Shown here piece after piece: positions 1 to 64,000 of a stretch of 64,000 nt of DNA. Position 1 is the stretch's first letter, and every line of letters starts with the position of its first letter. Made by a program: the position numbers and the translations under genes. Under the pieces are notes generated by a model. The model was given only the letters and a program-made list of their open reading frames with translations, was not told the DNA's origin and made no database searches. Where the stretch lies: NCBI GenBank assembly GCA_964508365.1, contig CAZDTP010000017.1:1-64000 (forward strand). Reading direction: 5' to 3'. This DNA is from an uncultured archaeon (GTDB taxonomy: Archaea; Asgardarchaeota; Lokiarchaeia; Sigyniarchaeales; SOKP01).

Positions 1-41
1 AAAAATTTCATTAAATCTAATTTAGTGAGAAAGATTAAATT

Positions 42-1223
42 ATGAACTCGAAAGAACGTGTGAAAGCAACTCTACTGTTTAAAAATCCCGATAGAGTTCC
101 AGTTTTTAATCTTGCAGCGGGTGATGTGTTTCCAATTATTATAACTCATTCTAAAAACTGGAAACCCGGTTGGAATGAGGGAGAAGAAGGCTTGTTTCCA
201 CATTTAAGAGGAAGTTATGGATGGGAAAGACCCCCTTGGGCTCAAGATAACCCATTATACGAAGGAATCAAATGGAAAAGCGTTCCCCACGAAGAAATTG
301 ACGAATGGGGATGTATTTGGAATATGAAAGGTAATGACAAAGATATGGGTCATCCAGGTAGGGCTTCCTTGGTAGATTGGGGTGATTATAACAGCTACAT
401 CAAGAAATATAATCCCAAAGCAGATGATGAGACAAGGTTTTTGGCAGCACATAGCATGCAAAAGAACGCGGGAAATGACCTTTATAAATTACTAATATTC
501 CCAACTCAAGGACCCTCTCATGTGGTTTCTGCTATGAGGGGTTTTAATAACTATTTAATTGATCACAGCAAACATCCTCAAGAATTAGAGAGAGCATTAG
601 AATTTGTGGCAGAATACCATGTAAATTTAATGAAAAACGCTTTAAAAAGCGGGATTAATATTCATGGTATCTTGCTAGTTGATGATTTAGGAGAGCAGAA
701 AGGCCCCTTCTTTAGTCCAAAAACATTTAAAACGCATTATGAATCTTCCTATAAATACGTTATTGACGAAGCACATAAACTTGGGTTAGATGTCCATCTT
801 CATTGTTGTGGTAAAATCGATCGATTACTCCCAGTTTTGATTGAATGGGGATTGGATGCTATCGAACTTGACAGCCCTAGAATGAGTGGTTATGTAGATT
901 TAAAACTTTACCGCGGTAAGATTATGTTTTGGGGGTGCGTAAATATACAGTCTATTTACTCATCGGGCACTCCAGAAGAAGTAGAAAGGGAAGTATGGCA
1001 CATGGTCAGGAACCTAGGTACAAAAAACGGTGGATACGGAGCCTATTTTTACGACGATCCAAAAGTAATTAAAGTACCACGAAAGAATATTAAAGCATTC
1101 ACAAAAGGACTTGAAAAATATGGTGACTACTCAAAAATTCCCTCTCATTGGTGGGATTATCCAACTATAGAAAACTGGAATGATTTTGAAGTTCCTCCTT
1201 TACCACCCTTAGATCTTAGCTAA
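42..1223 (+). CDS. Uroporphyrinogen decarboxylase (UroD/MtaA/CmuA-like) family protein
   Basis: N-terminal ERVKATL..KNPDRVPV, DDLGEQKGPFFSP, HLHCCG, and FWGCVNIQ..GTPEEVEREV are typical of the URO-D/methylcobamide:CoM methyltransferase TIM-barrel family. Confidence 0.8.
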   Translation: MNSKERVKATLLFKNPDRVPVFNLAAGDVFPIIITHSKNWKPGWNEGEEGLFPHLRGSYGWERPPWAQDNPLYEGIKWKSVPHEEIDEWGCIWNMKGNDKDMGHPGRASLVDWGDYNSYIKKYNPKADDETRFLAAHSMQKNAGNDLYKLLIFPTQGPSHVVSAMRGFNNYLIDHSKHPQELERALEFVAEYHVNLMKNALKSGINIHGILLVDDLGEQKGPFFSPKTFKTHYESSYKYVIDEAHKLGLDVHLHCCGKIDRLLPVLIEWGLDAIELDSPRMSGYVDLKLYRGKIMFWGCVNIQSIYSSGTPEEVEREVWHMVRNLGTKNGGYGAYFYDDPKVIKVPRKNIKAFTKGLEKYGDYSKIPSHWWDYPTIENWNDFEVPPLPPLDLS

Positions 1224-1245
1224 AATCAAAAGATATATTTAATAA

Positions 1246-3918
1246 TTATTTAAATCTAATTTCCCATTTTAAGGATTTATCACCTTTATTCTCGCCAATG
1301 AAGAGCAAAAAGCCTTTATCTATAGAATAATCGCTTTTGGCACCATTAATCGAGATGGATTTTATGTTTTTAAGCTCATCCTCGCTCATTTTAAAAGATA
1401 AGTTCCATTTACCTTCTTTCTTTGGATGGTACCATCCAGAATATCCATCATGGGATTTTATTAATCCAAAGAGAGAGGTTATTAATTTGAAACTATCTTT
1501 AGGTAAGGAAGGATTTATTTCTACCCCATTGCGAGTGAAAGTTAATCCCATTAAACGAGTTATGTCATATAGTGGCCATGCATGAGGATGTAAATTAAAA
1601 ACAGGAAAATCAGTCCAAGCTAACCCCATATGGCCAAGATGTTCTTCTCCATCTGCAATTTCTTGTTCTCCACTAATTAAACCTTCGTCAAATACGGTCT
1701 GCCCTGGATATTTAGATAGATCCGAATTATACGTATCTGGACCGCTCCAAATACCGTACCAAACATCCGGAAAATTTTCAGCATGGTAAGCAAGCGAATT
1801 TTTTTTCCATTCGTCCCAACCCATTTGTCCATCAACCAGTGAAAGAGCCCATATTAAAGTACCGTTTATCGAAGGCCATATACCAGCATTTACACCCTGC
1901 CCTATATTTCTTATACTCTCAATTCCTTTGCTATGAAGCCTTGCACCGATTTTTGATGGCTTTCTTACTAATTCATTAATGGATTGCACTAAAATCTTCT
2001 TTTCCCTATCATCAAGAACACTCCCAATAATAGCCCAAGGTTGAGGTTCTAACCACATTTGGTCATCACCTACCCAGCCCAGATCTTCTGTTAACCAGGC
2101 TCTTCTAAACCACCTACCTGTCCATTGCGCTCTAACTGCTTCTCTTTGGGATTCAGAATATTTCAAAACTTCAACAGCTAATTCAGATTCGTTTAAAAAA
2201 CTTAACATTTCAGAGTAAATTTTAAGTGAGAAAATAGCCATTGCGGCGTTTAAAACGCTTTCCCCTTCTTTTTGAATTTCTTTATGTTTCTCAGGTGGAA
2301 TGTTTCCAATTACAACTCCGTCGTTCCAATCTCCATTCGATATTCGTTGAAGTCCATGGAGTCCTGTCCCAGTTTTTTTAACTAGGTGACGATAGCATCT
2401 TTTCAATATTTCTCCGACATTTACTACCTCAACTCGAGATCCATAAACAGGATATCTTGAAATATCCTCGGAAAGGAAATCTATGTCTCGTGTACCAAGA
2501 ATGTATTCACTTGTCAGCCATAACAACCACATTTCTTGATCACTCGGTTTAAAAGGAACAATTAAAATTTGTCCGCTACCGGTGATGCCGTAGGGTATTT
2601 CTCCGCTCTTACGAACCGTTTTCAGAGTATACCTAATTACATTCTTAACGATGTCAGGATCGTTGTATATAAATGGTAACGCGTGCTGTAAAGAATCTCG
2701 AGCAGCCCCTTGAAATCCCATTATATATTGATAAACATGACCCTGAGAGAGGATATGTTCTTTAAAAAAGCTATCGTAGGTCATAGCGCTTCGCAAATAG
2801 TAATAATGCCAAAACACCTCGCGATTTATCCAAGCCTCGTCAAGGATTTGTAATTGTATCCTACTAGCTCTCCATCGCTCACAAGACTCTTTAAGCTTTG
2901 TGGATGTGTTAGTCTTGTATTTATTAATCAATAATTCCAGCTCGGAATTATCGGGTAGATATCCGTATAGAAAAGAAAAAGTACAGCTTTCACCTGGGTT
3001 CAAACTTACTTTCTGTTCTAAGAACATGGAGCTTTCTACTCCTGTCGAGTTAATGATATTATTTAGATCGTTTTTCAAACCATCAGGAGATTCAACGCTA
3101 CCTATACCAAAAAAATCTCTGCTATTCGTTTGCATTCCACTGATTTCCGAGTCTAAGGAGACTAAAAATGTTTTGGGAGGAAATTTATCGTCATAACTAG
3201 GTTGAAGGTTGTTCGGATCATATACCTTTTTCAGATTTTCAAAATATCTTTTATCTACAATTCCTGTGCGATTCTCGATTGGTTTGAATTCATGTTTGAG
3301 TTTATTGCTTGATTCGTGTCGGACATCTCTCGGATGTTTATTGGATGTTTTCGAAAGGATTCCCGCAAAAGCAGCAGAAGAAAACTGATATGTGTAACAT
3401 CCCCAATATTCGATCCAACGCAAATCTATTCGTTTTTTTCTATTATTGGTAATTGTAACCTGAGAAATTACCACGGGATCATCCCCAAACGGTGCGAAAA
3501 TAATTTGATTCACTGAATATCCTTTTCCACTCACTTTTTTTTGAAGATAACCAATTCCAAAAATTCGTTCGAATAAATCTGCATTTCCTGGATAATATGT
3601 GCTCAAATAATCATCGTTATCTGTTAGATAACCAAATCCTCCAGCATACTGACCTTGTTCTGGATTAAACTCATTTAAATATTTTGGACTTCCTTCATCC
3701 TGTCTTACTTGGACATATCCATAATTCGAAGCTACAGCAACCAGCCTATCGTTCCCAACTTGATGAAGGTGTTCTGTATTTGAACGCCACTTTTTGTTCA
3801 TTGGAGTTATAGCTTTTGGATCGTTTATTTGATCGCATGTATAACGATATGCTGGCAGTCCAAAATCGTCTTCAATCCATTCACCAAAATATCCTGAACC
3901 AAATTCTTTTTTATTCAT
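1246..3918 (-). CDS. GH94-like glycoside phosphorylase/hydrolase (cellobiose phosphorylase superfamily)
   Basis: 890 aa; GFQGAARDSLQH and NGDWNDG (catalytic-Asp-type motif) in an (alpha/alpha)6 region; WTGRWFRRAW. Confidence 0.7.
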   Translation of the reverse strand: MNKKEFGSGYFGEWIEDDFGLPAYRYTCDQINDPKAITPMNKKWRSNTEHLHQVGNDRLVAVASNYGYVQVRQDEGSPKYLNEFNPEQGQYAGGFGYLTDNDDYLSTYYPGNADLFERIFGIGYLQKKVSGKGYSVNQIIFAPFGDDPVVISQVTITNNRKKRIDLRWIEYWGCYTYQFSSAAFAGILSKTSNKHPRDVRHESSNKLKHEFKPIENRTGIVDKRYFENLKKVYDPNNLQPSYDDKFPPKTFLVSLDSEISGMQTNSRDFFGIGSVESPDGLKNDLNNIINSTGVESSMFLEQKVSLNPGESCTFSFLYGYLPDNSELELLINKYKTNTSTKLKESCERWRASRIQLQILDEAWINREVFWHYYYLRSAMTYDSFFKEHILSQGHVYQYIMGFQGAARDSLQHALPFIYNDPDIVKNVIRYTLKTVRKSGEIPYGITGSGQILIVPFKPSDQEMWLLWLTSEYILGTRDIDFLSEDISRYPVYGSRVEVVNVGEILKRCYRHLVKKTGTGLHGLQRISNGDWNDGVVIGNIPPEKHKEIQKEGESVLNAAMAIFSLKIYSEMLSFLNESELAVEVLKYSESQREAVRAQWTGRWFRRAWLTEDLGWVGDDQMWLEPQPWAIIGSVLDDREKKILVQSINELVRKPSKIGARLHSKGIESIRNIGQGVNAGIWPSINGTLIWALSLVDGQMGWDEWKKNSLAYHAENFPDVWYGIWSGPDTYNSDLSKYPGQTVFDEGLISGEQEIADGEEHLGHMGLAWTDFPVFNLHPHAWPLYDITRLMGLTFTRNGVEINPSLPKDSFKLITSLFGLIKSHDGYSGWYHPKKEGKWNLSFKMSEDELKNIKSISINGAKSDYSIDKGFLLFIGENKGDKSLKWEIRFK

Positions 3919-3966
3919 TTTATTAAGACTCTTTTATTTTTATTTTTAATATTTCATACCAATTTA

Positions 3967-5547
3967 TTAAAATCCACAATCTCTTGGAACTGATTTGCTA
4001 ATGTTAGAGGTTTTTTTGAATAATTTTAAAAATAATTCTAATTTTGTCTCATTGAAACAACTATCGTTCCATAAATTATTTAATTCGTTCGGATCTTCCT
4101 TTAAATTATATAAATCTCCATGATCGCTAAAAATAGTAATTCTCCAATCATCTGTAATTAAAGTTCTCGTTTTTTCATTATTATGGTCATCATCCATTTC
4201 GATAAGGACATCATTTTCTACATTTTCTTCAGGATTTTGTAATAATGGAATTAAACTCTCTCCTTGCATAAAATTGGGAATGGAAATTCCAGCTAAATCT
4301 AAGATTGTTTCAGGAATATCAATTGAACTGGCTAAAGAACTGCAATCTTTATTTTTCTGCCCATTTGGTATCTTTATTAAGAAAGGAATTTTAATTAAAC
4401 CCTGGTATAAAAATGGCCCTTTAAAGAAGAATCTGTGGTCTCCACCGAGATCACCGTGATCTGTAGTGAAAATTATAACTGTACTTTCGGATAAACCAAA
4501 TTTATTTAAAGAGGCTAAAACATCTCCTACAGCGTCATCAATCATTTTTTCCACTCCATATGACGCAGCAATTACTTGTTTTGCATCCTCTTCTGTTATA
4601 TCTTTTGGAACTGGAAAGATTCCTCTTTCAGTTCCTTCACTTCTTATTAGAGTATTGAAGTGTTTTCTATTGAACTCTGAACTATTTTTATGATCATCAT
4701 TAAATGTTTTAGGGAGTATCACATCCTGGGGTTTATACATATCAAAATATCTCCCTGGTGGTGAGAATGGGTGGTGAGGGTCTGGGAAAGAACAGAAAAC
4801 AAGAAAATTCTTCTTGGGATAACTCCCCTCTGAAAATCTCTTCAAAAATTCAATTGTGTTTTCTTTAACAAAGGTTGTAGAATACAGTTCTTCAGGAATT
4901 TTATGTTTTACCACTTGTATCTTTATTAGAGGGTCTGTGGTGTTTAAACTTATGTTAAGTTTTGTTTGGATCATACTATCGGGATTACTTAACTTTATCC
5001 TAAGAGGTTTTCCTAAGGAGGGATCTCTTTCTATCTTTTTTTTTACCCAATTTATGTAATCTGGATGACCACACAGAGTACCATGACCTGAGACTAGTTT
5101 TTTTTCATCTAATCCAAAATAAGGCGAATAATTAGTTAAATTATCATATTGTCTAGGATGAGCAAATTCTTGACTTTTAATAGGGTTTTGGAAACGACCA
5201 GAGTTTGCTCCAAAATAATTTAAGTGAATTTTCCCAAAACTCGCTGTGTGATAAATTCCTGAATTAAGCAATATATCAACAAAAGTATTTGAACCTTGAG
5301 GTAAATTTCGTCCATTAGTAGTTACTCCGTGAACTGAAGGATATTGTCCGGTGTATATGGTACTTCGATTAGGCATACAGATGGGATTATTGCAATAGAA
5401 ATTGGTGAATTTAATTCCATTTTTAGCAATGCTATCAATATTGGGTGTTTTTAAGATCATCTTATCGTTGTAACAACTTAAATGATCTAATCGCTGTTGA
5501 TCGGTTATAATGAATAAAAAGTTTAATTTCTGGCTAATTTTTATCAC
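3967..5547 (-). CDS. Formylglycine-dependent sulfatase
   Basis: FIITDQQR, CMPNRSTIYTG (CxPxR), GKIH, DPHHPF, TTDHGD..GDH..FFKG; GTG start. Confidence 0.9.
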   Translation of the reverse strand: MIKISQKLNFLFIITDQQRLDHLSCYNDKMILKTPNIDSIAKNGIKFTNFYCNNPICMPNRSTIYTGQYPSVHGVTTNGRNLPQGSNTFVDILLNSGIYHTASFGKIHLNYFGANSGRFQNPIKSQEFAHPRQYDNLTNYSPYFGLDEKKLVSGHGTLCGHPDYINWVKKKIERDPSLGKPLRIKLSNPDSMIQTKLNISLNTTDPLIKIQVVKHKIPEELYSTTFVKENTIEFLKRFSEGSYPKKNFLVFCSFPDPHHPFSPPGRYFDMYKPQDVILPKTFNDDHKNSSEFNRKHFNTLIRSEGTERGIFPVPKDITEEDAKQVIAASYGVEKMIDDAVGDVLASLNKFGLSESTVIIFTTDHGDLGGDHRFFFKGPFLYQGLIKIPFLIKIPNGQKNKDCSSLASSIDIPETILDLAGISIPNFMQGESLIPLLQNPEENVENDVLIEMDDDHNNEKTRTLITDDWRITIFSDHGDLYNLKEDPNELNNLWNDSCFNETKLELFLKLFKKTSNISKSVPRDCGF

Positions 5548-5567
5548 AAATTATTATTATGTATGAA

Positions 5568-5587
5568 TTTGAATCGAGTAATTCAAA
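5568..5587. promoter_or_regulatory. Candidate operator, perfect 7-6-7 palindrome TTTGAAT-CGAGTA-ATTCAAA, between the divergent sulfatase and sugar transporter
   Basis: Read directly from the sequence; the ATTCAAA half-site recurs within a 12-bp direct repeat AACATATTCAAA at 5586-5597 and 5688-5699. Confidence 0.4.
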
Positions 5588-5726
5588 CATATTCAAAAAA
5601 GTTATGGTTGATCTTCAATTCATTGATAAAAGTGGAAGAACTCGATAAATAAAAAGAAACTATAAAACTATAAAAATATGTAAAAAGAACATATTCAAAT
5701 AAAAATAAAAAAATATCAGAATAATA

Positions 5727-7106
5727 ATGTCAGATGAAAAATTACCCAGAAAACAAGTTTCGGGATACATAACAGGGATGATCCCTCTAACCATAATCCT
5801 TGGTGTCTTTCGATTAGGATATATAAAATTCTTTTATGATTCATTGGGTTTAAACGATGTTCTCTTCATCATCGGAATGACTATATTTATGATTATCAAC
5901 ATGTTAAATGATCCCCTCATTGGCCAATGGCAAGATAATACGGATGTAAAGAAATGGGGTAGCCGAAGAATAGTTTATATTAAATGGTTTAGTCCACTAT
6001 TGGTGATAGTGTTTGCTTTTATGTGGTTCCCTTGGAGTACCGATGCAGCTACTCCTATCGGGCAATTTGTAATGTTCCTCCATTTTTTGATAAGTATAAG
6101 CATTTTTGATACACTTTCTAACATCGTGACAATGGCTTGGATGGCTTTACTTCCCGATATGACAAGTGATCTTGGAGAACGTACTAGGATCAACTTTTTA
6201 GGTGGTATTCTTGCACTTTTTGCGAGTTTTGCCGTGATACTAGTCCCTACAATGGTAGATAATAGAGAATTTTTTCAAATGTTTAACATCGTAGTAGCAT
6301 TGATTAGTTACATCTGTTATGTGCTTGTTGTAAAGTTTTCGAAAGAAAGCCCTGAACATCAGCATGATCGTAGTCCTCCCTTATGGACGGCAATAAAACA
6401 AACGGTAAAATCAAAATCGTTCATGATGTTTGTAGGATATAATTTCTTCAAGACGATGATTGCTTCAATACAACTCTCGTATGTCTTTCTATTTTTGATT
6501 TTAATCGGTCCTGAAAACGTAGGATTATACTTTTTAATCGTAATAATAGTTGGTTGGAGTTCAAATATTCTTTGCATGAAACTAAGAAAGAGATTTGGAT
6601 TTAAAAAATTGCTACTTCAGTTCACAACTATTCAATTCATTGGGGGATTTATTCTATTCTTCTTGGTTTTAATTCCTTCAATCTCAATTCCAGCGATGTG
6701 GATAGGACTTGCATTCTCGGCATTCTTTGGTGGTGCAGGCGTGTTTGGAGTGATAATGCAAACATTACCTATTGATGAAGATGAAGTGAAATATGGATCT
6801 CGGCGAGAAGGGATGTTTTTTGGTATTAATGCCTTGTTTACTAAACCAACTGAAAGCATTGGTCCTATTATTGTGACTATTGTACTTGTATTAACAGGAT
6901 ATGTACAAAATTCTCCCGTTCAAACAGATTCGGCGATGTTTGGAATAATTTTTGTATTTTATTTTATTGTTAATATATTTGTAGCGTTAAGTCTTATTTT
7001 TGCTTACAAATTTCCACTAGAAGGTGAAAAACTGCAACAACTAGAAACGGAGCTCGAAGAATTACATAAGAAAAAACGAGAAGGAGTAGTTTCAAAAAAT
7101 TTATAG
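5727..7106 (+). CDS. MFS transporter, glycoside-pentoside-hexuronide (MelB-like) family
   Basis: About 12 TM helices; NDPLIGQWQD, WGSRR, ALLPDMT..ERT, RREGMFFG motifs. Confidence 0.85.
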   Translation: MSDEKLPRKQVSGYITGMIPLTIILGVFRLGYIKFFYDSLGLNDVLFIIGMTIFMIINMLNDPLIGQWQDNTDVKKWGSRRIVYIKWFSPLLVIVFAFMWFPWSTDAATPIGQFVMFLHFLISISIFDTLSNIVTMAWMALLPDMTSDLGERTRINFLGGILALFASFAVILVPTMVDNREFFQMFNIVVALISYICYVLVVKFSKESPEHQHDRSPPLWTAIKQTVKSKSFMMFVGYNFFKTMIASIQLSYVFLFLILIGPENVGLYFLIVIIVGWSSNILCMKLRKRFGFKKLLLQFTTIQFIGGFILFFLVLIPSISIPAMWIGLAFSAFFGGAGVFGVIMQTLPIDEDEVKYGSRREGMFFGINALFTKPTESIGPIIVTIVLVLTGYVQNSPVQTDSAMFGIIFVFYFIVNIFVALSLIFAYKFPLEGEKLQQLETELEELHKKKREGVVSKNL

Positions 7107-7180
7107 TAAAACAAGCACTTATCAGACTGTAAATCTGCGATAAACAATAATTTCCTTTTTTTTTTGAGGTTTAAAATATT

Positions 7181-8419
7181 ATGTATGATTTAGTAATTAT
7201 CGGAGGCGGTCCAGCTGGAGCAACAGCTGCAAAAATTGCCGCAGAATGTAATGCAAAGGTGTTGTTGCTTGAATCCGCTGAAGAAGGACGATATAAATGT
7301 TGTGCTGGAGGTATCCCAATTAGAAATGAGGAATTCACATCAATTCCTCATGGAGTCGGCGATCGTGAAATTACTGGTGGAGTCTTATTTACACCTAAAA
7401 GTGGACCAATGGAATTCGAAGCTTCGGGAAAAAATAACAAAGGTTTTTGTATGTTTCGAACTGACTTTGATAAATATTTAGTAAATATTGCTCAAGATGC
7501 CGGTGCTCAAATAAAATACAAATTTCGGGTAAAAAAAATTGAGATCAATAAGAGATCAGGCGTAAAAATAATAGGACCTGAAGATTATCAAAGTAAGTGT
7601 GTTATCCTTGCAACTGGATTGGGTGGAGCTCAATTACAAAGAAATCTTGGTATGGAGGTTCCACCAATGGTAAGTGGAATACAAGCGGAATTTAGCGTCC
7701 CAGAATCTGTTATAGACGAACAGTTTGGTAATCGAGTCTGGGAATTTTTCGATCGCAGTTTAATTGAACACGGAATTGCGTGGGTCTTCCCGAAAAGCCA
7801 GGCATTAAGCATTGGAGTTCTAGGTAATGGGGTGAAAATAACTCATTTTAAAGCTTTTCTAAAGAATCCATTCATAAAGGAGAAAATCGAAGGCAGGGAG
7901 ATGAAGATTTTTGGAGGTCGGAAAGTCTGGGCAGCGCCTATACCTGATCGAATGGTCACAAAACCTTACCGTGAGCGAGTTATGGTAATTGGAGATGCTT
8001 GTGGAACAGCAGATCCTATTTTATACGAAGGAATTTATCAAGCGCGATTATCAGGTAAAATTGCCGGAGAAGTTTTTTGTCAGTCACTTGAAAAAGAGGA
8101 TTTTGGAGAATCTGAACTTGCAAAATACAATGAACTACTATTAAAACACCTCTACGAAGAAGATTTGAGGTATTCCTATAAATTTCATTACCTTTTGTAT
8201 CATAGTGGTCTCTTGGAACAAGTCATCGAAGCATCTTATTCAATGGCTCAAGACGACCAAGAAATGATGCAATCGACTATCGCGTTATTCACAGGAAGCG
8301 AAACTAGGAAACATAGCTGGGAGGTCATGATGTCTCGCAAGTGGAAACTAGTAAAACTTTTAGGTATTAAGAATAGTATGAAGCTTTTCCCAACTTTATT
8401 TCACGCTCTCCGAATTTAA
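7181..8419 (+). CDS. Geranylgeranyl reductase family FAD-dependent oxidoreductase
   Basis: GGGPAG dinucleotide motif, CCAGGI, RTDFDKYL, AWVFPK, GDACG..DP...EGI. Confidence 0.85.
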   Translation: MYDLVIIGGGPAGATAAKIAAECNAKVLLLESAEEGRYKCCAGGIPIRNEEFTSIPHGVGDREITGGVLFTPKSGPMEFEASGKNNKGFCMFRTDFDKYLVNIAQDAGAQIKYKFRVKKIEINKRSGVKIIGPEDYQSKCVILATGLGGAQLQRNLGMEVPPMVSGIQAEFSVPESVIDEQFGNRVWEFFDRSLIEHGIAWVFPKSQALSIGVLGNGVKITHFKAFLKNPFIKEKIEGREMKIFGGRKVWAAPIPDRMVTKPYRERVMVIGDACGTADPILYEGIYQARLSGKIAGEVFCQSLEKEDFGESELAKYNELLLKHLYEEDLRYSYKFHYLLYHSGLLEQVIEASYSMAQDDQEMMQSTIALFTGSETRKHSWEVMMSRKWKLVKLLGIKNSMKLFPTLFHALRI

Positions 8420-8452
8420 CAAAGAAAAGATAGTCGGATTAATTCTTAAATT

Positions 8453-9394
8453 CTATTTAATTTTTTTATACATTGGATAGAAAATTGGTGAAATGTAAGC
8501 TCCAATTACTTTGGAGTAAAATTTAACAGTGTCGCCGGTTACCCACATAATTTCACATATATCTAATTCATTTTGTTTAATGTCCCATAAACACCATAAG
8601 AAGAGTTCAGTACCAATTCCTTTTCCACGTAACGCCTCCATAACTCCCGTTGGTCCAAAGGAGCCGGGAAAAAACTGACTATGTGTAGCCCATCCAACTA
8701 TATTATTGTTTACATCTTTTGCAATAAAAGTGGTTGGAGGATTTAAGTTAAATGAGAATCTGACTTCATCGCACCAAGTGCTGAGTGGAAAATGTTGCCT
8801 TACAAAATCAAAGGTTTTATCAAAATCTTTAGGTTGAACGCGTTCGTATTCGTATCTTTCCTTTTTCGACGCAGGTTCATTTTTAATGATGTCCAGAGAA
8901 ACTGTGAGGTTAAATATAGCTTTGGTGGCTTTAAATCCATGTTTTTTTAAAAAGAAATATAGACTAGTATTGCGTATATCAACTCCGGGTTGCCAATATT
9001 CAGGAACGCTAGGACCATATATGAATTGAGTTATTTCTTTCTCTTTAGCCCGCCTTAACAATTCATAAAACATCTTAGAACCAAGTCCTTGTCGTCTGTA
9101 TTGCTTGTCGACTACGCATCCCTTAAAGAAACAATGGTTTTCATTTATTTCTTTTCTCTTTACAATGATAAAAGCAGCGATCGGCTTATTTATTTCTGGA
9201 TTAAATAAGATCAAGGACAGATTTTGATCAAAACCATCGTCTTCAAGAGTACCCCTCCGAAAATAATCAAAGGGTATCGAGAAAAAGCGGGAATTAGTTT
9301 CAAATAGTTGATATATGCTCTGAATATTTTCCATTGATAATTTTTTATAAACCATTTTATTTAGAGCCATCTGCTTGTGATTAAGTTCTTCCAT
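8453..9394 (-). CDS. Tandem GNAT-family N-acetyltransferase
   Basis: Two acetyl-CoA binding motifs (VDKQYRRQGLG; GPTGVMEALRGKGIG). Confidence 0.8.
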   Translation of the reverse strand: MEELNHKQMALNKMVYKKLSMENIQSIYQLFETNSRFFSIPFDYFRRGTLEDDGFDQNLSLILFNPEINKPIAAFIIVKRKEINENHCFFKGCVVDKQYRRQGLGSKMFYELLRRAKEKEITQFIYGPSVPEYWQPGVDIRNTSLYFFLKKHGFKATKAIFNLTVSLDIIKNEPASKKERYEYERVQPKDFDKTFDFVRQHFPLSTWCDEVRFSFNLNPPTTFIAKDVNNNIVGWATHSQFFPGSFGPTGVMEALRGKGIGTELFLWCLWDIKQNELDICEIMWVTGDTVKFYSKVIGAYISPIFYPMYKKIK

Positions 9395-9423
9395 TTAAAA
9401 AAAATTTTTTTTAATTAAAAAGA

Positions 9424-10131
9424 TTATAGAAGTCCTATTATATCTATCAAATTTCCCTTATAAGTTGGTTCGGGAGTTTCAGCACTCAAATTTGTGTTTG
9501 AATTATTTACTAAGAATGTTTGCGAGCCTAATTTAGAACACACCATATCCTTATCTTCGTCCCCTACCATCATGCATTCTTTAGCAGAGAGATTAAGATA
9601 TTTAAATATCAATTGATAATAAAGGAGATTCGGCTTCGTGGCATATGAATTTTCAATACTGGTTATGAGATCGTACGGAAAATCGCCAATTCCTGCCCAA
9701 TCAAGACGCTGCTCTATAGCTGTTAACGGAAAAACGGGCGTTGTTGCAATTACAACTTTGTAACCTTTGTTAAATGCGGTTTGAATAACTTTTCGTGCTT
9801 CTGGTTTCTTTTTTGTAAATTTTTGTAGTTTCTTAAATTCTTCCTCGTAAAATTTATCAAAAAGTGGCTGAATCTCGTCCTTTTTATAGCCTTCAACAGG
9901 AAAAAAAGCATTTGAAAATGCTTCCTCGTTTGGAATTTTACCATCGTTACGATTTACGAATTCAGAGGCTTTCAATATGGCTGGAACCATCTTTTTAGGA
10001 GGGATTAAATGAGCTACACTATTCGCCAATAGTTTTAAATATCCTGGAATAAACTGGCGTAAATCGAAATGTATTAAAGTTCCATCTAAGTCGAATAAGA
10101 TTGCTTTAAGTTGTCCCATAATTTTCCGCAA
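9424..10131 (-). CDS. HAD-superfamily hydrolase
   Basis: FDLDGT motif I, ATT motif II, KP motif III, GDEDKD motif IV. Confidence 0.85.
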   Translation of the reverse strand: MRKIMGQLKAILFDLDGTLIHFDLRQFIPGYLKLLANSVAHLIPPKKMVPAILKASEFVNRNDGKIPNEEAFSNAFFPVEGYKKDEIQPLFDKFYEEEFKKLQKFTKKKPEARKVIQTAFNKGYKVVIATTPVFPLTAIEQRLDWAGIGDFPYDLITSIENSYATKPNLLYYQLIFKYLNLSAKECMMVGDEDKDMVCSKLGSQTFLVNNSNTNLSAETPEPTYKGNLIDIIGLL

Positions 10132-10288
10132 ATTAATTTAAATGTTATACATTAAATCTAAATCATATTAGCAAATAAAGTTATAATAATTTGAAAATCA
10201 CAATAAATAGTAAAAAAAATATTAATAGAATTCTACAATTAATATAATAATATTAATTTTCAATAATTCCTTTTGGACACTATAGACT

Positions 10289-11497
10289 ATGAAGCTCGAG
10301 CTTAACGATCTAAATAATGGACATGTTTACTTAGGAGATAAGCTAAATGTTAGAACAAGATTTATTTTCGACGAAGATTCGTCAATCTTATGGTCGGGAA
10401 TTCGCCTATTAACCCATCCTCCATGCTTAAAAGAGCTTCAGATAACTAAAGAAGACATTTTTTCAAAAGGAATTTTTGAAAAAGGCGAATACATTCGGGA
10501 AAGAGCATTACTTATAAAGAATAATGTAATCCCTACAATTAAAAATAGAAATTTAGAGTATGAAATTAAACTAATTTTAAGACAGCCTCATCCAAACAAT
10601 CCAGACGACGATTTAGTGATTAATAAAACACATAAGATTGAAGTTAGAGTTAAGGATACTAGCGATCAGATTATAAAAACGAATCCTCTTTCACTTTCAA
10701 TTTCAGGTTTGAATGTTAATATATCAAAAGATGTATTCAAACCGGGAGAAACAATTAAAATCAACTTCTCTTCAAACGAACTAAAACAAGTAGAAATAAG
10801 ATTATTACAAAAAGCGAATCTCGTATGTTATTGCAATGCTTATGGGCAAACCTGTAGTAAAGTAGAAGAGCTACCGCCTTCAATCGCGGGAGATTCTAAG
10901 ACTTCTGATATGAATAAGGCATTTATTTTGCTAAAAATTCCTGAGATCGCTCAACCTAGTCATAACTATCTCTGGGAGCCTCATGAAAAAGAATTTTGGG
11001 GTATGAAATATGGATCTTACGTGAAGTGGTCTTTACATTTTATTGGAAAACCCAAGTCAGAATACGGAAAAGAGATTATTAGGTTTAAGGTTCCAATTAC
11101 GATTGTTGCAAAATCTGTGGGTGGAAATAAGGTTGGTGTCGATCTATTCTCTAAGGGGGTAACTGCTGCACCTTCGATTTTCGATGGGATTTCGTCTAAA
11201 TTCCAGAAAGTATTCAAAATTACATCCATTGACTCTGATATGGAAAAATATAGTATTTTGATTAAAAATATATCAAAAGATAGCTTAAAAGGCGTATCAG
11301 TAAAAACTTCTGGACTTCAGGAGGGACTATTTGAAACCGAACCAACTCTAACAGGCTTTAGTAGTTGGGAATCTAACGAGGAAAAGGAAATTATCTATAA
11401 TAGCAAGCAGAATATCTCTGCTTTAATCTTTGTTTTGGAGGATAATAATCAAAGAGTTATAAGAATACAAACTCCACTAGCCTCTAACTTTTTTTAA
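10289..11497 (+). CDS. Putative arrestin/Vps26/SpoOM-fold protein with an extra C-terminal beta domain
   Basis: Two beta-sandwich-like halves with arrestin-type patterns: VYLGDKLNV..IPTIKNRNLEYEIKLIL (N domain) and ISKDVFKPGETIKINF..VEIRLLQ..LKIPEIAQPS..VKWSL..FKVPITIV (C domain). Confidence 0.55.
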   Translation: MKLELNDLNNGHVYLGDKLNVRTRFIFDEDSSILWSGIRLLTHPPCLKELQITKEDIFSKGIFEKGEYIRERALLIKNNVIPTIKNRNLEYEIKLILRQPHPNNPDDDLVINKTHKIEVRVKDTSDQIIKTNPLSLSISGLNVNISKDVFKPGETIKINFSSNELKQVEIRLLQKANLVCYCNAYGQTCSKVEELPPSIAGDSKTSDMNKAFILLKIPEIAQPSHNYLWEPHEKEFWGMKYGSYVKWSLHFIGKPKSEYGKEIIRFKVPITIVAKSVGGNKVGVDLFSKGVTAAPSIFDGISSKFQKVFKITSIDSDMEKYSILIKNISKDSLKGVSVKTSGLQEGLFETEPTLTGFSSWESNEEKEIIYNSKQNISALIFVLEDNNQRVIRIQTPLASNFF

Positions 11498-11514
11498 GTT
11501 AAATTAGGTTTTGG

Positions 11515-12108
11515 TCACTGAAGCGCAGATAGTATCTGCCCCTTATATAGATTTTTAAATACTAAGCTCAAAATTTCCTCAAAGCTGTCTAAGATTCCTT
11601 CTCCGTTAAGCGCAATCGTCTTTCTAAAATCAATATTTTTAAATTTAAAGTAATTAATGTTTTCCAAAAAGACCGCTGGACTAAATTTATCAGGCAGATC
11701 TTGCTTGTTAAATGCTATAACCTTAGGTAGAGTAATAATTACATCTTCAAAATAATTGCATAATTCATTCCAAGAAGTTAAATTTCGGTAATACACTTCT
11801 TGTTGTGAATCCGCTACGAATATAATCCCATCGATGGCTTGCAAAGTTACTGGTCTTGTTATTATATAGAAATCTTGTCCAGTCGTGGAATAAATGTGAA
11901 TTTTCAAATTCCACTGTTGATTTTGAAAACTAATCGTTCCATAATCGAAGAATAGTGTCCTCCGTATGCTACTGTCTATGCTCAAAACTCGATCTTTCTT
12001 CCCAAAATGATTAAATAATGCTTTAATTGATGAAGTTTTTCCCGAAAGTGCTGGCCCGAAATAGCATACTTTTAACTGAATACTTTGCGTGAGCTGATCT
12101 ATTATCAT
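11515..12108 (-). CDS. Small Ras-superfamily GTPase, MglA-like
   Basis: G1 YFGPALSGKT, G2 RTLFFD, G3 STTGQ (MglA-type TxxGQ), IDGIIFVADS, G4 NKQD, G5 IALNGEG. Confidence 0.85.
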   Translation of the reverse strand: MIIDQLTQSIQLKVCYFGPALSGKTSSIKALFNHFGKKDRVLSIDSSIRRTLFFDYGTISFQNQQWNLKIHIYSTTGQDFYIITRPVTLQAIDGIIFVADSQQEVYYRNLTSWNELCNYFEDVIITLPKVIAFNKQDLPDKFSPAVFLENINYFKFKNIDFRKTIALNGEGILDSFEEILSLVFKNLYKGQILSALQ

Positions 12109-12379
12109 TTTAAATGCTCGTAATTCTTTTTATGTAATTGTTAAAATATGTTTAAAAAAGCCTTGCTTTTTTCCTACAAGAATAAGGAAGTAGATTACTC
12201 TCAATTAGAATTACACAATTATTTGATAAAATTATAATAAGAAGAATTAACAGCTATTAGTTTGTTGAATAGAATAAATGTTTCTAAACGCTATTAAATG
12301 GAGTTTGATACGACTCAAAAAACTTAAGTCTCTTATGGTTTAATCTTCCTTCTTTTCCTTCTTTCTTATCTTTCCATCT

Positions 12380-12469
12380 TTAAATACGAGCTTCGTGTCC
12401 ACGTTTAAGGAATTCTAGCGTAGCATAATATCCTAAAAAGGATGTTCCTCCAACAATAAATACTTTCAT
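12380..12469 (-). pseudogene. N-terminal remnant of an NAD-dependent epimerase/dehydratase (29 aa)
   Basis: Manual translation MKVFIVGGTSFLGYYATLEFLKRGHEARI* is a Rossmann beta1-alpha1 start that stops abruptly; not in the ORF track. Confidence 0.65.
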
Positions 12470-12487
12470 TTTAACTTAAAAACCTCT

Positions 12488-14050
12488 TTAATCTACAATA
12501 TCCTTATAACAATCTTCTGGATAGAAATTGTTTTCATCTTTATCATGATTTGGGTACCAAACCTGTGCAAAGAAAGAATTTTTCTCGGCCTGTTCATCAT
12601 AAGTCCATGGTGGGGGCAAACAATCAGCACACCAATGTCCCGCTTTCAGAACAGTATAAGGTTTTAATTCAAACTCATGGCCATCCGCACATTTCCATTT
12701 AATTTTCTTATACATATCCCCATCCCATTCTGTTGAGAGACAATGACCTCCCCTGAATTTTGCTGCTCCTTTAAGATCTTCTAAATCAAGCCGTTGCTTT
12801 GACTCATCATATCCATGATTTAATGGGTGCCATTCAGGCTCAGGATCACTAAACAGTGGCATTTCTACACCCCAATCGGGAATAGAATCGAAAGTCTCAT
12901 AATCTTTATAAAACGCAGAGATGCGCATATCCATTTTATTCTTATACCAATATAGCGTTCCTGTTTTATCCATCGCTTCTGCCTCTAATCTCTTGCGTGT
13001 CTCTTTTTGAATAAATCTCTGAAATCGCTTAGACCATTGGCATAACTTTGCTACGATTTTTAAGAAAAAAGGTCGACTTTTCCTCATGATTTCAAAGTAA
13101 TCTTCCATTGTATCTCTCCAGTTATGGATATACTCATTAAGTTCATGACTATCATCAAAATATTGCATATGGAAATTCCTAAGAGCAAACCATTTACGTT
13201 CAGTAACATCATCAATCTTTCCAACGCCATTCATTTTCATAGCCTCATTCACGAATTCATAGAACGTAACTCTGCAAGAGGGCCCTCCACCCATATTATA
13301 GCATCTACGCCAGAAAGTGGAGTCCTCTGCAACCTCTAAACAATTTATTAGTCCCCTACCAGCATCTCTTGAAGTATTATTTTCCATAAAAGAATTAATA
13401 GGTTGATGGAACATAATAGGATCCATAAGAGTCATCACATCTGGAATCATGATAAAGGTTTGCCGTAAGGATGCCCAATATTTTAAGTTTGACTCACAGA
13501 GAGCCATTTCCCCTCGAATCTTAGTTGTTGCATAGAAGTCGAACACACTGGGCTTCATAGGATCACCTATTCTACCATGGTGAATTGGGGGCAAACGATC
13601 ACCTGTAGCAGCTACAGTTCCCGTATACACAAATTTTATATGGTCCGCTCCACCTGGCTGTGATTCAATGGCTTTAATGATATATTCAATAGCAGTTGTA
13701 TTTACTGACTTGGCCATTTCAGGATTGCGGTCTGCTGCTGGAGAAATAAATGCCATAGGACATAGAACCCAGTCAACTCCTTTACATGCCTCAGCAATAT
13801 CATCATAATTAGTAGCATCACCCCATATTATTTTCAATCCTTTACCCTCAACAATACCTCTACCAGGTATGGACTTGATACCGCATTTATTTTCATAAGG
13901 CTTAAATAATTTTTTATTCTTTTTGGAAGGTCTCTGTAAGAGAATGATATCATACTTATCTCTTCTTTTCCATAATTCCTTAAAAGACTCATGTCCCATT
14001 GATCCACTCGCGCCTGGTAAAAATATTATTTCCTTCTCCATATTTAACAA
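12488..14050 (-). CDS. Extended SDR / NAD-dependent epimerase-dehydratase with a C-terminal Cys-rich (zinc-ribbon-like) domain
   Basis: PGASGSMG, YATTK (YxxxK); C-terminal CLS..WKCADGHEF..HWCADC; likely ATG at 14041. Confidence 0.75.
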   Translation of the reverse strand: MLNMEKEIIFLPGASGSMGHESFKELWKRRDKYDIILLQRPSKKNKKLFKPYENKCGIKSIPGRGIVEGKGLKIIWGDATNYDDIAEACKGVDWVLCPMAFISPAADRNPEMAKSVNTTAIEYIIKAIESQPGGADHIKFVYTGTVAATGDRLPPIHHGRIGDPMKPSVFDFYATTKIRGEMALCESNLKYWASLRQTFIMIPDVMTLMDPIMFHQPINSFMENNTSRDAGRGLINCLEVAEDSTFWRRCYNMGGGPSCRVTFYEFVNEAMKMNGVGKIDDVTERKWFALRNFHMQYFDDSHELNEYIHNWRDTMEDYFEIMRKSRPFFLKIVAKLCQWSKRFQRFIQKETRKRLEAEAMDKTGTLYWYKNKMDMRISAFYKDYETFDSIPDWGVEMPLFSDPEPEWHPLNHGYDESKQRLDLEDLKGAAKFRGGHCLSTEWDGDMYKKIKWKCADGHEFELKPYTVLKAGHWCADCLPPPWTYDEQAEKNSFFAQVWYPNHDKDENNFYPEDCYKDIVD

Positions 14051-14289
14051 TCTCAGGTTTGTTTATTATAATACTAATATAGAAATTATTAATCCTATAA
14101 ATAACAAAATAAAAAATCTTATTTAAATGCGAGTATCTGGTGTTGGAAGTTGCCCGATCTTGTATAACAAGCAAAATATCTGACTTACCGGTATTAAACA
14201 AACTAAGCACAGAGATTATTACGCAATTTTACTAATCTGTCGAATAGAACTAAAGTTTCTAAATGCGATAAAATGGAGGTTAATACGAC

Positions 14290-14667
14290 TTAAAAAACTA
14301 AGTTGTTACCTTCTATCTTACACTCTAACAGAGACCTGAGAATAAGGATTTCAACTTCTCTTTTTAAAATTAGCTCATCTAACTCAACATTTTCTTGCTT
14401 ATTTAATATTTCTTTTAAATCAATAAAGGATATCGACTTTTGTTTTCGAGAAATTTTCTTAATAACGCTCAAAACTCTTTGTTGATTGTAAAGCGACTGT
14501 GAATTTGAAATTAATTGATATAATTTATGAGTAAGATTATAATCAAAATTTCCCACTTTTTCAGCTTCTCTCAATTTATCTAATATAATAAGAGCCTCTA
14601 GATACCTTTCATTTCTCATTAATTCTTGAACTTCGTTTAAATCTCTTACAAAATCATTAACTTCCAT
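14290..14667 (-). CDS. Small helical protein with a C-terminal PCI/winged-helix-like domain
   Basis: SISFIDLKEIL...EVEILILRSLLECKIEGNNLVF resembles the PCI pattern I-x-h-x-x-L-x-x-x-L...V-x-x-LI-x-x-G-x-I-x-x-KID; helical hairpin at the N-terminus. Confidence 0.5.
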   Translation of the reverse strand: MEVNDFVRDLNEVQELMRNERYLEALIILDKLREAEKVGNFDYNLTHKLYQLISNSQSLYNQQRVLSVIKKISRKQKSISFIDLKEILNKQENVELDELILKREVEILILRSLLECKIEGNNLVF

Positions 14668-14908
14668 TTTAATATATACCTTTCGAATTACTTTTTCCTT
14701 GAGATCTTCTAAAGATCTTCAAAATAAGAGTTTTTAGGTTAATTTTAATAAATCGAGAACCCATCATTTTTTTTATAGATTTTTAAATTAAAAACATTGT
14801 TTAGAATTAACCAAAATGAATTAATATTCATATTTTAAAGAGCTTGGCTTTAAATAGAGTAAACAATTTAAATATATTAAGATTATAAAAATACTTTAAA
14901 GAATTAAA

Positions 14909-15139
14909 ATGGTTAATAAAGAAAAAGTAAAAGAAGTTTTAGAAAAAATAAGACCCCAACTCCAAATGGACGGTGGCGATGTTGAATTAGTGGACATTAC
15001 TGATGATGGTATCGTTAAAGTGAGGTTACAGGGGCACTGTGCGGGATGTGCGCACGCACAACAAACACTACAACTTGGGATCGAGCGAGCTATCAAGCAA
15101 TTTGTACCTGAAGTTATTCGGGTAGAAAATGTCGCATAA
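14909..15139 (+). CDS. nfu: NifU-C / Nfu-type Fe-S cluster carrier
   Basis: IRPQLQMDGGDVELV, VRLQGHCAGC (CxxC), TLQLGIE. Confidence 0.9.
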   Translation: MVNKEKVKEVLEKIRPQLQMDGGDVELVDITDDGIVKVRLQGHCAGCAHAQQTLQLGIERAIKQFVPEVIRVENVA

Positions 15140-15228
15140 AGTAACAACGCTAAATTATTAGGAGAATCCAAACGGTCAAGTTTTTTTGATTATTTTTTTT
15201 TAATTTTATGTTCTTTTAATAGTAGGAT

Positions 15229-16065
15229 TTATGGAAGTCCTGCTCCCGGAATATCGACTTCAACGAATTCAATTCTACCAGCGTCTCTTGTATGCTTTGA
15301 TGTTGCCACAAAAAGAGTTTTGCGATCTGGTCCACCTAACATGCAAGCATAGGCGTCGTTTTCTACTCTTACTATGTGCGTAATTAATCCTCCCTCTAGA
15401 ACACGAACAACTCTTCCTCGTCCTGGTGCAGCTACCCATATACCTCCGTCTTGATCTAAACAGATACCATCTGGAGCTAAAGATTTGAGGTTAGCCCAAA
15501 CTCGACGCTTTGTAAGCGAACCATCTTCCTTAATGTCAAATGCCGTTAATCGAGCAGCAAATGTTTCAGCTATTACTAGGGTCTGATCATCTGGAGTAAT
15601 AACAATTCCATTTGGAAAAGCCATATTATCTGCTACGACTCTCGCTTCTCCATTGGGATTTACGAGTATGAGTTTTGTTGGGGCAAATGGTTCTCCATTA
15701 AGATAATCGAACCCAAAATTTCCGATATATGCTCGACCTTTTTTATCTACTACCATATCGTTACATAAAACTGTTCCGAACCTGTTTAAATCTGCAACTA
15801 CATTAACTCCGTCAGGATCGAGGCGCAGTAAGCAATTATCTCCCATCGAAACTACCAATAATCTGTTATCAGGAAGCCAACCTAATCCAGAAACTTGGTT
15901 AGGTCTCTCTAGTATTACTTTATTATTCCCATTTAACTCAACCGTCATTACTTTGTAGGATTCCATGTCAACAAACCAGAGTTTATTGTCGTGCCACCTT
16001 GGGCTTTCGGGAAATTTCAGTCCTTCAAGTAATATTTCTGTTTTGAGAGTTATTTTTTTACTCAT
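15229..16065 (-). CDS. SMP-30/gluconolactonase/LRE family protein
   Basis: FPESPRW, CNDMVVD..GRAY, FPNGIVITPD, PDGICLD..GGIW. Confidence 0.9.
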   Translation of the reverse strand: MSKKITLKTEILLEGLKFPESPRWHDNKLWFVDMESYKVMTVELNGNNKVILERPNQVSGLGWLPDNRLLVVSMGDNCLLRLDPDGVNVVADLNRFGTVLCNDMVVDKKGRAYIGNFGFDYLNGEPFAPTKLILVNPNGEARVVADNMAFPNGIVITPDDQTLVIAETFAARLTAFDIKEDGSLTKRRVWANLKSLAPDGICLDQDGGIWVAAPGRGRVVRVLEGGLITHIVRVENDAYACMLGGPDRKTLFVATSKHTRDAGRIEFVEVDIPGAGLP

Positions 16066-16207
16066 AATTTGTATATTGAGAAATGGTTATTAAAATCTCT
16101 TTTTGAGAATAAAATTAGTTTTTTTTTAAAGGAACTAATTTCAAAAAGTTAATTATCTTTTCTTCATTATTGCCTAATTAATAAACGCATTAGGTATTAA
16201 AAATAAT

Positions 16208-17482
16208 ATGAACGAAAAAGAACAAGAAAAAAGCGAACCAACTGGAGAAGTAGAACACACTGAAAGGAGATCAAGACGTACGAGAGCCGCTCGAAGACCA
16301 CAAGGTCAAGCGTTACAAGAAGCCTTAAATATCAGTCCGGAGGAACTTAGGGACATAGAAGCGAAATTATCAATTATTAAATTTTTGGACTATTTTTCCG
16401 AGGAACCTCTAGATTTTGCCTTTAAAGAGCGTACAATCGACCAATACGTACAAAAAATAACTGAAAAAATCGATAAATTTGAGTTCGGTGGAGAAGAAGA
16501 TAAACTCTTAAAGAAAGGCTTTGAGGATAAAAAAGTCCTTGAAGTAGTTAATAAAATAAAAGATAAAACTGAAGAACTAGCAATCAGTAAGGGAATAAAT
16601 AAATCAGTTGAAAAAAGATTACGTAGACTTAATTTACTTATTACTGGACCATTATTAGCAGTAGCAGTTATGTTTTTCATACTACCATATTTTGGAATTG
16701 ATATTGGCACTTATATATTGCTACCTATAATATGCGTATTTTGTATGGTTCCCCAACTCGTTAGAAATACCGTAGTTAAAAAATGGTTTCAATTTAAGGA
16801 AGAAACGAGAAATGAACTTTATACTAAAAACCGAGATGATATTTTAGTTCTGAAAAGTTATATCGCTGAAGTTTTGGCTAACATTAGATATAATCTGTTA
16901 GAGTTAAAAGTACCGTTAGAGCTGATAAAGTTCTCTTTATTTAATCGAGATTATGAGGATTTAAATGTGATAAACCAGAAGCAATTAAGAGGTCTGACAG
17001 AATATTACGTTTCATTTGCGTATCCGGAAGGTATAGAACCTTTTCCAATTCCCGAGAATCTTCAACAGCAGTATAACCAACCCATTTTTCCAGAAAGGAA
17101 GAAACGCGACAAGGCAGAGAAAAATTTTATCGTCTTAACTGAAATGAAGGGCAAAAATGGTGTAATTTCGAACTTCATTCCTGGTTTGAAAGATAACCTC
17201 GCTGATAAAATTAATCAAATGTTAAGCGATTCGGAATTTTCGGATACCGACTTAGGATTTAGCGAGATTATTCCAAATTATTTAACCGACGCTGTAATTT
17301 ATTGTTTATGCGGTGAAGTTGCTGAAATTAGTACCGTAAATGTTTGCCGTTGGAAGGATAAGTTCAACTTCTACTTATTTGAGGGAGTTCAATGTCAATG
17401 TGGAGATAAAATCTACGCACTCTCTTTGATGGATGAAGAAGATGAAGTTCCTGAAGAATTGCAGGAGATTTTTTTAAGTTAA
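16208..17482 (+). CDS. Hypothetical membrane protein (2 TM helices, Cys-rich C-terminal domain)
   Basis: Long ORF with typical codon usage; helical hairpin at about aa 142-185; C-terminal CLCG...C...CQCG; no family recognised. Confidence 0.7.
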   Translation: MNEKEQEKSEPTGEVEHTERRSRRTRAARRPQGQALQEALNISPEELRDIEAKLSIIKFLDYFSEEPLDFAFKERTIDQYVQKITEKIDKFEFGGEEDKLLKKGFEDKKVLEVVNKIKDKTEELAISKGINKSVEKRLRRLNLLITGPLLAVAVMFFILPYFGIDIGTYILLPIICVFCMVPQLVRNTVVKKWFQFKEETRNELYTKNRDDILVLKSYIAEVLANIRYNLLELKVPLELIKFSLFNRDYEDLNVINQKQLRGLTEYYVSFAYPEGIEPFPIPENLQQQYNQPIFPERKKRDKAEKNFIVLTEMKGKNGVISNFIPGLKDNLADKINQMLSDSEFSDTDLGFSEIIPNYLTDAVIYCLCGEVAEISTVNVCRWKDKFNFYLFEGVQCQCGDKIYALSLMDEEDEVPEELQEIFLS

Positions 17483-18837
17483 CTTATATTTCTTTTTTTA
17501 ATTTTTGAGTAGTAATCATAGAGGAGTTTGTAACCTCGAACGGCTCTCTCAATTTCGTTTTCAAATACTGGAATTTTGAGTTCAGTTGCAGAATTAATAA
17601 CTCTTTTTGCACCTTCTCTTTCTGCTTGAATCAGGATGGTTATTACTGGTTTATTAGGGTAAGTTTTGAGAAGTGAAGCGTAAATGTTAAAATCAAACTC
17701 GATTTCAGTAAAAAACTCTAAGGCTAAAATTAAACCATCTACAGCTTTATCACTCAAGAGCGCTTCTGAAGCGGTGTTATAAATCCCACAAATTTTAATT
17801 CCAACAAATTTTTCAGGGGGCCAATAATCTACAGGGTTACCGAAATTACATGTCGACCCTCCAACTTTATCAAAAATAATATTCCGAGAATTTTCACTAG
17901 GTTTTGCTAGAGCTAAATCTTGATTTCTCATTTCTTTTATAATTAAATGAATTGCTCCTGAACTCGGCCCAATTATTCCGAGATTAACGCCTTTAGGCTC
18001 GGGACACCACAAAAATATTTTTGCAATTTCAAAAAGTTCGATGTAGTTTAAAACTAGTATTCCACCAGCGTCCTTTAATTTTTCTTCTTGGTTTTCTTCT
18101 TTCCCCACATAATAAAAGAGGATAGGTTTAGTTGGGCTGACCTTCTTGACCGCCTCAATTAATTCGTCAGAAATTTCTCTTAGAAAAAGAGATATTACTT
18201 TAGTAGTACTATCGTGTAAAAAATATTCAAGTACATCAGCTTCATTAATATGAAATCCTTTTCCCAAATGTATAACCTTTGAAATCGGTAATCTTTGTGA
18301 AGGTGTCCACCATCCCATTGCGCCTGCTAAACCTCCAGATTGAGCAATAAAACTCATTCCCTCCTTTATGTTTTTGTTTCCTCGCATAATATGTTGTCGT
18401 ACGGGGATAATTGACGATGTAAAGTTATTGCTAAAATTGATTATTCCTAACATAGACGGTCCTAAATATGTGATATTATATTTTATACACATTTGATGTA
18501 GTTTGAAAGTTAAATCGTTTATTTTCGCACCTGGTTTTAATTCAGTTTGAATTGCAACATATTTAACGCCGATTTTTCCTAGGTTTTCAACCACTTTAAG
18601 AATATCCTTTCCTAGGACTATTACAGCCAGCTCTGGAATTTCTGGTAATTCCTCAAAAGAATGATACGATTTAACTCCTAAAATATCATTAGCATTAGGG
18701 TTTAGGATATAAAGTTTTCCTTTGTAGAAGATTTCTAAGAGATTTTTTAGCACTGTAAAACTGAACGAGAGTGCTTGCCTTGAAACTCCAATTATTAACA
18801 CACTTTTTGGATTGAAGAACGGTTGTAAATCTTTCAA
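17479..18837 (-). CDS. Acetate--CoA ligase (ADP-forming) alpha-subunit-like CoA-binding protein, degenerate
   Basis: FFNPKSVLIIGVS, LGPSMLGIIN, AQSGG, NPVDY; the SHTG phosphohistidine loop is absent. Confidence 0.75.
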   Translation of the reverse strand: MKDLQPFFNPKSVLIIGVSRQALSFSFTVLKNLLEIFYKGKLYILNPNANDILGVKSYHSFEELPEIPELAVIVLGKDILKVVENLGKIGVKYVAIQTELKPGAKINDLTFKLHQMCIKYNITYLGPSMLGIINFSNNFTSSIIPVRQHIMRGNKNIKEGMSFIAQSGGLAGAMGWWTPSQRLPISKVIHLGKGFHINEADVLEYFLHDSTTKVISLFLREISDELIEAVKKVSPTKPILFYYVGKEENQEEKLKDAGGILVLNYIELFEIAKIFLWCPEPKGVNLGIIGPSSGAIHLIIKEMRNQDLALAKPSENSRNIIFDKVGGSTCNFGNPVDYWPPEKFVGIKICGIYNTASEALLSDKAVDGLILALEFFTEIEFDFNIYASLLKTYPNKPVITILIQAEREGAKRVINSATELKIPVFENEIERAVRGYKLLYDYYSKIKKRNIS

Positions 18838-18926
18838 GGTTTATCCAACTTGATAGAATATTTCTAATTATAAATAGGAGAGATTAGATAGTTAAAAATT
18901 TGATGTTTATTTTTTAAATTTTAGCT

Positions 18927-19934
18927 CTATTTCTTGAAAGAATATGCTTCTAATACAAATTCTACCGCCTTTTTTCCATCAATAAAGTTAGGACTTTCTT
19001 GTTTTTTAGTTTGAATACAATTGATAAAGTGATCAATCAACTTGTTTTGAGCAGATTCGTTAGTCGGCTTAAATTTTAATAGATCTTTAATAACTTTGTT
19101 ACTTTTCAAATTTCTTGGACCAAATGAAAGAGGATTCCTTCCATTTATATCTATTTTTATAAAACCCTTTGTTCCAAAGATATCTAATGTTTCTGAAGGT
19201 TCATTGCACCAAGAAACGCTAATAAGTCCTAATATATCGTTTTTAAATCGAAAAAGAACATTACAGTTATCTTCATCTTCCATATTTATACAAGAGGTGT
19301 TAAAATTTATTCCGTTAACTTTATCGTATTCTTCTAATAAATATCGTAAAATATCAATGCAATGAACCCCTAGATCTAATAATACGCCCCCACCTGCCTT
19401 TTTAGAATCAAAAAACCACTTTTCTTCAGAAAGAGCCTTCCAAGATTTATAAGGGCCATAATGGCTGAAAAAATATCTAACTGAAGTAATTGTCCCAAGA
19501 ATATCTTCATCTATAACACTCTTTATTAACCTAAAAATCGGATTATATCGCTTCTGGAATGATGTAAAGAAGATAATATTTTTATTATTTAATTTCTCTT
19601 CGATTTGGGATAATTCTTCACGAGAGATAGCAATTGGTTTTTCGCATAAAATATTACAATCTTTCTCAATGGCCTTTAACACAATGGGAGCATGTAAATA
19701 GTTTGGAGTACAAATACTTACAATATCTAATTCTTCTTTATCAATCAAATTTTTCCAACTATCTTCACCAACATACACATTGGGGATATTAAATCTCTCA
19801 GAAGCTATTTTAGCGTGGTTTTCTGTTCTGGATGCAATTGCTACTAGATCACAATTCTGATTTTTAGTATACCCCCTTAAATGAATTATCCCAAAACCAC
19901 CAGCACCAATTAATCCAACTCTTAATTTCGTAAT
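18927..19934 (-). CDS. Gfo/Idh/MocA family NAD(P)-dependent oxidoreductase (extended upstream of the ORF-track start at 19778; probable ATT start)
   Basis: In-frame upstream sequence reads (I)TKLRVGLIGAGGFGIIHLRGY, the Rossmann motif missing from the track ORF; ICTPNYLH, CEKP, GGGVLLDLGVHCID; in-frame TAG two codons upstream of the ATT at 19934. Confidence 0.85.
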   Translation of the reverse strand: MTKLRVGLIGAGGFGIIHLRGYTKNQNCDLVAIASRTENHAKIASERFNIPNVYVGEDSWKNLIDKEELDIVSICTPNYLHAPIVLKAIEKDCNILCEKPIAISREELSQIEEKLNNKNIIFFTSFQKRYNPIFRLIKSVIDEDILGTITSVRYFFSHYGPYKSWKALSEEKWFFDSKKAGGGVLLDLGVHCIDILRYLLEEYDKVNGINFNTSCINMEDEDNCNVLFRFKNDILGLISVSWCNEPSETLDIFGTKGFIKIDINGRNPLSFGPRNLKSNKVIKDLLKFKPTNESAQNKLIDHFINCIQTKKQESPNFIDGKKAVEFVLEAYSFKK

Positions 19935-20057
19935 ACACTACCACCTAGTTGCAGTTTAAGTTATTATTATTTAATTGATTTGCTAATTAAATAATTTTTT
20001 ACGGAACCACTAGATAGAATTAAGAAAGAGAATTGCAAAAATTAGTAGTATGGTGAT

Positions 20058-20684
20058 TTAAGCGACTACAAACTCGAACATTGGAACTTCTTGTCTCTTT
20101 TTATCATCGTAAAGAGGTAAACCAGATTGTTTGAATATCTCAGGAGTTTTGTATTTAGTAACAACAATACTACATGGACACGAGATTTTCATTGAAGCTA
20201 CTCTTAATCGATCTCTAACGATAGCTAAATTCTTTAAGTTCGTGCCAACATCGCAGACGACAGCTCCTGCTCTTACTCGAGCACATACTCCTGTAGATCT
20301 CCCAAATGAGTGCCTCATACCGCTCTGAACCCGGTCAGCTCCAGCAAAGGCCAACATTCTATTCTCTCGATATTTTTGAAAGGGTTTGGGTCTTACTCTA
20401 AACCGATAATTTGATCTTCCTAATTTATTCTGCAAAGCACTGTTTACAGTTATACGGATTGCTTCCAGAGAATTTGAAGAGATTTGGATTTGCCTATCTA
20501 CCTTTAAAGAAATTACTAACCCCCAATCCTCCCATGGAATATCTTTATTCCCTCCCCAGAAACGAACTATTTTACTCTGAGCTCCTCCTCTCGCGTATTC
20601 TCTCCTATGATTAGCACTACGCTTATGCTGATATGGTCTTCTACTCCACGATGAGTAGCAATGCCAAGGTCTTTTATGTGCCAT
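20058..20684 (-). CDS. rpl10e: 50S ribosomal protein uL16 (L10e)
   Basis: RPWHCY, ENRMLAFAGADRVQSGMRHSFG, archaeal/eukaryotic L10e signature. Confidence 0.95.
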   Translation of the reverse strand: MAHKRPWHCYSSWSRRPYQHKRSANHRREYARGGAQSKIVRFWGGNKDIPWEDWGLVISLKVDRQIQISSNSLEAIRITVNSALQNKLGRSNYRFRVRPKPFQKYRENRMLAFAGADRVQSGMRHSFGRSTGVCARVRAGAVVCDVGTNLKNLAIVRDRLRVASMKISCPCSIVVTKYKTPEIFKQSGLPLYDDKKRQEVPMFEFVVA

Positions 20685-20799
20685 AATTGAATCAATTTAT
20701 AAAATAATATTTACATCTAATAAGAATTAAAATTATAAAATGTTATTAAATTCATTCTATGAAGAATAATTAAAAAATTTTATTAAAATATCGTTTTTA

Positions 20800-21954
20800 A
20801 TGTTAAAACATGGTACCATGATCGATAATTACACTTCTTTTGTTAAGAAAACGGAGATCTTATGTAATGGGCTATTTTTGGATGAAAAATTAATCGATCA
20901 TTATAAAAATCAAGGAATTGAGATCTCATACGGTCGTAAGGGAGGCGCGGGACCGTTAGGTGGGAGATATTTTCTTTTTGAGAATCAAGCAATTGTAAAT
21001 GCTGCTCTGTGGAATGATCCTTCAACATCAAATCTTGTTGTTCGGGAAAATAAGGACGGATATTTCTTAATTTATGACATTAAAAATAAATCCGAGCATA
21101 GTAGATTAAAATTAATTCAAAATCCAACTTTTTACAATTCTGAATACCTTACCTCTGACGGAATTCCGATGAAAAAAATTGCTTTGGTTCACGGAATAGA
21201 CTGTTTATCAAGTACGATTTACCAAAAGTGTGTGTATCACGCATGCGGAGAGGGTTGTACATTCTGCGCCATCGAGTTAAGCTTGGAGAGTGGAGCAACA
21301 ATTGAAGAAAAAAATTCAAAACAAATGTCTGAAGTTATTGAAGCTGCGAAAAAAGAAGGAAGATGTAATCATATGACTTTAACGAGTGGTACAGACGAAA
21401 CGATTGATAAAGGCGCTAAAAGATATATTGAACTTTTAGAAGGTATCAAAGAAAACTTTCCTAAACTCCCCCTCCATGTTCAAATTGAGCCTTTAGAAGA
21501 TGTCTCATATCTTGATGAATTAAGAGATGCGGGCGCTAATACAATTGGAATCCATCTTGAAGTTCTCGATCAAAATATAAGAAATAATGTTACTCCTGGA
21601 AAATCTCGCATAACCTATGAAGCGTACGAAAAAAATTGGACGCATGCACTTGATGTTTTTGGAAAAAATCAAGTTTCATCCTATCTTTTAACTGGTTTTG
21701 GTGAAACTTTAGAAGATTTCATTTCAGATGTAGAAAAAGTAATCTGTTTAGGCGTAATTCCATATATCACTCCAGTCAGGTCAATTCCTGGGCGGGAGAA
21801 GATTTCTACGATTACGTCGGATAAAATGGTAGAAATATACACAAAAACAGCTAAATTGATGAAAGAATACGGAGTGAATCCTTTGAAAAGTAAGGCTGGG
21901 TGCGTTCGATGCGGCGGATGTTCTTCTATTAGTGATGCTTACAAAAGTATATAA
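20800..21954 (+). CDS. Radical SAM protein, MSMEG_0568-like family
   Basis: GRKGGAGP at the N-terminus, STIYQKCVYHACGEGCTFCAIELS, C-terminal AGCVRCGGCSS. Confidence 0.7.
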   Translation: MLKHGTMIDNYTSFVKKTEILCNGLFLDEKLIDHYKNQGIEISYGRKGGAGPLGGRYFLFENQAIVNAALWNDPSTSNLVVRENKDGYFLIYDIKNKSEHSRLKLIQNPTFYNSEYLTSDGIPMKKIALVHGIDCLSSTIYQKCVYHACGEGCTFCAIELSLESGATIEEKNSKQMSEVIEAAKKEGRCNHMTLTSGTDETIDKGAKRYIELLEGIKENFPKLPLHVQIEPLEDVSYLDELRDAGANTIGIHLEVLDQNIRNNVTPGKSRITYEAYEKNWTHALDVFGKNQVSSYLLTGFGETLEDFISDVEKVICLGVIPYITPVRSIPGREKISTITSDKMVEIYTKTAKLMKEYGVNPLKSKAGCVRCGGCSSISDAYKSI

Positions 21955-22158
21955 TTTCTTAAATTAATTAATACCCTAAACTCCCTACATTGAATATTTC
22001 TTTTTGACAAATATTTATATTTGAAGCATTAGCACGCTATATTTAGCAAAGAGTTATTATAATAAGAATTAATACATTTGAATTCTTATCAAAAACTAGG
22101 ATAATTAAGTTAAAAATAATATAACCCTGTTTTAATTTGTTAGGAAAGAGATATTATT

Positions 22159-23793
22159 ATGACTGAAATTGATGAAAGTAAAACCTTAAAACCGACCAAA
22201 ACTGAAAGACGCAAAAAATTTACAAATCTATCCAACATAGAAATTAAACCTCTTTACACTCCAGAAGATATAGAAGATTTTAATTACGATTTAGACTTAG
22301 GAACACCCGGTAAATACCCTTTTACTCGCGGAGCTTACCCTAGTATGTATCGAGGTCGATTATGGACTATGCGTCAATTTGCGGGATTTGGGACGGCTGC
22401 ACAAACGAATACACGATACAAATTCTTATTAGAACACGGTACAACGGGTTTGAGCGTTGCTTTTAGCTTGCATACAATTTATGGTTATGAAGCTGACGAT
22501 GATGAAGCCTTAGGTGAAGTAGGAAAGGAAGGTGTGTCGATTGACACTTTAAAAGACATGGAGAGATTATTCAGTGGAATTGATTTGTCTAAGATTTCTA
22601 CCTCCATGACGATTAACGCTCCTGCTTCAATATTACTTGCAATGTATATTGTAACAGCAGAAAAACAAGGTCATACTGCGGATAAATTAAGAGGAACAAT
22701 TCAAAATGATATTCTGAAGGAATATATTGCCCAAAAATCATGGGTATTTCCACCGGAACCATCCATGCGATTAATTATAGATACCATTGAATATTGTGCA
22801 AAGAGCGTTCCTCAATGGTATACAATATCAATTTCAGGATACCACATAAGAGAAGCAGGTTCAACCGCTGTCCAAGAGCTCGCTTTTACTTTAGCCGATG
22901 GGTTTGCCTATGTGGAGGCAGCGATGAAAAGAGGTTTAGATGTAGATGATTTTGCTCCTAGACTTTCTTTTTTCTTCAATTCTCATAATAACTTCTTTGA
23001 AGAAGTATGTAAATATCGAGCTGCTAGGAGAATCTGGGCTAAGAGACTGAAAAATAAATATGGTGCAAAAAAAATAGAATCAATGAGGTTGCGCTTTCAC
23101 ACCCAAACTGCGGGAGTATCGTTAAGCGCTCAAGAGCCAGAAAACAATATTGCTAGAGTTACGATACAAGGTTTAGCAGCTGTTTTAGGAGGTACTCAAT
23201 CTCTTCATACTAATTCATTTGATGAGGCATTATGCTTACCAACTGAAAAAGCAGTTAAAATCGCTTTACGAACGCAACAGATCATTGCTCACGAATCAGG
23301 TGTTGCCGATACAGTAGATCCACTCGCGGGATCTTATTATGTTGAGTGGCTAACAAATAAAATGGAAGAGGAGTCAGAAGTATATTTTGAAAAGATCGAA
23401 GCTTTAGGTGGTGTGATTCCGGCGATTAAAGCAAATTTCTTTCAAAAAGAGATTGCCACTGCATCTTACAAATACCAGAGAGAAGTTGAAGCGAGAGTTC
23501 GAACTATTGTTGGAGTAAACGATGATCAATTAAGAGAACCTTGTGCAACGCCCTTATTAAAAATAGACGAAGATGTTGCAAGAGAGCAGATTGAAAATTT
23601 ACAGCGTTTAAGAGATCAAAGGAGTAACGAGAAGGTTCAAGCGAAATTGGACGCTTTAAAAGAAGCCGCAAAGGGTACTGAAAACTTAATGCCTTATATA
23701 ATAGATGCAATAAGAGAATATGCCTCAATAGGAGAGGTTATGGCCACTCTTAAAGATGTTTTTGGTGTGTATGTAGAAGATTCAATTTTTTAA
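22159..23793 (+). CDS. icmA: AdoCbl-dependent acyl-CoA mutase large subunit, isobutyryl-CoA mutase type
   Basis: PGKYPFTRG.YPSMYRGRLWTMRQFAGFG (Phe at the MCM Tyr89 position), QNDILKEYIAQK (Gln at the Arg207 position), SISGYHIREAG, GGTQSLHTNSFDE. Confidence 0.8.
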   Translation: MTEIDESKTLKPTKTERRKKFTNLSNIEIKPLYTPEDIEDFNYDLDLGTPGKYPFTRGAYPSMYRGRLWTMRQFAGFGTAAQTNTRYKFLLEHGTTGLSVAFSLHTIYGYEADDDEALGEVGKEGVSIDTLKDMERLFSGIDLSKISTSMTINAPASILLAMYIVTAEKQGHTADKLRGTIQNDILKEYIAQKSWVFPPEPSMRLIIDTIEYCAKSVPQWYTISISGYHIREAGSTAVQELAFTLADGFAYVEAAMKRGLDVDDFAPRLSFFFNSHNNFFEEVCKYRAARRIWAKRLKNKYGAKKIESMRLRFHTQTAGVSLSAQEPENNIARVTIQGLAAVLGGTQSLHTNSFDEALCLPTEKAVKIALRTQQIIAHESGVADTVDPLAGSYYVEWLTNKMEEESEVYFEKIEALGGVIPAIKANFFQKEIATASYKYQREVEARVRTIVGVNDDQLREPCATPLLKIDEDVAREQIENLQRLRDQRSNEKVQAKLDALKEAAKGTENLMPYIIDAIREYASIGEVMATLKDVFGVYVEDSIF

Positions 23794-23807
23794 ATGAGGA
23801 TGTTAAA

Positions 23808-24209
23808 ATGGGAGAAAAAAGAAAGATAAAAGTATTAGTTTGCAAGCCTGGGCTTGATGGACACGACAGGGGCGCGAAAGTCATAGCTCGAGCCCTTAGA
23901 GATGCGGGGATGGAAGTCATTTATACCGGACTTCATCAAACTCCAGATATGATTGTTCAGACAATTCTACAAGAGGACCCAGACGCTGTAATGCTAAGTA
24001 TGTTATCTGGTGCTCATAAAGCATTGTGTCCTGTAATCATGGAAAAACTGAATGAAAATGACATTGATGATGTTCTTGTAAGCGTGGGCGGAATTATACC
24101 TGACGAAGACAAACCCTTTTTAGAAAAGCATGGATTAAAAGGATTTTATGGTCCCGGAACCGAGCTTAAAACAATAGTGGAATTTGTTAAAAACAATTTA
24201 AAAAGATAG
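23808..24209 (+). CDS. icmB: Acyl-CoA mutase small (cobalamin-binding) subunit
   Basis: KPGLDGHDRGAKV (DxHxxG), SMLSGAH, VGGIIP. Confidence 0.9.
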   Translation: MGEKRKIKVLVCKPGLDGHDRGAKVIARALRDAGMEVIYTGLHQTPDMIVQTILQEDPDAVMLSMLSGAHKALCPVIMEKLNENDIDDVLVSVGGIIPDEDKPFLEKHGLKGFYGPGTELKTIVEFVKNNLKR

Positions 24210-24215
24210 TATACT

Positions 24216-25208
24216 ATGGACTATTCCGATTTAATCCAAAAACTACTAAATGGCAATGCTCGAGCAGTTGCCAGGCTTATAACTTTAGTAGAAAATGATA
24301 TTGAAGCCGCTGAAAATATTATTAACGCTATTTATAGCCACACAGGAAATGCATATATTTTAGGGATAACGGGATCACCAGGAAGCGGTAAGTCTACTTT
24401 TATATCCACTTTAACTAAAATTTATGCCACACAAGGTAAGAAAATCGGAATTATCTGCGTAGATCCTACAAGCCCTTTGACTGGAGGTGCACTATTAGGG
24501 GATAGAATACGGATGAAAGACAACTTTTCACTTAAAAATGTTTTTATTCGAAGTATGGCCAATAGAGGACAGCTCGGAGGATTAGCGAGGGCAACGGAAG
24601 ATGCTGTAAAAATATTAGATGCCTATGGATGCGATATAATAATCGTAGAAACCGTAGGTGTTGGACAATCGGAAGTAGATATCTTTAAATCGGCTCATAC
24701 TGTGGTTGTTCTTTTAGTACCTGGGTCAGGAGACGATATTCAGGCTATCAAGGCCGGAATCATGGAAATTACCGATATTTTTGTTGTAAATAAAATGGAC
24801 TTATCTGGTGCGGATAAAAAAATTGCCGATATCATGCAAATGTTAGAATTAAGAATGAATTATAAGTACGCATTTGAAAAAGTAGGAGAAAACAACTCAC
24901 TAAAATCCAATTGGACACCCGAAATTGTTAAAGCTAATTCAATAACGGGTGAAAACTTTGAAGAACTCATTAAACTGATTGATAAACATAGAGAATTTCT
25001 ATCGAAGTCAGGTGTTATAGAAAACTATCAGAAAAATAGGATTAAAAGCGAAACCCTCCAGATTTTAAAGCATAAAATCACGAAAAAAGTAGAGGGCTTG
25101 ATTAGTTCCAATCCCACGATTGATGAATATATAAGGTTAGTTATGGATAAAAGCCTCGATCCCTATTCCATGGCAAATCTAATCGTTAAACTATTAGGAT
25201 TAGAATAA
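24216..25208 (+). CDS. meaB: MeaB/ArgK G-protein chaperone of B12 mutases
   Basis: GITGSPGSGKST, VDPTSP.TGGALLGDRIRM, ETVGVGQSE, NKMD. Confidence 0.95.
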   Translation: MDYSDLIQKLLNGNARAVARLITLVENDIEAAENIINAIYSHTGNAYILGITGSPGSGKSTFISTLTKIYATQGKKIGIICVDPTSPLTGGALLGDRIRMKDNFSLKNVFIRSMANRGQLGGLARATEDAVKILDAYGCDIIIVETVGVGQSEVDIFKSAHTVVVLLVPGSGDDIQAIKAGIMEITDIFVVNKMDLSGADKKIADIMQMLELRMNYKYAFEKVGENNSLKSNWTPEIVKANSITGENFEELIKLIDKHREFLSKSGVIENYQKNRIKSETLQILKHKITKKVEGLISSNPTIDEYIRLVMDKSLDPYSMANLIVKLLGLE

Positions 25209-25297
25209 AAGAGAATTCTTGAAAAGGTTAGAAAAGAAATAGTTTTAATTTTAATCGTTTCTTAGATTTATTTAATATTAAATAGATAGTGTTAAAA

Positions 25298-25933
25298 ATG
25301 AAAACCATAACTCTTTCAAGTAATAATATTTTAAAATACCGTATACTTATTGCTGGATTAAGTTAGTTTACTTTTATAGCTAGCGCAGTTAATTATGCCC
25401 TAGAAATCGACCCAATTCTCGAGTGGTTTAATCGCTTTAAAACTTTCACTTATCAAACAAACTTAATAATTACTATATGGCTTACATTAGCAATTCTATG
25501 GCATAACAAGCCAGAAACTCTTGAAAAGATTACAGGACCTCTCAAAGGTGCTTTTACGCTCTATATCACAATTACATTTATTTTCTTTGCAGTTTTACTG
25601 GCCCCCATTTACCAACCCACTGGATTTGCAGCATTTAGCAACGTTGTATTTCATTATCTTACCCCAATCGCATTTATAGTCGACTGGATACTAACCGAAA
25701 CTAAATTGAGATATAAATGGAGCTACTTACTCTATTGGATCATATATCCATTATGCTATTTAGTGTTTGCTTTTATACATGGCACATTTACTGGGTATTA
25801 CATATATTTTTTTCTAGATATCATTGTACTCGGCATTTTATGGTATTTTGTATTCGTCTCAATTTTAATTATAGTAGGCTTAGTTTTGGGATGCCTATAT
25901 ATTGCTATTAATAGAAAAAGAACTAAAAGTTGA
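25298..25933 (+). pseudogene. Pr6Pr-family membrane protein interrupted by an in-frame TAG at codon 23 (25364-25366)
   Basis: Open frame from ATG 25298 apart from one TAG: MKTITLSS..IAGLS*FTF..FKTFTYQTN..LYITITF..HYLTPI..DW..WIIYPLCY; in frame with track ORF 25706..25933. Confidence 0.7.
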
Positions 25934-25984
25934 AAATTAATAACATCTTCTTTTTTTTTAAAAGGTTTCGAGAAGTTTGAAAAC

Positions 25985-26236
25985 TTATTTTTTCTTAGGA
26001 TCAACCCATTCAGAATAAATCTCTTCAACCGCAAGAACTTTATTGCGATGACATTCTCGGCATTCTTCGTTGATTATTTTCTTAAATATATAATCTCCTT
26101 GCTTAAATTCTCGAGAATATTTGGTATTACATTCTTTACATTTTAAAACGGTCGTCTTCTTTGGTATAAAACGATCTTTTCGATCAAGGATATCTCCTAA
26201 ATCTGGCAAAGGGGGGAACTCAGGTTCTTCAGCCAT
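25985..26236 (-). CDS. Small zinc-ribbon protein (archaeal hypothetical)
   Basis: CKEC...REFKQGDYIFK...CREC. Confidence 0.7.
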   Translation of the reverse strand: MAEEPEFPPLPDLGDILDRKDRFIPKKTTVLKCKECNTKYSREFKQGDYIFKKIINEECRECHRNKVLAVEEIYSEWVDPKKK

Positions 26237-26325
26237 TTTTACATCTTTGAGTATAATTAATATTTGTATTATTGAAAGGTCTACAACTAATAACTTTTTA
26301 GGTTTACAATTAAAAGTTAAGACGA

Positions 26326-27183
26326 TTATTTATGCTTAATAAAAGTACCTTTATTGTATTCATTAAAAGCTATTCTTAATTCTTCTTCAGTATTCATAAC
26401 AATCGGACCTCTCCACGCGACAGGTTCTCCTATTGGTTTACCAGAGATCAAAAGGAATCTAACGGATTTATCTTTAGTTTGTATTAAAACTTCATCCCCC
26501 TCTTTAAAAATTACAAGGTGCTCTGCACCAACAATTTCATTCTTGATTGGATTAAATTTCGCTTCTCCTTCTATGACATACGCAAAAACATTATGAGTAT
26601 TAACTAATGAGTGTTTAAATTCAGAATTTGGCTCTATAGAGACATCTAAATATTCTGGATCGGTTATTACATCTTGAACAGGACCTTTTACACCATTTAC
26701 TTCCCCACAAATTATTTTTACTTTCACATTATCATTTACGACGACTTCTGGAATTTGTTCTTTGGTTATATCACGATATCTTGGATTCATCATTTTATGA
26801 GATGCAGGTAGATTAGCCCACAATTGAAAGCCCGCTAAAAGGGAATCACTTTCATCTTTCTTTGGCATTTCTTGATGTATTATACCACTTCCGGCAGTCA
26901 TCCATTGCACATCACCAGCTCCGATAATACCACTGTTTTTCATGCTATCCCCATGTTCTAGTCGACCATGAAGCATATAAGTAATCGTTTCAATCCCCCG
27001 ATGAGGGTGCCATGGAAATCCTGCCATGTAATCATTTGGATTATTTGAGTGGAAATCATCTAAAAGCAAAAATGGATCTAATGAAGGATCAGTATATCCA
27101 AACGCTCGTTTCAATCTGACCCCCGCACCTTCCATTGTTGATCTACTTTTTAGAGCTACTCCCACTTCTCGAATTTTTGACAT
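26326..27183 (-). CDS. Pirin family protein (bicupin)
   Basis: DPFLLLDDF, FPWHPHRGIETITY, WMTAGSGIIHQE, FQLWANLP, GPIVMN. Confidence 0.95.
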   Translation of the reverse strand: MSKIREVGVALKSRSTMEGAGVRLKRAFGYTDPSLDPFLLLDDFHSNNPNDYMAGFPWHPHRGIETITYMLHGRLEHGDSMKNSGIIGAGDVQWMTAGSGIIHQEMPKKDESDSLLAGFQLWANLPASHKMMNPRYRDITKEQIPEVVVNDNVKVKIICGEVNGVKGPVQDVITDPEYLDVSIEPNSEFKHSLVNTHNVFAYVIEGEAKFNPIKNEIVGAEHLVIFKEGDEVLIQTKDKSVRFLLISGKPIGEPVAWRGPIVMNTEEELRIAFNEYNKGTFIKHK

Positions 27184-27220
27184 TTCCTTTCTCTTTATGA
27201 TAACATTTTAGTTTAAATGC

Positions 27221-27242
27221 TAAGTTTACATAACTAAACTCA
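27221..27242. promoter_or_regulatory. Candidate operator TAAGTTTA-CATAAC-TAAACTCA upstream of pirin
   Basis: 8-6-8 inverted repeat with one mismatch, about 40 bp upstream of the pirin start. Confidence 0.35.
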
Positions 27243-27363
27243 AGTTATAAAAAGTTTTTATTATAAATCATAAAATAATATGATTATTATCCTTGGAATT
27301 ATAAATAGTAGCCTTTAAAATAAGAAAGAAGTGAAAGTAGATAATTTTTTAGGAGGAAAAGGA

Positions 27364-28209
27364 TTATTTATTATTGTTTTCTATTTTGTCTTCTTCTTCT
27401 TTATGTTCTTCAACTTCTTCTTTTAATTCTTCTTCACTGTTAACAATTTCTGTATCTTGATCTATAACTTCCAGAGCGTCTTTTACTTCAGTTTCCTCTT
27501 CGGGTTCCGCTTCGGGTTTTGGGGGCGGAGGTTCGCGAGATATAATAACTTTAGTATATCTCAGAACATCTTTATCCATCTTCCAGCCATCTTGTATAAT
27601 TTCTATTATCGAACTGTTAGGAAGATCGTCTTTTTCGAGTGAACTTAATGCTTCATGGTAAGAATAATCAAAAGGATCGTTAATTTTGACCTCAATGGGT
27701 TCTGCTTTGTGAAACTTCAAAATGCTCATAAATTGATCATAAAATTGCTTTAGAATAGCTCTATCTTCGTCATCTCCATCCAGAGCTTTTTTAAAGGAAT
27801 CGTATAGTGGTAAAAAAGATTTTAAAGCAAGACCTGTATATTCGGTTCTTAAATCTTGACGATTTTTATTCCAACGCTTTTGAGCATTTTCGAACTCAGC
27901 TTGAAGTCTCATATGTTTATTTTTCCAAGTTTCACTTTCTTTTTGGTATTTTAATAGTGCTTCTTTGTCTTTTTTGTTGGTTTCTTTAAGTTCATTGAAT
28001 TTAGTAATTAAATCATCAAGATCATGGTATTCTAATACTTTCTGTTCTTCGCCCTCTAATAGTTTAACATCCTGCTTTTCTACCTTTTCTTTATCGGCGT
28101 TTACAACTGTATCCTTAGATTCAGTATTTTCTACTTTAGAGGGTAGTATATCTCCATTTTTTATTGAATCTTTACTCATCTTTTCTATTTCCTTTTTTTT
28201 TCGAGTCAT
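27364..28209 (-). CDS. grpE: Nucleotide exchange factor GrpE, with an acidic/Pro-rich C-terminal tail
   Basis: RLQAEFENAQKR, FLPLYDSFKKAL, PFDYSYHEAL, IIQDGWKMDKDVLR. Confidence 0.9.
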   Translation of the reverse strand: MTRKKKEIEKMSKDSIKNGDILPSKVENTESKDTVVNADKEKVEKQDVKLLEGEEQKVLEYHDLDDLITKFNELKETNKKDKEALLKYQKESETWKNKHMRLQAEFENAQKRWNKNRQDLRTEYTGLALKSFLPLYDSFKKALDGDDEDRAILKQFYDQFMSILKFHKAEPIEVKINDPFDYSYHEALSSLEKDDLPNSSIIEIIQDGWKMDKDVLRYTKVIISREPPPPKPEAEPEEETEVKDALEVIDQDTEIVNSEEELKEEVEEHKEEEDKIENNNK

Positions 28210-28509
28210 AATTTACAGGCGTTTTAATAAGATAATTATTAATTATACTGTTAAAATATGAAAACTCTAATCATTTAATATAATTTAATTTCGAAAGGAA
28301 AAAAAATTTTTTGTTTTTAATTTATCAACCATGTTATTTCATAGTATATCTCACTTATTCTATCGTTAAATGTTTTTTTTTTAATGAACTCCTAGTCATA
28401 AAATTAAAAAAATATTAAAAATTATATTTTTCATTGAAACTAATAGAAAATAAAAAAATTATATTTATAATAAATTCTACTAATAATCTTAGAAGAAGTG
28501 AATTATATA

Positions 28510-30513
28510 ATGAGTGAAGAAAGCAAACCGAAGAAAAAAGAGAAGATTATTGGAATAGACTTAGGAACATCTAATAGCGCATGTGCGATATTAAGTGGAA
28601 CAGGCCAACCAGAAATCATCCCGGCTGCGGAAGGACGGACCTTAGGGGGTAAGGCATTTCCATCGTATGTAGCATTTGATGAAAGTGGTAGAAAAATTGT
28701 AGGCGAACCAGCTAGAAGACAAGCAGTCTCTAATCCAGATGGAACGGTTACAGCGATTAAAAGGAAGATGGGTCTATCGTACAAAGCGAAAATAAAAGTA
28801 GGTGCGGAATGGAAAGAATTCGCACCAGAAGAGATTTCTGCTATGATTCTAAAAAAAATAAAGAACGACGCAAGTGCTTATCTTGGTGAAGAAGTTAAAA
28901 AAGCAGTTATTACAGTTCCTGCATACTTCAATGACGCTCAGAGGACAGCAACAAAAAACGCAGGTGAAATCGCTGGCCTTGAAGTAGTACGGATGATAAA
29001 TGAACCTACGGCGGCGTGTTTAGCTTACGGTCTCGATAAAGATACAAAAGGGAAACTTTTAAAAATATGCGTTTTGGATTTAGGAGGAGGAACATTCGAC
29101 ATCACTATAATGGAGTATGGAGAAGGCGTCGTAGAGGTTTTATCTACTGCGGGAGATACTCAATTAGGAGGAACTGACATGGACAACGTTATAATTGATT
29201 GGGTAGCTGGTAATTTCCAAAAGAAAGAAGGTATTGATCTTAGGGGAGACAGCAAAGCAATGATAAGAATTAAAGACGCTGGTGAAAAAGCTAAAATCGA
29301 ACTCTCTACTACATTAAGTACTCAAATTAATTTACCCTACATTACTCAAAAAGATGGAAATCCTGTTCACATAGATGTTGAACTCACAAGAGCAAACTTA
29401 GAACAATTAATTGAACCAACTCTAAAACGACTGGATCCTATAATGAAGAGAGCAATTAACGATGCCAAAATACCTGCTCACGAGGTTGACAAAATAATTT
29501 TAGTTGGCGGTCCTACGAGGATGCCTTCCGTTCAAAAGAAATTTAAGGATTTCTTTGGTAAAGAACCTGAACATTCCGTCGATCCTATGGAATGCGTTGC
29601 TATTGGAGCAGCGATTCAAGCAGGCATTATAGCAGGGGATGTTGATGATTTATTACTATTAGATGTTACTCCATTATCCTTAGGGGTAGAAACATTAGGT
29701 GGAGTTTTTACAAAATTAATTGAAAGAAATTCTACTATACCAACCGAAAAACAGCAAATTTTTAGTACAGCCGCAGACAATCAACCTGCTGTAACAATAA
29801 ATGTTTTGCAAGGAGAACGAGCAATGGCAAAAGACAATATCCCATTAGGAATGTTTCATCTTACTGGTATACCCCCAGCTCCTCGAGGAATTCCACAAAT
29901 CGAAGTAAAATTCACGATTGATGCTGACGGTATTGTTCATGTGACTGCTAAAGACTTAGGTACTGGTAAAGAGACAGGGATTACAGTTACCGGTGCAAAA
30001 GGGCTTACACCTGAAGAAATTGAAGAGAAAGTAAGAAATGCAGAGCAGTTTGAGGAAGAAGACAAGAAAATCAAGGAATTGATTGAAGCGAAGAATAACG
30101 CTGATTCGATGATTTACCAGACAAGGAAATTAATGGAAGATAACAAGGATAAAATTGAAGAAAATGAAAAAACTGAAATAGAATCCGCTATGAAATCCTT
30201 AGAAGAGGACATTAAAACAGACGATCTTCAGAGAATAAAATTAGGAATCGAAAATTTACAAAAATCTATGCATGGTTTCTCTCAAAGAATTTACGCTCAA
30301 CAATCTCAAGACCAAGTGTATCAACAAGCGGCTCAACAAGCTCAACAAGCTGCGAGTGGAATGGGAGGTATGCCCCCTGGTGGAATGGGTGGAGTTCCCC
30401 CTGGTGATATGGGAGGTGCTGGTGCTGGTGGAGCAACTTATAAAAAAGATAAAGATAAAAAAGACAAGGATAAAAAGAAAGTTGTAGATGTAGATTGGGA
30501 AGAATCTGACTAA
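28510..30513 (+). CDS. dnaK: Molecular chaperone DnaK (Hsp70)
   Basis: [45 protein letters not shown]; likely ATG at 28510 (track start is GTG 28498). Confidence 0.98.
30361..30420 (+). repeat. 24-nt tandem coding repeat (MGGMPPGG / MGGVPPGD / MGGA) in the DnaK tail
   Basis: atgggaggtatgccccctggtgga / atgggtggagttccccctggtgat / atgggaggtgct. Confidence 0.85.
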
Positions 30514-30724
30514 ATATTTATTTGAACAACATAGTAATAATCTCAATTAAATTTCTACTGATTAAATTTCTTTTTCTTATTTATGTATTTTTTTTACAAG
30601 ATTATATCTTAAAGGTTTATATATTTCTTTTTAGTTATTCTGATACCTAAAAAGATAAATTTCATAATTAATTTTAATTAATAGTAATTAAGCTCAATGG
30701 AGATCATAGCGAGACATAAAGATC

Positions 30725-31855
30725 ATGAATACGAATAATAAGAGGGATTATTATGTGGTATTAGGTGTAGCAAAGGATGCGAGTGAAAACGACATTAAAC
30801 TTGCTTATAGGCGTTTAGCAAGGAAGCTCCATCCAGATCTGAATAAAACAGATCCAAAAGCCAAAGAAAAATTTATTGAGCTTCAAGAGGCTTACGAAGT
30901 TCTAAGCGACACTAATAAAAGAAGCAATTATGATCGATACGGTTTTAGTGGTGTAGATGTCGATATGAGTAGTTATTTCAGGGGCGGAATTCCAGGCATT
31001 GACGAATTACTCAAATCTATTTTTGGAGGCGGATCCATCTTTGGAGGTGATGATTTTGGATTTGGTAGTATTTTTGGTTCCAGAGGTAGATCAAGCTCTG
31101 CGCCCCGCCGAGAGGTTGGCCAAGATATTGAAGATTACATAGAAATAACATTTGAAGAGGCTATGTTTGGTACCAAAAAAGATGTGGTAATTCAGAGATA
31201 TACTCCATGTGATAAGTGTGAAGGTACTGGTGCAGAAGATCCATCAAGCGTAAAAACATGTCCGCAATGTGAAGGGTCAGGTAGAATGAGAAAAATGACC
31301 CAATCTGGCTTTGGAACAATAGTCCGAGAATCTGAATGCTATGCTTGCAATGGTACAGGTAAAATCATTAAGAAAAAATGTCCTGTGTGCGATGGAAGAA
31401 AAGTTGTGGCTGAGACAAAAACAATCCATATAAATACACCACCAGGCGTAGAAAACGGAGTACACCTTAAAGTTCAAGGAGCAGGACATATTCCTTCAAG
31501 CAGAGCAATTCCTGGAGATCTTTATTTAGGAATTAGAATTGAAGAAAATGATAAATTTATTCGTCGTGGAAACGATCTTTTTACTCCAATTAGTCTGGAT
31601 ATTGTTACAGCGATTTTGGGCGGAGAAATATCCGTTCCGACCTTAGATTATAAGACTGAAAAAGTAACTGAGAAAGAGTTGAAGATACCCCCGGGAACTC
31701 AGCATGGCACGGAATTTAGAATTAAAAATAGAGGCGCTACATATCTCAGAGGAAAGGGTAAAGGGGACCAATATGTAGTAGTTACAGTTGAAATTCCGAA
31801 AAAGATATCAGAACAACAGAGGGCATTATTAGAAAAATTCAAGGATTTAAATTAA
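30725..31855 (+). CDS. dnaJ: Chaperone DnaJ (class A)
   Basis: J-domain HPD, G/F region, four CxxCxGxG repeats. Confidence 0.97.
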
Positions 31856-31987
31856 TCGCAACTACTCAATATTAAGTCTATTTTGATTGCTAAGTGTGAG
31901 TTCAATAGCTTTTACTTCAGCTTTGATTTGATTCTTGTGTTTCTAAAAATAACGACGATTAAATTCAAAGATTTACTTTTGTTTAAT

Positions 31988-32818
31988 ATGAGGAAAGTTG
32001 AATTAGGAAAAACAGGGGAACAAATTCCTGTTCTGGGTCAAGGTACGTGGGGAATTAAGAGTAGAAAAGGAAAAAATTATTATGATTCGTGGAAAAAATC
32101 ATTAAGAAAAGGAATAGAACAAGGTTTAACCCATATAGATACTGCTGAATTCTATGGGTTCGGCACTTCCGAAAAAGTTGTAGGTGATATTATTTCAGAA
32201 TATAACAGAGATGATTTGTTTATCACAAGCAAGTTATTTCCGATACATTTAAACTTTAGAACGATGAAAAAAGCTGCTAGTAAGAGTTTAAAACGCTTAG
32301 GGATTAATAATTTCGATTTGTACTTAATACATTGGCCTTCTCCTTTTACTTCAAGGAAAAAACAAATGAAGATATTGGATCATTTAGTAAAAGAAGGCAA
32401 AACTAGGTATATTGGTGTAAGTAATTTCTCAGTAGAGCAATTCAAGGAGGGCTTAAGCTTTCTTAATAATGAATTAGTGACGAATCAATTACCCGCAAAC
32501 ATCACCAAGCAAAAACATATGTCTGAATCATTACCATACTATCAAGGAAATGGAGTAACCTTAACGGCTTATAGCCCTCTCGGACACAGAGGCTATTCCG
32601 ATTTAAAAGGCGAGATGATAGATAAATTAAACAGCATAGCAAAAGCACATGATGCAACAATTCAACAGATTGCTATCGCATGGCTGATAAATCATAAAAA
32701 TGTTATTTCTATACCTAAAGCATTTAAAATCGAACATGTGGAAGCTAATTCGAAAGCGGCAGACATCATCCTAAGTGAGAACGAGTTAAAACTTATTGAA
32801 AACATAGAAATATCTTAA
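31988..32818 (+). CDS. Aldo/keto reductase
   Basis: LGQGTW, IDTAEFYG, TSKL, DLYLIHWP, IGVSNFS, AYSPLG, IPKA; ATG at 31988 preferred over track start 31883. Confidence 0.92.
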   Translation: MRKVELGKTGEQIPVLGQGTWGIKSRKGKNYYDSWKKSLRKGIEQGLTHIDTAEFYGFGTSEKVVGDIISEYNRDDLFITSKLFPIHLNFRTMKKAASKSLKRLGINNFDLYLIHWPSPFTSRKKQMKILDHLVKEGKTRYIGVSNFSVEQFKEGLSFLNNELVTNQLPANITKQKHMSESLPYYQGNGVTLTAYSPLGHRGYSDLKGEMIDKLNSIAKAHDATIQQIAIAWLINHKNVISIPKAFKIEHVEANSKAADIILSENELKLIENIEIS

Positions 32819-32972
32819 AGTCTTAAAAGCTAAACTAAATAATATCAATTTTTTCCATTTAAAACTTGAAAGCGTAATGCCAAAATTTTAATTCCATTTT
32901 TAGTTATCGTATCGTATAAATTACTCTTTATCCTCGAAAGAATCGAGACCGAATAAGAAAAAACAAACTATT

Positions 32973-33086
32973 ATGAAGTGGAAATGTGATAAATGCGGAG
33001 AGGTTTTTGATCTAGAGGATATACCTGAAAAATGTCCTAAATGTGATGACGAAGATGACACATTTAGCTTGATAGATGATGAGTGA
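32973..33086 (+). CDS. Rubredoxin-like/zinc-ribbon miniprotein (37 aa)
   Basis: Manual translation MKWKCDKCGEVFDLEDIPEKCPKCDDEDDTFSLIDDE*, with WxCxxCG...PxxCPxC; below the ORF-track size cutoff. Confidence 0.8.
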   Translation: MKWKCDKCGEVFDLEDIPEKCPKCDDEDDTFSLIDDE

Positions 33087-33151
33087 TGAAGCAATAAATA
33101 TTAAGTATTAGAGCCCTTCTCCATTGGCGCTTTATAATATCCATACAAATT

Positions 33152-33292
33152 TATTGTTATTGCGGTGCAGGTTTTTATAAAGATTTATGGGAAGAAATAC
33201 TGCAAAAACCTGTTAAAGTAGAAATTCTTGCATCTGTTATAGAAGGTGATGAAGTATGTAAAATTGCAATTCACTTTCCTTTAGATCTGTAA
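33152..33292 (+). pseudogene. C-terminal remnant of a V4R/DUF6144-like Cys-liganded protein
   Basis: YCYCGAGFYKDLWEEILQKPVKVEILASVIEGDEVCKIAIHFPLDL*; the frame upstream is non-homologous and hits a TAA with no start codon. Confidence 0.6.
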
Positions 33293-33307
33293 AAAAAAGA
33301 ATAAAAA

Positions 33308-33635
33308 GACACCTGAGATACATACCCGCCTTTTTGTTCCATTTCTCGTTGCCAAGAAATAGTTGGGGCATCAAACTAAGCGGCCTACCTAAAGCTCGTT
33401 CCAAATCCTCATCGCTTTCATTTGGCCTTGCACCAAGGTTTTAGCTCGTTCCAACCGTTCCCGATTACAATTTCTCTGGCTTAATTCCAAGTCATTAATA
33501 TGCGTAAAAGGGCAGTGCCGTTTCAGTTGCTAAAATACGGTTTTCACCGTAGTAGTTATCTACTCCTCGTTTGGAAATGTGAGGCGAGGTTCCTCAGCGA
33601 ATCATATTCACCGTCAGCCCCATATCTCATGTGTC
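33308..33635 (-). ncRNA. rnpB: RNase P RNA, archaeal type A-like
   Basis: Minus strand: P1 GAGAUA/UAUCUC, P2 UGGGGC/GCCCCA, P3 hairpin, CR-I GAGGAACCUCGCC pairing with CR-V ACAAAAAGGCGGGUA, AGCAACUGAAAC, GUGCAAGGCCAAAU, P8 GUAG-AUAA-CUAC, P9 UACGG/CCGUA, GGUA L15-like loop, P19 with GCAA tetraloop. Confidence 0.92.
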
Positions 33636-33734
33636 AAATCTATAAAAGATAAAATGAAATAAATATGTGATTGTTTTGGGATTTGGTATTCTACCTATTT
33701 ATTCCCCACTTAAGGAATAAGTGATTTTATTTAA

Positions 33735-35060
33735 TTACTTCGATTCAGCAGATTCATTTTGTGCTTTTTCGTAAGAAAAGAGATAGGAATGTCGTTTTAA
33801 GTCAAAAAATAAGACGATGAAGAGCCCGATACCTAAAATGACTGCCAGATAACCTATAAGTTCGTATTGGTTGAAGAATATCATACCTATAGTTAATCCT
33901 CCTATTTCTATGAACCCTGTTGCTATCAACGGTGCAATAATTTGTGCGATTGACTGAATATTGGTCGTCATTCCGCTCACTACACCTTGTTTATCAGCAT
34001 CCACTGCTTTAGTAATATTGCTCTGTATTAAAGATGGTAAAAACACCATACTGAATACGAAAGATGGAATGAAAGCAAAAATCATCCACAATTCCGTCAT
34101 AAAAGGGAAGATTGCAAAATTTACAATAAGGAGAATTGAAGCAATTAATAAAATTCTTTTTTCTCCTACTTTCTTAAAGAGTGGTTTCATAAGTAATCCT
34201 CCGTATATCATGATTGTTACACCAGCAAGAGTCATAACAAGCCCAATAATGATTGGGGAAGCTCCATACCTTTCATCAAGAATTAACGCCATACTCGAGT
34301 TAAACATAACTGTAATTGAGAATAATAAGAAAACCTGCACAAAACGAATGATAATTTCTGTGGTAAAAGTCTTCCTTTTCTTTTCTGAAGATAATTCTCG
34401 GGTTTTTTTTTGTTGTTTCAGATCTGAGATTCGATCTTTTGGCATACTCTCTATTAATACTCTTAGTGTTAAGATCATGGCAATTATGGATAAAATTACT
34501 GCGAGTAGAGAAGGGTATCTCCAATTGAGTTCGCCTAAAAATCCTCCGATAATTGGCCCGAAAACCATTCCTACTGTATGTCCTATCATTAGTTTACCCA
34601 TTTCAGAAGCTCGGGTTGCTGGTGTAGTGATATCAGATATGTAAGCACGTATAACTGGTATTTGTCCTCCAAACACTCCATCTAAAATTCGAGAGAAAAG
34701 TATAACATAAATATTTGGAGATAATGCTAAGATTAGAAATGAAATACCAGTTCCTGCCTGCGAAATTAGTAATATTGGCTTACGACCGTATTTATCTGAT
34801 AATCGTCCCAAAATTGGTCCGAATATAAAAGTAGTTAACGCATTTGAGGATACGAGAATACCAACGAAAAAAGCTGAAGAACCAAAATCTTTTACAATTT
34901 CAGGTAAAAGTGGTAAAACCATACTATATCCGAAAACATCGACAAGAATACTTAGAATGATGGTAAACATTGCTTTTCTCGGATCGATCGAATAATTACT
35001 CAGATGTTCAGCATGTTCTTCTTTGTTAAGGAACTTTCTATCAGCCATAGGTGAGTCCAA
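33735..35060 (-). CDS. MFS transporter (TetA/DHA1-like)
   Basis: GRLSDKYGRKP motif A, SRILDGVFGG, RAYISDIT, GPIIGGFLG; likely ATG at 35048. Confidence 0.9.
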   Translation of the reverse strand: MDSPMADRKFLNKEEHAEHLSNYSIDPRKAMFTIILSILVDVFGYSMVLPLLPEIVKDFGSSAFFVGILVSSNALTTFIFGPILGRLSDKYGRKPILLISQAGTGISFLILALSPNIYVILFSRILDGVFGGQIPVIRAYISDITTPATRASEMGKLMIGHTVGMVFGPIIGGFLGELNWRYPSLLAVILSIIAMILTLRVLIESMPKDRISDLKQQKKTRELSSEKKRKTFTTEIIIRFVQVFLLFSITVMFNSSMALILDERYGASPIIIGLVMTLAGVTIMIYGGLLMKPLFKKVGEKRILLIASILLIVNFAIFPFMTELWMIFAFIPSFVFSMVFLPSLIQSNITKAVDADKQGVVSGMTTNIQSIAQIIAPLIATGFIEIGGLTIGMIFFNQYELIGYLAVILGIGLFIVLFFDLKRHSYLFSYEKAQNESAESK

Positions 35061-35222
35061 ATCCTAAAATTAATGGTTTAAATGATAGACTAAATACTCA
35101 ATTTTAAATAATATTTTTCGATTTTAATGTCAATTTGTCCATGGAAATTTATTTCACAGAAAGTCTTAAATATAAAAAAAAGAAAAAGTTATTTTATGTT
35201 AATCTTCAGAACTGTTCTTGTC

Positions 35223-37337
35223 TTAAAAGGGGATTAATCCAAGACCACCGTTAAATAATAACAGTAATCCCATAAAGATCGATGCTGTCAAGGACATGAC
35301 TACTAATAATGTGTTAATACTTGGACCAGCAGTATCTTTGAAAGGGTCGCCTACAGTATCACCAGTAATTGCTGCTTTATGAACTTCTGTTCCTTTACCG
35401 CCAAGGTTGCCGTCCTCAATCCATTTTTTCGCGTTGTCCCATGCTCCTCCAGCGTTACTCATAAAGACAGCAAACACGAATCCAGAAAGAATTGCACCCG
35501 CTAAAAATGCACCCAAAGAAGCTACACCAAAAAGAATTCCAACACTAATAGGAATGGTTATCGAAATAATGCTTGGTATAATTAATTCGCGCAACGAGCC
35601 TTTAGTTGCAATATCAATCGTCTTTTGGAAATCAGCAGCTACTTCACCAGTTAGAATTTTTGGGTTTTCTTCAAATTGCCTTCGAATTTCATCAACCATT
35701 TTTGCAGCGTTTCGTTGAACAGCTAACACTAACAACGCTGAAAACAATGCTGGGACGACTACTCCAATGAAAGCGCCTATTAAAACGCCAACATTTAGTA
35801 AATCCATATTAGGAATATCAGCCTCTTCTGCAAAGGAAAAAAGGAGCGCCATTACAGTCAAATTGGCTGCTCCAATCGCAAAGCCCTTAGTGATTGCTTT
35901 AGCCGTGTTACCTGCGGAGTCTAATCGATCTGCTGTACGTATTACATCTTCACCTAAATCTCCTTGTTCTGCAATACCTCTAGCATTATCAACAATTGGT
36001 CCATAGGCATCGTTCGATACTATAGTTCCAACTATTGCTAACATTCCTACTGCCGCCATTGCTACTCCAAATACACCCGAGAGCCAATACGCTACTGCCA
36101 TCGCAATTATAATCCCTATTGCAGGAGGAACAACACTTAATAGACCATATGAAAACCCAGAAAGAATAACTACTGCGTGTCCTTCTTGAGCAGCATGAGC
36201 GATATTACTTGTAGGTTTCTTATCTTCTCTTGTAAAATAGTCGCTTGTAAATCCTAAAACAATTCCAGAGAAGAGTCCAATCGCTGAAGTTCCCCAAATT
36301 CGCCATAACAGCCCTACTTCTTCAGGTGTTAATCCAATTGCTAAGAGTAAGGTAAACAATGCTGATAATCCAAAATAGATTAGTGTGGCAAAATATGTTC
36401 CAGTGTTTAAAGCTTTTCCAGGTTCATCTGAACCTTTTAACTTTATGAAATATATTCCTATAAGTGAAGCTATTAAACCTACACCGCAAAGTACGAGAGG
36501 AGTAACTACAAGTACTCCCGTTCCTGCTTCTGTCAAAGTCACATTTCCTAATGGAGAACTGATAGTGCCAACTACACCAAATGCGGCTGCTAACATCATC
36601 GCCGCTACTATTGAAGCAACATAAGAGTCGAATAAATCACTTCCCATTCCAGCAATGTCACCTACATTATCACCTACATTGTCGGCAATTGTTGCAGGAT
36701 TTCGAGGATCATCTTCTGGAAGATCGTATTCAGCTTTTCCTACAAGATCTGCTCCTACATCTGCAGTTTTAGTAAAAATTCCTCCACCGCATTTCATAAA
36801 TAAAGCAATACTGCTTGCCCCAAAGCTAAATCCCAGGACAACATAGGGATCACCAAAAATCCAGTAAATAACAGAAACACCTATTAAAGCTACACCTACA
36901 ACTGTCAAACCCATTACGGAGCCTCCGAAAAAAGCAACATCAAATCCAGATTTTGTTCCTTTCGTACAAGCCTGTGCTGCTCTTGTATTTGCTTTAATTC
37001 CAACATACATACCTAACCATCCTGCTAACATCGATCCTGCTGAACCAATTAGGTAAGCAAGGGACTGTTCCCAATTTAATGAACCAGGGTGAATTCTTGA
37101 GGGTAATAAAAACAACATTATGAGAAAGAGAGCAGTTACAAATATAGTTAGAATTTTGTATTGGATTTTAATATAAGTTTTTGCCCCATCCTCGATATAC
37201 CCAGCGACTTCTTGCATTCTTTCATTTCCGGGATCTTCTTTAAGAACTAAATATCTGAAGTATAGAGCCATGCCAATGGAAATTATTCCAGCAATCAATG
37301 CAACGATTAAAATAATTGGTACCGCCATTTTTTTCAC
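35223..37337 (-). CDS. hppA: Membrane-bound ion-translocating pyrophosphatase, K+-independent type
   Basis: GGGIFTKTADVGADLVGK, EDDPRNPATIADNVGDNVGD, GNTAKA (Lys determinant), GDTVGDPFKDTAGP. Confidence 0.95.
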   Translation of the reverse strand: MKKMAVPIILIVALIAGIISIGMALYFRYLVLKEDPGNERMQEVAGYIEDGAKTYIKIQYKILTIFVTALFLIMLFLLPSRIHPGSLNWEQSLAYLIGSAGSMLAGWLGMYVGIKANTRAAQACTKGTKSGFDVAFFGGSVMGLTVVGVALIGVSVIYWIFGDPYVVLGFSFGASSIALFMKCGGGIFTKTADVGADLVGKAEYDLPEDDPRNPATIADNVGDNVGDIAGMGSDLFDSYVASIVAAMMLAAAFGVVGTISSPLGNVTLTEAGTGVLVVTPLVLCGVGLIASLIGIYFIKLKGSDEPGKALNTGTYFATLIYFGLSALFTLLLAIGLTPEEVGLLWRIWGTSAIGLFSGIVLGFTSDYFTREDKKPTSNIAHAAQEGHAVVILSGFSYGLLSVVPPAIGIIIAMAVAYWLSGVFGVAMAAVGMLAIVGTIVSNDAYGPIVDNARGIAEQGDLGEDVIRTADRLDSAGNTAKAITKGFAIGAANLTVMALLFSFAEEADIPNMDLLNVGVLIGAFIGVVVPALFSALLVLAVQRNAAKMVDEIRRQFEENPKILTGEVAADFQKTIDIATKGSLRELIIPSIISITIPISVGILFGVASLGAFLAGAILSGFVFAVFMSNAGGAWDNAKKWIEDGNLGGKGTEVHKAAITGDTVGDPFKDTAGPSINTLLVVMSLTASIFMGLLLLFNGGLGLIPF

Positions 37338-37492
37338 TTTATATTCTTTTAATTTTTTGTAAATTTTTAATTAACTATATATTTAATATTTTATCTATTA
37401 GGCTACTTCCAATAAATATTTTGAATTTTGTAAAATTATTAAAAAAAACCGCGAAAGAATAGTAAAATTTCAAAAAGATTTGAAGAATACCA

Positions 37493-37654
37493 TTATTTAA
37501 TGTGATTCTTCTTATTTTTTCTTTTAATATACTCGGGTAAATGAGTCTGCTCACATCTTCTACGAGATGCCCAATTCTTCCAAGTTGACTCGAAAATCTT
37601 CTCTAATTCGTCGTCATCAAGTTTAGCTTTTTCTTTTTTCTTATCATTTTTCAT
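37493..37654 (-). CDS. Putative small basic protein (53 aa)
   Basis: Manual translation MKNDKKKEKAKLDDDELEKIFESTWKNWASRRRCEQTHLPEYIKRKNKKNHIK*; AGGTTGG SD-like sequence upstream; co-oriented with its neighbours. Confidence 0.35.
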   Translation of the reverse strand: MKNDKKKEKAKLDDDELEKIFESTWKNWASRRRCEQTHLPEYIKRKNKKNHIK

Positions 37655-37687
37655 TGGTTTTAACCAACCTATAATTTAATCCCAATA

Positions 37688-38578
37688 CTAAAGGCGAAGC
37701 GTATTGATTTCGTTATTATCAAATCCCCAAGAACGCAATATATTCTCTGCATTTTTAATCATTTCCTCGATTAATGTTTTCATCGGGATTATTTCATTAT
37801 GGTGTCCTATTGCCGTTGAAGGTGCCATAAAATTCTTTACATTATATTTGTATATTTTATTGTGAAAATTTTGCTCGGAAATATCTAATTGAAGCCATTT
37901 TTCTTTAATGTTTACTGGCACGGGGCATTCTATAGTAGTCATTAAAGCTGTACCTAAACAGACCGCATCAGCTCCCATTGCCAGAGCGCCTAAAAAACCT
38001 CTTGAGTCACCAATCCCACCAGCAGCAATAATCGGAATTTTGAGCATTTTTCTAGCTAAGGTTATATTAACCAGTGTAGTGTTTGTTTGTGGATTTTTAA
38101 ACCCAGTTCCTTCTAAACCAACCAAAGTAACTCCATCTGCACCTTCTTTTTCTGCTGAAATAGCATGCTTGATTAAAACGCATTTGTGGAACCATAAACC
38201 ACCCGCTTCATGAACTCTTTTTCCGATGAAAGAGGCTTTATATCCTGAAGTTGTAAAGATGCTACAATTTTCATTTAGAGCGATATCGACATAATCTAAA
38301 TACCTTTTTTTTGTTTTTTTACCTTCCTCGTTATCATTTAAGATATGATGCGGCATCGAGAGATTAATTCCAAAGGGTTTTGTAGTTAATTGCTTCATCT
38401 TTTGTATATCTTTCCTGAAGTCTTCTGGATCTGGAAAGTTTAGAGCTACGATAATTCCTAATCCACCTGCGTTTGAAAAAGTAGAAGCGAACTTAGATTT
38501 ACCCCACCCCCCGAATGCTCCCATTATAAGAGGGAATTCTATATTTAAAATCTGAGTTATTTTAGTTTTCCACTTCAT
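37688..38578 (-). CDS. Nitronate monooxygenase / FabK-like FMN-dependent oxidoreductase
   Basis: TQILNIEFPLIMG, AGGLGI, KPFGIN, PIIAAGGIGD.RG...ALAMGADAVCLGT. Confidence 0.85.
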   Translation of the reverse strand: MKWKTKITQILNIEFPLIMGAFGGWGKSKFASTFSNAGGLGIIVALNFPDPEDFRKDIQKMKQLTTKPFGINLSMPHHILNDNEEGKKTKKRYLDYVDIALNENCSIFTTSGYKASFIGKRVHEAGGLWFHKCVLIKHAISAEKEGADGVTLVGLEGTGFKNPQTNTTLVNITLARKMLKIPIIAAGGIGDSRGFLGALAMGADAVCLGTALMTTIECPVPVNIKEKWLQLDISEQNFHNKIYKYNVKNFMAPSTAIGHHNEIIPMKTLIEEMIKNAENILRSWGFDNNEINTLRL

Positions 38579-38615
38579 TTCGAGATCGTTATTATTTATT
38601 ATTACAATTTTGAAA

Positions 38616-40151
38616 TTAAAATCCTGAATCTCTCTTTGGAAATCTACTACGCGTAAGAGAGTATTCGTGGAACATTTTATCTAGAAGTTCTAATCTTAAA
38701 TCTCTATCTTTTTCCCATAAGTTATTAACTTCTTCTTTATCCTTATTTCGATCAAAGATGTCTCCATATCCTGGTATTTCCGCATATTTAGTTATTTTAT
38801 AATTTTTTGTTATTAAATGTATTAAGCGTGTATATAAAGGTCCATGTGGACCTACTTCTTCATCTTCTGTAATGAGAACAGAATCTCGCAGTTTTAATTT
38901 TGGATCTTTAAGAACAGGGGTCATATCATAACCTTGCATTCCGGGGGGTCTATATCGTTCTTTGATATTCAATAGCTCAAGAATGGTTTTGGGCATATCT
39001 ACTGAACTAATAAGAGCATCAGAAACTGATGGGTTAGTGATTCCAGGAATTCGCCATAATAATGGGATTTGTAGAGTACCGTTAAATGGAGAGATTCCCT
39101 TTAATATTAGACCGTGATCTCCCATATAATCACCGTGATCTGAAGTAAAAATCACCATTGTATTGTCTGCTAAACCTAATTTTTCTAAAGCTGCTAAAAT
39201 TTGACCTACTGCGAAATCAATTAAAGAAACAGAACCATAGCTAAGTGCAATGAACTTTCTTATAGTTGCCTCTGTTTCTTCGCGTAATAATGATCCTCTT
39301 ACGGGGGGATGTTCTAAGTGTTTTTTCAGATAAGGGTGTTTATATAAATTCTTTATATCGTTAATATTCTTAGGAAGTACCATTTCCTCTGGTTTATACA
39401 TATCTGCGTATTTACCTGGTGGAGAAACGGGTTGATGGGGGTCTGGAAACGAACAATGTAAAAAGAAAGGTTTTTCTCCATAGTTACCTTTAGAATACCT
39501 TTCTAAAAACGCTATGGTATTGTTCTGAATGTAAGTAGTATTATAAAGCTCTAAAGGAACCCAATTATCGTAAAAAATTTCCTGTGCTGGCACTGTAGTG
39601 GAATACTCCTTAACGATTCGCTCAGCAATCTTAGGGTTTTTTTCTTCTATCCATTCTAGATAGTGCCCTGAACATGCGTTTCCATGACCTATTACACAAT
39701 CCACTTCTTCAAAACCATAGTAGGGAATTGGAAAGTTCTTTCGCGTTAGATGATTACCAGTTGGGTTTTTCAAATACCAATCATAATTATCTTCCGCTGA
39801 TTTTGTTTTTGGATCGTATCTCGGTGTCCAAGTATTATAATGAGTTTTACCAATAGAGATTGTATGATAACCTCTGTTAACTAGGGTTTGAGTAATTGTA
39901 GGTACATTTTCAGGCAAGTTTATCCCATTACTGCGCACTCCATGAACATTGGGATAGTAACCAGTCAGTATTGTAGCTCGGTTAGGCATACACATAGGGG
40001 ATGTGCAGAATGCATTAGAAAAACGTACACTCTCGCTTGCAAACCTGTCTAAGTTGGGAGTTTTAATTATTTTATTACCAGAACACCCCATCATGTCAGC
40101 TCGCTGCTGATCAGTTATAATAAATAAGACATTCATTTTTTCTTTCGTCAT
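38616..40151 (-). CDS. Formylglycine-dependent sulfatase (paralog of 3967..5547)
   Basis: FIITDQQR, CMPNRATILTG, GKTH, DPHQP, TSDHGDYMGDHG. Confidence 0.9.
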   Translation of the reverse strand: MTKEKMNVLFIITDQQRADMMGCSGNKIIKTPNLDRFASESVRFSNAFCTSPMCMPNRATILTGYYPNVHGVRSNGINLPENVPTITQTLVNRGYHTISIGKTHYNTWTPRYDPKTKSAEDNYDWYLKNPTGNHLTRKNFPIPYYGFEEVDCVIGHGNACSGHYLEWIEEKNPKIAERIVKEYSTTVPAQEIFYDNWVPLELYNTTYIQNNTIAFLERYSKGNYGEKPFFLHCSFPDPHQPVSPPGKYADMYKPEEMVLPKNINDIKNLYKHPYLKKHLEHPPVRGSLLREETEATIRKFIALSYGSVSLIDFAVGQILAALEKLGLADNTMVIFTSDHGDYMGDHGLILKGISPFNGTLQIPLLWRIPGITNPSVSDALISSVDMPKTILELLNIKERYRPPGMQGYDMTPVLKDPKLKLRDSVLITEDEEVGPHGPLYTRLIHLITKNYKITKYAEIPGYGDIFDRNKDKEEVNNLWEKDRDLRLELLDKMFHEYSLTRSRFPKRDSGF

Positions 40152-40261
40152 AATAATAATCTCCTAATTTGTTGTTATGAGTAAATTTTAATCCTACATT
40201 AGAAAAAACAAAATCAGTAATAAAATTTTCAATATTGAGGGAAGAAAAAAAAGACTCTAAC

Positions 40262-41140
40262 TTATAAGTGGAATTCAGTAATTTTTGGAACAGAATCCAC
40301 TTTAGGAAAAATCACTCTTGGAACAGGAGGAGCACTATTATAGATTTCCTCAATCTCGATAACTCCAAACTTGATTCCTCTAAATTTTTCAAATCCTGTA
40401 AAAGTTCCTTTTACAACTTGATTATAAAAATCAAAATTCATGCCAAACACAGCCACTTTTGAATCCACTGGAATTTGATATAAATCTTCTTTCAATATTG
40501 AAGGAGGAAACACCAATCTGTTATAATCAGCAGCTTGAAGTTGAATAGAAGGAATCATAGTCGGATACCCATCAGCAGGGTCTATATAAGAAATTACCCT
40601 GACCGCGATAGGTGCAGCAAATAATTTGTATCCAAGGACATTTAGACGCTTTTCGTCAATTTTTGTTTTCGCTCCGCCTTTCCCAATCATATCCTTAATT
40701 ATTCCTTTTACAATACCAAATAAGGGTAAATTTCTTACAGGTGTAGCAGCTACTATGTTATTATAGTACGCTGTATGAACTCTTATATAGGTAAAGTATC
40801 GCATCAATTGTGATTGGTTAAAATGTTCTAAATCTTCACCTTCCTTTGTAATATGGCTAAAATCTGCTTTAACTTGAAGGAACTTAAAGGGTATTTCGGT
40901 ACTCATGTAGAAAATTCCTTGCTTCGGTCTCTCTTTAACGTATTGCTTACTCAAACCCTCAGTAAAAGCCCCCCATGCTATTTTGTCTTTACTTATTGCC
41001 CGATTACTCGCAATTAGAGTAATATGGGGCCAACCTCGATCGTCTATAGTGGAGACTAACTTAAGCATTATATCTGGTTGAGTAAATTCTATACCTTCGT
41101 CAGATATTTCGGATGACCATTCAACTTTATTTTTTCCCAT
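40262..41140 (-). CDS. Tandem FMN-binding split-barrel (pyridoxamine 5'-phosphate oxidase-like) protein
   Basis: Two repeats of LVSTIDDRGWPHITL / VISYIDPADGYPTMI followed by similar beta patterns. Confidence 0.65.
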   Translation of the reverse strand: MGKNKVEWSSEISDEGIEFTQPDIMLKLVSTIDDRGWPHITLIASNRAISKDKIAWGAFTEGLSKQYVKERPKQGIFYMSTEIPFKFLQVKADFSHITKEGEDLEHFNQSQLMRYFTYIRVHTAYYNNIVAATPVRNLPLFGIVKGIIKDMIGKGGAKTKIDEKRLNVLGYKLFAAPIAVRVISYIDPADGYPTMIPSIQLQAADYNRLVFPPSILKEDLYQIPVDSKVAVFGMNFDFYNQVVKGTFTGFEKFRGIKFGVIEIEEIYNSAPPVPRVIFPKVDSVPKITEFHL

Positions 41141-41156
41141 TTTATATCATCTTATA

Positions 41157-42131
41157 TTAATTTTCTTCAGCATGTTCAAGATCTTCTTGTTTTTTCGTTA
41201 ACCCAGACCATTGAACATTCTTAACGCCACTTTTTTTGCCAATCTCTATATATTCGTCCATTTTATCTGAGGAAATTAGAGGAAAGTCCTTTAGGGACCA
41301 ATCCATATCTAATCTTTCATATTTAGCTGTACATAAGTTATTGAACGACAGCAAGTCCCATCTTTCTGGAATGTTATGTAACTTGTTAACTATAAATTCT
41401 CCAATTCCTTTAACATTTTTCTCTGTCGCAGTATAATTTGGAATAATGGGAGTTCGAATCCACAGTTTCTTACCATTGTCTTTCACATAATTCGAAATCC
41501 AGATGGCATTTTCCAATATGAGGGTATTCGGAACGCCGGTGTATTCCTTATGTTTTTCAGAATTAATCTCCTTAATATCAAGGAGGATCAAATCAACATA
41601 GGGAAGTAATTTCTGATAAATATTCTTGGAAGCGTATCCGCAAGTGTCTAAAGCTGTTGAGATACCATTATTTTTGCATTTTTTTAAAAAATCCAAAATA
41701 AAATCGGACTGGAGCGTAGGTTCACCCCCTGAAACTGTAATACCGCCATGAGATTGGGTGTAGTAGACTTTATCTTTTTGAATTTCGTAATATAAATCCT
41801 CTAAATCCCATAATTCTCCAAACATATGTAAAGCAGTACTAGGGCATTCTTCTGAGCACAAACCGCAACTATCACACTTATCTCTGTCGATATGCATCCC
41901 ATCTTCATCGAGTAATAATGCTCCCTTTTGACATGTTTCGATACAAATTTTACATCCAATACATTTATGTTTAAACCATTCTAATTGCTTCTTTTTTAGA
42001 ATTGATTCTGGATTGTGGCACCATATACATTTTAAAGGGCACTGCTTAAAAAAAACTGTTGTTCTAATCCCGGGTCCATCTTCAGTGGACATCTTTTGAA
42101 TCTGAAAAATCAGAGCTTTAGATTCTGCCAT
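41157..42131 (-). CDS. Glycyl-radical enzyme activating enzyme (radical SAM, 2x[4Fe-4S] ferredoxin insert)
   Basis: DGPGIRTTVFFKQCPLKCIWCHNPE, CIGCKICIETC, CDSCGLCSEEC, GGITVSGGEP. Confidence 0.95.
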   Translation of the reverse strand: MAESKALIFQIQKMSTEDGPGIRTTVFFKQCPLKCIWCHNPESILKKKQLEWFKHKCIGCKICIETCQKGALLLDEDGMHIDRDKCDSCGLCSEECPSTALHMFGELWDLEDLYYEIQKDKVYYTQSHGGITVSGGEPTLQSDFILDFLKKCKNNGISTALDTCGYASKNIYQKLLPYVDLILLDIKEINSEKHKEYTGVPNTLILENAIWISNYVKDNGKKLWIRTPIIPNYTATEKNVKGIGEFIVNKLHNIPERWDLLSFNNLCTAKYERLDMDWSLKDFPLISSDKMDEYIEIGKKSGVKNVQWSGLTKKQEDLEHAEEN

Positions 42132-42457
42132 TTTAAATAGATTTTAAGCTGATTATTAAATAACAAAAGTCTTGGAGCTAATTTAATTTTATTAATTGTA
42201 GTATAAAATATTAATAGAGATTAAAAATTAAAAAATTTTATATCAAGCACATAATCTGCAAGGCTTAGAATAATATTGATACTAGACTAATAAATTGGAT
42301 AAGAATTAATTCATTTGAAAAAGGAAAGTATCTATAGTTATTTCTTGCTTACTTAACTTTTACATGCAATCATTGTGTTTATCCCCCATGTGTGACCTTA
42401 AAATTTAATTATATTCAAAAAAGTCTTTATTTAATAGACAATTAATACAAATACTAC

Positions 42458-42928
42458 TTGAAAATCTTAGTGAAAAAATATATGGTTGCTGAGAATTATT
42501 CTGGATTTGTCCAAAGATATAATATGATGATTGGAGTTCTAATAAGTGCCTTATTAACAAACATCTTGTTCTTAATTTTACCAATTGCAATTTTCGTTAT
42601 AGCAGATATATTTTTAGTTATAGGAAGCTGTACTGGACTCTATTTCACATTTAAATATAGAAAAGAATCACAATCATACATTAAAACAGGTATAATTGTT
42701 GGATTGACTGGTTCAGTTTTATCATTATTATTAATAGGTTGCTTTGATTGGATTTTTTATTTGATACCCGTATATGGATTTGATTTTATTCTCTTATTAG
42801 AATATATATTAGTCTTATTCATGTATTACGGAATAATTTTCGCGATAGTTGGGACGATATTAGGTTATATTTTTGGGAGCGTTTATAGAAAGAGAGAAGT
42901 TAGAAATAATGAATCTCCTCTATTTTAA
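42458..42928 (+). CDS. Hypothetical membrane protein (about 4 TM helices)
   Basis: Hydrophobic segments; the true start may be ATG 42482. Confidence 0.6.
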   Translation: MKILVKKYMVAENYSGFVQRYNMMIGVLISALLTNILFLILPIAIFVIADIFLVIGSCTGLYFTFKYRKESQSYIKTGIIVGLTGSVLSLLLIGCFDWIFYLIPVYGFDFILLLEYILVLFMYYGIIFAIVGTILGYIFGSVYRKREVRNNESPLF

Positions 42929-42990
42929 ATAAATTTTTTTTGATCTTCACCTTATTAAATATAATAACATAACAAACAAGGAGATTAAAA

Positions 42991-43815
42991 GTGTCTGAAC
43001 AATACTTTGAACATATTAAAATCGAAAGAATTGGAGAAGGAAATTACTTAGTAATTTCAATTAATCGCCCTGAGAGGCTAAATGCTTTACAAAATAAAAC
43101 TTTAAAAGAGATTGCAGATGCTCTCGAATCAATGGCTTTAGATAAGTCAGTTAGATGCGTAGTTCTAAGAGGTACTAAAGAATTCATTAAGAAACCAGCA
43201 TTTTCTGCTGGTGCTGATTTATCAGCTAGAGGAAACCTTGAAATCGATCCAATAAATTTAATGGATCAGAGCCATGCGATGTATTTAAGACATAAATACT
43301 ATAATATTATAGAAGAATTTCCAAAACCTTTAATAGCTGCTGTAGATGGTTATGCTTTAGGTGGTGGATTTGAGCTAGTATTAGTATGTGATATTATAAT
43401 CGCATCAAAACGTTCTACATTTGGTTTTCCAGAAATAACACGAGGAATTGCTCCCTTCAATGGAGGAACACAGAGATTAATTAGGAGTTTAGGGAAAATA
43501 AGAACCAAATCAATGATCTTTTTCGGAGAACATTATTCAGCCGAAGTTATGTATAATTGGGGTTTAGTATCATTTTTGGTTGATAATGATAAATTTGAAG
43601 AGGTTGTCCATGAGAAGGCAGCTTGGTTAGGAAATGCTGCAACCAAAAGCTTATTTGTCATTAAAAAGGCTATAGATTATGGAACTCAAGCTCCGCTAAA
43701 TCTGGGACTTCAATTTGAGCATTTGGGTTATGCTGTTAATTCGCAATCAAAAGATGTAAACGAAGGAGTGACCGCATTCTTACAAAAAAGAAACCCTAAA
43801 TTTACTGGCGAATAA
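42991..43815 (+). CDS. Enoyl-CoA hydratase (crotonase)
   Basis: INRPERLNAL, AFSAGAD, GYALGGGFEL, FPEITRG, EGVTAFLQKR. Confidence 0.92.
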   Translation: MSEQYFEHIKIERIGEGNYLVISINRPERLNALQNKTLKEIADALESMALDKSVRCVVLRGTKEFIKKPAFSAGADLSARGNLEIDPINLMDQSHAMYLRHKYYNIIEEFPKPLIAAVDGYALGGGFELVLVCDIIIASKRSTFGFPEITRGIAPFNGGTQRLIRSLGKIRTKSMIFFGEHYSAEVMYNWGLVSFLVDNDKFEEVVHEKAAWLGNAATKSLFVIKKAIDYGTQAPLNLGLQFEHLGYAVNSQSKDVNEGVTAFLQKRNPKFTGE

Positions 43816-43846
43816 TAAAAAAAAATAATTATTTTTTTATTTAATT

Positions 43847-45022
43847 TCAAACCATTTTAACAAACTTACCTGTTTTTAATAATTCACAAGGTTTTAAAGA
43901 AGATTTTCCTAACTTTTCAGAATATTCTTCTAAAAGTTCAGATAATTCTTTGTAGTGCTCAGTCGCATATTTCATTGGTCCCGAAAAGTTCATGCCAGCT
44001 AAAATCGCTTCATCTATAACTTTCCAACTATTAACAACACCTTCTTCTAATATTCTGCAGCCTTCGTTTGCATTGATTGCTGTAAACACTAAACTATTTA
44101 CTAAGCCTGCTTTTTTAGAAAGATCGGGTTGTGGTCGTCCTTTAGACCAATCATAGAAGCCCTGACCAGTCTTTTTTCCTAGTTTACCTTCATTATATTG
44201 CATCGTGAGAACTTTACCCGGTTTATAATCAGGTGAAAGTTTCTCAGCATAATATAAACCGCCGTTATACGCGATATCTCTCCCTGTGAAATCTGCCAAT
44301 GTAAGAGCTGACATTGGGGCGTTAGGACGTGATAGATCTGCATCTACTTGTTCCCATGGGATTCCTTGTTCATAAGCAAGATCGATTATATAGTTTGAAT
44401 ATATAGCGCTGGGAGATAGAACGCGGTTAACAATAAATCCAGGACGAGATTTTAAAACTAGGGCGACGTAACGTTCTCCTCTTAAACAAGGCAGTGATTC
44501 TGCCACTTTAATCCCGATTTCTATTGATTCATCGGAACTCTTATCACCTTTTATTACTTCAATTAAACGCATCAAAGGAGCAGGATTAAAGAAGTGCATT
44601 CCAATTACATTTTGTGGTTTCCCACAATTTTGCGCAATTTCAGTGATACTTATTGTAGAGGTATTAGAAGCAAAAATACAATGATCTGGAGAATACTCGA
44701 TTACATCTTTGCAAAGCTTTTGCTTAACATCTAATTTTTCAACCACGGCTTCTATAACTAAATCGGCGCCTTTAGAAGCTTCAATCAAATCCTTACTTAC
44801 ACTCAACCTTGAGAAAGTTTCAGCTGCTGAAGCGCCCTCTGGTAATTTTCCTTTAGATTCAAGCTTTTCAAAACCTATCTTATTATAATCTAAACCTTTT
44901 TGTATCAATTCGTCATTAATATCAACCGCAACAACATTATATCCCGCCATTAAGCTAACTTGGGCAATTCCTTTACCCATATCTCCAAATCCAAGCATAA
45001 CAATATTTTTTACTTTAGTCAT
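43847..45022 (-). CDS. 3-hydroxyacyl-CoA dehydrogenase
   Basis: GFGDMGKGIAQ, EAVVEKLDVK, ASNTSTISIT, GMHFFNP, GFIVNR. Confidence 0.92.
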   Translation of the reverse strand: MTKVKNIVMLGFGDMGKGIAQVSLMAGYNVVAVDINDELIQKGLDYNKIGFEKLESKGKLPEGASAAETFSRLSVSKDLIEASKGADLVIEAVVEKLDVKQKLCKDVIEYSPDHCIFASNTSTISITEIAQNCGKPQNVIGMHFFNPAPLMRLIEVIKGDKSSDESIEIGIKVAESLPCLRGERYVALVLKSRPGFIVNRVLSPSAIYSNYIIDLAYEQGIPWEQVDADLSRPNAPMSALTLADFTGRDIAYNGGLYYAEKLSPDYKPGKVLTMQYNEGKLGKKTGQGFYDWSKGRPQPDLSKKAGLVNSLVFTAINANEGCRILEEGVVNSWKVIDEAILAGMNFSGPMKYATEHYKELSELLEEYSEKLGKSSLKPCELLKTGKFVKMV

Positions 45023-45147
45023 AATTCTTTTTCATCCTAGTTTGGTTATTTTTCAATATTTAACAATAATTTAAAGTATTATATAATAAAATTTTAAATT
45101 TTATACTGTATTAAATTATTAACATTATTAGGCTCAAAATTTAAAAA

Positions 45148-46428
45148 GTGATAAATGTGAAAGAAGTATGGCTAATTGATTACGCCCGTACACCATTTTC
45201 TAGGTCGAGACCAACTCAACCAGAGAGGGATGTGTTTGGGGAAATAAGAGGAGATGAACTCCTTGCTGAATTATTAATGAAATTCTTTGATGGTAAATTA
45301 GCAGAAAAAGGAATAGAGAAAAAAGACATAGAGGAGGTATCAATAGGAGTTGCTTCGGGAGTATTGGAAAATTGGACCTATGGAGGACGTGGTCCTCTGT
45401 TCTTATCAGGATTTCCTTATGAAGTTCCGTCGTTTTTTATCGATAGACAATGCGCTTCAGCAGGATCTGGGATGCATGTGGGTATCATGGAAATCATGAC
45501 GGGGAATAGTAATTGCGTATTGGCCACAGGGTTTGAACATATGACGCGCGTTCGCGGGATAGGGATAGATCGTAATTATTCGACAGAAGATAAGGAAAGT
45601 AAGTTTTATAGACCCGAATTAGATCTACAAACTTCATTTAATATGCTACAAACAGCCCAAAAATTGTACGAAGAAGAAATTCCTACATTTACCAAAGAAG
45701 ATTTAGATAAATTTGGAGTAAGAAGTCATAATCTCACAATCAAAAGTCAGGAAAATGGGTATTATAAAGGCGAAATCATAGGAATTGAAGGTCATGCTCC
45801 TGGTAATGTTGAAGAGAAAATGTTTATCGATAGAGATATGAATCCCAGAAAATCAACTTTAGAAGGAGTGTCTGGACTGCGACGATTGGCTCAACCTTTC
45901 TTCTTAGAGAAAAATGGGGGGAAAGAAGGGTATATAAAGAGAGAGGGTACAGAAGAAGGCGTAATTACAGCGGGTAATTCATCTCCTTTAAACGCAGGTG
46001 CTACAGCAGCAATTTTAATGGAAGCAGAAGAAGCTAAGAAAAGAAAAATTGAGCCTATGGCTAAAATTGTTTCAATGGGTTGGGCTGGTGTCGATCCTAC
46101 TGTAATGGGAAGAGGTCCAGTCCCTGCTACTCAGAAAGCGTTAAAACAGGCAAATCTCACTGTAGATGATATCGATTACTGGGAGATTAACGAAGCTTTT
46201 TGCATCGTTGCGTTAAATTGTATGAATACATTCAATATCCCTGAAGAAAAAGTGAATATTATGGGAGGATCTACTGCTATAGGACACCCATTAGGTGCTA
46301 CACTGATACGATTAACTGGTACTCTTGCAAGAATTTTAAAAGAAAAGAAGGCAAGATATGGTGTTGCTAACGCGTGTGTCGGAGGCGGACAGGGAGTTGC
46401 TACAATTATTGAAAATCTCGATATATAA
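45148..46428 (+). CDS. Acetyl-CoA C-acyltransferase (thiolase)
   Basis: RQCASAG (nucleophile Cys), NEAF, AIGHPLG, CVGGGQG. Confidence 0.95.
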   Translation: MINVKEVWLIDYARTPFSRSRPTQPERDVFGEIRGDELLAELLMKFFDGKLAEKGIEKKDIEEVSIGVASGVLENWTYGGRGPLFLSGFPYEVPSFFIDRQCASAGSGMHVGIMEIMTGNSNCVLATGFEHMTRVRGIGIDRNYSTEDKESKFYRPELDLQTSFNMLQTAQKLYEEEIPTFTKEDLDKFGVRSHNLTIKSQENGYYKGEIIGIEGHAPGNVEEKMFIDRDMNPRKSTLEGVSGLRRLAQPFFLEKNGGKEGYIKREGTEEGVITAGNSSPLNAGATAAILMEAEEAKKRKIEPMAKIVSMGWAGVDPTVMGRGPVPATQKALKQANLTVDDIDYWEINEAFCIVALNCMNTFNIPEEKVNIMGGSTAIGHPLGATLIRLTGTLARILKEKKARYGVANACVGGGQGVATIIENLDI

Positions 46429-46456
46429 CCTATATCTCAATAATTATTTTCTGAAT

Positions 46457-48958
46457 TTACATTGAATGCGATTCTCGCGCTATAATTTCATCTTGTAGTT
46501 CTTTTCCAATGGCGTTAAAATAAGCATTATAACCAGTAATCCGAACTAAGAGATTAGTATAGTTTTCTGGATGTTTTTGGGCATCTTTTAACATTTCAAC
46601 ATCAAGCATATTTACCTGTAAACAAGTTCCTCCGTTTTCAATGTATCCTTTTAAATACGATTTAAATTTTTCTTTATGTTCTGGATTCTTAAGAATAGCT
46701 GGATTGAATGTAATCGTATGACTTGCCCCGTTAGGTAAAAAATTTATATATTCACCATCTTCTGTTTTTCCCCCTAAAGCTATACCTACAGAATTAGTTA
46801 CAGCCGTAGGACCTTTTAAATCTGCTCCAGTTGACGGACATATTGCGTTAGAAAGAAAAGTTCCCATTTTTCGACCATCTGGAGTAGCAATTGTTAAACT
46901 AGCGTCAGCTCCAGCCCAATAATTCCATGAAAGCATGCCAGGTCGAAATTGAAAATCTGTAGGAGTTTTGTACTTCCAGGTTTCATCAGCCCACACTTTC
47001 ATTACTTTTTGAGCTAACTCATCAGCATCATCGACATCGTTTCCATACTTAGGCGCTCTATTTTTTAAGAAGGTTTGAATCACAGCGTATTCATTGCCCT
47101 CAAAATCGTTAATCAAGGCATCTTTAAATTGAGATATGGTGTATTTCTTATCGTCGTAAACATATTTTTTAATCGCCAATAAAGAGTCGACGGTAGTAGC
47201 AAAACCAACGCCCTCAACTGTTATAAATCTTAACTCAGGACCGCCACGTCTAATGTCTAATCCTTTTTCAATACATCCTTGAACTAACGTTGATAAATAA
47301 GGAGTGGGTAAATATTCTGCTCTAAGAGATTCAGTTAAATTATATGTGTCTACGGTGTATTTAATGAGAAATTCTACTTGTCTTTTCCACGCATTCCAAA
47401 ATTCTTCCCAAGTTTTAAAGATTTCAGAATTACCCGTTTTTGGGCCGACTTGCTCGCCCTTCTTGGTAGCAACATCATTACCGGGCATGTTCTTTCCGTT
47501 CCAAAGCGTTAATTCAATGCTTTTTGTTAGATTTGGATTGCAATTCACGGTACCAGATCTATCGTTTCCTTGCATTGTATTTTCTAAACATCCAACGCAT
47601 GCGTAATCCCAAGCATCTTCTTGAGATATACCCTCTGCAATCATACCTGCAATACTTCTCTCGTCGAAATTTATAAGAATTGGGGCTCCTTGCGATCGAG
47701 AAACCATATCAACTATGATATTTAACAATTTCTCAGGAGAATTTCTATGTAGTCTAACATTTGGCTTTGGTTCTAAGATTGGAGACCATTCATCAACAAC
47801 TTCCAGAATAGTATAAGTCAATTCGTTAGTCAAATCTTCGCCATTAGGACCACATCCACTAAGGGTCATCAATTGACCGAACGCCGAAGTAATTCCCTGC
47901 TTTCCTACTTTGATTTGAGCATCGTAAGCAGTGTTGCAATGAAACCAGAAACTACCTAAAATATCTTTGGCAAAATCTTTCGAAATATTTCTTTCATCAA
48001 TCACGTCTTTTTTATATAAATCCCAGAGGTGTTGATCTGTCCTACCAAAGGAAGTACCAGGACCAGGGTAAGATTCTTCTGCCATAATAAGCATGTGAGT
48101 TAACCAAATCGCTTGTATTCCTTGCCAAAAAGTCTCGGCAGGCTCCCAAGGAACTTTTTCAAGGTTTTTAGCCATTTGTTCTAGTTCTTTTATTCTTTCA
48201 GACGATGTTGCTTTTTCTTTAAGTCTTCTACATTCTTCAGCATATTTTTGAGCAAATTTTCTTGGTATCTCTGAAGCGTTTAGCATTGCTCTTAATTCTT
48301 GACCTTTAGAACCTTTTTTTTCTCGTTCTGACAATTGTTCATATTGAGCTTTTGTTTTTTCATGTATAAACTTGAAACCTTTTTTGATTATGGTTTCGTG
48401 ATCTGGGATAAGATGTCCTCCCGTTGCTCCTGTATTTCCAAACCCTGATTTATGAAATTTGTAAAATTTATGTCTAATGCTCAAATTTTCCTTCCAATAT
48501 TTTTTAGTCTCATTTTCTTTTAAACTATCGCTCAATTGAGTATTAAATCTGCCACCAGCAATTAAATCGTTCTCAGAAATGATCTCGTGAGGTATATAAT
48601 CAAGCATGACCGTTTCAAAAAATTTTATTTTACGTTCCGGTAAAGATAAATCCCAGAAACCATCAGGCAGTGATACTGGAATAGCTATAGATCTTAAACA
48701 TCCCTCAAAAACTCCTTTGCCTTTATTTCCTATGTAAAAATAAATCTCAGGAGTGACGTAATAATCAGATTCGCACCAAATTATATCCCAATCTGTGCCA
48801 GTAGTGAAAGACATGTATTCGTTATTCCACTCGCGTTCAACTCCTTTGAAGTAATAATCCCTTAACCATTTCGATCTTTTGGATAAATGATAAGGCTCAG
48901 CGATATTAAATTTTGGTTCTTCTTTCTTTATTTCTGTTCTATGATCTAAGTCGCTCAT
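46457..48958 (-). CDS. Glycyl radical enzyme of unassigned subfamily (PFL2/eliminase-like)
   Basis: 833 aa; single-Cys loop ACVGCLE; C-terminal glycyl loop LLVRITGYNAYF; no PFL-type adjacent Cys-Cys pair. Confidence 0.92.
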   Translation of the reverse strand: MSDLDHRTEIKKEEPKFNIAEPYHLSKRSKWLRDYYFKGVEREWNNEYMSFTTGTDWDIIWCESDYYVTPEIYFYIGNKGKGVFEGCLRSIAIPVSLPDGFWDLSLPERKIKFFETVMLDYIPHEIISENDLIAGGRFNTQLSDSLKENETKKYWKENLSIRHKFYKFHKSGFGNTGATGGHLIPDHETIIKKGFKFIHEKTKAQYEQLSEREKKGSKGQELRAMLNASEIPRKFAQKYAEECRRLKEKATSSERIKELEQMAKNLEKVPWEPAETFWQGIQAIWLTHMLIMAEESYPGPGTSFGRTDQHLWDLYKKDVIDERNISKDFAKDILGSFWFHCNTAYDAQIKVGKQGITSAFGQLMTLSGCGPNGEDLTNELTYTILEVVDEWSPILEPKPNVRLHRNSPEKLLNIIVDMVSRSQGAPILINFDERSIAGMIAEGISQEDAWDYACVGCLENTMQGNDRSGTVNCNPNLTKSIELTLWNGKNMPGNDVATKKGEQVGPKTGNSEIFKTWEEFWNAWKRQVEFLIKYTVDTYNLTESLRAEYLPTPYLSTLVQGCIEKGLDIRRGGPELRFITVEGVGFATTVDSLLAIKKYVYDDKKYTISQFKDALINDFEGNEYAVIQTFLKNRAPKYGNDVDDADELAQKVMKVWADETWKYKTPTDFQFRPGMLSWNYWAGADASLTIATPDGRKMGTFLSNAICPSTGADLKGPTAVTNSVGIALGGKTEDGEYINFLPNGASHTITFNPAILKNPEHKEKFKSYLKGYIENGGTCLQVNMLDVEMLKDAQKHPENYTNLLVRITGYNAYFNAIGKELQDEIIARESHSM

Positions 48959-49211
48959 TTATAATGGTTCCTCATAGGTTGAATTTAATATTAAAACCAC
49001 AGAAAGTGTAGTTTTTTAATTTATATTTAATTACACTTAATTCAGAATCAATAATAAATATTCAAATTATTTCTTATAATCCTCGCTATTAATAATTTCT
49101 AATCAATTTGAATCAAACTTAAATTATTATCAAATTATTTTTAATTTAGAAACCATTTGTTTAATTATAGGCACCTTATTTTCTTAAACAGAAAGTATTA
49201 AGGTTTTTTTT

Positions 49212-50159
49212 ATGGAACTACAAGAGTATAAATGTGAAGTTCTAATAATAGGAGCAGGACCAGCGGGATTAAGTGCTGCTGTTTATTGCGGTAGAACAAA
49301 TAGAAATACGATTGTATTAGAAGGAAAAGAACCTTCCTCGCTAGCGAAGACGCAAGAGATTCATAATTGGCTAGGAGAAATTGATGTAACTGGATTGGGT
49401 CTTTTGGAAAAGTTTAAAAAGCACGCCGAAAGCTATGAAAGCGTTAGGATAATGAATGGAGATGTTATCGTATTAATGTTAGGGATGGGAACGAACATGA
49501 TTTCTACGAGAACGACAAACATCACTGCTGATGTTGTAGTTATTGCCACGGGCACAGGGAAACGAAAAGAAATCATAAAAGGGGAAGATACTTTACTTGG
49601 ATATGGAGTTTCCTACAGTGCATTATGGGATGGACCGTCATACAAAGATAAAGTAGTATATTTATACGGAAAAGACGAAGAAGTGATGGAAGACGCTTTG
49701 GCTCTAAATCAGATGGGATGTATAGTTCATGTTATTACTGATGTGGGAATTGAAGAACTACCTGAAAAGGTTTATGAAGTTATAGATACTGGAATTAAAG
49801 TTATTGAGAAGATGGAAGTAATTGAAGCAGTTCCAGCTTCGGAAGGTATGATTCAAAAAATATTATGTAAATCTACTGAGCCTGAATCAGAAGATATTGA
49901 AAAAATAGAAGAATTTGAATTAAGTTGTTTATTTATATTATCTCATATATTTTCTAATTCAATTTTTAAGAAAGCTGGGGTAGAATTAGATGATATGAGA
50001 AATATTAAAGTGGATGACGAACAAAAAACAAACCTTAAAGGAGTTTATGCTGCTGGTGATTGTACGGGAGGACTTTTTCAAGTAGTTTTTGCTGCAGCAG
50101 AAGGTGCACGAGCGGGAATAAATGCTTGCAAATATCTTCGTCAATTAAAGAAGGAGTAA
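49212..50159 (+). CDS. TrxB-like FAD oxidoreductase lacking the redox CxxC
   Basis: GAGPAG, ATG, GVYAAGD are present, but the sequence reads GVSYSALWDG where CxxCDG is expected, and there is no GGGxxA NADPH motif. Confidence 0.8.
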   Translation: MELQEYKCEVLIIGAGPAGLSAAVYCGRTNRNTIVLEGKEPSSLAKTQEIHNWLGEIDVTGLGLLEKFKKHAESYESVRIMNGDVIVLMLGMGTNMISTRTTNITADVVVIATGTGKRKEIIKGEDTLLGYGVSYSALWDGPSYKDKVVYLYGKDEEVMEDALALNQMGCIVHVITDVGIEELPEKVYEVIDTGIKVIEKMEVIEAVPASEGMIQKILCKSTEPESEDIEKIEEFELSCLFILSHIFSNSIFKKAGVELDDMRNIKVDDEQKTNLKGVYAAGDCTGGLFQVVFAAAEGARAGINACKYLRQLKKE

Positions 50160-50264
50160 AAACATAGAATTTAATTAATCAATATAAATCTAAAAAAAAT
50201 TTAAACTATTATTAAGATTATTATAAGTAATTTGAATAAAGCGACAAAATAATGGAGACTAAAA

Positions 50265-51209
50265 GTGTCTGATAAAAATGATTTTGACCTAATAATTATT
50301 GGTGGTGGACCTGCGGGATTAACAGCTGCAATTTATGGGGGAAGAATGGGTTTAAAGACTGCTCTTTATGAGGGTACAGGCTTTGGAGGTTTAGCCGGGA
50401 CAGCTCCCAAAATTGAAAATTATCCCGGATTTGAGAGTATCCACGGTCTTGAATTAACTGAAAAAATGAGGAAACAAGCTGAAAATTGGGGAGCTACCTT
50501 TTTTTACAATAAAGTCTCAGCAATTAATCCAAAAGAAATGACGGTAACTACACCTGAAGGTGATAAAAAAGCAAAAGCTATTATAATTGCTACTGGTTCG
50601 AAACATTTATCACTTGGATTGCCTAATGAATTTGATTTAATAGGTAACGGAATATCTTACTGTGCTACTTGCGATGGGCCTTTATTTCGAGATCAAGTAG
50701 TTGCTACGGTTGGTGGTAGTAATGCCGCTGGTCTAGAGGTAATTTATCTTTCAGGTGTAGCAAAAAAAGTTTACCTTATTCATAGACGTCACTGTATGCG
50801 AGCAGAAGCATGTATTGTAGATGAGGTTGATTCATTACCTAATGTTGTACCAATGTATAATTGCACTATTGAAGAAGCTATACCTAAAGATAACAAATTA
50901 GGAGAACTAAAAATTAAAAATATTGAAACTGGCGAAATAACCAATATAAGTGTAAATGCTCTTTTTATTGCTATAGGAGTTGAGCCACAGAGTGATTTAG
51001 CGAAGAAGGCAGGGATAGAACTTGATAAGGATAATAATATTAAAGTTGATAAAAATCAGGAGACAAACCTTCCTGGTATATATGCGGCAGGAGATGTAAC
51101 TGGTGGAATACGACAGGTAACCACTGCTACTGGTGAAGGGACCACAGCCGCTATGAATGCGTATCTTTTCATCAAACAAGGTTGGTATGGAGAAGGGTTA
51201 AAAAAATAA
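50265..51209 (+). CDS. trxB: Thioredoxin reductase
   Basis: GGGPAG, ENYPG, GISYCATCDG, GGSNAAG, IHRR, GIYAAGD. Confidence 0.92.
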   Translation: MSDKNDFDLIIIGGGPAGLTAAIYGGRMGLKTALYEGTGFGGLAGTAPKIENYPGFESIHGLELTEKMRKQAENWGATFFYNKVSAINPKEMTVTTPEGDKKAKAIIIATGSKHLSLGLPNEFDLIGNGISYCATCDGPLFRDQVVATVGGSNAAGLEVIYLSGVAKKVYLIHRRHCMRAEACIVDEVDSLPNVVPMYNCTIEEAIPKDNKLGELKIKNIETGEITNISVNALFIAIGVEPQSDLAKKAGIELDKDNNIKVDKNQETNLPGIYAAGDVTGGIRQVTTATGEGTTAAMNAYLFIKQGWYGEGLKK

Positions 51210-51218
51210 ATGCCTTTC

Positions 51219-51268
51219 TGATATTACCTGCATATTACATCGTATTATGTAATATCACGATGTTATAT
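51219..51268. repeat. Nested inverted-repeat array immediately upstream of xerA; 9-6-9 core ATATTACAT-CGTATT-ATGTAATAT at 51232-51255
   Basis: Four copies of ATATTAC(AT): + at 51221 and 51232, - at 51247 and 51260; also ATATTACATCGT/ACGATGTTATAT (11/12) and TGATATTAC/GTAATATCA inverted pairs. Confidence 0.8.
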
Positions 51269-51275
51269 TTTTATT

Positions 51276-52202
51276 ATGATAGAATACAAGGTTTCGGATT
51301 TCATCGACGATTTTTTAATTTCGAAGGAAGTAGAAGAAGGATGCGCACCATCAACGATAAAAGCATATCGATATGATCTTGAGAAATTTATTAGTCTCGT
51401 TGGTGATCTGAACCTTGAGTCGCCAATGCTTAGACAGCGGATTAGACTTTTTTTAAAACAACTTAAAGATTTAAATTACACAAAAAAAGGGATCAGCAGA
51501 AAAATCGCCTCTTTAAGGTCTTACTTTAAGTTTTTAACTTTAAATGAATTTATATCTAAAAATCCAATGACAACGATTAAATCTCCTAAAATTAAGATAG
51601 AGGAAAGTTTACCAAAATTCCTTAATGTTGCGGAAATTGAGGTAATTTTTAACAAGTTAAAAGATAAAAAACTGTTTAACTCCAAGAAGAGCCAGAGATA
51701 TTATTTAATTGTAAGATTACTTTATTCTACGATGGCTCGTGTTAGTGAGCTGTGCGACATCCAAATCAAAGATATTGATTTTAACAAAGGCTACATAAGA
51801 TTAAAAGGGAAAGGTAGTAAAGAGAGGATTGTTCCTGTGGATTATAACACATTAAATCTTTTCAACGAGTATCTAGAAAATCGAATATCTTACAACACCG
51901 AAGATTATCTTTTAGTCAATACACGATACCAAAAATTAAATCCCAGAGTAGTCCAAGTAGATATTAAAACAATTAAAGAGAAGTGCGGTTTCCCAGATTC
52001 AAAAATAATAACACCTCATGTCTTCAGACATACGGGTGCTACTCACCTAAGGCGTTCCGGAATGGATATTAGTGAATTACAAGACATACTGGGGCACAGC
52101 TCTCCAAATACAACAAGAATCTACGCAAAGAACGATATCACTCAACTAAGGCAGTCTTATTCGAAAATGCATCCTTTAAACAATAGCGATTTAAATCTAT
52201 AA
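51276..52202 (+). CDS. xerA: Xer-family tyrosine recombinase
   Basis: Core-binding domain (STIKAYRYDL..RKIASLRSYFKF); catalytic R (ARVSEL), K (KGKGSKER), HxxR (HVFRH), H (LGHS), Y (TRIY). Confidence 0.92.
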   Translation: MIEYKVSDFIDDFLISKEVEEGCAPSTIKAYRYDLEKFISLVGDLNLESPMLRQRIRLFLKQLKDLNYTKKGISRKIASLRSYFKFLTLNEFISKNPMTTIKSPKIKIEESLPKFLNVAEIEVIFNKLKDKKLFNSKKSQRYYLIVRLLYSTMARVSELCDIQIKDIDFNKGYIRLKGKGSKERIVPVDYNTLNLFNEYLENRISYNTEDYLLVNTRYQKLNPRVVQVDIKTIKEKCGFPDSKIITPHVFRHTGATHLRRSGMDISELQDILGHSSPNTTRIYAKNDITQLRQSYSKMHPLNNSDLNL

Positions 52203-52219
52203 CTACAAGTTTAAAATTG

Positions 52220-52325
52220 ATTACTTATATATCATTATAGGGGATATTTCTAATAATCCTCTAGGAAAAAGTCAAAAGTATAAGAAAGTTTAAACTTAAT
52301 TTGTTCTATAATTACTTATATATCA
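52220..52325. repeat. Two exact 15-bp direct repeats ATTACTTATATATCA (52220-52234 and 52311-52325) between xerA and cdc6
   Basis: Read directly from the sequence; 91-bp period; each copy contains a TATA-like core. Confidence 0.75.
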
Positions 52326-52354
52326 CGAAAATTATAAATAAAAGTCGGCTAATC

Positions 52355-53545
52355 ATGGACGAGGAAGAATTTAGAAAGCAATTCATGACAAAATCGGTAT
52401 TCAATCAAGCTAATTCGCTTGACCTGAGTTATGTTCCTGAAAAATTATATTGTCGTGACGAAGCTATTAGGAACCTTATTCTTAACTTTAGACGGATTCT
52501 TGAAGAAGAAGAACAACCGTCCGTGAATTGTATAATTTTAGGTAAGGGGGGAGTTGGAAAAACGTGTACCGCAAGATATTTTGGTAGAAACTTTAAAACA
52601 ATAGCGTTAGAAAAAGATGTAGATGTTTTTATTGAATATTACAACTGCATAAATTTCCGCTCCAAAAGTAAAATCATTCGCGAATTGTTAGCAAAGTATA
52701 CTCATGGTAGTGGTAGAGGATTCTCGGACGACGAAGCACTAAAGCTTATTTTAAAACAACTAATCCGAGAAAAAGGATATATGTTACTAATAATAGACGA
52801 AGTACATTTATTAAGATCTGAGGAAGTTTTAGCATTTTTAGATATCGCTGAAACCTATGGACATCAAAATGCGAAACTCTCTATAATTTTAATCTCCAGA
52901 AACAAAGATTGGATGACAATAGAAACTGAAAGGATTTTAAGTAGGTTAAACGAGAAAATTAGGCTCAAACCCTATAATTACGACGAAGCGAAAAAAATCC
53001 TAGAATATAGAAGTGAACTTGCATTTAAAGAATACGTTGTGGATGATGACATTTTGAGTATGATTAGTCAGATAGTTACAGATCACGAAAATATTCGTCA
53101 CGGAATAGAAATCTTAAGAAAAAGTGGATTATATGCCGATAGAGAAAAGTTAGATAGAGTAAACGCTGATATAATTAGAGCTGCCTCTAATGAAGTTTAT
53201 CCCACATTTAGAGGAGAGATCGTAGACCAATTAAACGATCAAGAACTACTTGCTCTCTTTGGAATTGCACGATCATTAATAAATAAAGACGAGCCATTTA
53301 CTCTAGTTGATGACGCTTTTGAAGAGTATCAGATAATAAGCGAGACTTACTCAATAGAACCACATGTGAAGATGAGTTTTCGTAAATATATCAGAACTCT
53401 TAATCAATTGAAAATCATAGCATCTAAAACCGTCAGAATCGAAGAAGCAGAAAGAGGCAGACACCTCGAAATTACACTATTAGATATACCCGCCCTGAAA
53501 TTGGAAGAGTTTTTAATTGAGATTTTTAACAAGAAATTTAGCTAA
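52355..53545 (+). CDS. cdc6: Cdc6/Orc1 replication initiator (AAA+ plus winged helix)
   Basis: YVPEKLYCRD, Walker A GKGGVGKT, YYNC, Walker B IIDEVH, ILSRL; ATG 52355 preferred over track start 52301. Confidence 0.92.
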   Translation: MDEEEFRKQFMTKSVFNQANSLDLSYVPEKLYCRDEAIRNLILNFRRILEEEEQPSVNCIILGKGGVGKTCTARYFGRNFKTIALEKDVDVFIEYYNCINFRSKSKIIRELLAKYTHGSGRGFSDDEALKLILKQLIREKGYMLLIIDEVHLLRSEEVLAFLDIAETYGHQNAKLSIILISRNKDWMTIETERILSRLNEKIRLKPYNYDEAKKILEYRSELAFKEYVVDDDILSMISQIVTDHENIRHGIEILRKSGLYADREKLDRVNADIIRAASNEVYPTFRGEIVDQLNDQELLALFGIARSLINKDEPFTLVDDAFEEYQIISETYSIEPHVKMSFRKYIRTLNQLKIIASKTVRIEEAERGRHLEITLLDIPALKLEEFLIEIFNKKFS

Positions 53546-53735
53546 AAAATAGTATTACTCTATTAACTTCATTTTTCAAAAATTTATACTTAAGAGATTA
53601 TATATAGTTATCAGAAGAAATTAAAAAAGTATTTAATTCAATATCTTAAGGGATAATAAGAAAAATCCGGTGTTCTGAGAAGAATTTAAACTAAATCAAA
53701 AGGATGATAGACTGGATAAAGTGATTAGTATTTAA

Positions 53736-53966
53736 TCAGTAATTCTTTTTTTCATCCTTACTTTTACTATACCAATCAAGCCAATCCTTTCGGCGGTTTT
53801 TTGCTTTCTGAACTTCATCTGCATCTGATCCCCGTTCATCTCGTATGCGATACCAATAACGATCTAATTCACTTCGAGTTAACGATAATCCGCACGAACT
53901 ACATACCATCAGACGATTGTCAGGATTGTATTTCATATTACCTGCGCATTCTGGACATCGTGCCAT
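53736..53966 (-). CDS. Small zinc-ribbon protein (archaeal hypothetical)
   Basis: CPECAG..MVCSSCG followed by a helical tail. Confidence 0.7.
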   Translation of the reverse strand: MARCPECAGNMKYNPDNRLMVCSSCGLSLTRSELDRYWYRIRDERGSDADEVQKAKNRRKDWLDWYSKSKDEKKNY

Positions 53967-54124
53967 AGTTTTCAGAGTAAAGTATATTTTTATTTTTCTT
54001 ATCTCTAATTATTATAGAATTATACACAGTTAAAATAATTACTGCATGTTAGATAAACTCCAAATTTATTTTTAATGCTGTATTACTTTATAATAGTTGA
54101 CAATTAACTCAATAACTAATTTTA

Positions 54125-55363
54125 ATGAGAAATATGAAATCAGACGTATATTTTTTTACGGCAAGAACCTTTCACCACAAAGAAAGTTTAAGCAGATTTA
54201 AGGGTCCTTTGGCTCTGGAAAAAATGGGATTTAATAAAAAAGTCCAGAAAGGAGATAATGTAGTAATAAAGACACATTTTGGTGCTTTAGAAAATGTTCG
54301 ATACCTACGCCCTAGTTACATTAGATTTTTGTGTGATTATGTGAAAAGTATAGGAGCAGTACCATCTGTAGCAGAATCTTGTGGATGGGGGGCTCCAGAA
54401 GAATTTACGGGCATTCATACTGAATACAGTGGTCGTGCTACTGAAGACGAATATTTGGAAACTGCTAAAATCCATGGTTTTACAGACGAAACCATGGGAG
54501 CAAAACTGCTAATGCTAGATGGACGCGTTGGTACAGATATAATAAAACAAGCTGTTAATGGGAAGCGATTTAATGAAGTTTTGGTTGCGGGGAGGTTGAA
54601 GGAATTCGATTATATGATCTTAGCGACTCATTTTAAAGGTCACGGGAGTACTGGTTTTGGTGGTGCAATTAAAAATCTTGGGATTGGATGTGTAAGCAAG
54701 GGTGGAAAGGTTCAAGCACATAAGGGAAAAAAATTCGAATTTAATTTTGAAGCACCGATTTCTGATTACGAAGCTTGTTTAAAGATTTGCCCAACAAATG
54801 CACTTAGAGAAAGTCCAGATGGGAAATTAATCAGAGACGAAGAGAAATGTAGATTTTGTTACATGTGTAAATCTGTCTGCAAAAACAATGTTATAGATAC
54901 CGGATCATCAACTCAAGAAGAATTTATTACACAAATGGTTGATAATGCCGCAGGAGTAGTGGACTATTTCGGTAAAGATAAAATATTTTACCTTAATTAT
55001 GTAATAGATGTTACTTGGCAATGTGACTGTACAGGTGGCTCAGATATCCCCTTTGTAAGCGATATTGGTATTTTATCCTCGTTAGATCCCGTAGCTGTAG
55101 ATCAATCAGCTGTGGATTTAATCCACTTATCGATGATGAATCCTCACTCAATTTTAGGGAACATTAGCAATATTTCTAAAGAAAAATCAAATGATTGGTT
55201 ATCTTATATACCTAGATTTGATCCAGAAACAAATGAGTTGGATTTAAATCCCGATGGAAATAAATCTAGACATTGGGAAATACAATTAAATGTGGCTGAA
55301 GAACTAGGTCTCGGTACGAGAGATTATCATTTAGTCGAAGTGAAAGTAGAAGGGAAGAAATAG
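54125..55363 (+). CDS. DUF362-family Fe-S protein with ferredoxin domain
   Basis: VVIKTHFG, THFKGH..TGFGGAIKNLGIGC, CRFCYMCKSVC, QCDC, SLDPVAVDQ. Confidence 0.85.
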   Translation: MRNMKSDVYFFTARTFHHKESLSRFKGPLALEKMGFNKKVQKGDNVVIKTHFGALENVRYLRPSYIRFLCDYVKSIGAVPSVAESCGWGAPEEFTGIHTEYSGRATEDEYLETAKIHGFTDETMGAKLLMLDGRVGTDIIKQAVNGKRFNEVLVAGRLKEFDYMILATHFKGHGSTGFGGAIKNLGIGCVSKGGKVQAHKGKKFEFNFEAPISDYEACLKICPTNALRESPDGKLIRDEEKCRFCYMCKSVCKNNVIDTGSSTQEEFITQMVDNAAGVVDYFGKDKIFYLNYVIDVTWQCDCTGGSDIPFVSDIGILSSLDPVAVDQSAVDLIHLSMMNPHSILGNISNISKEKSNDWLSYIPRFDPETNELDLNPDGNKSRHWEIQLNVAEELGLGTRDYHLVEVKVEGKK

Positions 55364-55509
55364 GATCTACTTCCATCTTTATTTTTGATGCTTATTTGAG
55401 ATATCTTTCCTCTAATTCTAATATTCACCAATAAACAATATTTTATAAATCCAGTTAATTTATATTATGAAAATAATTAAATTTACTCATTACCTTTAAA
55501 GGTTTTATA

Positions 55510-57240
55510 ATGAAGCCACTTTTAACTTTAGAAGAAGTAAGAGATGCCTTGATTGGAAGGGATTTTACATTTCAAACTCCTTATGGAATGCGCTTGCTTA
55601 CGTATGCGGATTACACGGCATCTGGAAGATCACTTAGATTTATTGAAAAGTATTTAATAAAGATTCAAAGGGAATATGCCAATACGCATACGGAAGACGA
55701 TGTAACGGGTCGTCATATGACAAATCTCTTTCATCAAGCAGAAAAAATTATAAAAAAAGCTTTTAATGCCGAATCTAACTGTCGAATTATCGCAATTGGT
55801 ACTGGTGCAACAGGTGCGATAACCAAATTCCAAGAGATTATAGGTATCCGTTTACCACCAGCAACAAAAAAATTATTACAACAGTTGATGGATAAATCCT
55901 TAGAAGAAAAGGGTTTAGATCAAGCTTTAAGAAAAACATATGAAAAAGAGATCAACCGGTTAAAGCCTGTTGTTTTCATTGGTCCTTACGAACATCATTC
56001 TAACGACATAATGTGGCGGGAAGCTATCGCAGAAGTAGTGTACATACAACTCAATCCTGATGGATACATTGATTTAAAAGATTTAGAAAACCAAGTTTCA
56101 GACCCAAAGTATAAAGAAAGATTAAAAATAGGATCTTTTTCAGCAGCATCAAACATTACAGGAGTTAAATCACCCGTTTACGAAATTGCTCGTATAATGC
56201 ATAAATATGGGGGATTAGTGTGTTTCGACTACGCTGCGAGTGCTCCATATGTAAAAATCAATATGAATAATGACTCCGACACATTTTTCGATGCAATATT
56301 TATATCGCCTCATAAATTCGTAGGAGGGCCAGGATCATCCGGAATTTTAGTATTCAACGAAAGAATTTATGATCAATCGCTCTCTCCAACCGCTCCTGGA
56401 GGAGGAACTGTTGATTTTGTAAGCATGACTACAGTCGATTATTCTGAAGATATAGAAATTAGAGAAATGTCGGGTACTCCAGGAGTTTTACAAACTATTA
56501 AAGCAGCTTTAGTAATAGATTTAAAAGACGCTCTTGGAATAGAAATCATCGCCTCTAAAGAAAGAGAATATACAACTCGCGCTCTGGAGCAGTTATCTAA
56601 ATATCCAAATATCGAAATTTTAGGTCCCAACGATCCAAAAAACCGGATATCTATTGTGTCCTTTATGATAAAACATGGAGATAAAAAGTTACACCCTAAA
56701 TTCATTACTAAACTTCTTAACGATTTGTTTGGAATTCAAAGTCGAGCCGGTTGTATGTGTGCAGGACCCTATGGGCATCTATTGCTCCAAATTAGTGAAG
56801 AAAAATCACACCAATTTCGCAAAATTACCCAACAAGGTAAATTAGGAATTAAACCGGGTTGGTGCCGCGTTAATTTCCACTATTTATTTTCAGAATTAGA
56901 ATTTCAATTTGTTTGCCAATCGATAGAGTTTATTGCAGAGTATGGGTATCTCTTTCTAAAGCATTACTCTTTTAATATCAATACGGGAGAATGGGTCCAC
57001 ATTAATTTCAAAGACATTCACTTATCCAGTAAACCGGATATTAGAACAGTCTTATCCACAAATTTACATAACTGTTTTGAAGAAGAAGTTATTGATCAAA
57101 AAAAAGAATTCACTAAATATCTACAGTACGCAAAGGATTTAGTTCATAATATTGAAATAGAAGAAGAGTATCTTCAATTTGAGGATTCTGAAACTGAAAA
57201 ACTAAGATGGTTTAATTTTTCGCATGTATGGAAAGATTGA
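55510..57240 (+). CDS. PLP-dependent aminotransferase class V (cysteine-desulfurase-like)
   Basis: YADYTASGR, EHHSN, ASNITG, FDYAAS, SPHKFVGGPG, RAGCMCAGPY. Confidence 0.85.
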   Translation: MKPLLTLEEVRDALIGRDFTFQTPYGMRLLTYADYTASGRSLRFIEKYLIKIQREYANTHTEDDVTGRHMTNLFHQAEKIIKKAFNAESNCRIIAIGTGATGAITKFQEIIGIRLPPATKKLLQQLMDKSLEEKGLDQALRKTYEKEINRLKPVVFIGPYEHHSNDIMWREAIAEVVYIQLNPDGYIDLKDLENQVSDPKYKERLKIGSFSAASNITGVKSPVYEIARIMHKYGGLVCFDYAASAPYVKINMNNDSDTFFDAIFISPHKFVGGPGSSGILVFNERIYDQSLSPTAPGGGTVDFVSMTTVDYSEDIEIREMSGTPGVLQTIKAALVIDLKDALGIEIIASKEREYTTRALEQLSKYPNIEILGPNDPKNRISIVSFMIKHGDKKLHPKFITKLLNDLFGIQSRAGCMCAGPYGHLLLQISEEKSHQFRKITQQGKLGIKPGWCRVNFHYLFSELEFQFVCQSIEFIAEYGYLFLKHYSFNINTGEWVHINFKDIHLSSKPDIRTVLSTNLHNCFEEEVIDQKKEFTKYLQYAKDLVHNIEIEEEYLQFEDSETEKLRWFNFSHVWKD

Positions 57241-57290
57241 GAAGAATATTCGGATCGTATAGACCTTAAATAATAATAAGATAAAAAAAA

Positions 57291-58631
57291 TTAAGATGAT
57301 ACATTTAGATTCTTAAATGCCATATAAGGAAATAGAGTATTTTCAGTAAATTCTCGTTCTTTAGAGATATATACGCAATTTTTCACCATTTCAAGGACAT
57401 TACCACTAACATTTCCAAGTTTAATTGGATTTTGGAACTCCCCATTTTTAATGTAATAACCACTTCTTATTTCTGCTCCAAAATTACCCGAGACCTCATC
57501 TGGATTTAACCATGAAAACTTGTCTATGTAATAGCCTTCCTTAATATCCGATAACATATCATTAAAAGATATGTCTCCCGGGAGTATTTTAAAATTACTT
57601 ATCCCGTTAACAATCGTGCCGCTTTCTGCCCGTATTGCGTTTCCCGTTGATTGTTTCTCTTCCAGCATTGCGTACATTTGATCGTATAATCTATTCTGAA
57701 AAACACCATTCTTTATAACTTCTGTTAACTGATGAGGATTTCCTTCTGAATCCCATGAATTAGAGCTCAGACCGCCTTCTAATAATCCATCATCAAGAAT
57801 AGTAATGTTTTCGCTTGCTACTACATCCTCGATGTTGAAACGTGAAATTTTTTCAGCATGAGCTTGACCAAGTGCATGAACTCCAATGACAGGATTAATA
57901 GCCTGTTTTAAAACGCTTGGAGAAAAAATAACAAGGGCGTTATCAGAAGATATAGGTTCTACTGCTCTAAGCGTATTCTTAGCTCTTTTAGCCCAACTAG
58001 ATACTCTCTCGTTTAAATTTAGGTGTTCTTTTTCTTTGTAATATCCGCAATCCCAGAATTCAGATAATTTATCATTTTCTTGCGCCTTTAAGGAAAATTC
58101 CATAAAAAAGTAGGTTTTTCTCGCTTCTAACTTCAACTCATTGCTATTTCTCAAAAAACTATGATTGCTGTGTATCCTAAATCGCAAGAATGTAGGTAAT
58201 ACATCTTTTTGTTGATTCACTTCAGATATTAGAACTTCTGCTAAATCCTTCTTAATCTTTAGAGGATCGCTTAATATACTTTTATCAGCCGTATTGATAG
58301 GGGAAATATTTACTTTCGAAGGAAAATCGTACTTAGAACTTGAATTTATTTTTGATAGTAGGACACATGTATCGATGTTTTTTTCGATTTGGTTAGTCTC
58401 AAGTGAATTCCCTTTAACCACGCCTATACCCGTTTTATTTTCCTTTTGAGTAAGAATCCTTATAAAATATTCAAAATCACTTATCTCGCGCTCGTTCTCA
58501 GTCTTATCCTTTAAAAAAATAGTTTCATAGAGACTCTTTTCGACGAAGAATATCTCAAATTCTTGGATTTTCTTCGATTTTAAAATTGCTTCGATTCTAT
58601 CTAACCGTTCAGTTGACATTTCTTCATTCAC
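57291..58631 (-). CDS. pmbA: TldE/PmbA family protein
   Basis: DDGLLEGG..DSEG, STGNAIR, GNFG, GNVSGNVLEM; no HExxxH; overlaps tldD by 4 nt. Confidence 0.85.
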   Translation of the reverse strand: MNEEMSTERLDRIEAILKSKKIQEFEIFFVEKSLYETIFLKDKTENEREISDFEYFIRILTQKENKTGIGVVKGNSLETNQIEKNIDTCVLLSKINSSSKYDFPSKVNISPINTADKSILSDPLKIKKDLAEVLISEVNQQKDVLPTFLRFRIHSNHSFLRNSNELKLEARKTYFFMEFSLKAQENDKLSEFWDCGYYKEKEHLNLNERVSSWAKRAKNTLRAVEPISSDNALVIFSPSVLKQAINPVIGVHALGQAHAEKISRFNIEDVVASENITILDDGLLEGGLSSNSWDSEGNPHQLTEVIKNGVFQNRLYDQMYAMLEEKQSTGNAIRAESGTIVNGISNFKILPGDISFNDMLSDIKEGYYIDKFSWLNPDEVSGNFGAEIRSGYYIKNGEFQNPIKLGNVSGNVLEMVKNCVYISKEREFTENTLFPYMAFKNLNVSS

Positions 58632-60019
58632 CCCGGACTCACCAACGCATTTTTAGCTCTAAGGTAACTACCTCCAGATGTAACGGGAACCATATCTTCA
58701 CTACCTTTTCCACACGTTCCTCCATCTAATTTCAAGGTATCCTTACTTACAGCATCGATGTTTTTAAGCATCTCAAGAACATCTCCACTTAAAGCAGTTG
58801 CTTTAAGAATCTTAGTTTTTTCTCCATTTTTAATAAGGTAACCCTTTTTCGATGTGCATTGCATGCCTCCACCAAGTGGATCCTCCATACCAAAAAATCC
58901 ATGAACTAGCATTACTCCATCTTTAATTTCTGAAATCATTTCTTCTAGTTTGTAATCTCCAGAACCAAAATATGTATTTGACATCCTAACATTGACAGGA
59001 TGAGCAAAACTTTCTCGTCTGCCGTTTCCTTGCGGTGTAGCTTTAAGTTCTGATGCTGTTCTTCTATCATATATAAAGTTTTTTAATATCCCATTTTCAA
59101 CTAAGATGTTGTGCCCAGCCTTTATTCCTTCGTCATCGAAAAAGTATGAACCTAGTTTCTTCTCTAATGAAGGGGTGTCATAAATTGTGCATATTTCAGA
59201 CGCAACTTGTTTATTAAGGTGTTGTTTCAAATAACTACGGTCTCTAAGTATTTGATCTGCTTCCAAACCATGCCCAAAGCTCTCATGAGCAATCAATCCT
59301 GCCATTTGAGAATCTAAAATAATAGTATTCCTTCCTGAAGGTGGCAACTCAGCTTTTAACATCTCAAGCGAATTTTTAACTACTTGATCTAAAATCCTGT
59401 TTTCGATTGAATCGAAAATCTCAAATCCTATTTCTCCAGATTTAACGAAATAATCGTAATCTACTACGGATCCTTCTTTAGCAATAGGTACAACGAAAAC
59501 ACGAGTCCTTGGAATTACTTGCCTTAATTTGCATCCTTCGTTATTAACGAATATTCGTTCAATTAGAAGCTCTAAATATTTCACTTGGACATTAATAATT
59601 CTTTCGTCAGCATTTTTGACATATGTATAGATTTCTCTTACTCTTTCAATCTTTTCATTAATCGGGACGTTAGCAGGATCAATCTTAGATTTAATTTCTT
59701 TATTTAAACTCCAACCGTCGAACTCAGAGATAAGGTTTCCTTTATTAGATACTTTCGGTATTTTTGTTTTAATAATATTCATATCTCCATTCGCTTCAAA
59801 TGCTACTTCTTTCCATGAACCTAAAAAACTACGGGCGACAATGCCCGATTTTTTAGTATTTACTGAAAAATTCTCAGCGGAAGGTGTTTTTACAATAGTT
59901 GTAGATGAAATAGAATCGTATAAGATGTCAAAGTATTGATCGCTTCGATTATAATTATTAGCTATCTCTTCAAATTGAGTCAAAATTTCATCATGTGATT
60001 TATTACTCATAATAATCAC
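58628..60019 (-). CDS. tldD: TldD family metalloprotease
   Basis: AHESFGHGLEAD (HExxxH), FDDEG, GNGRRES, RMSNTY, CGKG. Confidence 0.92.
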   Translation of the reverse strand: MIIMSNKSHDEILTQFEEIANNYNRSDQYFDILYDSISSTTIVKTPSAENFSVNTKKSGIVARSFLGSWKEVAFEANGDMNIIKTKIPKVSNKGNLISEFDGWSLNKEIKSKIDPANVPINEKIERVREIYTYVKNADERIINVQVKYLELLIERIFVNNEGCKLRQVIPRTRVFVVPIAKEGSVVDYDYFVKSGEIGFEIFDSIENRILDQVVKNSLEMLKAELPPSGRNTIILDSQMAGLIAHESFGHGLEADQILRDRSYLKQHLNKQVASEICTIYDTPSLEKKLGSYFFDDEGIKAGHNILVENGILKNFIYDRRTASELKATPQGNGRRESFAHPVNVRMSNTYFGSGDYKLEEMISEIKDGVMLVHGFFGMEDPLGGGMQCTSKKGYLIKNGEKTKILKATALSGDVLEMLKNIDAVSKDTLKLDGGTCGKGSEDMVPVTSGGSYLRAKNALVSPG

Positions 60020-60170
60020 TATTTTTCAAATTAAAGTTAATATTACATAATTTTTAATTAAATAAAATTAATGTAGAATAATATAACTTGAAATAAATAA
60101 GTTTAGATGTTTTGTTCTTTTAATTTTCATGTATCTACTGATGATAATATCATTGATCAGCACCTTAATT

Positions 60171-61100
60171 TTACACAGATTCTAAATCTCGAGATATCTG
60201 AGCATCTGCTGGTTCTTCTGAATTTTCGGAATTTTCCTCTATATCAGTTAATCTTCTTTCTAATATACTCATTGTCTCAATTATGTTATTAATTGTATTT
60301 TGAATACCTTTTACTCCATTTTGAAGTTCACCTATTTGGTCTAAAATGAACGAATTGACATCGGATTTTTTAACTGGTTCAACCAACCAAGAAAAAATGT
60401 TATACAAAAACTTCTGATTGTCTAAGGTATTAATCCCTATATTATCATCGCTACAAAAAATATCTATATCACCTAAAGCAATAACTTTTCCCTGACCAAA
60501 TTTAGCATAAGCTGCAATGATGTGCTGTTGCTCTTTATCTTTTTCCCACTCTTCTAACGAACTGTTGTAGATTTCTGACCAATTGTTCAATTTATTGGTT
60601 TCTAGAATAGTTCCAGCTCCCTTTTTTAAATATAACGAGCATGTTCCACCAATTACTACCTCTCTTATTCCATTTAAAAAGTCAATATCCGGAAACTCGT
60701 GAATATGTAAGATGCTTGAACAATTCTGGTTTTTTGGGTTTTGTTCTTTTATGAGATTCTTCTCAAATAAAAATCCAAAATGATTAGCGATATCATTAAG
60801 GTTTGTTTTTTGAAGATAATCTGATCCATATTCGGAAATCATAATTAACGCCCCCCCGGTTCTGATATAATTAACAATGTTATTGATCTCGATGTTTGAA
60901 AAGTAATCGTCAATGGGATTGCCCAGAACTAAGATATCAACATTTTCCAATACTTTTTTCGTTAAGTCTTTGTTTTCATTTTTCTTGATCTTTAGATTTA
61001 GGTTTTGAAGAAGTCTTAAAAACTCTGAAAAATCTGATAAATCAATATCGAGCATTTCGTTATGGTTCAAATCGAATAGAATCGTTTTTTTCGGGAGCAT
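60171..61100 (-). CDS. GIFT-domain (GldG/IFT52-like, class I GATase fold) protein with C-terminal coiled coil
   Basis: ILFDLNHNE, LENVDILVLGNP..FSNIEINNIVNYIRTGGALIMISE, NLNDIANHFG, GKVIALGD..F..N..FLYNIFSWL. Confidence 0.65.
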   Translation of the reverse strand: MLPKKTILFDLNHNEMLDIDLSDFSEFLRLLQNLNLKIKKNENKDLTKKVLENVDILVLGNPIDDYFSNIEINNIVNYIRTGGALIMISEYGSDYLQKTNLNDIANHFGFLFEKNLIKEQNPKNQNCSSILHIHEFPDIDFLNGIREVVIGGTCSLYLKKGAGTILETNKLNNWSEIYNSSLEEWEKDKEQQHIIAAYAKFGQGKVIALGDIDIFCSDDNIGINTLDNQKFLYNIFSWLVEPVKKSDVNSFILDQIGELQNGVKGIQNTINNIIETMSILERRLTDIEENSENSEEPADAQISRDLESV

Positions 61101-61285
61101 TTTTACTATAAATGTGATAAAAATAAGCCTATAAATATTATTCTAAAAATAAAACATTAACAGAAAAATTTTATAAACTTTAAAGAATAATCCTTTTTGG
61201 ATTATAATTTTGATTGTAAAATCTAATAATAATCTCCTACTAAATATTTAAAACGAGCAAGGTTAAGAAAAGTAATGGATTGTGA

Positions 61286-62599
<1,314 letters not shown>

Positions 62600-62660
62600 T
62601 TTAACATGTATTTTTTTTTACTTTTTTAAACATTTTTAAGGATAATTTTTACATCATTCT

Positions 62661-62677
62661 TAAGCTTACATAAGCTT
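62661..62677. promoter_or_regulatory. TAAGCTT-ACA-TAAGCTT tandem/palindromic motif upstream of the phosphate uptake genes
   Basis: 10-bp-period direct repeat read directly from the sequence. Confidence 0.25.
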
Positions 62678-62752
62678 TTTTATAGAGCAAATAATAAATA
62701 GAATATAAAAAAAGTAATTATTTCATAGTAAGAAATTCATAACATATGGTAT

Positions 62753-63406
62753 GTGAATAAAATGAAATTGTTAAAAGAAAAGAAAAATGAATTAGATGAA
62801 ATTAACAAGGAATTCTTAGCTGAAATATTAAATGGCTCCGCACTCTTACATGAGGCGCTCTCAACTTTTATAAATGACAAATTAAAGAAGGAATCATTAG
62901 AAGGCGTCATTCAAACGGAGAAAAAATGTGATGAACTTAAAGATAGATATACTCAGGTTCTTTTTAGGGATAAAAGAGCCCTCCCTTTTTTAGTTGAAGA
63001 CAGGTATAACATTCTGATGATGATAGATACCGTAAACGATAAAATGGAGTTTTTTTCAAGGTTTTTGCAGGTGTATCCTTTCAAACTTTATAAGGAAATC
63101 AAAGACGAATTCACAAATTTATACAGCGCATGCAGTCAAGCTGTCGAAGAGCTAGTGAATTGTGCTATTTTAATTGAAACTGATTTTGATGGTGCTTACA
63201 AAATAACATATAAAATTGAAGAGAGAAAGAGAGAAGCGCGAACAGCTAAGTTTAACTTACTCGAAAAAGTATACAAAATGAAAGACGATCCCACCAAAAT
63301 ATACTTAACTTCAAAATTAGTGACATATATATATGATATTGTAGCGTGGGTTGAGGAAACATCAGATTATCTGAGAGGATTGATTATTAGATACCCTACT
63401 AGATAG
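62753..63406 (+). CDS. DUF47 / PhoU-like phosphate transport regulator
   Basis: EKKCDELK, LPFLVEDRY..IDTVND, IEERKRE, IYDIVAWVEETSD; directly upstream of PiT; likely ATG at 62762. Confidence 0.8.
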   Translation: MNKMKLLKEKKNELDEINKEFLAEILNGSALLHEALSTFINDKLKKESLEGVIQTEKKCDELKDRYTQVLFRDKRALPFLVEDRYNILMMIDTVNDKMEFFSRFLQVYPFKLYKEIKDEFTNLYSACSQAVEELVNCAILIETDFDGAYKITYKIEERKREARTAKFNLLEKVYKMKDDPTKIYLTSKLVTYIYDIVAWVEETSDYLRGLIIRYPTR

Positions 63407-63425
63407 AAATGGATGGATGAGTAAG

Positions 63426-64000
63426 ATGGCGTTAGAATACATATTGATCATATTTTTAATCATAAGTCTAATAATCAGTTTTGCAATTGGCGCTAACGAT
63501 GAAACGATGGCCCCACTTTATGGATCACGAATTCTTAATATTAAACAAATTCTCATCTTAGCAGCGATTTTCGCTATCGCTGGAGCAATATTATTAGGGG
63601 AAGGTGTTGCTAAATCAGTAGGTGACAAAATCCTTTTATTAGATTACGAAACTCTTAGCATTAGCCAGGACGCTGTTGTTATGACCATTTTGATTTCAAC
63701 TGCCATTGTGTTAATATTATCTAGCGCTTTAGGGCTTCCAATTTCGTCAACTCATGCTACAATAGGAGGAATTATAGGATTAGGGTTGTTATTGGGGGGT
63801 GGAGAGGGTGTAAATTGGAACACAATACTAGAAATGAGCATTTGGTGGTTAGCATCTCCGGTAGTCGGCTATACTGTGACATATGGCGTTGTTAAGGTTC
63901 TTAATAAACATAAACTCAAGCACTTAAAGGGATTCCAAGCCTATGAAAGATCAGAGAACAAGTATTCCTATGTAATCTTAATTATAATATGTATTACAGC
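63426..64000 (+). CDS. Inorganic phosphate transporter, PiT family (partial, runs off the window end)
   Basis: Manual translation MALEYILII..FAIGANDETMA..GLPISSTHATIGGIIG; not in the ORF track. Confidence 0.88.
   Translation, partial: MALEYILIIFLIISLIISFAIGANDETMAPLYGSRILNIKQILILAAIFAIAGAILLGEGVAKSVGDKILLLDYETLSISQDAVVMTILISTAIVLILSSALGLPISSTHATIGGIIGLGLLLGGGEGVNWNTILEMSIWWLASPVVGYTVTYGVVKVLNKHKLKHLKGFQAYERSENKYSYVILIIICIT

Follow-up and report, generated by a model that had tools for sequence, protein, structure and literature searches.

The eukaryote-like proteins known from Asgard archaea include both arrestin-domain proteins and Rag-like GTPases. Published work on these organisms reports homologues of retromer subunits, Vps26 among them, as well as proteins with arrestin domains (PMC10307638; 10.1101/2021.04.02.438162). 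According to a structural study the GTPases of the cultivated strain MK-D1 are generally not found in operons with regulators, and their partners are hard to predict for that reason (PMC10933270). The family of the arrestin-like protein P0001 described here provides a concrete candidate partner set for one Asgard Rag-type GTPase. In the literature searched no paper links an arrestin to Rag, MglA or F420 in archaea, and no description was found there of a module made up of FrhB-like, Rag-like and arrestin-like genes.

The window, that is the whole stretch of DNA analysed, comprises 64,000 nucleotides from an uncultured archaeon of the Lokiarchaeia. The gene encoding P0001 (10289..11497, + strand) specifies 402 aa and, according to a profile search of the contigs, is the sole full-length copy in the source genome. 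The AF2 model, built on an alignment of 27 sequences (mean pLDDT 84, pTM 0.74), contains three all-beta domains at residues ~1-125, 131-275 and 307-397. The first, judged by its structural matches, is an arrestin-N-like beta sandwich (N lobe; 10289..10663, +) which holds Cys46 (10424-10426). The second is arrestin-C-like by its Pfam Arrestin_C match and two-lobe alignments (C lobe; 10679..11113, +) and holds the C-x-C-x6-C motif of Cys180, Cys182 and Cys189 (10826-10855). A linker predicted as disordered (residues 277-305, pLDDT <50; 11117..11203, +) leads to a seven-strand Ig-like tail domain at the C-terminus (residues 307-397; 11207..11479, +), placed by the family profile, an alignment and a model of the tail alone.

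The first-pass annotation had proposed an arrestin/Vps26-clan fold with a third beta domain, and this was borne out by the model, by Foldseek and by VIA-align, with Vps26, ARRDC and Spo0M proteins all matching P0001 at Z 13-14. Using residues 1-277, VPS26C and VPS26A were the best Foldseek matches (E 2e-10 to 7e-10, probability 1.00), followed by arrestins, ARRD-6, TXNIP and Rgp1. In VIA-align the two-lobe alignments to Vps26, arrestin and ARRD-6 covered 240-257 residues of the same region with Z 12.5-13.9 (Vps26 Z 13.9, 242 aligned; arrestin Z 12.5, 240 aligned). Moreover the N lobe matched Spo0M (Z 14.4, N lobe only, 118 residues aligned), the N lobe of ARRDC3 (Z 13.2) and the N domain of TXNIP (Z 11.3). 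The best single structural match is Spo0M of B. subtilis. The Z values for Vps26, Spo0M, ARRDC3, arrestins and Rgp1 all lie within about 2 units, and in the atlas bacterial Arrestin_N/Arrestin_C/Spo0M clusters from Chloroflexota and Armatimonadota reached TM values, by target row, of 0.68 and 0.56 against 0.35-0.57 for eukaryotic ones. With good confidence P0001 is predicted to combine a two-lobed fold of the arrestin/Vps26 type with a third, Ig-like domain, and its modelled structure places it in the two-lobed arrestin clan.

The corresponding signal in the sequence is faint. Pfam Arrestin_C matched residues 141-273 with E 3.4e-4 and 21.4 bits, under the curated 27.7, and was found in 10 of the 27 family members at E <= 0.01 (best 3.4e-5); a precomputed PF02752 match exists on three homologues. 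Neither Vps26 (PF03643), Arrestin_N nor Spo0M (PF07070) matched any of the 27 members at E <= 0.01, and among PDB sequences the best match of the family profile was ARRD-6, with an E of only 0.02. Alpha-arrestins recruit ligases of the Nedd4 type through PPxY/LPxY motifs, and direct reading of the 402 aa revealed no PPxY motif. The family was found in Asgard lineages only (41 representatives at 50% identity) and its close matches are all archaeal. P0001 has four cysteines in total, the one in the N lobe and the three in the C lobe, and all four are invariant throughout the 27 family members and 14 orthologues taken from genomes, which together span seven families. This invariance suggests a metal site, possibly a redox-sensitive one.

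The tail leads beyond P0001 itself. The family profile also matches the C-terminus of a 499-aa FrhB-like protein encoded elsewhere in the source genome (contig C46, E 7.6e-7) and many proteins of ~500 aa and ~350 aa in other genomes. Alignment A3 shows motifs common to the P0001 tail and the FrhB-like C-terminus. A pairwise BLASTP comparison of the tail with the FrhB-like protein was not significant, although the family profile detects the similarity. Profile and alignment indicate that P0001 shares the tail, as a domain, with two proteins of the Rag module, the FrhB-like one and the ~350-aa one. In the source genome, ~350-aa proteins bearing the tail are encoded on contigs C68 and C2. Modelled alone, the tail reached a pLDDT of 89.6, and a structure search with it returned generic Ig-like sandwiches only, as a flat list with Z <= 9.6.

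Gene order and co-occurrence were surveyed in 300 sampled Asgard genomes, which are related to each other and are not independent samples, so that the counts given here overstate the number of events. Outside the window's family a Rag/Gtr1-type gene lies directly upstream of the arrestin-like gene, on the same strand and 33-47 bp away, in all 14 cases, and in most loci examined the Rag-type gene is itself preceded by a gene encoding an FrhB-like iron-sulfur flavoprotein. One example is locus L033 of genome G038, where the FrhB-like gene (with the shared tail), the Gtr1_RagA GTPase gene (E 4.8e-18) and the arrestin-like gene follow each other on one strand, the last two separated by 36 bp. Most of the loci from six other families or genera keep the same order. 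The Rag-type protein has ~300 aa with the motifs GxxGCGKTS, DFGGQ and HKYD, and it is strongly conserved, with a mean column identity of 71%.

Within the window's family the arrangement is looser. The Rag-type and arrestin-like genes share a contig in 36 of 56 genomes, with the Rag-type gene always upstream on the same strand at distances from 30 bp to 24 kb, and they are less than 200 bp apart in five of the 56. Insertions pushed the two genes apart in this family. In the source genome no Rag-type gene directly precedes the arrestin-like gene on its strand; contig C61 carries the Rag-type gene (C61:2663-3568) and contig C46 the FrhB-like gene, both apart from the contig of P0001, and co-transcription is therefore inapplicable there. 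The neighbours collected from the window and 45 related loci comprise a HAD hydrolase, MglA-like, Rag-type and FrhB-like proteins, V4R proteins, a C25 peptidase and CBS proteins.

The distribution of the arrestin-like and Rag-type genes nearly coincides. Full-length arrestin-like genes are present in families f1, f3, f4, f10, f20 and f21, and Rag-type genes in the same six and in f24, so that the patterns match in six of seven families; neither gene was found in f7, f9 and f14 (123 genomes together). In addition, 11 genomes of the window's family are devoid of the arrestin-like gene; none of them has an intact, uninterrupted Rag-type gene, and about seven retain the MglA paralogue. No Rag-type match at E <= 1e-70 was obtained in four genomes that do have an arrestin-like gene, two of which are 99-100% complete. 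Complex prediction of P0001 with the Rag-type GTPase of the source genome, run without controls, gave ipSAE values of 0.02 and 0.01, where the mark is 0.32, and this result counts neither in favour of binding nor against it.

The reading we prefer, with a probability of roughly 0.55, is that P0001 belongs, as the arrestin-fold subunit, to a Rag-type GTPase module specific to Asgard archaea, for which the MglA-like gene is no obligate partner. The ancestral order would have been the FrhB-like gene, then the Rag/Gtr1-like GTPase gene, then the arrestin-like gene. Beyond the observed fold, gene order, co-occurrence, co-loss, shared tail and invariant cysteines, we infer physical contacts, a metal and a possible signalling role, as follows. 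The Ig-like tail may serve as a common docking domain for P0001, the FrhB-like protein and the ~350-aa protein, and would bring each of its bearers to one partner, for which the Rag-like GTPase or its roadblock-domain dimer is the simplest choice. An adaptor or effector surface could then be provided by the two lobes of the arrestin body, whose four cysteines probably bind a metal and possibly respond to redox state. The MglA-like paralogue may have stayed beside the 3' end of the module because gene order was inherited.

It is also conceivable, if unlikely, that P0001 acts by itself in stress or regulation, as a prokaryotic protein of the Spo0M/arrestin type whose link to the Rag operon reflects co-regulation and no complex. 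Such a role fits the Spo0M match and the fact that the arrestin-like gene forms its own transcription unit in the source genome and in most of its family, but the tail common to two other proteins of the module and the loss of the gene together with the Rag-type gene argue for more than co-regulation.

A further, improbable proposal would make P0001 the metal- or redox-sensing effector of an archaeal Rag switch. Its cysteines would read a redox state delivered by the FrhB-like protein, the tail would dock both proteins on the Rag-like GTPase, and in the window's family the MglA paralogue might provide a second GTPase input. If true, this would be a prokaryotic precedent for the link of eukaryotic arrestins (TXNIP, yeast ARTs) with Rag/TORC1 in nutrient and energy signalling.

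The first-pass annotation had paired P0001 with its convergent neighbour, an MglA-like small GTPase, as a possible adaptor and GTPase of trafficking. The 402-aa reading frame does end 17 bp from the convergent GTPase gene, the spacer between the two stop codons being read directly from the sequence (11498..11514). A tract of seven T ends at the stop codon of P0001. The GTPase, P0002 (11515..12108, - strand; 197 aa), was recognised by phmmer, by its motifs and by Pfam Ras/Roc/Arf. It matches M. xanthus MglA (6h17_A) over its full length (residues 4-190, E 1.3e-26), has the switch-I arginine motif RTLFFD (R50), and its TTGQ aligns with VPGQ of MglA. The MglA-like call is upheld by these matches, and P0002 is by its sequence a true member of the MglA family. 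NCBIfam gave nothing meaningful for P0001 or P0002. P0002 is a lineage-specific duplicate, a paralogue particular to the window's family, and the source genome has two further MglA paralogues. The one on contig C49 stands in a row with a Roadblock/LC7 protein, and no Robl_LC7 (roadblock/MglB) protein is encoded among the genes flanking P0002.

The adjacency of P0001 to this GTPase was found to be conserved only in part. In the window's own family a convergent MglA-like gene lies within 4 kb of the arrestin-like gene in 46 of 56 genomes, from at least six genera and always in the same orientation, and the two are directly adjacent in 23. An unrelated gene of ~270 aa lies between them in 18 genomes (it was not found in the source genome, has no Pfam family and gave a cupin lead only in the atlas), and in five more the gap is 2.4-4 kb. 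Beyond this family the adjacency disappears, with no MglA-like gene near the arrestin-like gene in any of 14 genomes of five other families. Moreover Ras-superfamily matches number at least 66 in the 4.07 Mb of the source genome, and because of this a single GTPase adjacency is weak evidence there; assuming about one gene per kb, our own estimate is that roughly 3% of genes would have a flanking GTPase by chance.

We consider it quite unlikely that in the window's family P0001 works with P0002 as its effector, or as a platform replacing the missing MglB, in a pair of the polarity or trafficking type. The arrangement kept in those 46 genomes, the absence of a roadblock neighbour for P0002 when the C49 paralogue has one, and the restriction of this paralogue to the family whose Rag/arrestin operon was broken up are in its favour. 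The junction is also tighter there than that of the Rag-type and arrestin-like genes (46/56 within 4 kb against 22/56 within 5 kb), and a local link in function is therefore conceivable. On the other hand convergent genes cannot share a transcript (the first-pass annotation had itself seen the orientation as weakening the case for co-transcription), and the intervening gene and longer gaps count against the pair. On the other side of P0001 a divergent gene encoding a HAD-family hydrolase (9424..10131, -; Pfam Hydrolase E 3.9e-15) adjoins the arrestin-like gene in most loci of the family and is as conserved there as the MglA-like gene. In genus g3, genomes G019 and G030 have the MglA paralogue tail-to-tail with the Rag-type gene and have no arrestin-like gene, and in a third g3 genome the paralogue is retained but no Rag-type gene lies near it; in genera g4 and g8 the arrestin-like gene is beside the Rag-type gene with no MglA nearby. 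The phyletic patterns also disagree, MglA-family genes being common in f9 (73/76) and f14 (19/19), families devoid of the arrestin-like gene, and absent at E <= 1e-30 from f10, f20, f21 and f4, which have it. The arrestin/MglA adjacency is a family-level remnant of gene order and no evidence for a trafficking pair. What survives of the earlier proposal is the idea of an adaptor with a GTPase, the GTPase being of the Rag/Gtr1 type instead of MglA.

Very unlikely is a Vps26/retromer- or alpha-arrestin-type cargo adaptor acting on membrane proteins independently of Rag as a direct forerunner of the eukaryotic ones, which the top Foldseek and Vps26 alignments and the reported Asgard homologues would favour, but which is opposed by the absence of Pfam Vps26 and Arrestin_N matches and of PPxY, by the closely spaced Z values, and by conserved neighbours that are a GTPase and a redox enzyme and include no membrane or coat proteins; nothing tested supports a trafficking role, and bacterial two-lobed clusters match P0001 in structure as closely as the eukaryotic ones do.

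Compared with known systems, P0002 resembles the GTPase of the MglA-MglB switch of Myxococcus and Thermus in its intrinsic arginine motif, its G3 of the TxxGQ type and its length, and differs, unlike the C49 paralogue, by the lack of a roadblock/MglB gene beside it. The module shares with the eukaryotic Rag/Gtr hub (RagA/C or Gtr1/2 with Ragulator/EGO, GATOR1 and FLCN-FNIP) a ~300-aa GTPase of the Gtr1_RagA type, a G4 of the HKxD type (HKYD) and accessory proteins. To our knowledge that hub has no arrestin-fold or FrhB-type subunit, and the Asgard module stands outside a TOR kinase context. P0001 has in common with Vps26 and VPS26C, the arrestin-fold subunits of retromer and retriever, two consecutive beta-sandwich lobes, with the best Foldseek E-values, but the sequence identity is ~10% and the Pfam Vps26 match is lacking; P0001 adds the Ig-like tail and the four-cysteine motif, and the genes that accompany its family encode a Rag-type GTPase and an FrhB-like flavoprotein. 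Spo0M and the bacterial two-lobed proteins belong to the same arrestin clan in prokaryotes, the likeness to Spo0M lying in the N lobe; P0001 differs from them by having no Pfam Spo0M match, a family found in Asgard lineages only and the tail domain. The alpha-arrestins (ARRDC3, TXNIP, ARRD-6) and the visual and beta-arrestins have a fold like that of P0001 (Z 11-13), and Arrestin_C is its only Pfam signal, below threshold, whereas the PPxY motifs of alpha-arrestins are absent from it. We know of no eukaryotic arrestin with cysteines arranged as in P0001, with a C-x-C-x6-C loop and one cysteine in the N lobe. TXNIP is a cysteine-dependent, redox-linked arrestin, and this link may be a functional parallel to P0001 that is worth testing.

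The arrestin-like gene P0001 (10289-11497, + strand, 402 aa) and the gene of the MglA-like GTPase P0002 (11515-12108, - strand, 197 aa) have convergent stop codons with 17 bp between them, just as the first-pass annotation had described. On the upstream side a gene for a HAD-family hydrolase (9424-10131, - strand) diverges from P0001 across an AT-rich spacer of 157 bp, and beyond P0002 lies the gene of a 520-aa NAD-binding protein (12488-14050, - strand). With this arrangement of stops and flanking genes P0001 and P0002 are separate transcription units. The 520-aa protein carries an NAD(P)-binding/3-beta-HSD-like domain at the N-terminus and a weak treble-clef zinc-finger-like match at the C-terminus (DUF4379, E 0.12), and the sole Pfam signal of a 125-aa ORF (14290-14667, - strand) is a weak one to EXOC6/Sec15_N (E 0.0044, under the cut-off). 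The host genome measures 4.07 Mb (completeness 100%, contamination 3.65%), and public records list close homologues under Lokiarchaeota or Promethearchaeota.

The AlphaFold2 model of P0001, built on an alignment of 27 sequences with homologues as low as 19% identity (A1), has a mean pLDDT of 84 and a pTM of 0.74, and presents three all-beta domains with a disordered linker at residues 277-305. Foldseek against the PDB retrieved VPS26C, VPS26A/B, beta-arrestin, ARRD-6, TXNIP and Rgp1 (E 2e-10 to 1e-7). VIA-align against 48,161 chain representatives gave Spo0M (Z 14.4, N lobe, 118 residues), Vps26 (Z 13.9, 242 residues), the ARRDC3 N lobe (Z 13.2), Rgp1 (Z 13.0) and arrestin and ARRD-6 (Z 12.5), scores too near each other for a choice of subfamily. 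The nearest named clusters in the ESM Atlas include bacterial Arrestin_N/Arrestin_C/Spo0M proteins (Chloroflexota, Armatimonadota) and eukaryotic ARRDC and Vps26. The sequence evidence is marginal, as Pfam Arrestin_C scores 21.4 bits on P0001 (cut-off 27.7) and matches 10 of the 27 A1 members at E <= 0.01, and none of the 27 matches Arrestin_N, Vps26 or Spo0M at that threshold. As modelled, P0001 is an arrestin-clan member, which bears out the fold proposed earlier, and the scores do not allow it to be placed with Vps26, the alpha-arrestins or Spo0M. That it is a stand-alone Spo0M-like protein, a reading with the Spo0M match and the separate transcription unit on one side and the shared tail domain and the joint loss with the Rag-type gene, both described below, on the other, is considered unlikely.

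Residues 307-397, the third domain, form an Ig-like sandwich of seven strands that reaches a pLDDT of 89.6 when modelled alone and has generic structural matches only. The P0001 family profile also detects this tail as the C-terminal part of an iron-sulfur flavoprotein of the FrhB/FdhB type (499 aa) encoded on another contig of the same genome (C46, E 7.6e-7), and in many proteins of ~500 aa and ~350 aa in other Asgard genomes. Exactly four cysteines occur in P0001. Cys46 is in the N lobe; the other three (Cys180, Cys182, Cys189) sit in the C lobe, in a loop of the form C-x-C-x6-C. None of the four varies in A1 or in 14 orthologues taken from genomes of seven families, and by their conservation in sequence they probably form a metal site.

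P0002 matches Myxococcus xanthus MglA with an E-value of 1.3e-26 and has the switch-I arginine motif RTLFFD, with TTGQ at the position of the MglA VPGQ; judged by sequence it is a true MglA-family protein, as first labelled. The classical MglB-type partner of MglA is a Roadblock/LC7 protein. Two further MglA paralogues exist in the host genome, and the one on contig C49 stands in a tight, canonical-looking row on one strand (L062, C49:614-3127) of a Roadblock/LC7 protein (334 aa), a 298-aa protein of unknown type and the MglA paralogue (197 aa), with intergenic gaps of 13 and 7 bp and an Arf-like GTPase gene convergent to the row. Among the flanking genes of P0002 and of the paralogue on C24 no Roadblock/LC7 gene was found. 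In another genome of the same genus the MglA-like paralogue adjoining the arrestin-like gene has an in-frame TAG (G249:C15:5543-6124).

The neighbourhood was surveyed across the phylum in an even sample of 300 genomes. The queries were the arrestin-like profile, P0002 and a Rag-type profile, and coordinates were tabulated; the counts are descriptive only, the genomes being a sample in which kin are not independent. The first-pass annotation had proposed P0001 and P0002 as a possible proto-trafficking adaptor-GTPase pair. Their adjacency is kept in the family of the window (f1), where a convergent MglA-like paralogue lies downstream within 4 kb in 46 of the 56 genomes with the arrestin-like gene (directly adjacent in 23, gap of ~0.7-1.8 kb in 18, gap of 2.4-4 kb in 5), but it is found in 0/14 genomes from five other families, and the distributions of the two genes disagree. 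At the three loci examined the ~0.7-1.8-kb gap is filled by a gene of ~270 aa that follows the arrestin-like gene on its strand after 27-181 bp (L006:2737-3543, L042:6943-7761, L047:6425-7231), which likely accounts for the gap in the 18 related genomes; it belongs to no Pfam family, has a cupin-like atlas lead and was not found in the host genome. The HAD hydrolase on the other flank is conserved equally to the MglA-like gene. Four of those five families (f4, f10, f20 and f21) gave no MglA match in the sampled genomes at E <= 1e-30, and MglA-family genes occur in families devoid of the arrestin-like gene (f9, 73/76 genomes; f14, 19/19). Among the 11 f1 genomes that have no arrestin-like gene, about 7 retain the P0002-type paralogue, which in two genomes of genus g3 is now tail-to-tail with a Rag-type gene. 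The adjacency is a genuine inherited gene order inside f1, and neither gene depends on the other; as each occurs without the other across families, a local arrestin/MglA partnership is a still weaker candidate than the Spo0M-like protein.

The conserved partner gene is that of a Rag-type GTPase. G038, a complete genome, has a Gtr1_RagA-type gene (317 aa) 36 bp upstream of the arrestin-like one, and the Rag-type gene is itself preceded by that of a 514-aa FrhB-like protein bearing the shared tail. The order FrhB-like/Rag/arrestin recurs in most loci of f4, f10, f20 and f21 and of genera g4 and g8 of f1, and in the short f3 locus only the last two genes were seen. Outside f1 the Rag-type gene precedes the arrestin-like gene in the same orientation in all 14 cases, at a distance of 33-47 bp. 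Within f1 the two share a contig in 36/56 genomes, and there too the Rag-type gene invariably comes first in that orientation, 30 bp to 24 kb away, as if the operon had been pried apart by insertions (HAD hydrolase, GNAT and others). The two genes have the same family-level distribution except in f24, whose sampled genomes have the Rag-type gene and tail-bearing proteins and no arrestin-like gene. All 11 f1 genomes devoid of the arrestin-like gene also lack an intact, uninterrupted Rag-type gene: in two the copy is broken by 31 nt, in two there is a C-terminal fragment, and seven gave no match. The Rag-type protein (motifs GxxGCGKTS, DFGGQ and HKYD) has 71% mean column identity. In the host genome all parts are present and unlinked, with the Rag-type gene on C61, the FrhB-like gene on C46 and two ~350-aa tail-bearing relatives on C68 and C2.

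Several features of these loci deserve mention. In the stretch C61:1755-3568 (L048) the gene of a leucine-rich-repeat protein precedes the Rag-type gene, at the place of the FrhB-like gene in close relatives. In f21 the arrestin-like gene is followed directly, on its own strand, by a tandem array of four paralogous genes whose ~425-aa products end in a V4R domain (L033:1569-6864, L045:904-6181), and a C25 peptidase, a ~350-aa tail-bearing protein and a CBS protein are encoded upstream of the FrhB-like gene; common ancestry of V4R with TRAPPC3/Bet3 has been reported (PMC10933270). In the one f20 genome sampled, the Rag-type orthologue carries a TAA in frame within its P-loop region (KIAL*GLSGS, L035:7631-8542, G025). 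The interrupted copies belong to two species of g3, a sister genus without the arrestin-like gene, and are split at the same spot just 5' of DFGGQ (L059:6393-6434 in G019, L060:3360-3401 in G030) by 31 extra nucleotides, which bring in a stop codon and shift the frame. The inserts of the two species have diverged, the flanking parts are open in both, and the exon-like flanks can pair (CUCCAAA/UUUGGAG), with a C-to-U change that preserves a G-U pair. The insert may be a mini-intron or mark a programmed frameshift, a candidate reading preferred to that of a dead gene.

The reading we favour, with a probability of roughly 0.55, is that P0001 is the arrestin-fold subunit of a Rag-type module. In such a module the tail domain would serve for common docking, the two-lobed body would act as an adaptor with its putative Cys4 metal site, and synteny would have retained the MglA-like gene as a bystander. 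A Vps26-like cargo adaptor, with a structural match over both lobes' length and no Pfam Vps26 match in A1 at E <= 0.01, is the least probable of the readings.

In the literature searched, no paper connects arrestin-fold proteins with GTPases of the Rag or MglA type or with FrhB. The components themselves are familiar: Rag-like, MglA-like and roadblock proteins are already known from the literature on Asgard archaea, as are arrestin-domain proteins and Vps26 homologues (PMC10307638; 10.1101/2021.04.02.438162).

Follow-up and report, generated by a model that had tools for sequence, protein, structure and literature searches.

A glycyl-radical enzyme outside the characterised families is conserved with an activase and a tandem split-barrel protein in Asgard archaea and bacteria

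Introduction

A glycyl-radical enzyme (GRE), a radical SAM activase and a 292-residue protein, here called U292, make up a conserved unit that recurs across Asgard archaea and in a bacterial sister clade, and the GRE is a member of none of the characterised families. We consider it probable that the three form one glycyl-radical system – a GRE eliminase, its activase, and U292 working with the GRE – to which a sulfatase and an NMO-type flavoenzyme are coupled in one Asgard family. GREs catalyse anaerobic reactions as diverse as the conversion of choline to TMA, the dehydration of hydroxyproline, the conversion of isethionate to sulfite and the activation of hydrocarbons. Literature searches combining GRE with split barrel, GRE with sulfatase, and GRE SSN with Lokiarchaeota returned nothing on the GRE family described here.

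Results

Organization of the locus

The window (the whole 64,000-nucleotide stretch of DNA that was analysed) carries the following features.

37688..38578, minus strand: short NMO/FabK-family FMN TIM-barrel oxidoreductase (PF03060, 125 bits), 37 bp after the sulfatase
38616..40151, minus strand: formylglycine sulfatase, Cys-type (CMPNR), cytoplasmic (PF00884, 172 bits)
40262..41140, minus strand: U292, tandem (pseudo-dimeric) PNPOx-like split-barrel protein, 292 aa (AF2, fold matches)
41157..42131, minus strand: GRE activase, radical SAM (TIGR02494, 318 bits against a cut-off of 174)
42458..46428, mixed strands: inserted block between GRE and activase, comprising the next four genes
42458-42928, plus strand: four-helix membrane ORF, 156 aa, in the GRE-activase gap
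42991-43815, plus strand: crotonase
43847-45022, minus strand: 3-hydroxyacyl-CoA dehydrogenase
45148-46428, plus strand: thiolase
46457..48958, minus strand: GRE, 833 aa (PF02901, 426 bits; PF01228, 77 bits)
49212..52202, plus strand: two thioredoxin-reductase-like flavoproteins (Pyr_redox_2) and XerA, divergent from the GRE

ORF calls and profile searches recover every gene that a first-pass annotation of this DNA had named, with domains as it described them. Its layout stands for the minus-strand run of activase, U292, sulfatase and NMO-like gene and for a GRE lying 4325 bp away; within that gap it needs correcting, because crotonase and thiolase are on the plus strand and the membrane ORF is also present. 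The activase is the lead gene of the run and has its own AT-rich upstream region of 326 bp. The CxxxCxxC signature expected of a cognate radical SAM activase is present as CPLKCIWC, and the protein also has a pair of ferredoxin-like Cys motifs.

Distribution of the GRE, activase and U292

Of 54 Asgard loci, 26 have the three genes side by side; a more distantly related Asgard clade, whose GRE is 45% identical, showed the order GRE, activase, U292-like in all 21 cases seen. Conservation of the GRE is strong, with 65–94% identity among Asgard loci and 52–56% identity to the bacterial sequences. At bacterial loci the activase follows the GRE in 26 of 26 and is itself followed by U292 in 24. Across 300 sampled Asgard genomes, orthologues of both GRE and U292 occur in 52, the GRE alone in six and U292 alone in three. 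The association of the split-barrel protein with the GRE, first proposed from this locus, holds nearly everywhere. The trio is not specific to Asgard archaea: it is also found in a bacterial sister clade (Clostridia, Desulfobacterales, Chloroflexia and Myxococcales). Of the genomes sampled from the window's Asgard family, about three in four encode a GRE of this clade, as does the cultured Promethearchaeum syntrophicum MK-D1.

Several other genes lie near the trio. Recurrent neighbours at bacterial loci are limited to a GntR/FCD regulator, at 11 loci, plus an FNR-like reductase and FAD enzymes resembling amine oxidases, both in subsets. Large ORFs upstream of the trio in Clostridia are unrelated to one another and so give no clue to the substrate. 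Another Asgard clade has H4MPT-biosynthesis genes on either side of the trio; we read this as clade-specific synteny, since nothing of the kind lies close by in the bacterial hosts.

Placement of the GRE

The GRE has a PFL-like barrel (PF02901) and a C-terminal glycine-radical domain (PF01228) with the glycyl site RITGY (G809), the architecture of the superfamily, preceded by a family-specific N-terminal region of ~175 aa. Its Cys loop (VGCLENTMQGNDR) reads VGCLEN and places the Glu two residues past the Cys (C457, E459): this is the GCxE loop of CxE-class eliminases. C457 and E459 are invariant in an alignment of 37 archaeal and bacterial sequences; across the clade alignment the invariant features are the GCxE loop, G809 and H182, the last of which is the counterpart of glycerol dehydratase H164.

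Databases and genome papers offer a different name for such proteins, that of a pyruvate or 2-oxoacid formate-lyase or of an alkyl/benzylsuccinate synthase. Homologues of the GRE carry the source name 'pyruvate formate lyase family', 2-oxoacid-formate lyases were invoked for MK-D1 by Imachi et al. 2020 (PMC7015854), and Asgard GREs were termed Ass/Bss by Zhang et al. 2021 (PMC8163825). For the protein in the window this naming is almost certainly wrong. The loop has no adjacent Cys-Cys pair, the score against the PFL equivalog TIGR01255 is 96 bits where the cut-off is 994, and PFL structures align to the C-terminal 220 residues only. MasD (213 bits) and BssA (159–211 bits) match less well than eliminases do (260–340 bits), the activase reaches 186 bits against a BssD equivalog cut-off of 496, and no gene for a small Fe-S subunit belongs to the conserved trio at the loci compared. 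The first-pass reading of a single-Cys CxE enzyme distinct from PFL is thus upheld.

In profile searches the GRE falls under every NCBIfam equivalog cut-off, including those for HypD, CutC, HpsG-HpfG and arylacetate decarboxylase (390/1100, 352/1050, 378/1000, 351/1000, 277/1100 and 202/1150 bits, score/cut-off). An AF2 model (pLDDT 83, with active-site loops of low confidence) lies about equally far from all eliminase GRE structures (TM 0.73–0.78). The closest are glycerol dehydratase DhaB1 of C. butyricum (1r8w, the top PDB match at 340 bits) and the GRE 1,2-propanediol dehydratase (5i2a/5i2g, 9rco), with TM 0.77–0.78. Common to the GRE and these dehydratases (DhaB1 being paired with the activase DhaB2) are the ten-stranded barrel, the GCxE loop, the His at the H164 position, an RVxGY-type glycyl site and an activase with a ferredoxin insert. 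Unlike the glycerol and diol dehydratases, however, the GRE shows only ~25% identity in structural alignment and leaves the first ~150 PFL-like profile positions without a match. Of the diol-binding residues tested (H164, H281/S282, D447, Y640) it keeps only the H164 counterpart, the others being replaced by P300/G301, V471 and L676, which is not the pattern of a dehydratase. This GRE, moreover, has a conserved third protein beside it, and we know of no such partner for glycerol or diol dehydratases.

HypD, CutC, IslA/HpsG, HplG and YbiW/PflD have the same fold and CxE catalytic logic, although HypD D278 corresponds to G299 here. The window's own genome encodes eight GREs, two of them in the family of the window's GRE, and HypD proper (1302 bits) is encoded elsewhere in it. 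The missed equivalog cut-offs and the even distance of the model from solved eliminases bear out the earlier suggestion that the GRE lies outside characterised clusters. Its loop chemistry points to an eliminase-type enzyme that would carry out 1,2-elimination, and its substrate may be an anionic or hydroxylated small molecule.

U292 is a tandem split barrel

U292 has no match to Pfam or NCBIfam in profile searches. Its AF2 model (pLDDT 89.6) nevertheless has the split-barrel fold: residues 1–140 match the FMN-binding protein 3in6 (Swol_0183) with Z 14.1, and the N and C halves align to each other by hhalign (probability 90%, E 1.5e-6). Model, structural match and internal repeat together confirm the tandem fold that had been proposed for the 292-aa protein. 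The N half resembles 3in6, the D. vulgaris FMN-binding protein, HupZ and F420-dependent FDORs (Z 11–14), and a G-x-P-H strand motif is present as in PNPOx-like FMN-binding split barrels. Known PNPOx-like split-barrel proteins are homodimers of ~120–150 aa; U292, in contrast, is a single chain built of two diverged barrels, and it occurs only next to members of the window's GRE family. That U292 family comprises 456 clusters among 1.84 billion representatives. A distant member passes PF01243 (31.6 bits against 28.1), a domain also seen in 28–38% of members of related Atlas clusters. A search for longer or fused forms found none, a result of little weight. PilZ-type two-domain Foldseek matches were dismissed on their rmsd of 15–19 A.

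An extra co-inherited polypeptide is a feature that the GRE shares with 4-hydroxyphenylacetate decarboxylase (HPAD, HpdB/C) and the X-succinate synthases (BssABC, the MasD complex), which to our knowledge are the only GREs known to require one. The small subunits of those enzymes are short Fe-S proteins, unlike U292, whose tandem split barrel spans 292 aa and lacks any conserved Cys, and the GRE matches HPAD and X-succinate synthases at lower score than it does eliminases. We know of no co-inherited partner other than Fe-S proteins for any GRE.

A partner of the GRE or of the activase?

If U292 were a dedicated low-potential flavin electron donor to the activase – the role of a flavodoxin – it would be a partner of that enzyme and not of the GRE. 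Activase and U292 are only 16 bp apart, and the nearest folds include an FMN-binding electron carrier of Desulfovibrio. The window's clade also keeps the two genes joined where the GRE is separate, by 4.3 kb in the window and by 53 kb in genome G110, so that within this clade an activase partner fits as well as a GRE partner. Copy numbers, on the other hand, suggest that U292 serves the GRE. The window's own genome has exactly two GREs of the family and two U292 genes, and just two activases above cut-off for its eight GREs. The second U292 adjoins the second GRE on contig C71, in the order GRE-U292 and with no activase on the contig (locus L099 is alike), while the genome's other GRE activase, on contig C36, has no U292 nearby. 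GRE and U292 are likewise neighbors, with no activase between them, at loci L042, L099 and L107, and locus L100 has the order GRE-U292-activase. Finally, U292 is retained in Clostridia and Desulfobacterales, which possess generic ferredoxins and flavodoxins. Taken together we regard the electron-donor role as unlikely and prefer U292 as partner of the GRE.

The beta-oxidation genes are a lineage-specific insertion

Crotonase and thiolase on the plus strand and the dehydrogenase on the minus strand constitute three differently oriented units, outside the minus-strand run. The block that contains them occurs only at loci L009-L019, where GREs are 83–94% identical to the window's; at L041 and L056 the flanking genes match those of the window but the block is missing. 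Upstream of the GRE, the order Xer-n2-n1-GRE is found at L011, L013, L014, L017, L041, L056 and others: the TrxR-like/XerA synteny is conserved and marks the ancestral locus. Because sister lineages share the flanking genes and lack the block, it is a recent local insertion, not part of the conserved module and not evidence of a pathway.

The first-pass annotation had treated the beta-oxidation trio as part of a pathway, in which the whole 11-kb arrangement would act as one: desulfation, radical elimination, and entry of an acyl-CoA into the bracketed enzymes. The thiolase does adjoin the GRE (tail-to-tail, 28-bp gap), and it does so at all non-truncated loci with a GRE identity of at least 83%. 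Every other module locus, however, is without the block, whose genes alternate in strand; one insertion event could account for all occurrences; and there is no acyl-CoA ligase, CoA-transferase or aldehyde dehydrogenase to join the GRE product to CoA chemistry. A single 11-kb pathway is accordingly very improbable, and a place for the trio in it is not supported, given the trio's confinement to these close relatives and its mixed gene directions.

The sulfatase and the NMO-like gene

The sulfatase combines PF00884 with the C/S-x-P-x-R motif of S1 sulfatases, no signal peptide was found in it, and the maturase anSME is encoded on contig C67 of the same genome (392 bits against a cut-off of 349). 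The gene after it had been called an FMN reductase: an FMN TIM-barrel flavoenzyme it is, although the name is imprecise for a short member of the NMO/FabK family. It reaches 127 bits against the FabK equivalog TIGR03151 (cut-off 453) over profile positions 2-247 of 331, and is not FabK by this measure. Orthologues (68–81% identity) follow the sulfatase at L022, L040, L041, L044, L056 and L102; the NMO-like gene travels with the sulfatase.

Sulfatases at least 63% identical to the window's occur in 22 genomes, all 22 of which have the module. In 22 genomes, the window's own among them, the gene adjoins the module, either following U292 or preceding the GRE. This adjacency lies almost wholly in one family, with many sulfatase paralogues in its genomes, and the genomes are therefore not independent observations. 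We have moderate confidence that the sulfatase orthogroup, which the NMO-like gene usually accompanies, is functionally linked to the module in this one Asgard family. The proposed co-occurrence of sulfatase and GRE is thus retained for a single orthogroup in that family; it does not extend to bacterial trio loci, where no conserved sulfatase or NMO gene was found.

Two further sulfatases were noted. One adjoins the second GRE-U292 pair on C71, together with an MFS_2 transporter; neither is conserved at the two orthologous loci examined, and they were not counted as strong support. The other, a bacterial sulfatase after U292 at L076, was rejected as an orthologue: it is only 28% identical, and reflects independent recruitment or chance.

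Discussion

In the model that we favor, the activase would place a radical on the GRE, to be stored at G809; C457 would carry the thiyl radical and E459 act as general base. U292, a tandem split barrel predicted to bind a cofactor and devoid of Fe-S motifs, would be either a subunit of the GRE or an enzyme that handles its product. For the Asgard family we think it probable that the cytoplasmic sulfatase cleaves a sulfate ester to provide the substrate, and that the NMO-type flavoenzyme reduces a product. The ancestral order in the genus appears to have been Xer-TrxR-like-GRE-Act-U292-Sulf-NMO-PPase, with the acyl-CoA gene block inserted between GRE and activase in the window's sub-lineage. 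Such an insertion would make the GRE a monocistronic gene, split off from the Act-U292-Sulf-NMO unit.

A bolder version, which we offer tentatively and hold to be a one-in-several prospect, is that U292 serves the GRE as an obligate subunit, carries a cofactor (flavin or heme) and confers chemistry new to the GRE superfamily, for example radical elimination combined with a redox step, and that the Promethearchaeaceae system consumes an organosulfate-derived metabolite freed by the linked cytoplasmic sulfatase. Were U292 such a subunit, MK-D1, with just two GREs, would have this enzyme as one of them, and the reading of that organism's formate-yielding '2-oxoacid-formate lyase' route would change. 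The GRE clade is routinely mislabelled pyruvate formate-lyase or Ass/Bss in the metabolic reconstructions behind eukaryogenesis scenarios: identification of its substrate would set those metabolic reconstructions right and might reveal a type of reaction not seen before.

Gene arrangement

ORF lists and domain scans show that every gene named in the first-pass annotation is real. The module comprises a glycyl radical enzyme (GRE, 833 aa), its radical SAM activase and U292, a tandem split-barrel protein; two further genes follow.

The module and the genes that follow it
46457-48958, minus strand, GRE (ORF list, domain scans)
41157-42131, minus strand, GRE activase (ORF list, domain scans)
40262-41140, minus strand, U292, 292 aa (ORF; zero Pfam or NCBIfam matches)
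38616-40151, minus strand, sulfatase (ORF list, domain scans)
37688-38578, minus strand, NMO-family flavoenzyme (ORF list, domain scans)

Gaps are short from activase to U292 (16 bp), U292 to sulfatase (110 bp) and sulfatase to NMO (37 bp); the GRE-activase spacer is 4325 bp. It holds a 156-aa four-helix membrane ORF (plus strand), crotonase (plus), 3-hydroxyacyl-CoA dehydrogenase (minus) and thiolase (plus): because strands are mixed, the beta-oxidation trio is not co-oriented with the module. CPLKCIWC and two ferredoxin-type Cys motifs mark the activase, and a 326 bp AT-rich region lies 5' of it.

At 49212-51209, divergent from the GRE and adjoining xerA, is a tandem pair of thioredoxin-reductase-like flavoproteins (315 and 314 aa), whose synteny with the GRE holds genus-wide; they could be electron suppliers of the ferredoxin/flavodoxin-NADP reductase type, or mere neighbours. 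Past the NMO gene (33735-37337) are an H+-pyrophosphatase and an MFS_1 transporter, the pyrophosphatase synteny being kept in loci L040, L041, L044, L056 and L102.

Identity of the GRE

The GRE has a VGCLEN loop (C457, E459) and a RITGY glycyl site (G809). In profile searches it fell under every NCBIfam equivalog cut-off (bits/cut-off: HypD 390/1100; HpsG 378/1000; CutC 352/1050; PFL 96/994), which bears out the earlier proposal of an uncharacterised GRE that is not a PFL. Nor was the PFL2-3 subfamily model reached (430/678), and the first ~150 profile positions have no match in the GRE. The closest solved relative is B12-independent glycerol dehydratase (340 bits). Compared with solved eliminases (glycerol and propanediol dehydratases, CutC, HypD, HplG, IslA, HpsG and YbiW/PflD), the AF2 model (pLDDT 83) is equally far from all (TM 0.73-0.78, 22-26% identity). 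The sole glycerol dehydratase substrate residue kept is H164 (H182 in the GRE), whereas H281/S282, D447 and Y640 align with P300/G301, V471 and L676. The family's own invariant motifs include FWFHCNTAYDA, PILEPKPN, VGCLENTMxGNDRSGTV and RPGMLSWNYW.

The GREs of this genome (L001-L008) lie on contigs C4, C34, C50, C132, C1, C36, C17 and C71. L001 is a genuine HypD (1302 bits vs 1100). L005 and L006 have an odd GCVD loop lacking Glu and match no equivalog; searched with a simple pattern of the RVxG type, neither showed a glycyl motif.

A three-component system conserved across archaea and bacteria

Scanning a single genome from each species yielded 80 loci (54 Asgard, 26 bacterial). In 26 of the 54 Asgard loci the GRE, activase and U292 genes stand side by side; many of the others are truncated contigs. 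The bacterial loci, from rumen Clostridia, Oscillospiraceae, Desulfobacterales, Chloroflexia and Myxococcales, have the activase 3' of the GRE in 26/26 and U292 next in 24/26. Identity to the window's proteins is 52-55% for bacterial GREs by tblastn (53-56% by alignment) and 26-38% for bacterial U292.

Among 300 sampled Asgard genomes, with GRE orthologs picked out by the family-specific N-terminus, 52 have both GRE and U292, six GRE alone and three U292 alone. Orthologs concentrate in three GTDB-style families, f1 (GRE 50/68, U292 48/68), f2 (6/6, 5/6) and f29 (2/11, 2/11). Together with the 24 bacterial loci, the 52 genomes show that the split-barrel protein accompanies the GRE elsewhere, as its place in the proposed module implied.

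A distant Asgard clade, mainly family f9, has a GRE 45% identical to that of the window, and in 21/21 cases with a U292-like gene detected that gene is co-directional with the GRE and 3.3-3.8 kb downstream. In a quick tree, with midpoint root only, the bacterial GREs make up a single clade whose sister is the group of Asgard orthologs; the distant clade branches outside. Loci L104-L106 have the order GRE-activase-U292-like; in L105 and L106 GNAT and MFS genes come next, separated in L105 by an ACT gene. In these distant Thor-type loci, too, an MFS_1 gene (28-31% identical) lies past the trio.

In another Asgard clade (L021-L037 and relatives, e.g. L022:7783-9896, L023:5963-8654) the trio lies amid methanopterin-type pterin biosynthesis genes: upstream DUF1464 and a pterin-binding DUF4346 protein; downstream DUF447, archaeal dihydroneopterin aldolase and a GHMP-kinase-like gene; close by, rubrerythrin and two radical SAM genes. 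Locus L009 (DATKTW010000103.1), labelled 'Candidatus Nanopelagicaceae bacterium', has the same Asgard gene order and proteins 94-98% identical (XerA, GRE, thiolase, others); the contig is probably mis-binned Asgard DNA.

U292: fold and partner

In fold, the first 140 residues of the U292 model (AF2, pLDDT 89.6) resemble split barrels that bind FMN: 3in6 gives Z 14.1, and HupZ, PNPOx-like proteins, F420 reductases and the D. vulgaris FMN-binding protein give Z 11-14. The C-half is a diverged copy of the N-half (hhalign probability 90%, E 1.5e-6), the halves carrying GWPH-I-T and DGYP-x-x-I-P. The family alignment has invariant H39, G62, R114, P193, P197, G245, Y267 and P271 and no conserved Cys. 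The family is small and free-standing, its members falling into 456 clusters (50% identity) in a set of 1.84 billion representatives; among the matches listed none exceeds 337 aa, and a search for fusion proteins found none. FMN, FAD or heme seems likelier as cofactor than F420, since Clostridia also have the family.

U292 might serve the GRE or the activase. This genome has eight PF02901 genes and only two activases above cut-off, with exactly two GREs of the window's type and two U292 genes; its other activase (C36) is without U292. Contig C71 carries a wHTH regulator and GRE-U292 and lacks any activase; the orthologous GRE-U292 pair in L099 is alike. L042 and L107 have GRE-U292 with no activase in between, and L100 reads GRE-U292-activase. 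The window's clade, however, keeps U292 with the activase where the GRE is displaced. Copy numbers and the GRE-U292 pairs lacking an activase nevertheless favour U292 as a partner of the GRE, judged from gene content and order.

The C71 locus (L098, C71:3901-11105) encodes the second GRE (70% identical) and, directly after it, the second U292 (49%), followed by a 135-aa ORF, a sulfatase of the SGSH_C type (opposite strand) and a sugar transporter of the MFS_2 (GPH) type, with the wHTH regulator divergent upstream. Sulfatase and transporter are not kept in the two orthologous loci examined.

Sulfatase and NMO genes

The sulfatase bears the CMPNR signature of the Cys type and lacks a signal peptide; an anaerobic sulfatase-maturing enzyme (392 bits vs 349) is encoded in the genome. 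Sulfatases at least 63% identical occur in 22 of the 300 genomes sampled (23 if that of the window is counted), all with the module, and adjoin it in 22, the window's included. Most lie past U292; in genomes G148 and G277, and likewise in L022, L024, L026 and L043, the gene is ahead of the GRE. NMO comes after it in both arrangements (L022; L040, L041, L044, L056, L102). Paralogs at most 61% identical occur elsewhere in genomes, and unrelated sulfatase-family genes (~28%) adjoin the module in L046 (Thorarchaeota), L032, L076 (Clostridia) and this genome's second pair. Within one Asgard family, the adjacency argues moderately for functional coupling; the case is weaker because these genomes are related and rich in sulfatase paralogs. 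To the module, the sulfatase and NMO genes are an add-on at the level of that family.

The beta-oxidation genes

Adjacency of thiolase and GRE is confined to loci L009-L016, L018 and L019 (GRE 83-94% identical); L017 ends at the GRE. In L018 and L019, the deepest of these, the only spacer genes are thiolase and one more gene of the NMO family. The order in L041 and L056 is Xer, thioredoxin-reductase-like genes (both in L056, only the GRE-proximal one in L041), then GRE-activase-U292-sulfatase-NMO-pyrophosphatase. Both loci thus match the window in flanking genes and gene order and lack the block. A single insertion into the spacer would be the simplest reading. Such an insertion is no evidence for a pathway common to the beta-oxidation genes and the GRE, and the first-pass proposal of one gives way to a local event.

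This second NMO-family gene is full-length (350-353 aa) and shares 26-29% identity with the NMO of the window. The closest relatives of the window (L013, L015, L016, L018, L019; e.g. L019:3899-4960) have it in the GRE-activase spacer, oriented like the module; the window itself does not.

Relation to published Asgard GREs

A search of the accessible literature found no paper describing this GRE family. Asgard single-Cys GREs were named Ass/Bss from 29-33% identity (Zhang et al. 2021, PMC8163825), and 2-oxoacid-formate lyases were invoked in MK-D1 (Imachi et al. 2020, PMC7015854). A search of the Promethearchaeum syntrophicum MK-D1 chromosome (L049/L089/L090) gave only two PF02901 genes, and both lack a Cys-Cys pair of the PFL type; the '2-oxoacid-formate lyase' route as published is therefore without a canonical enzyme. 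One has a HypD-like GCVEVG loop. The other, an ortholog of the window's GRE at 69% identity, has an activase and a U292 gene downstream. The three-component system of GRE, activase and U292 is real, conserved and uncharacterised.
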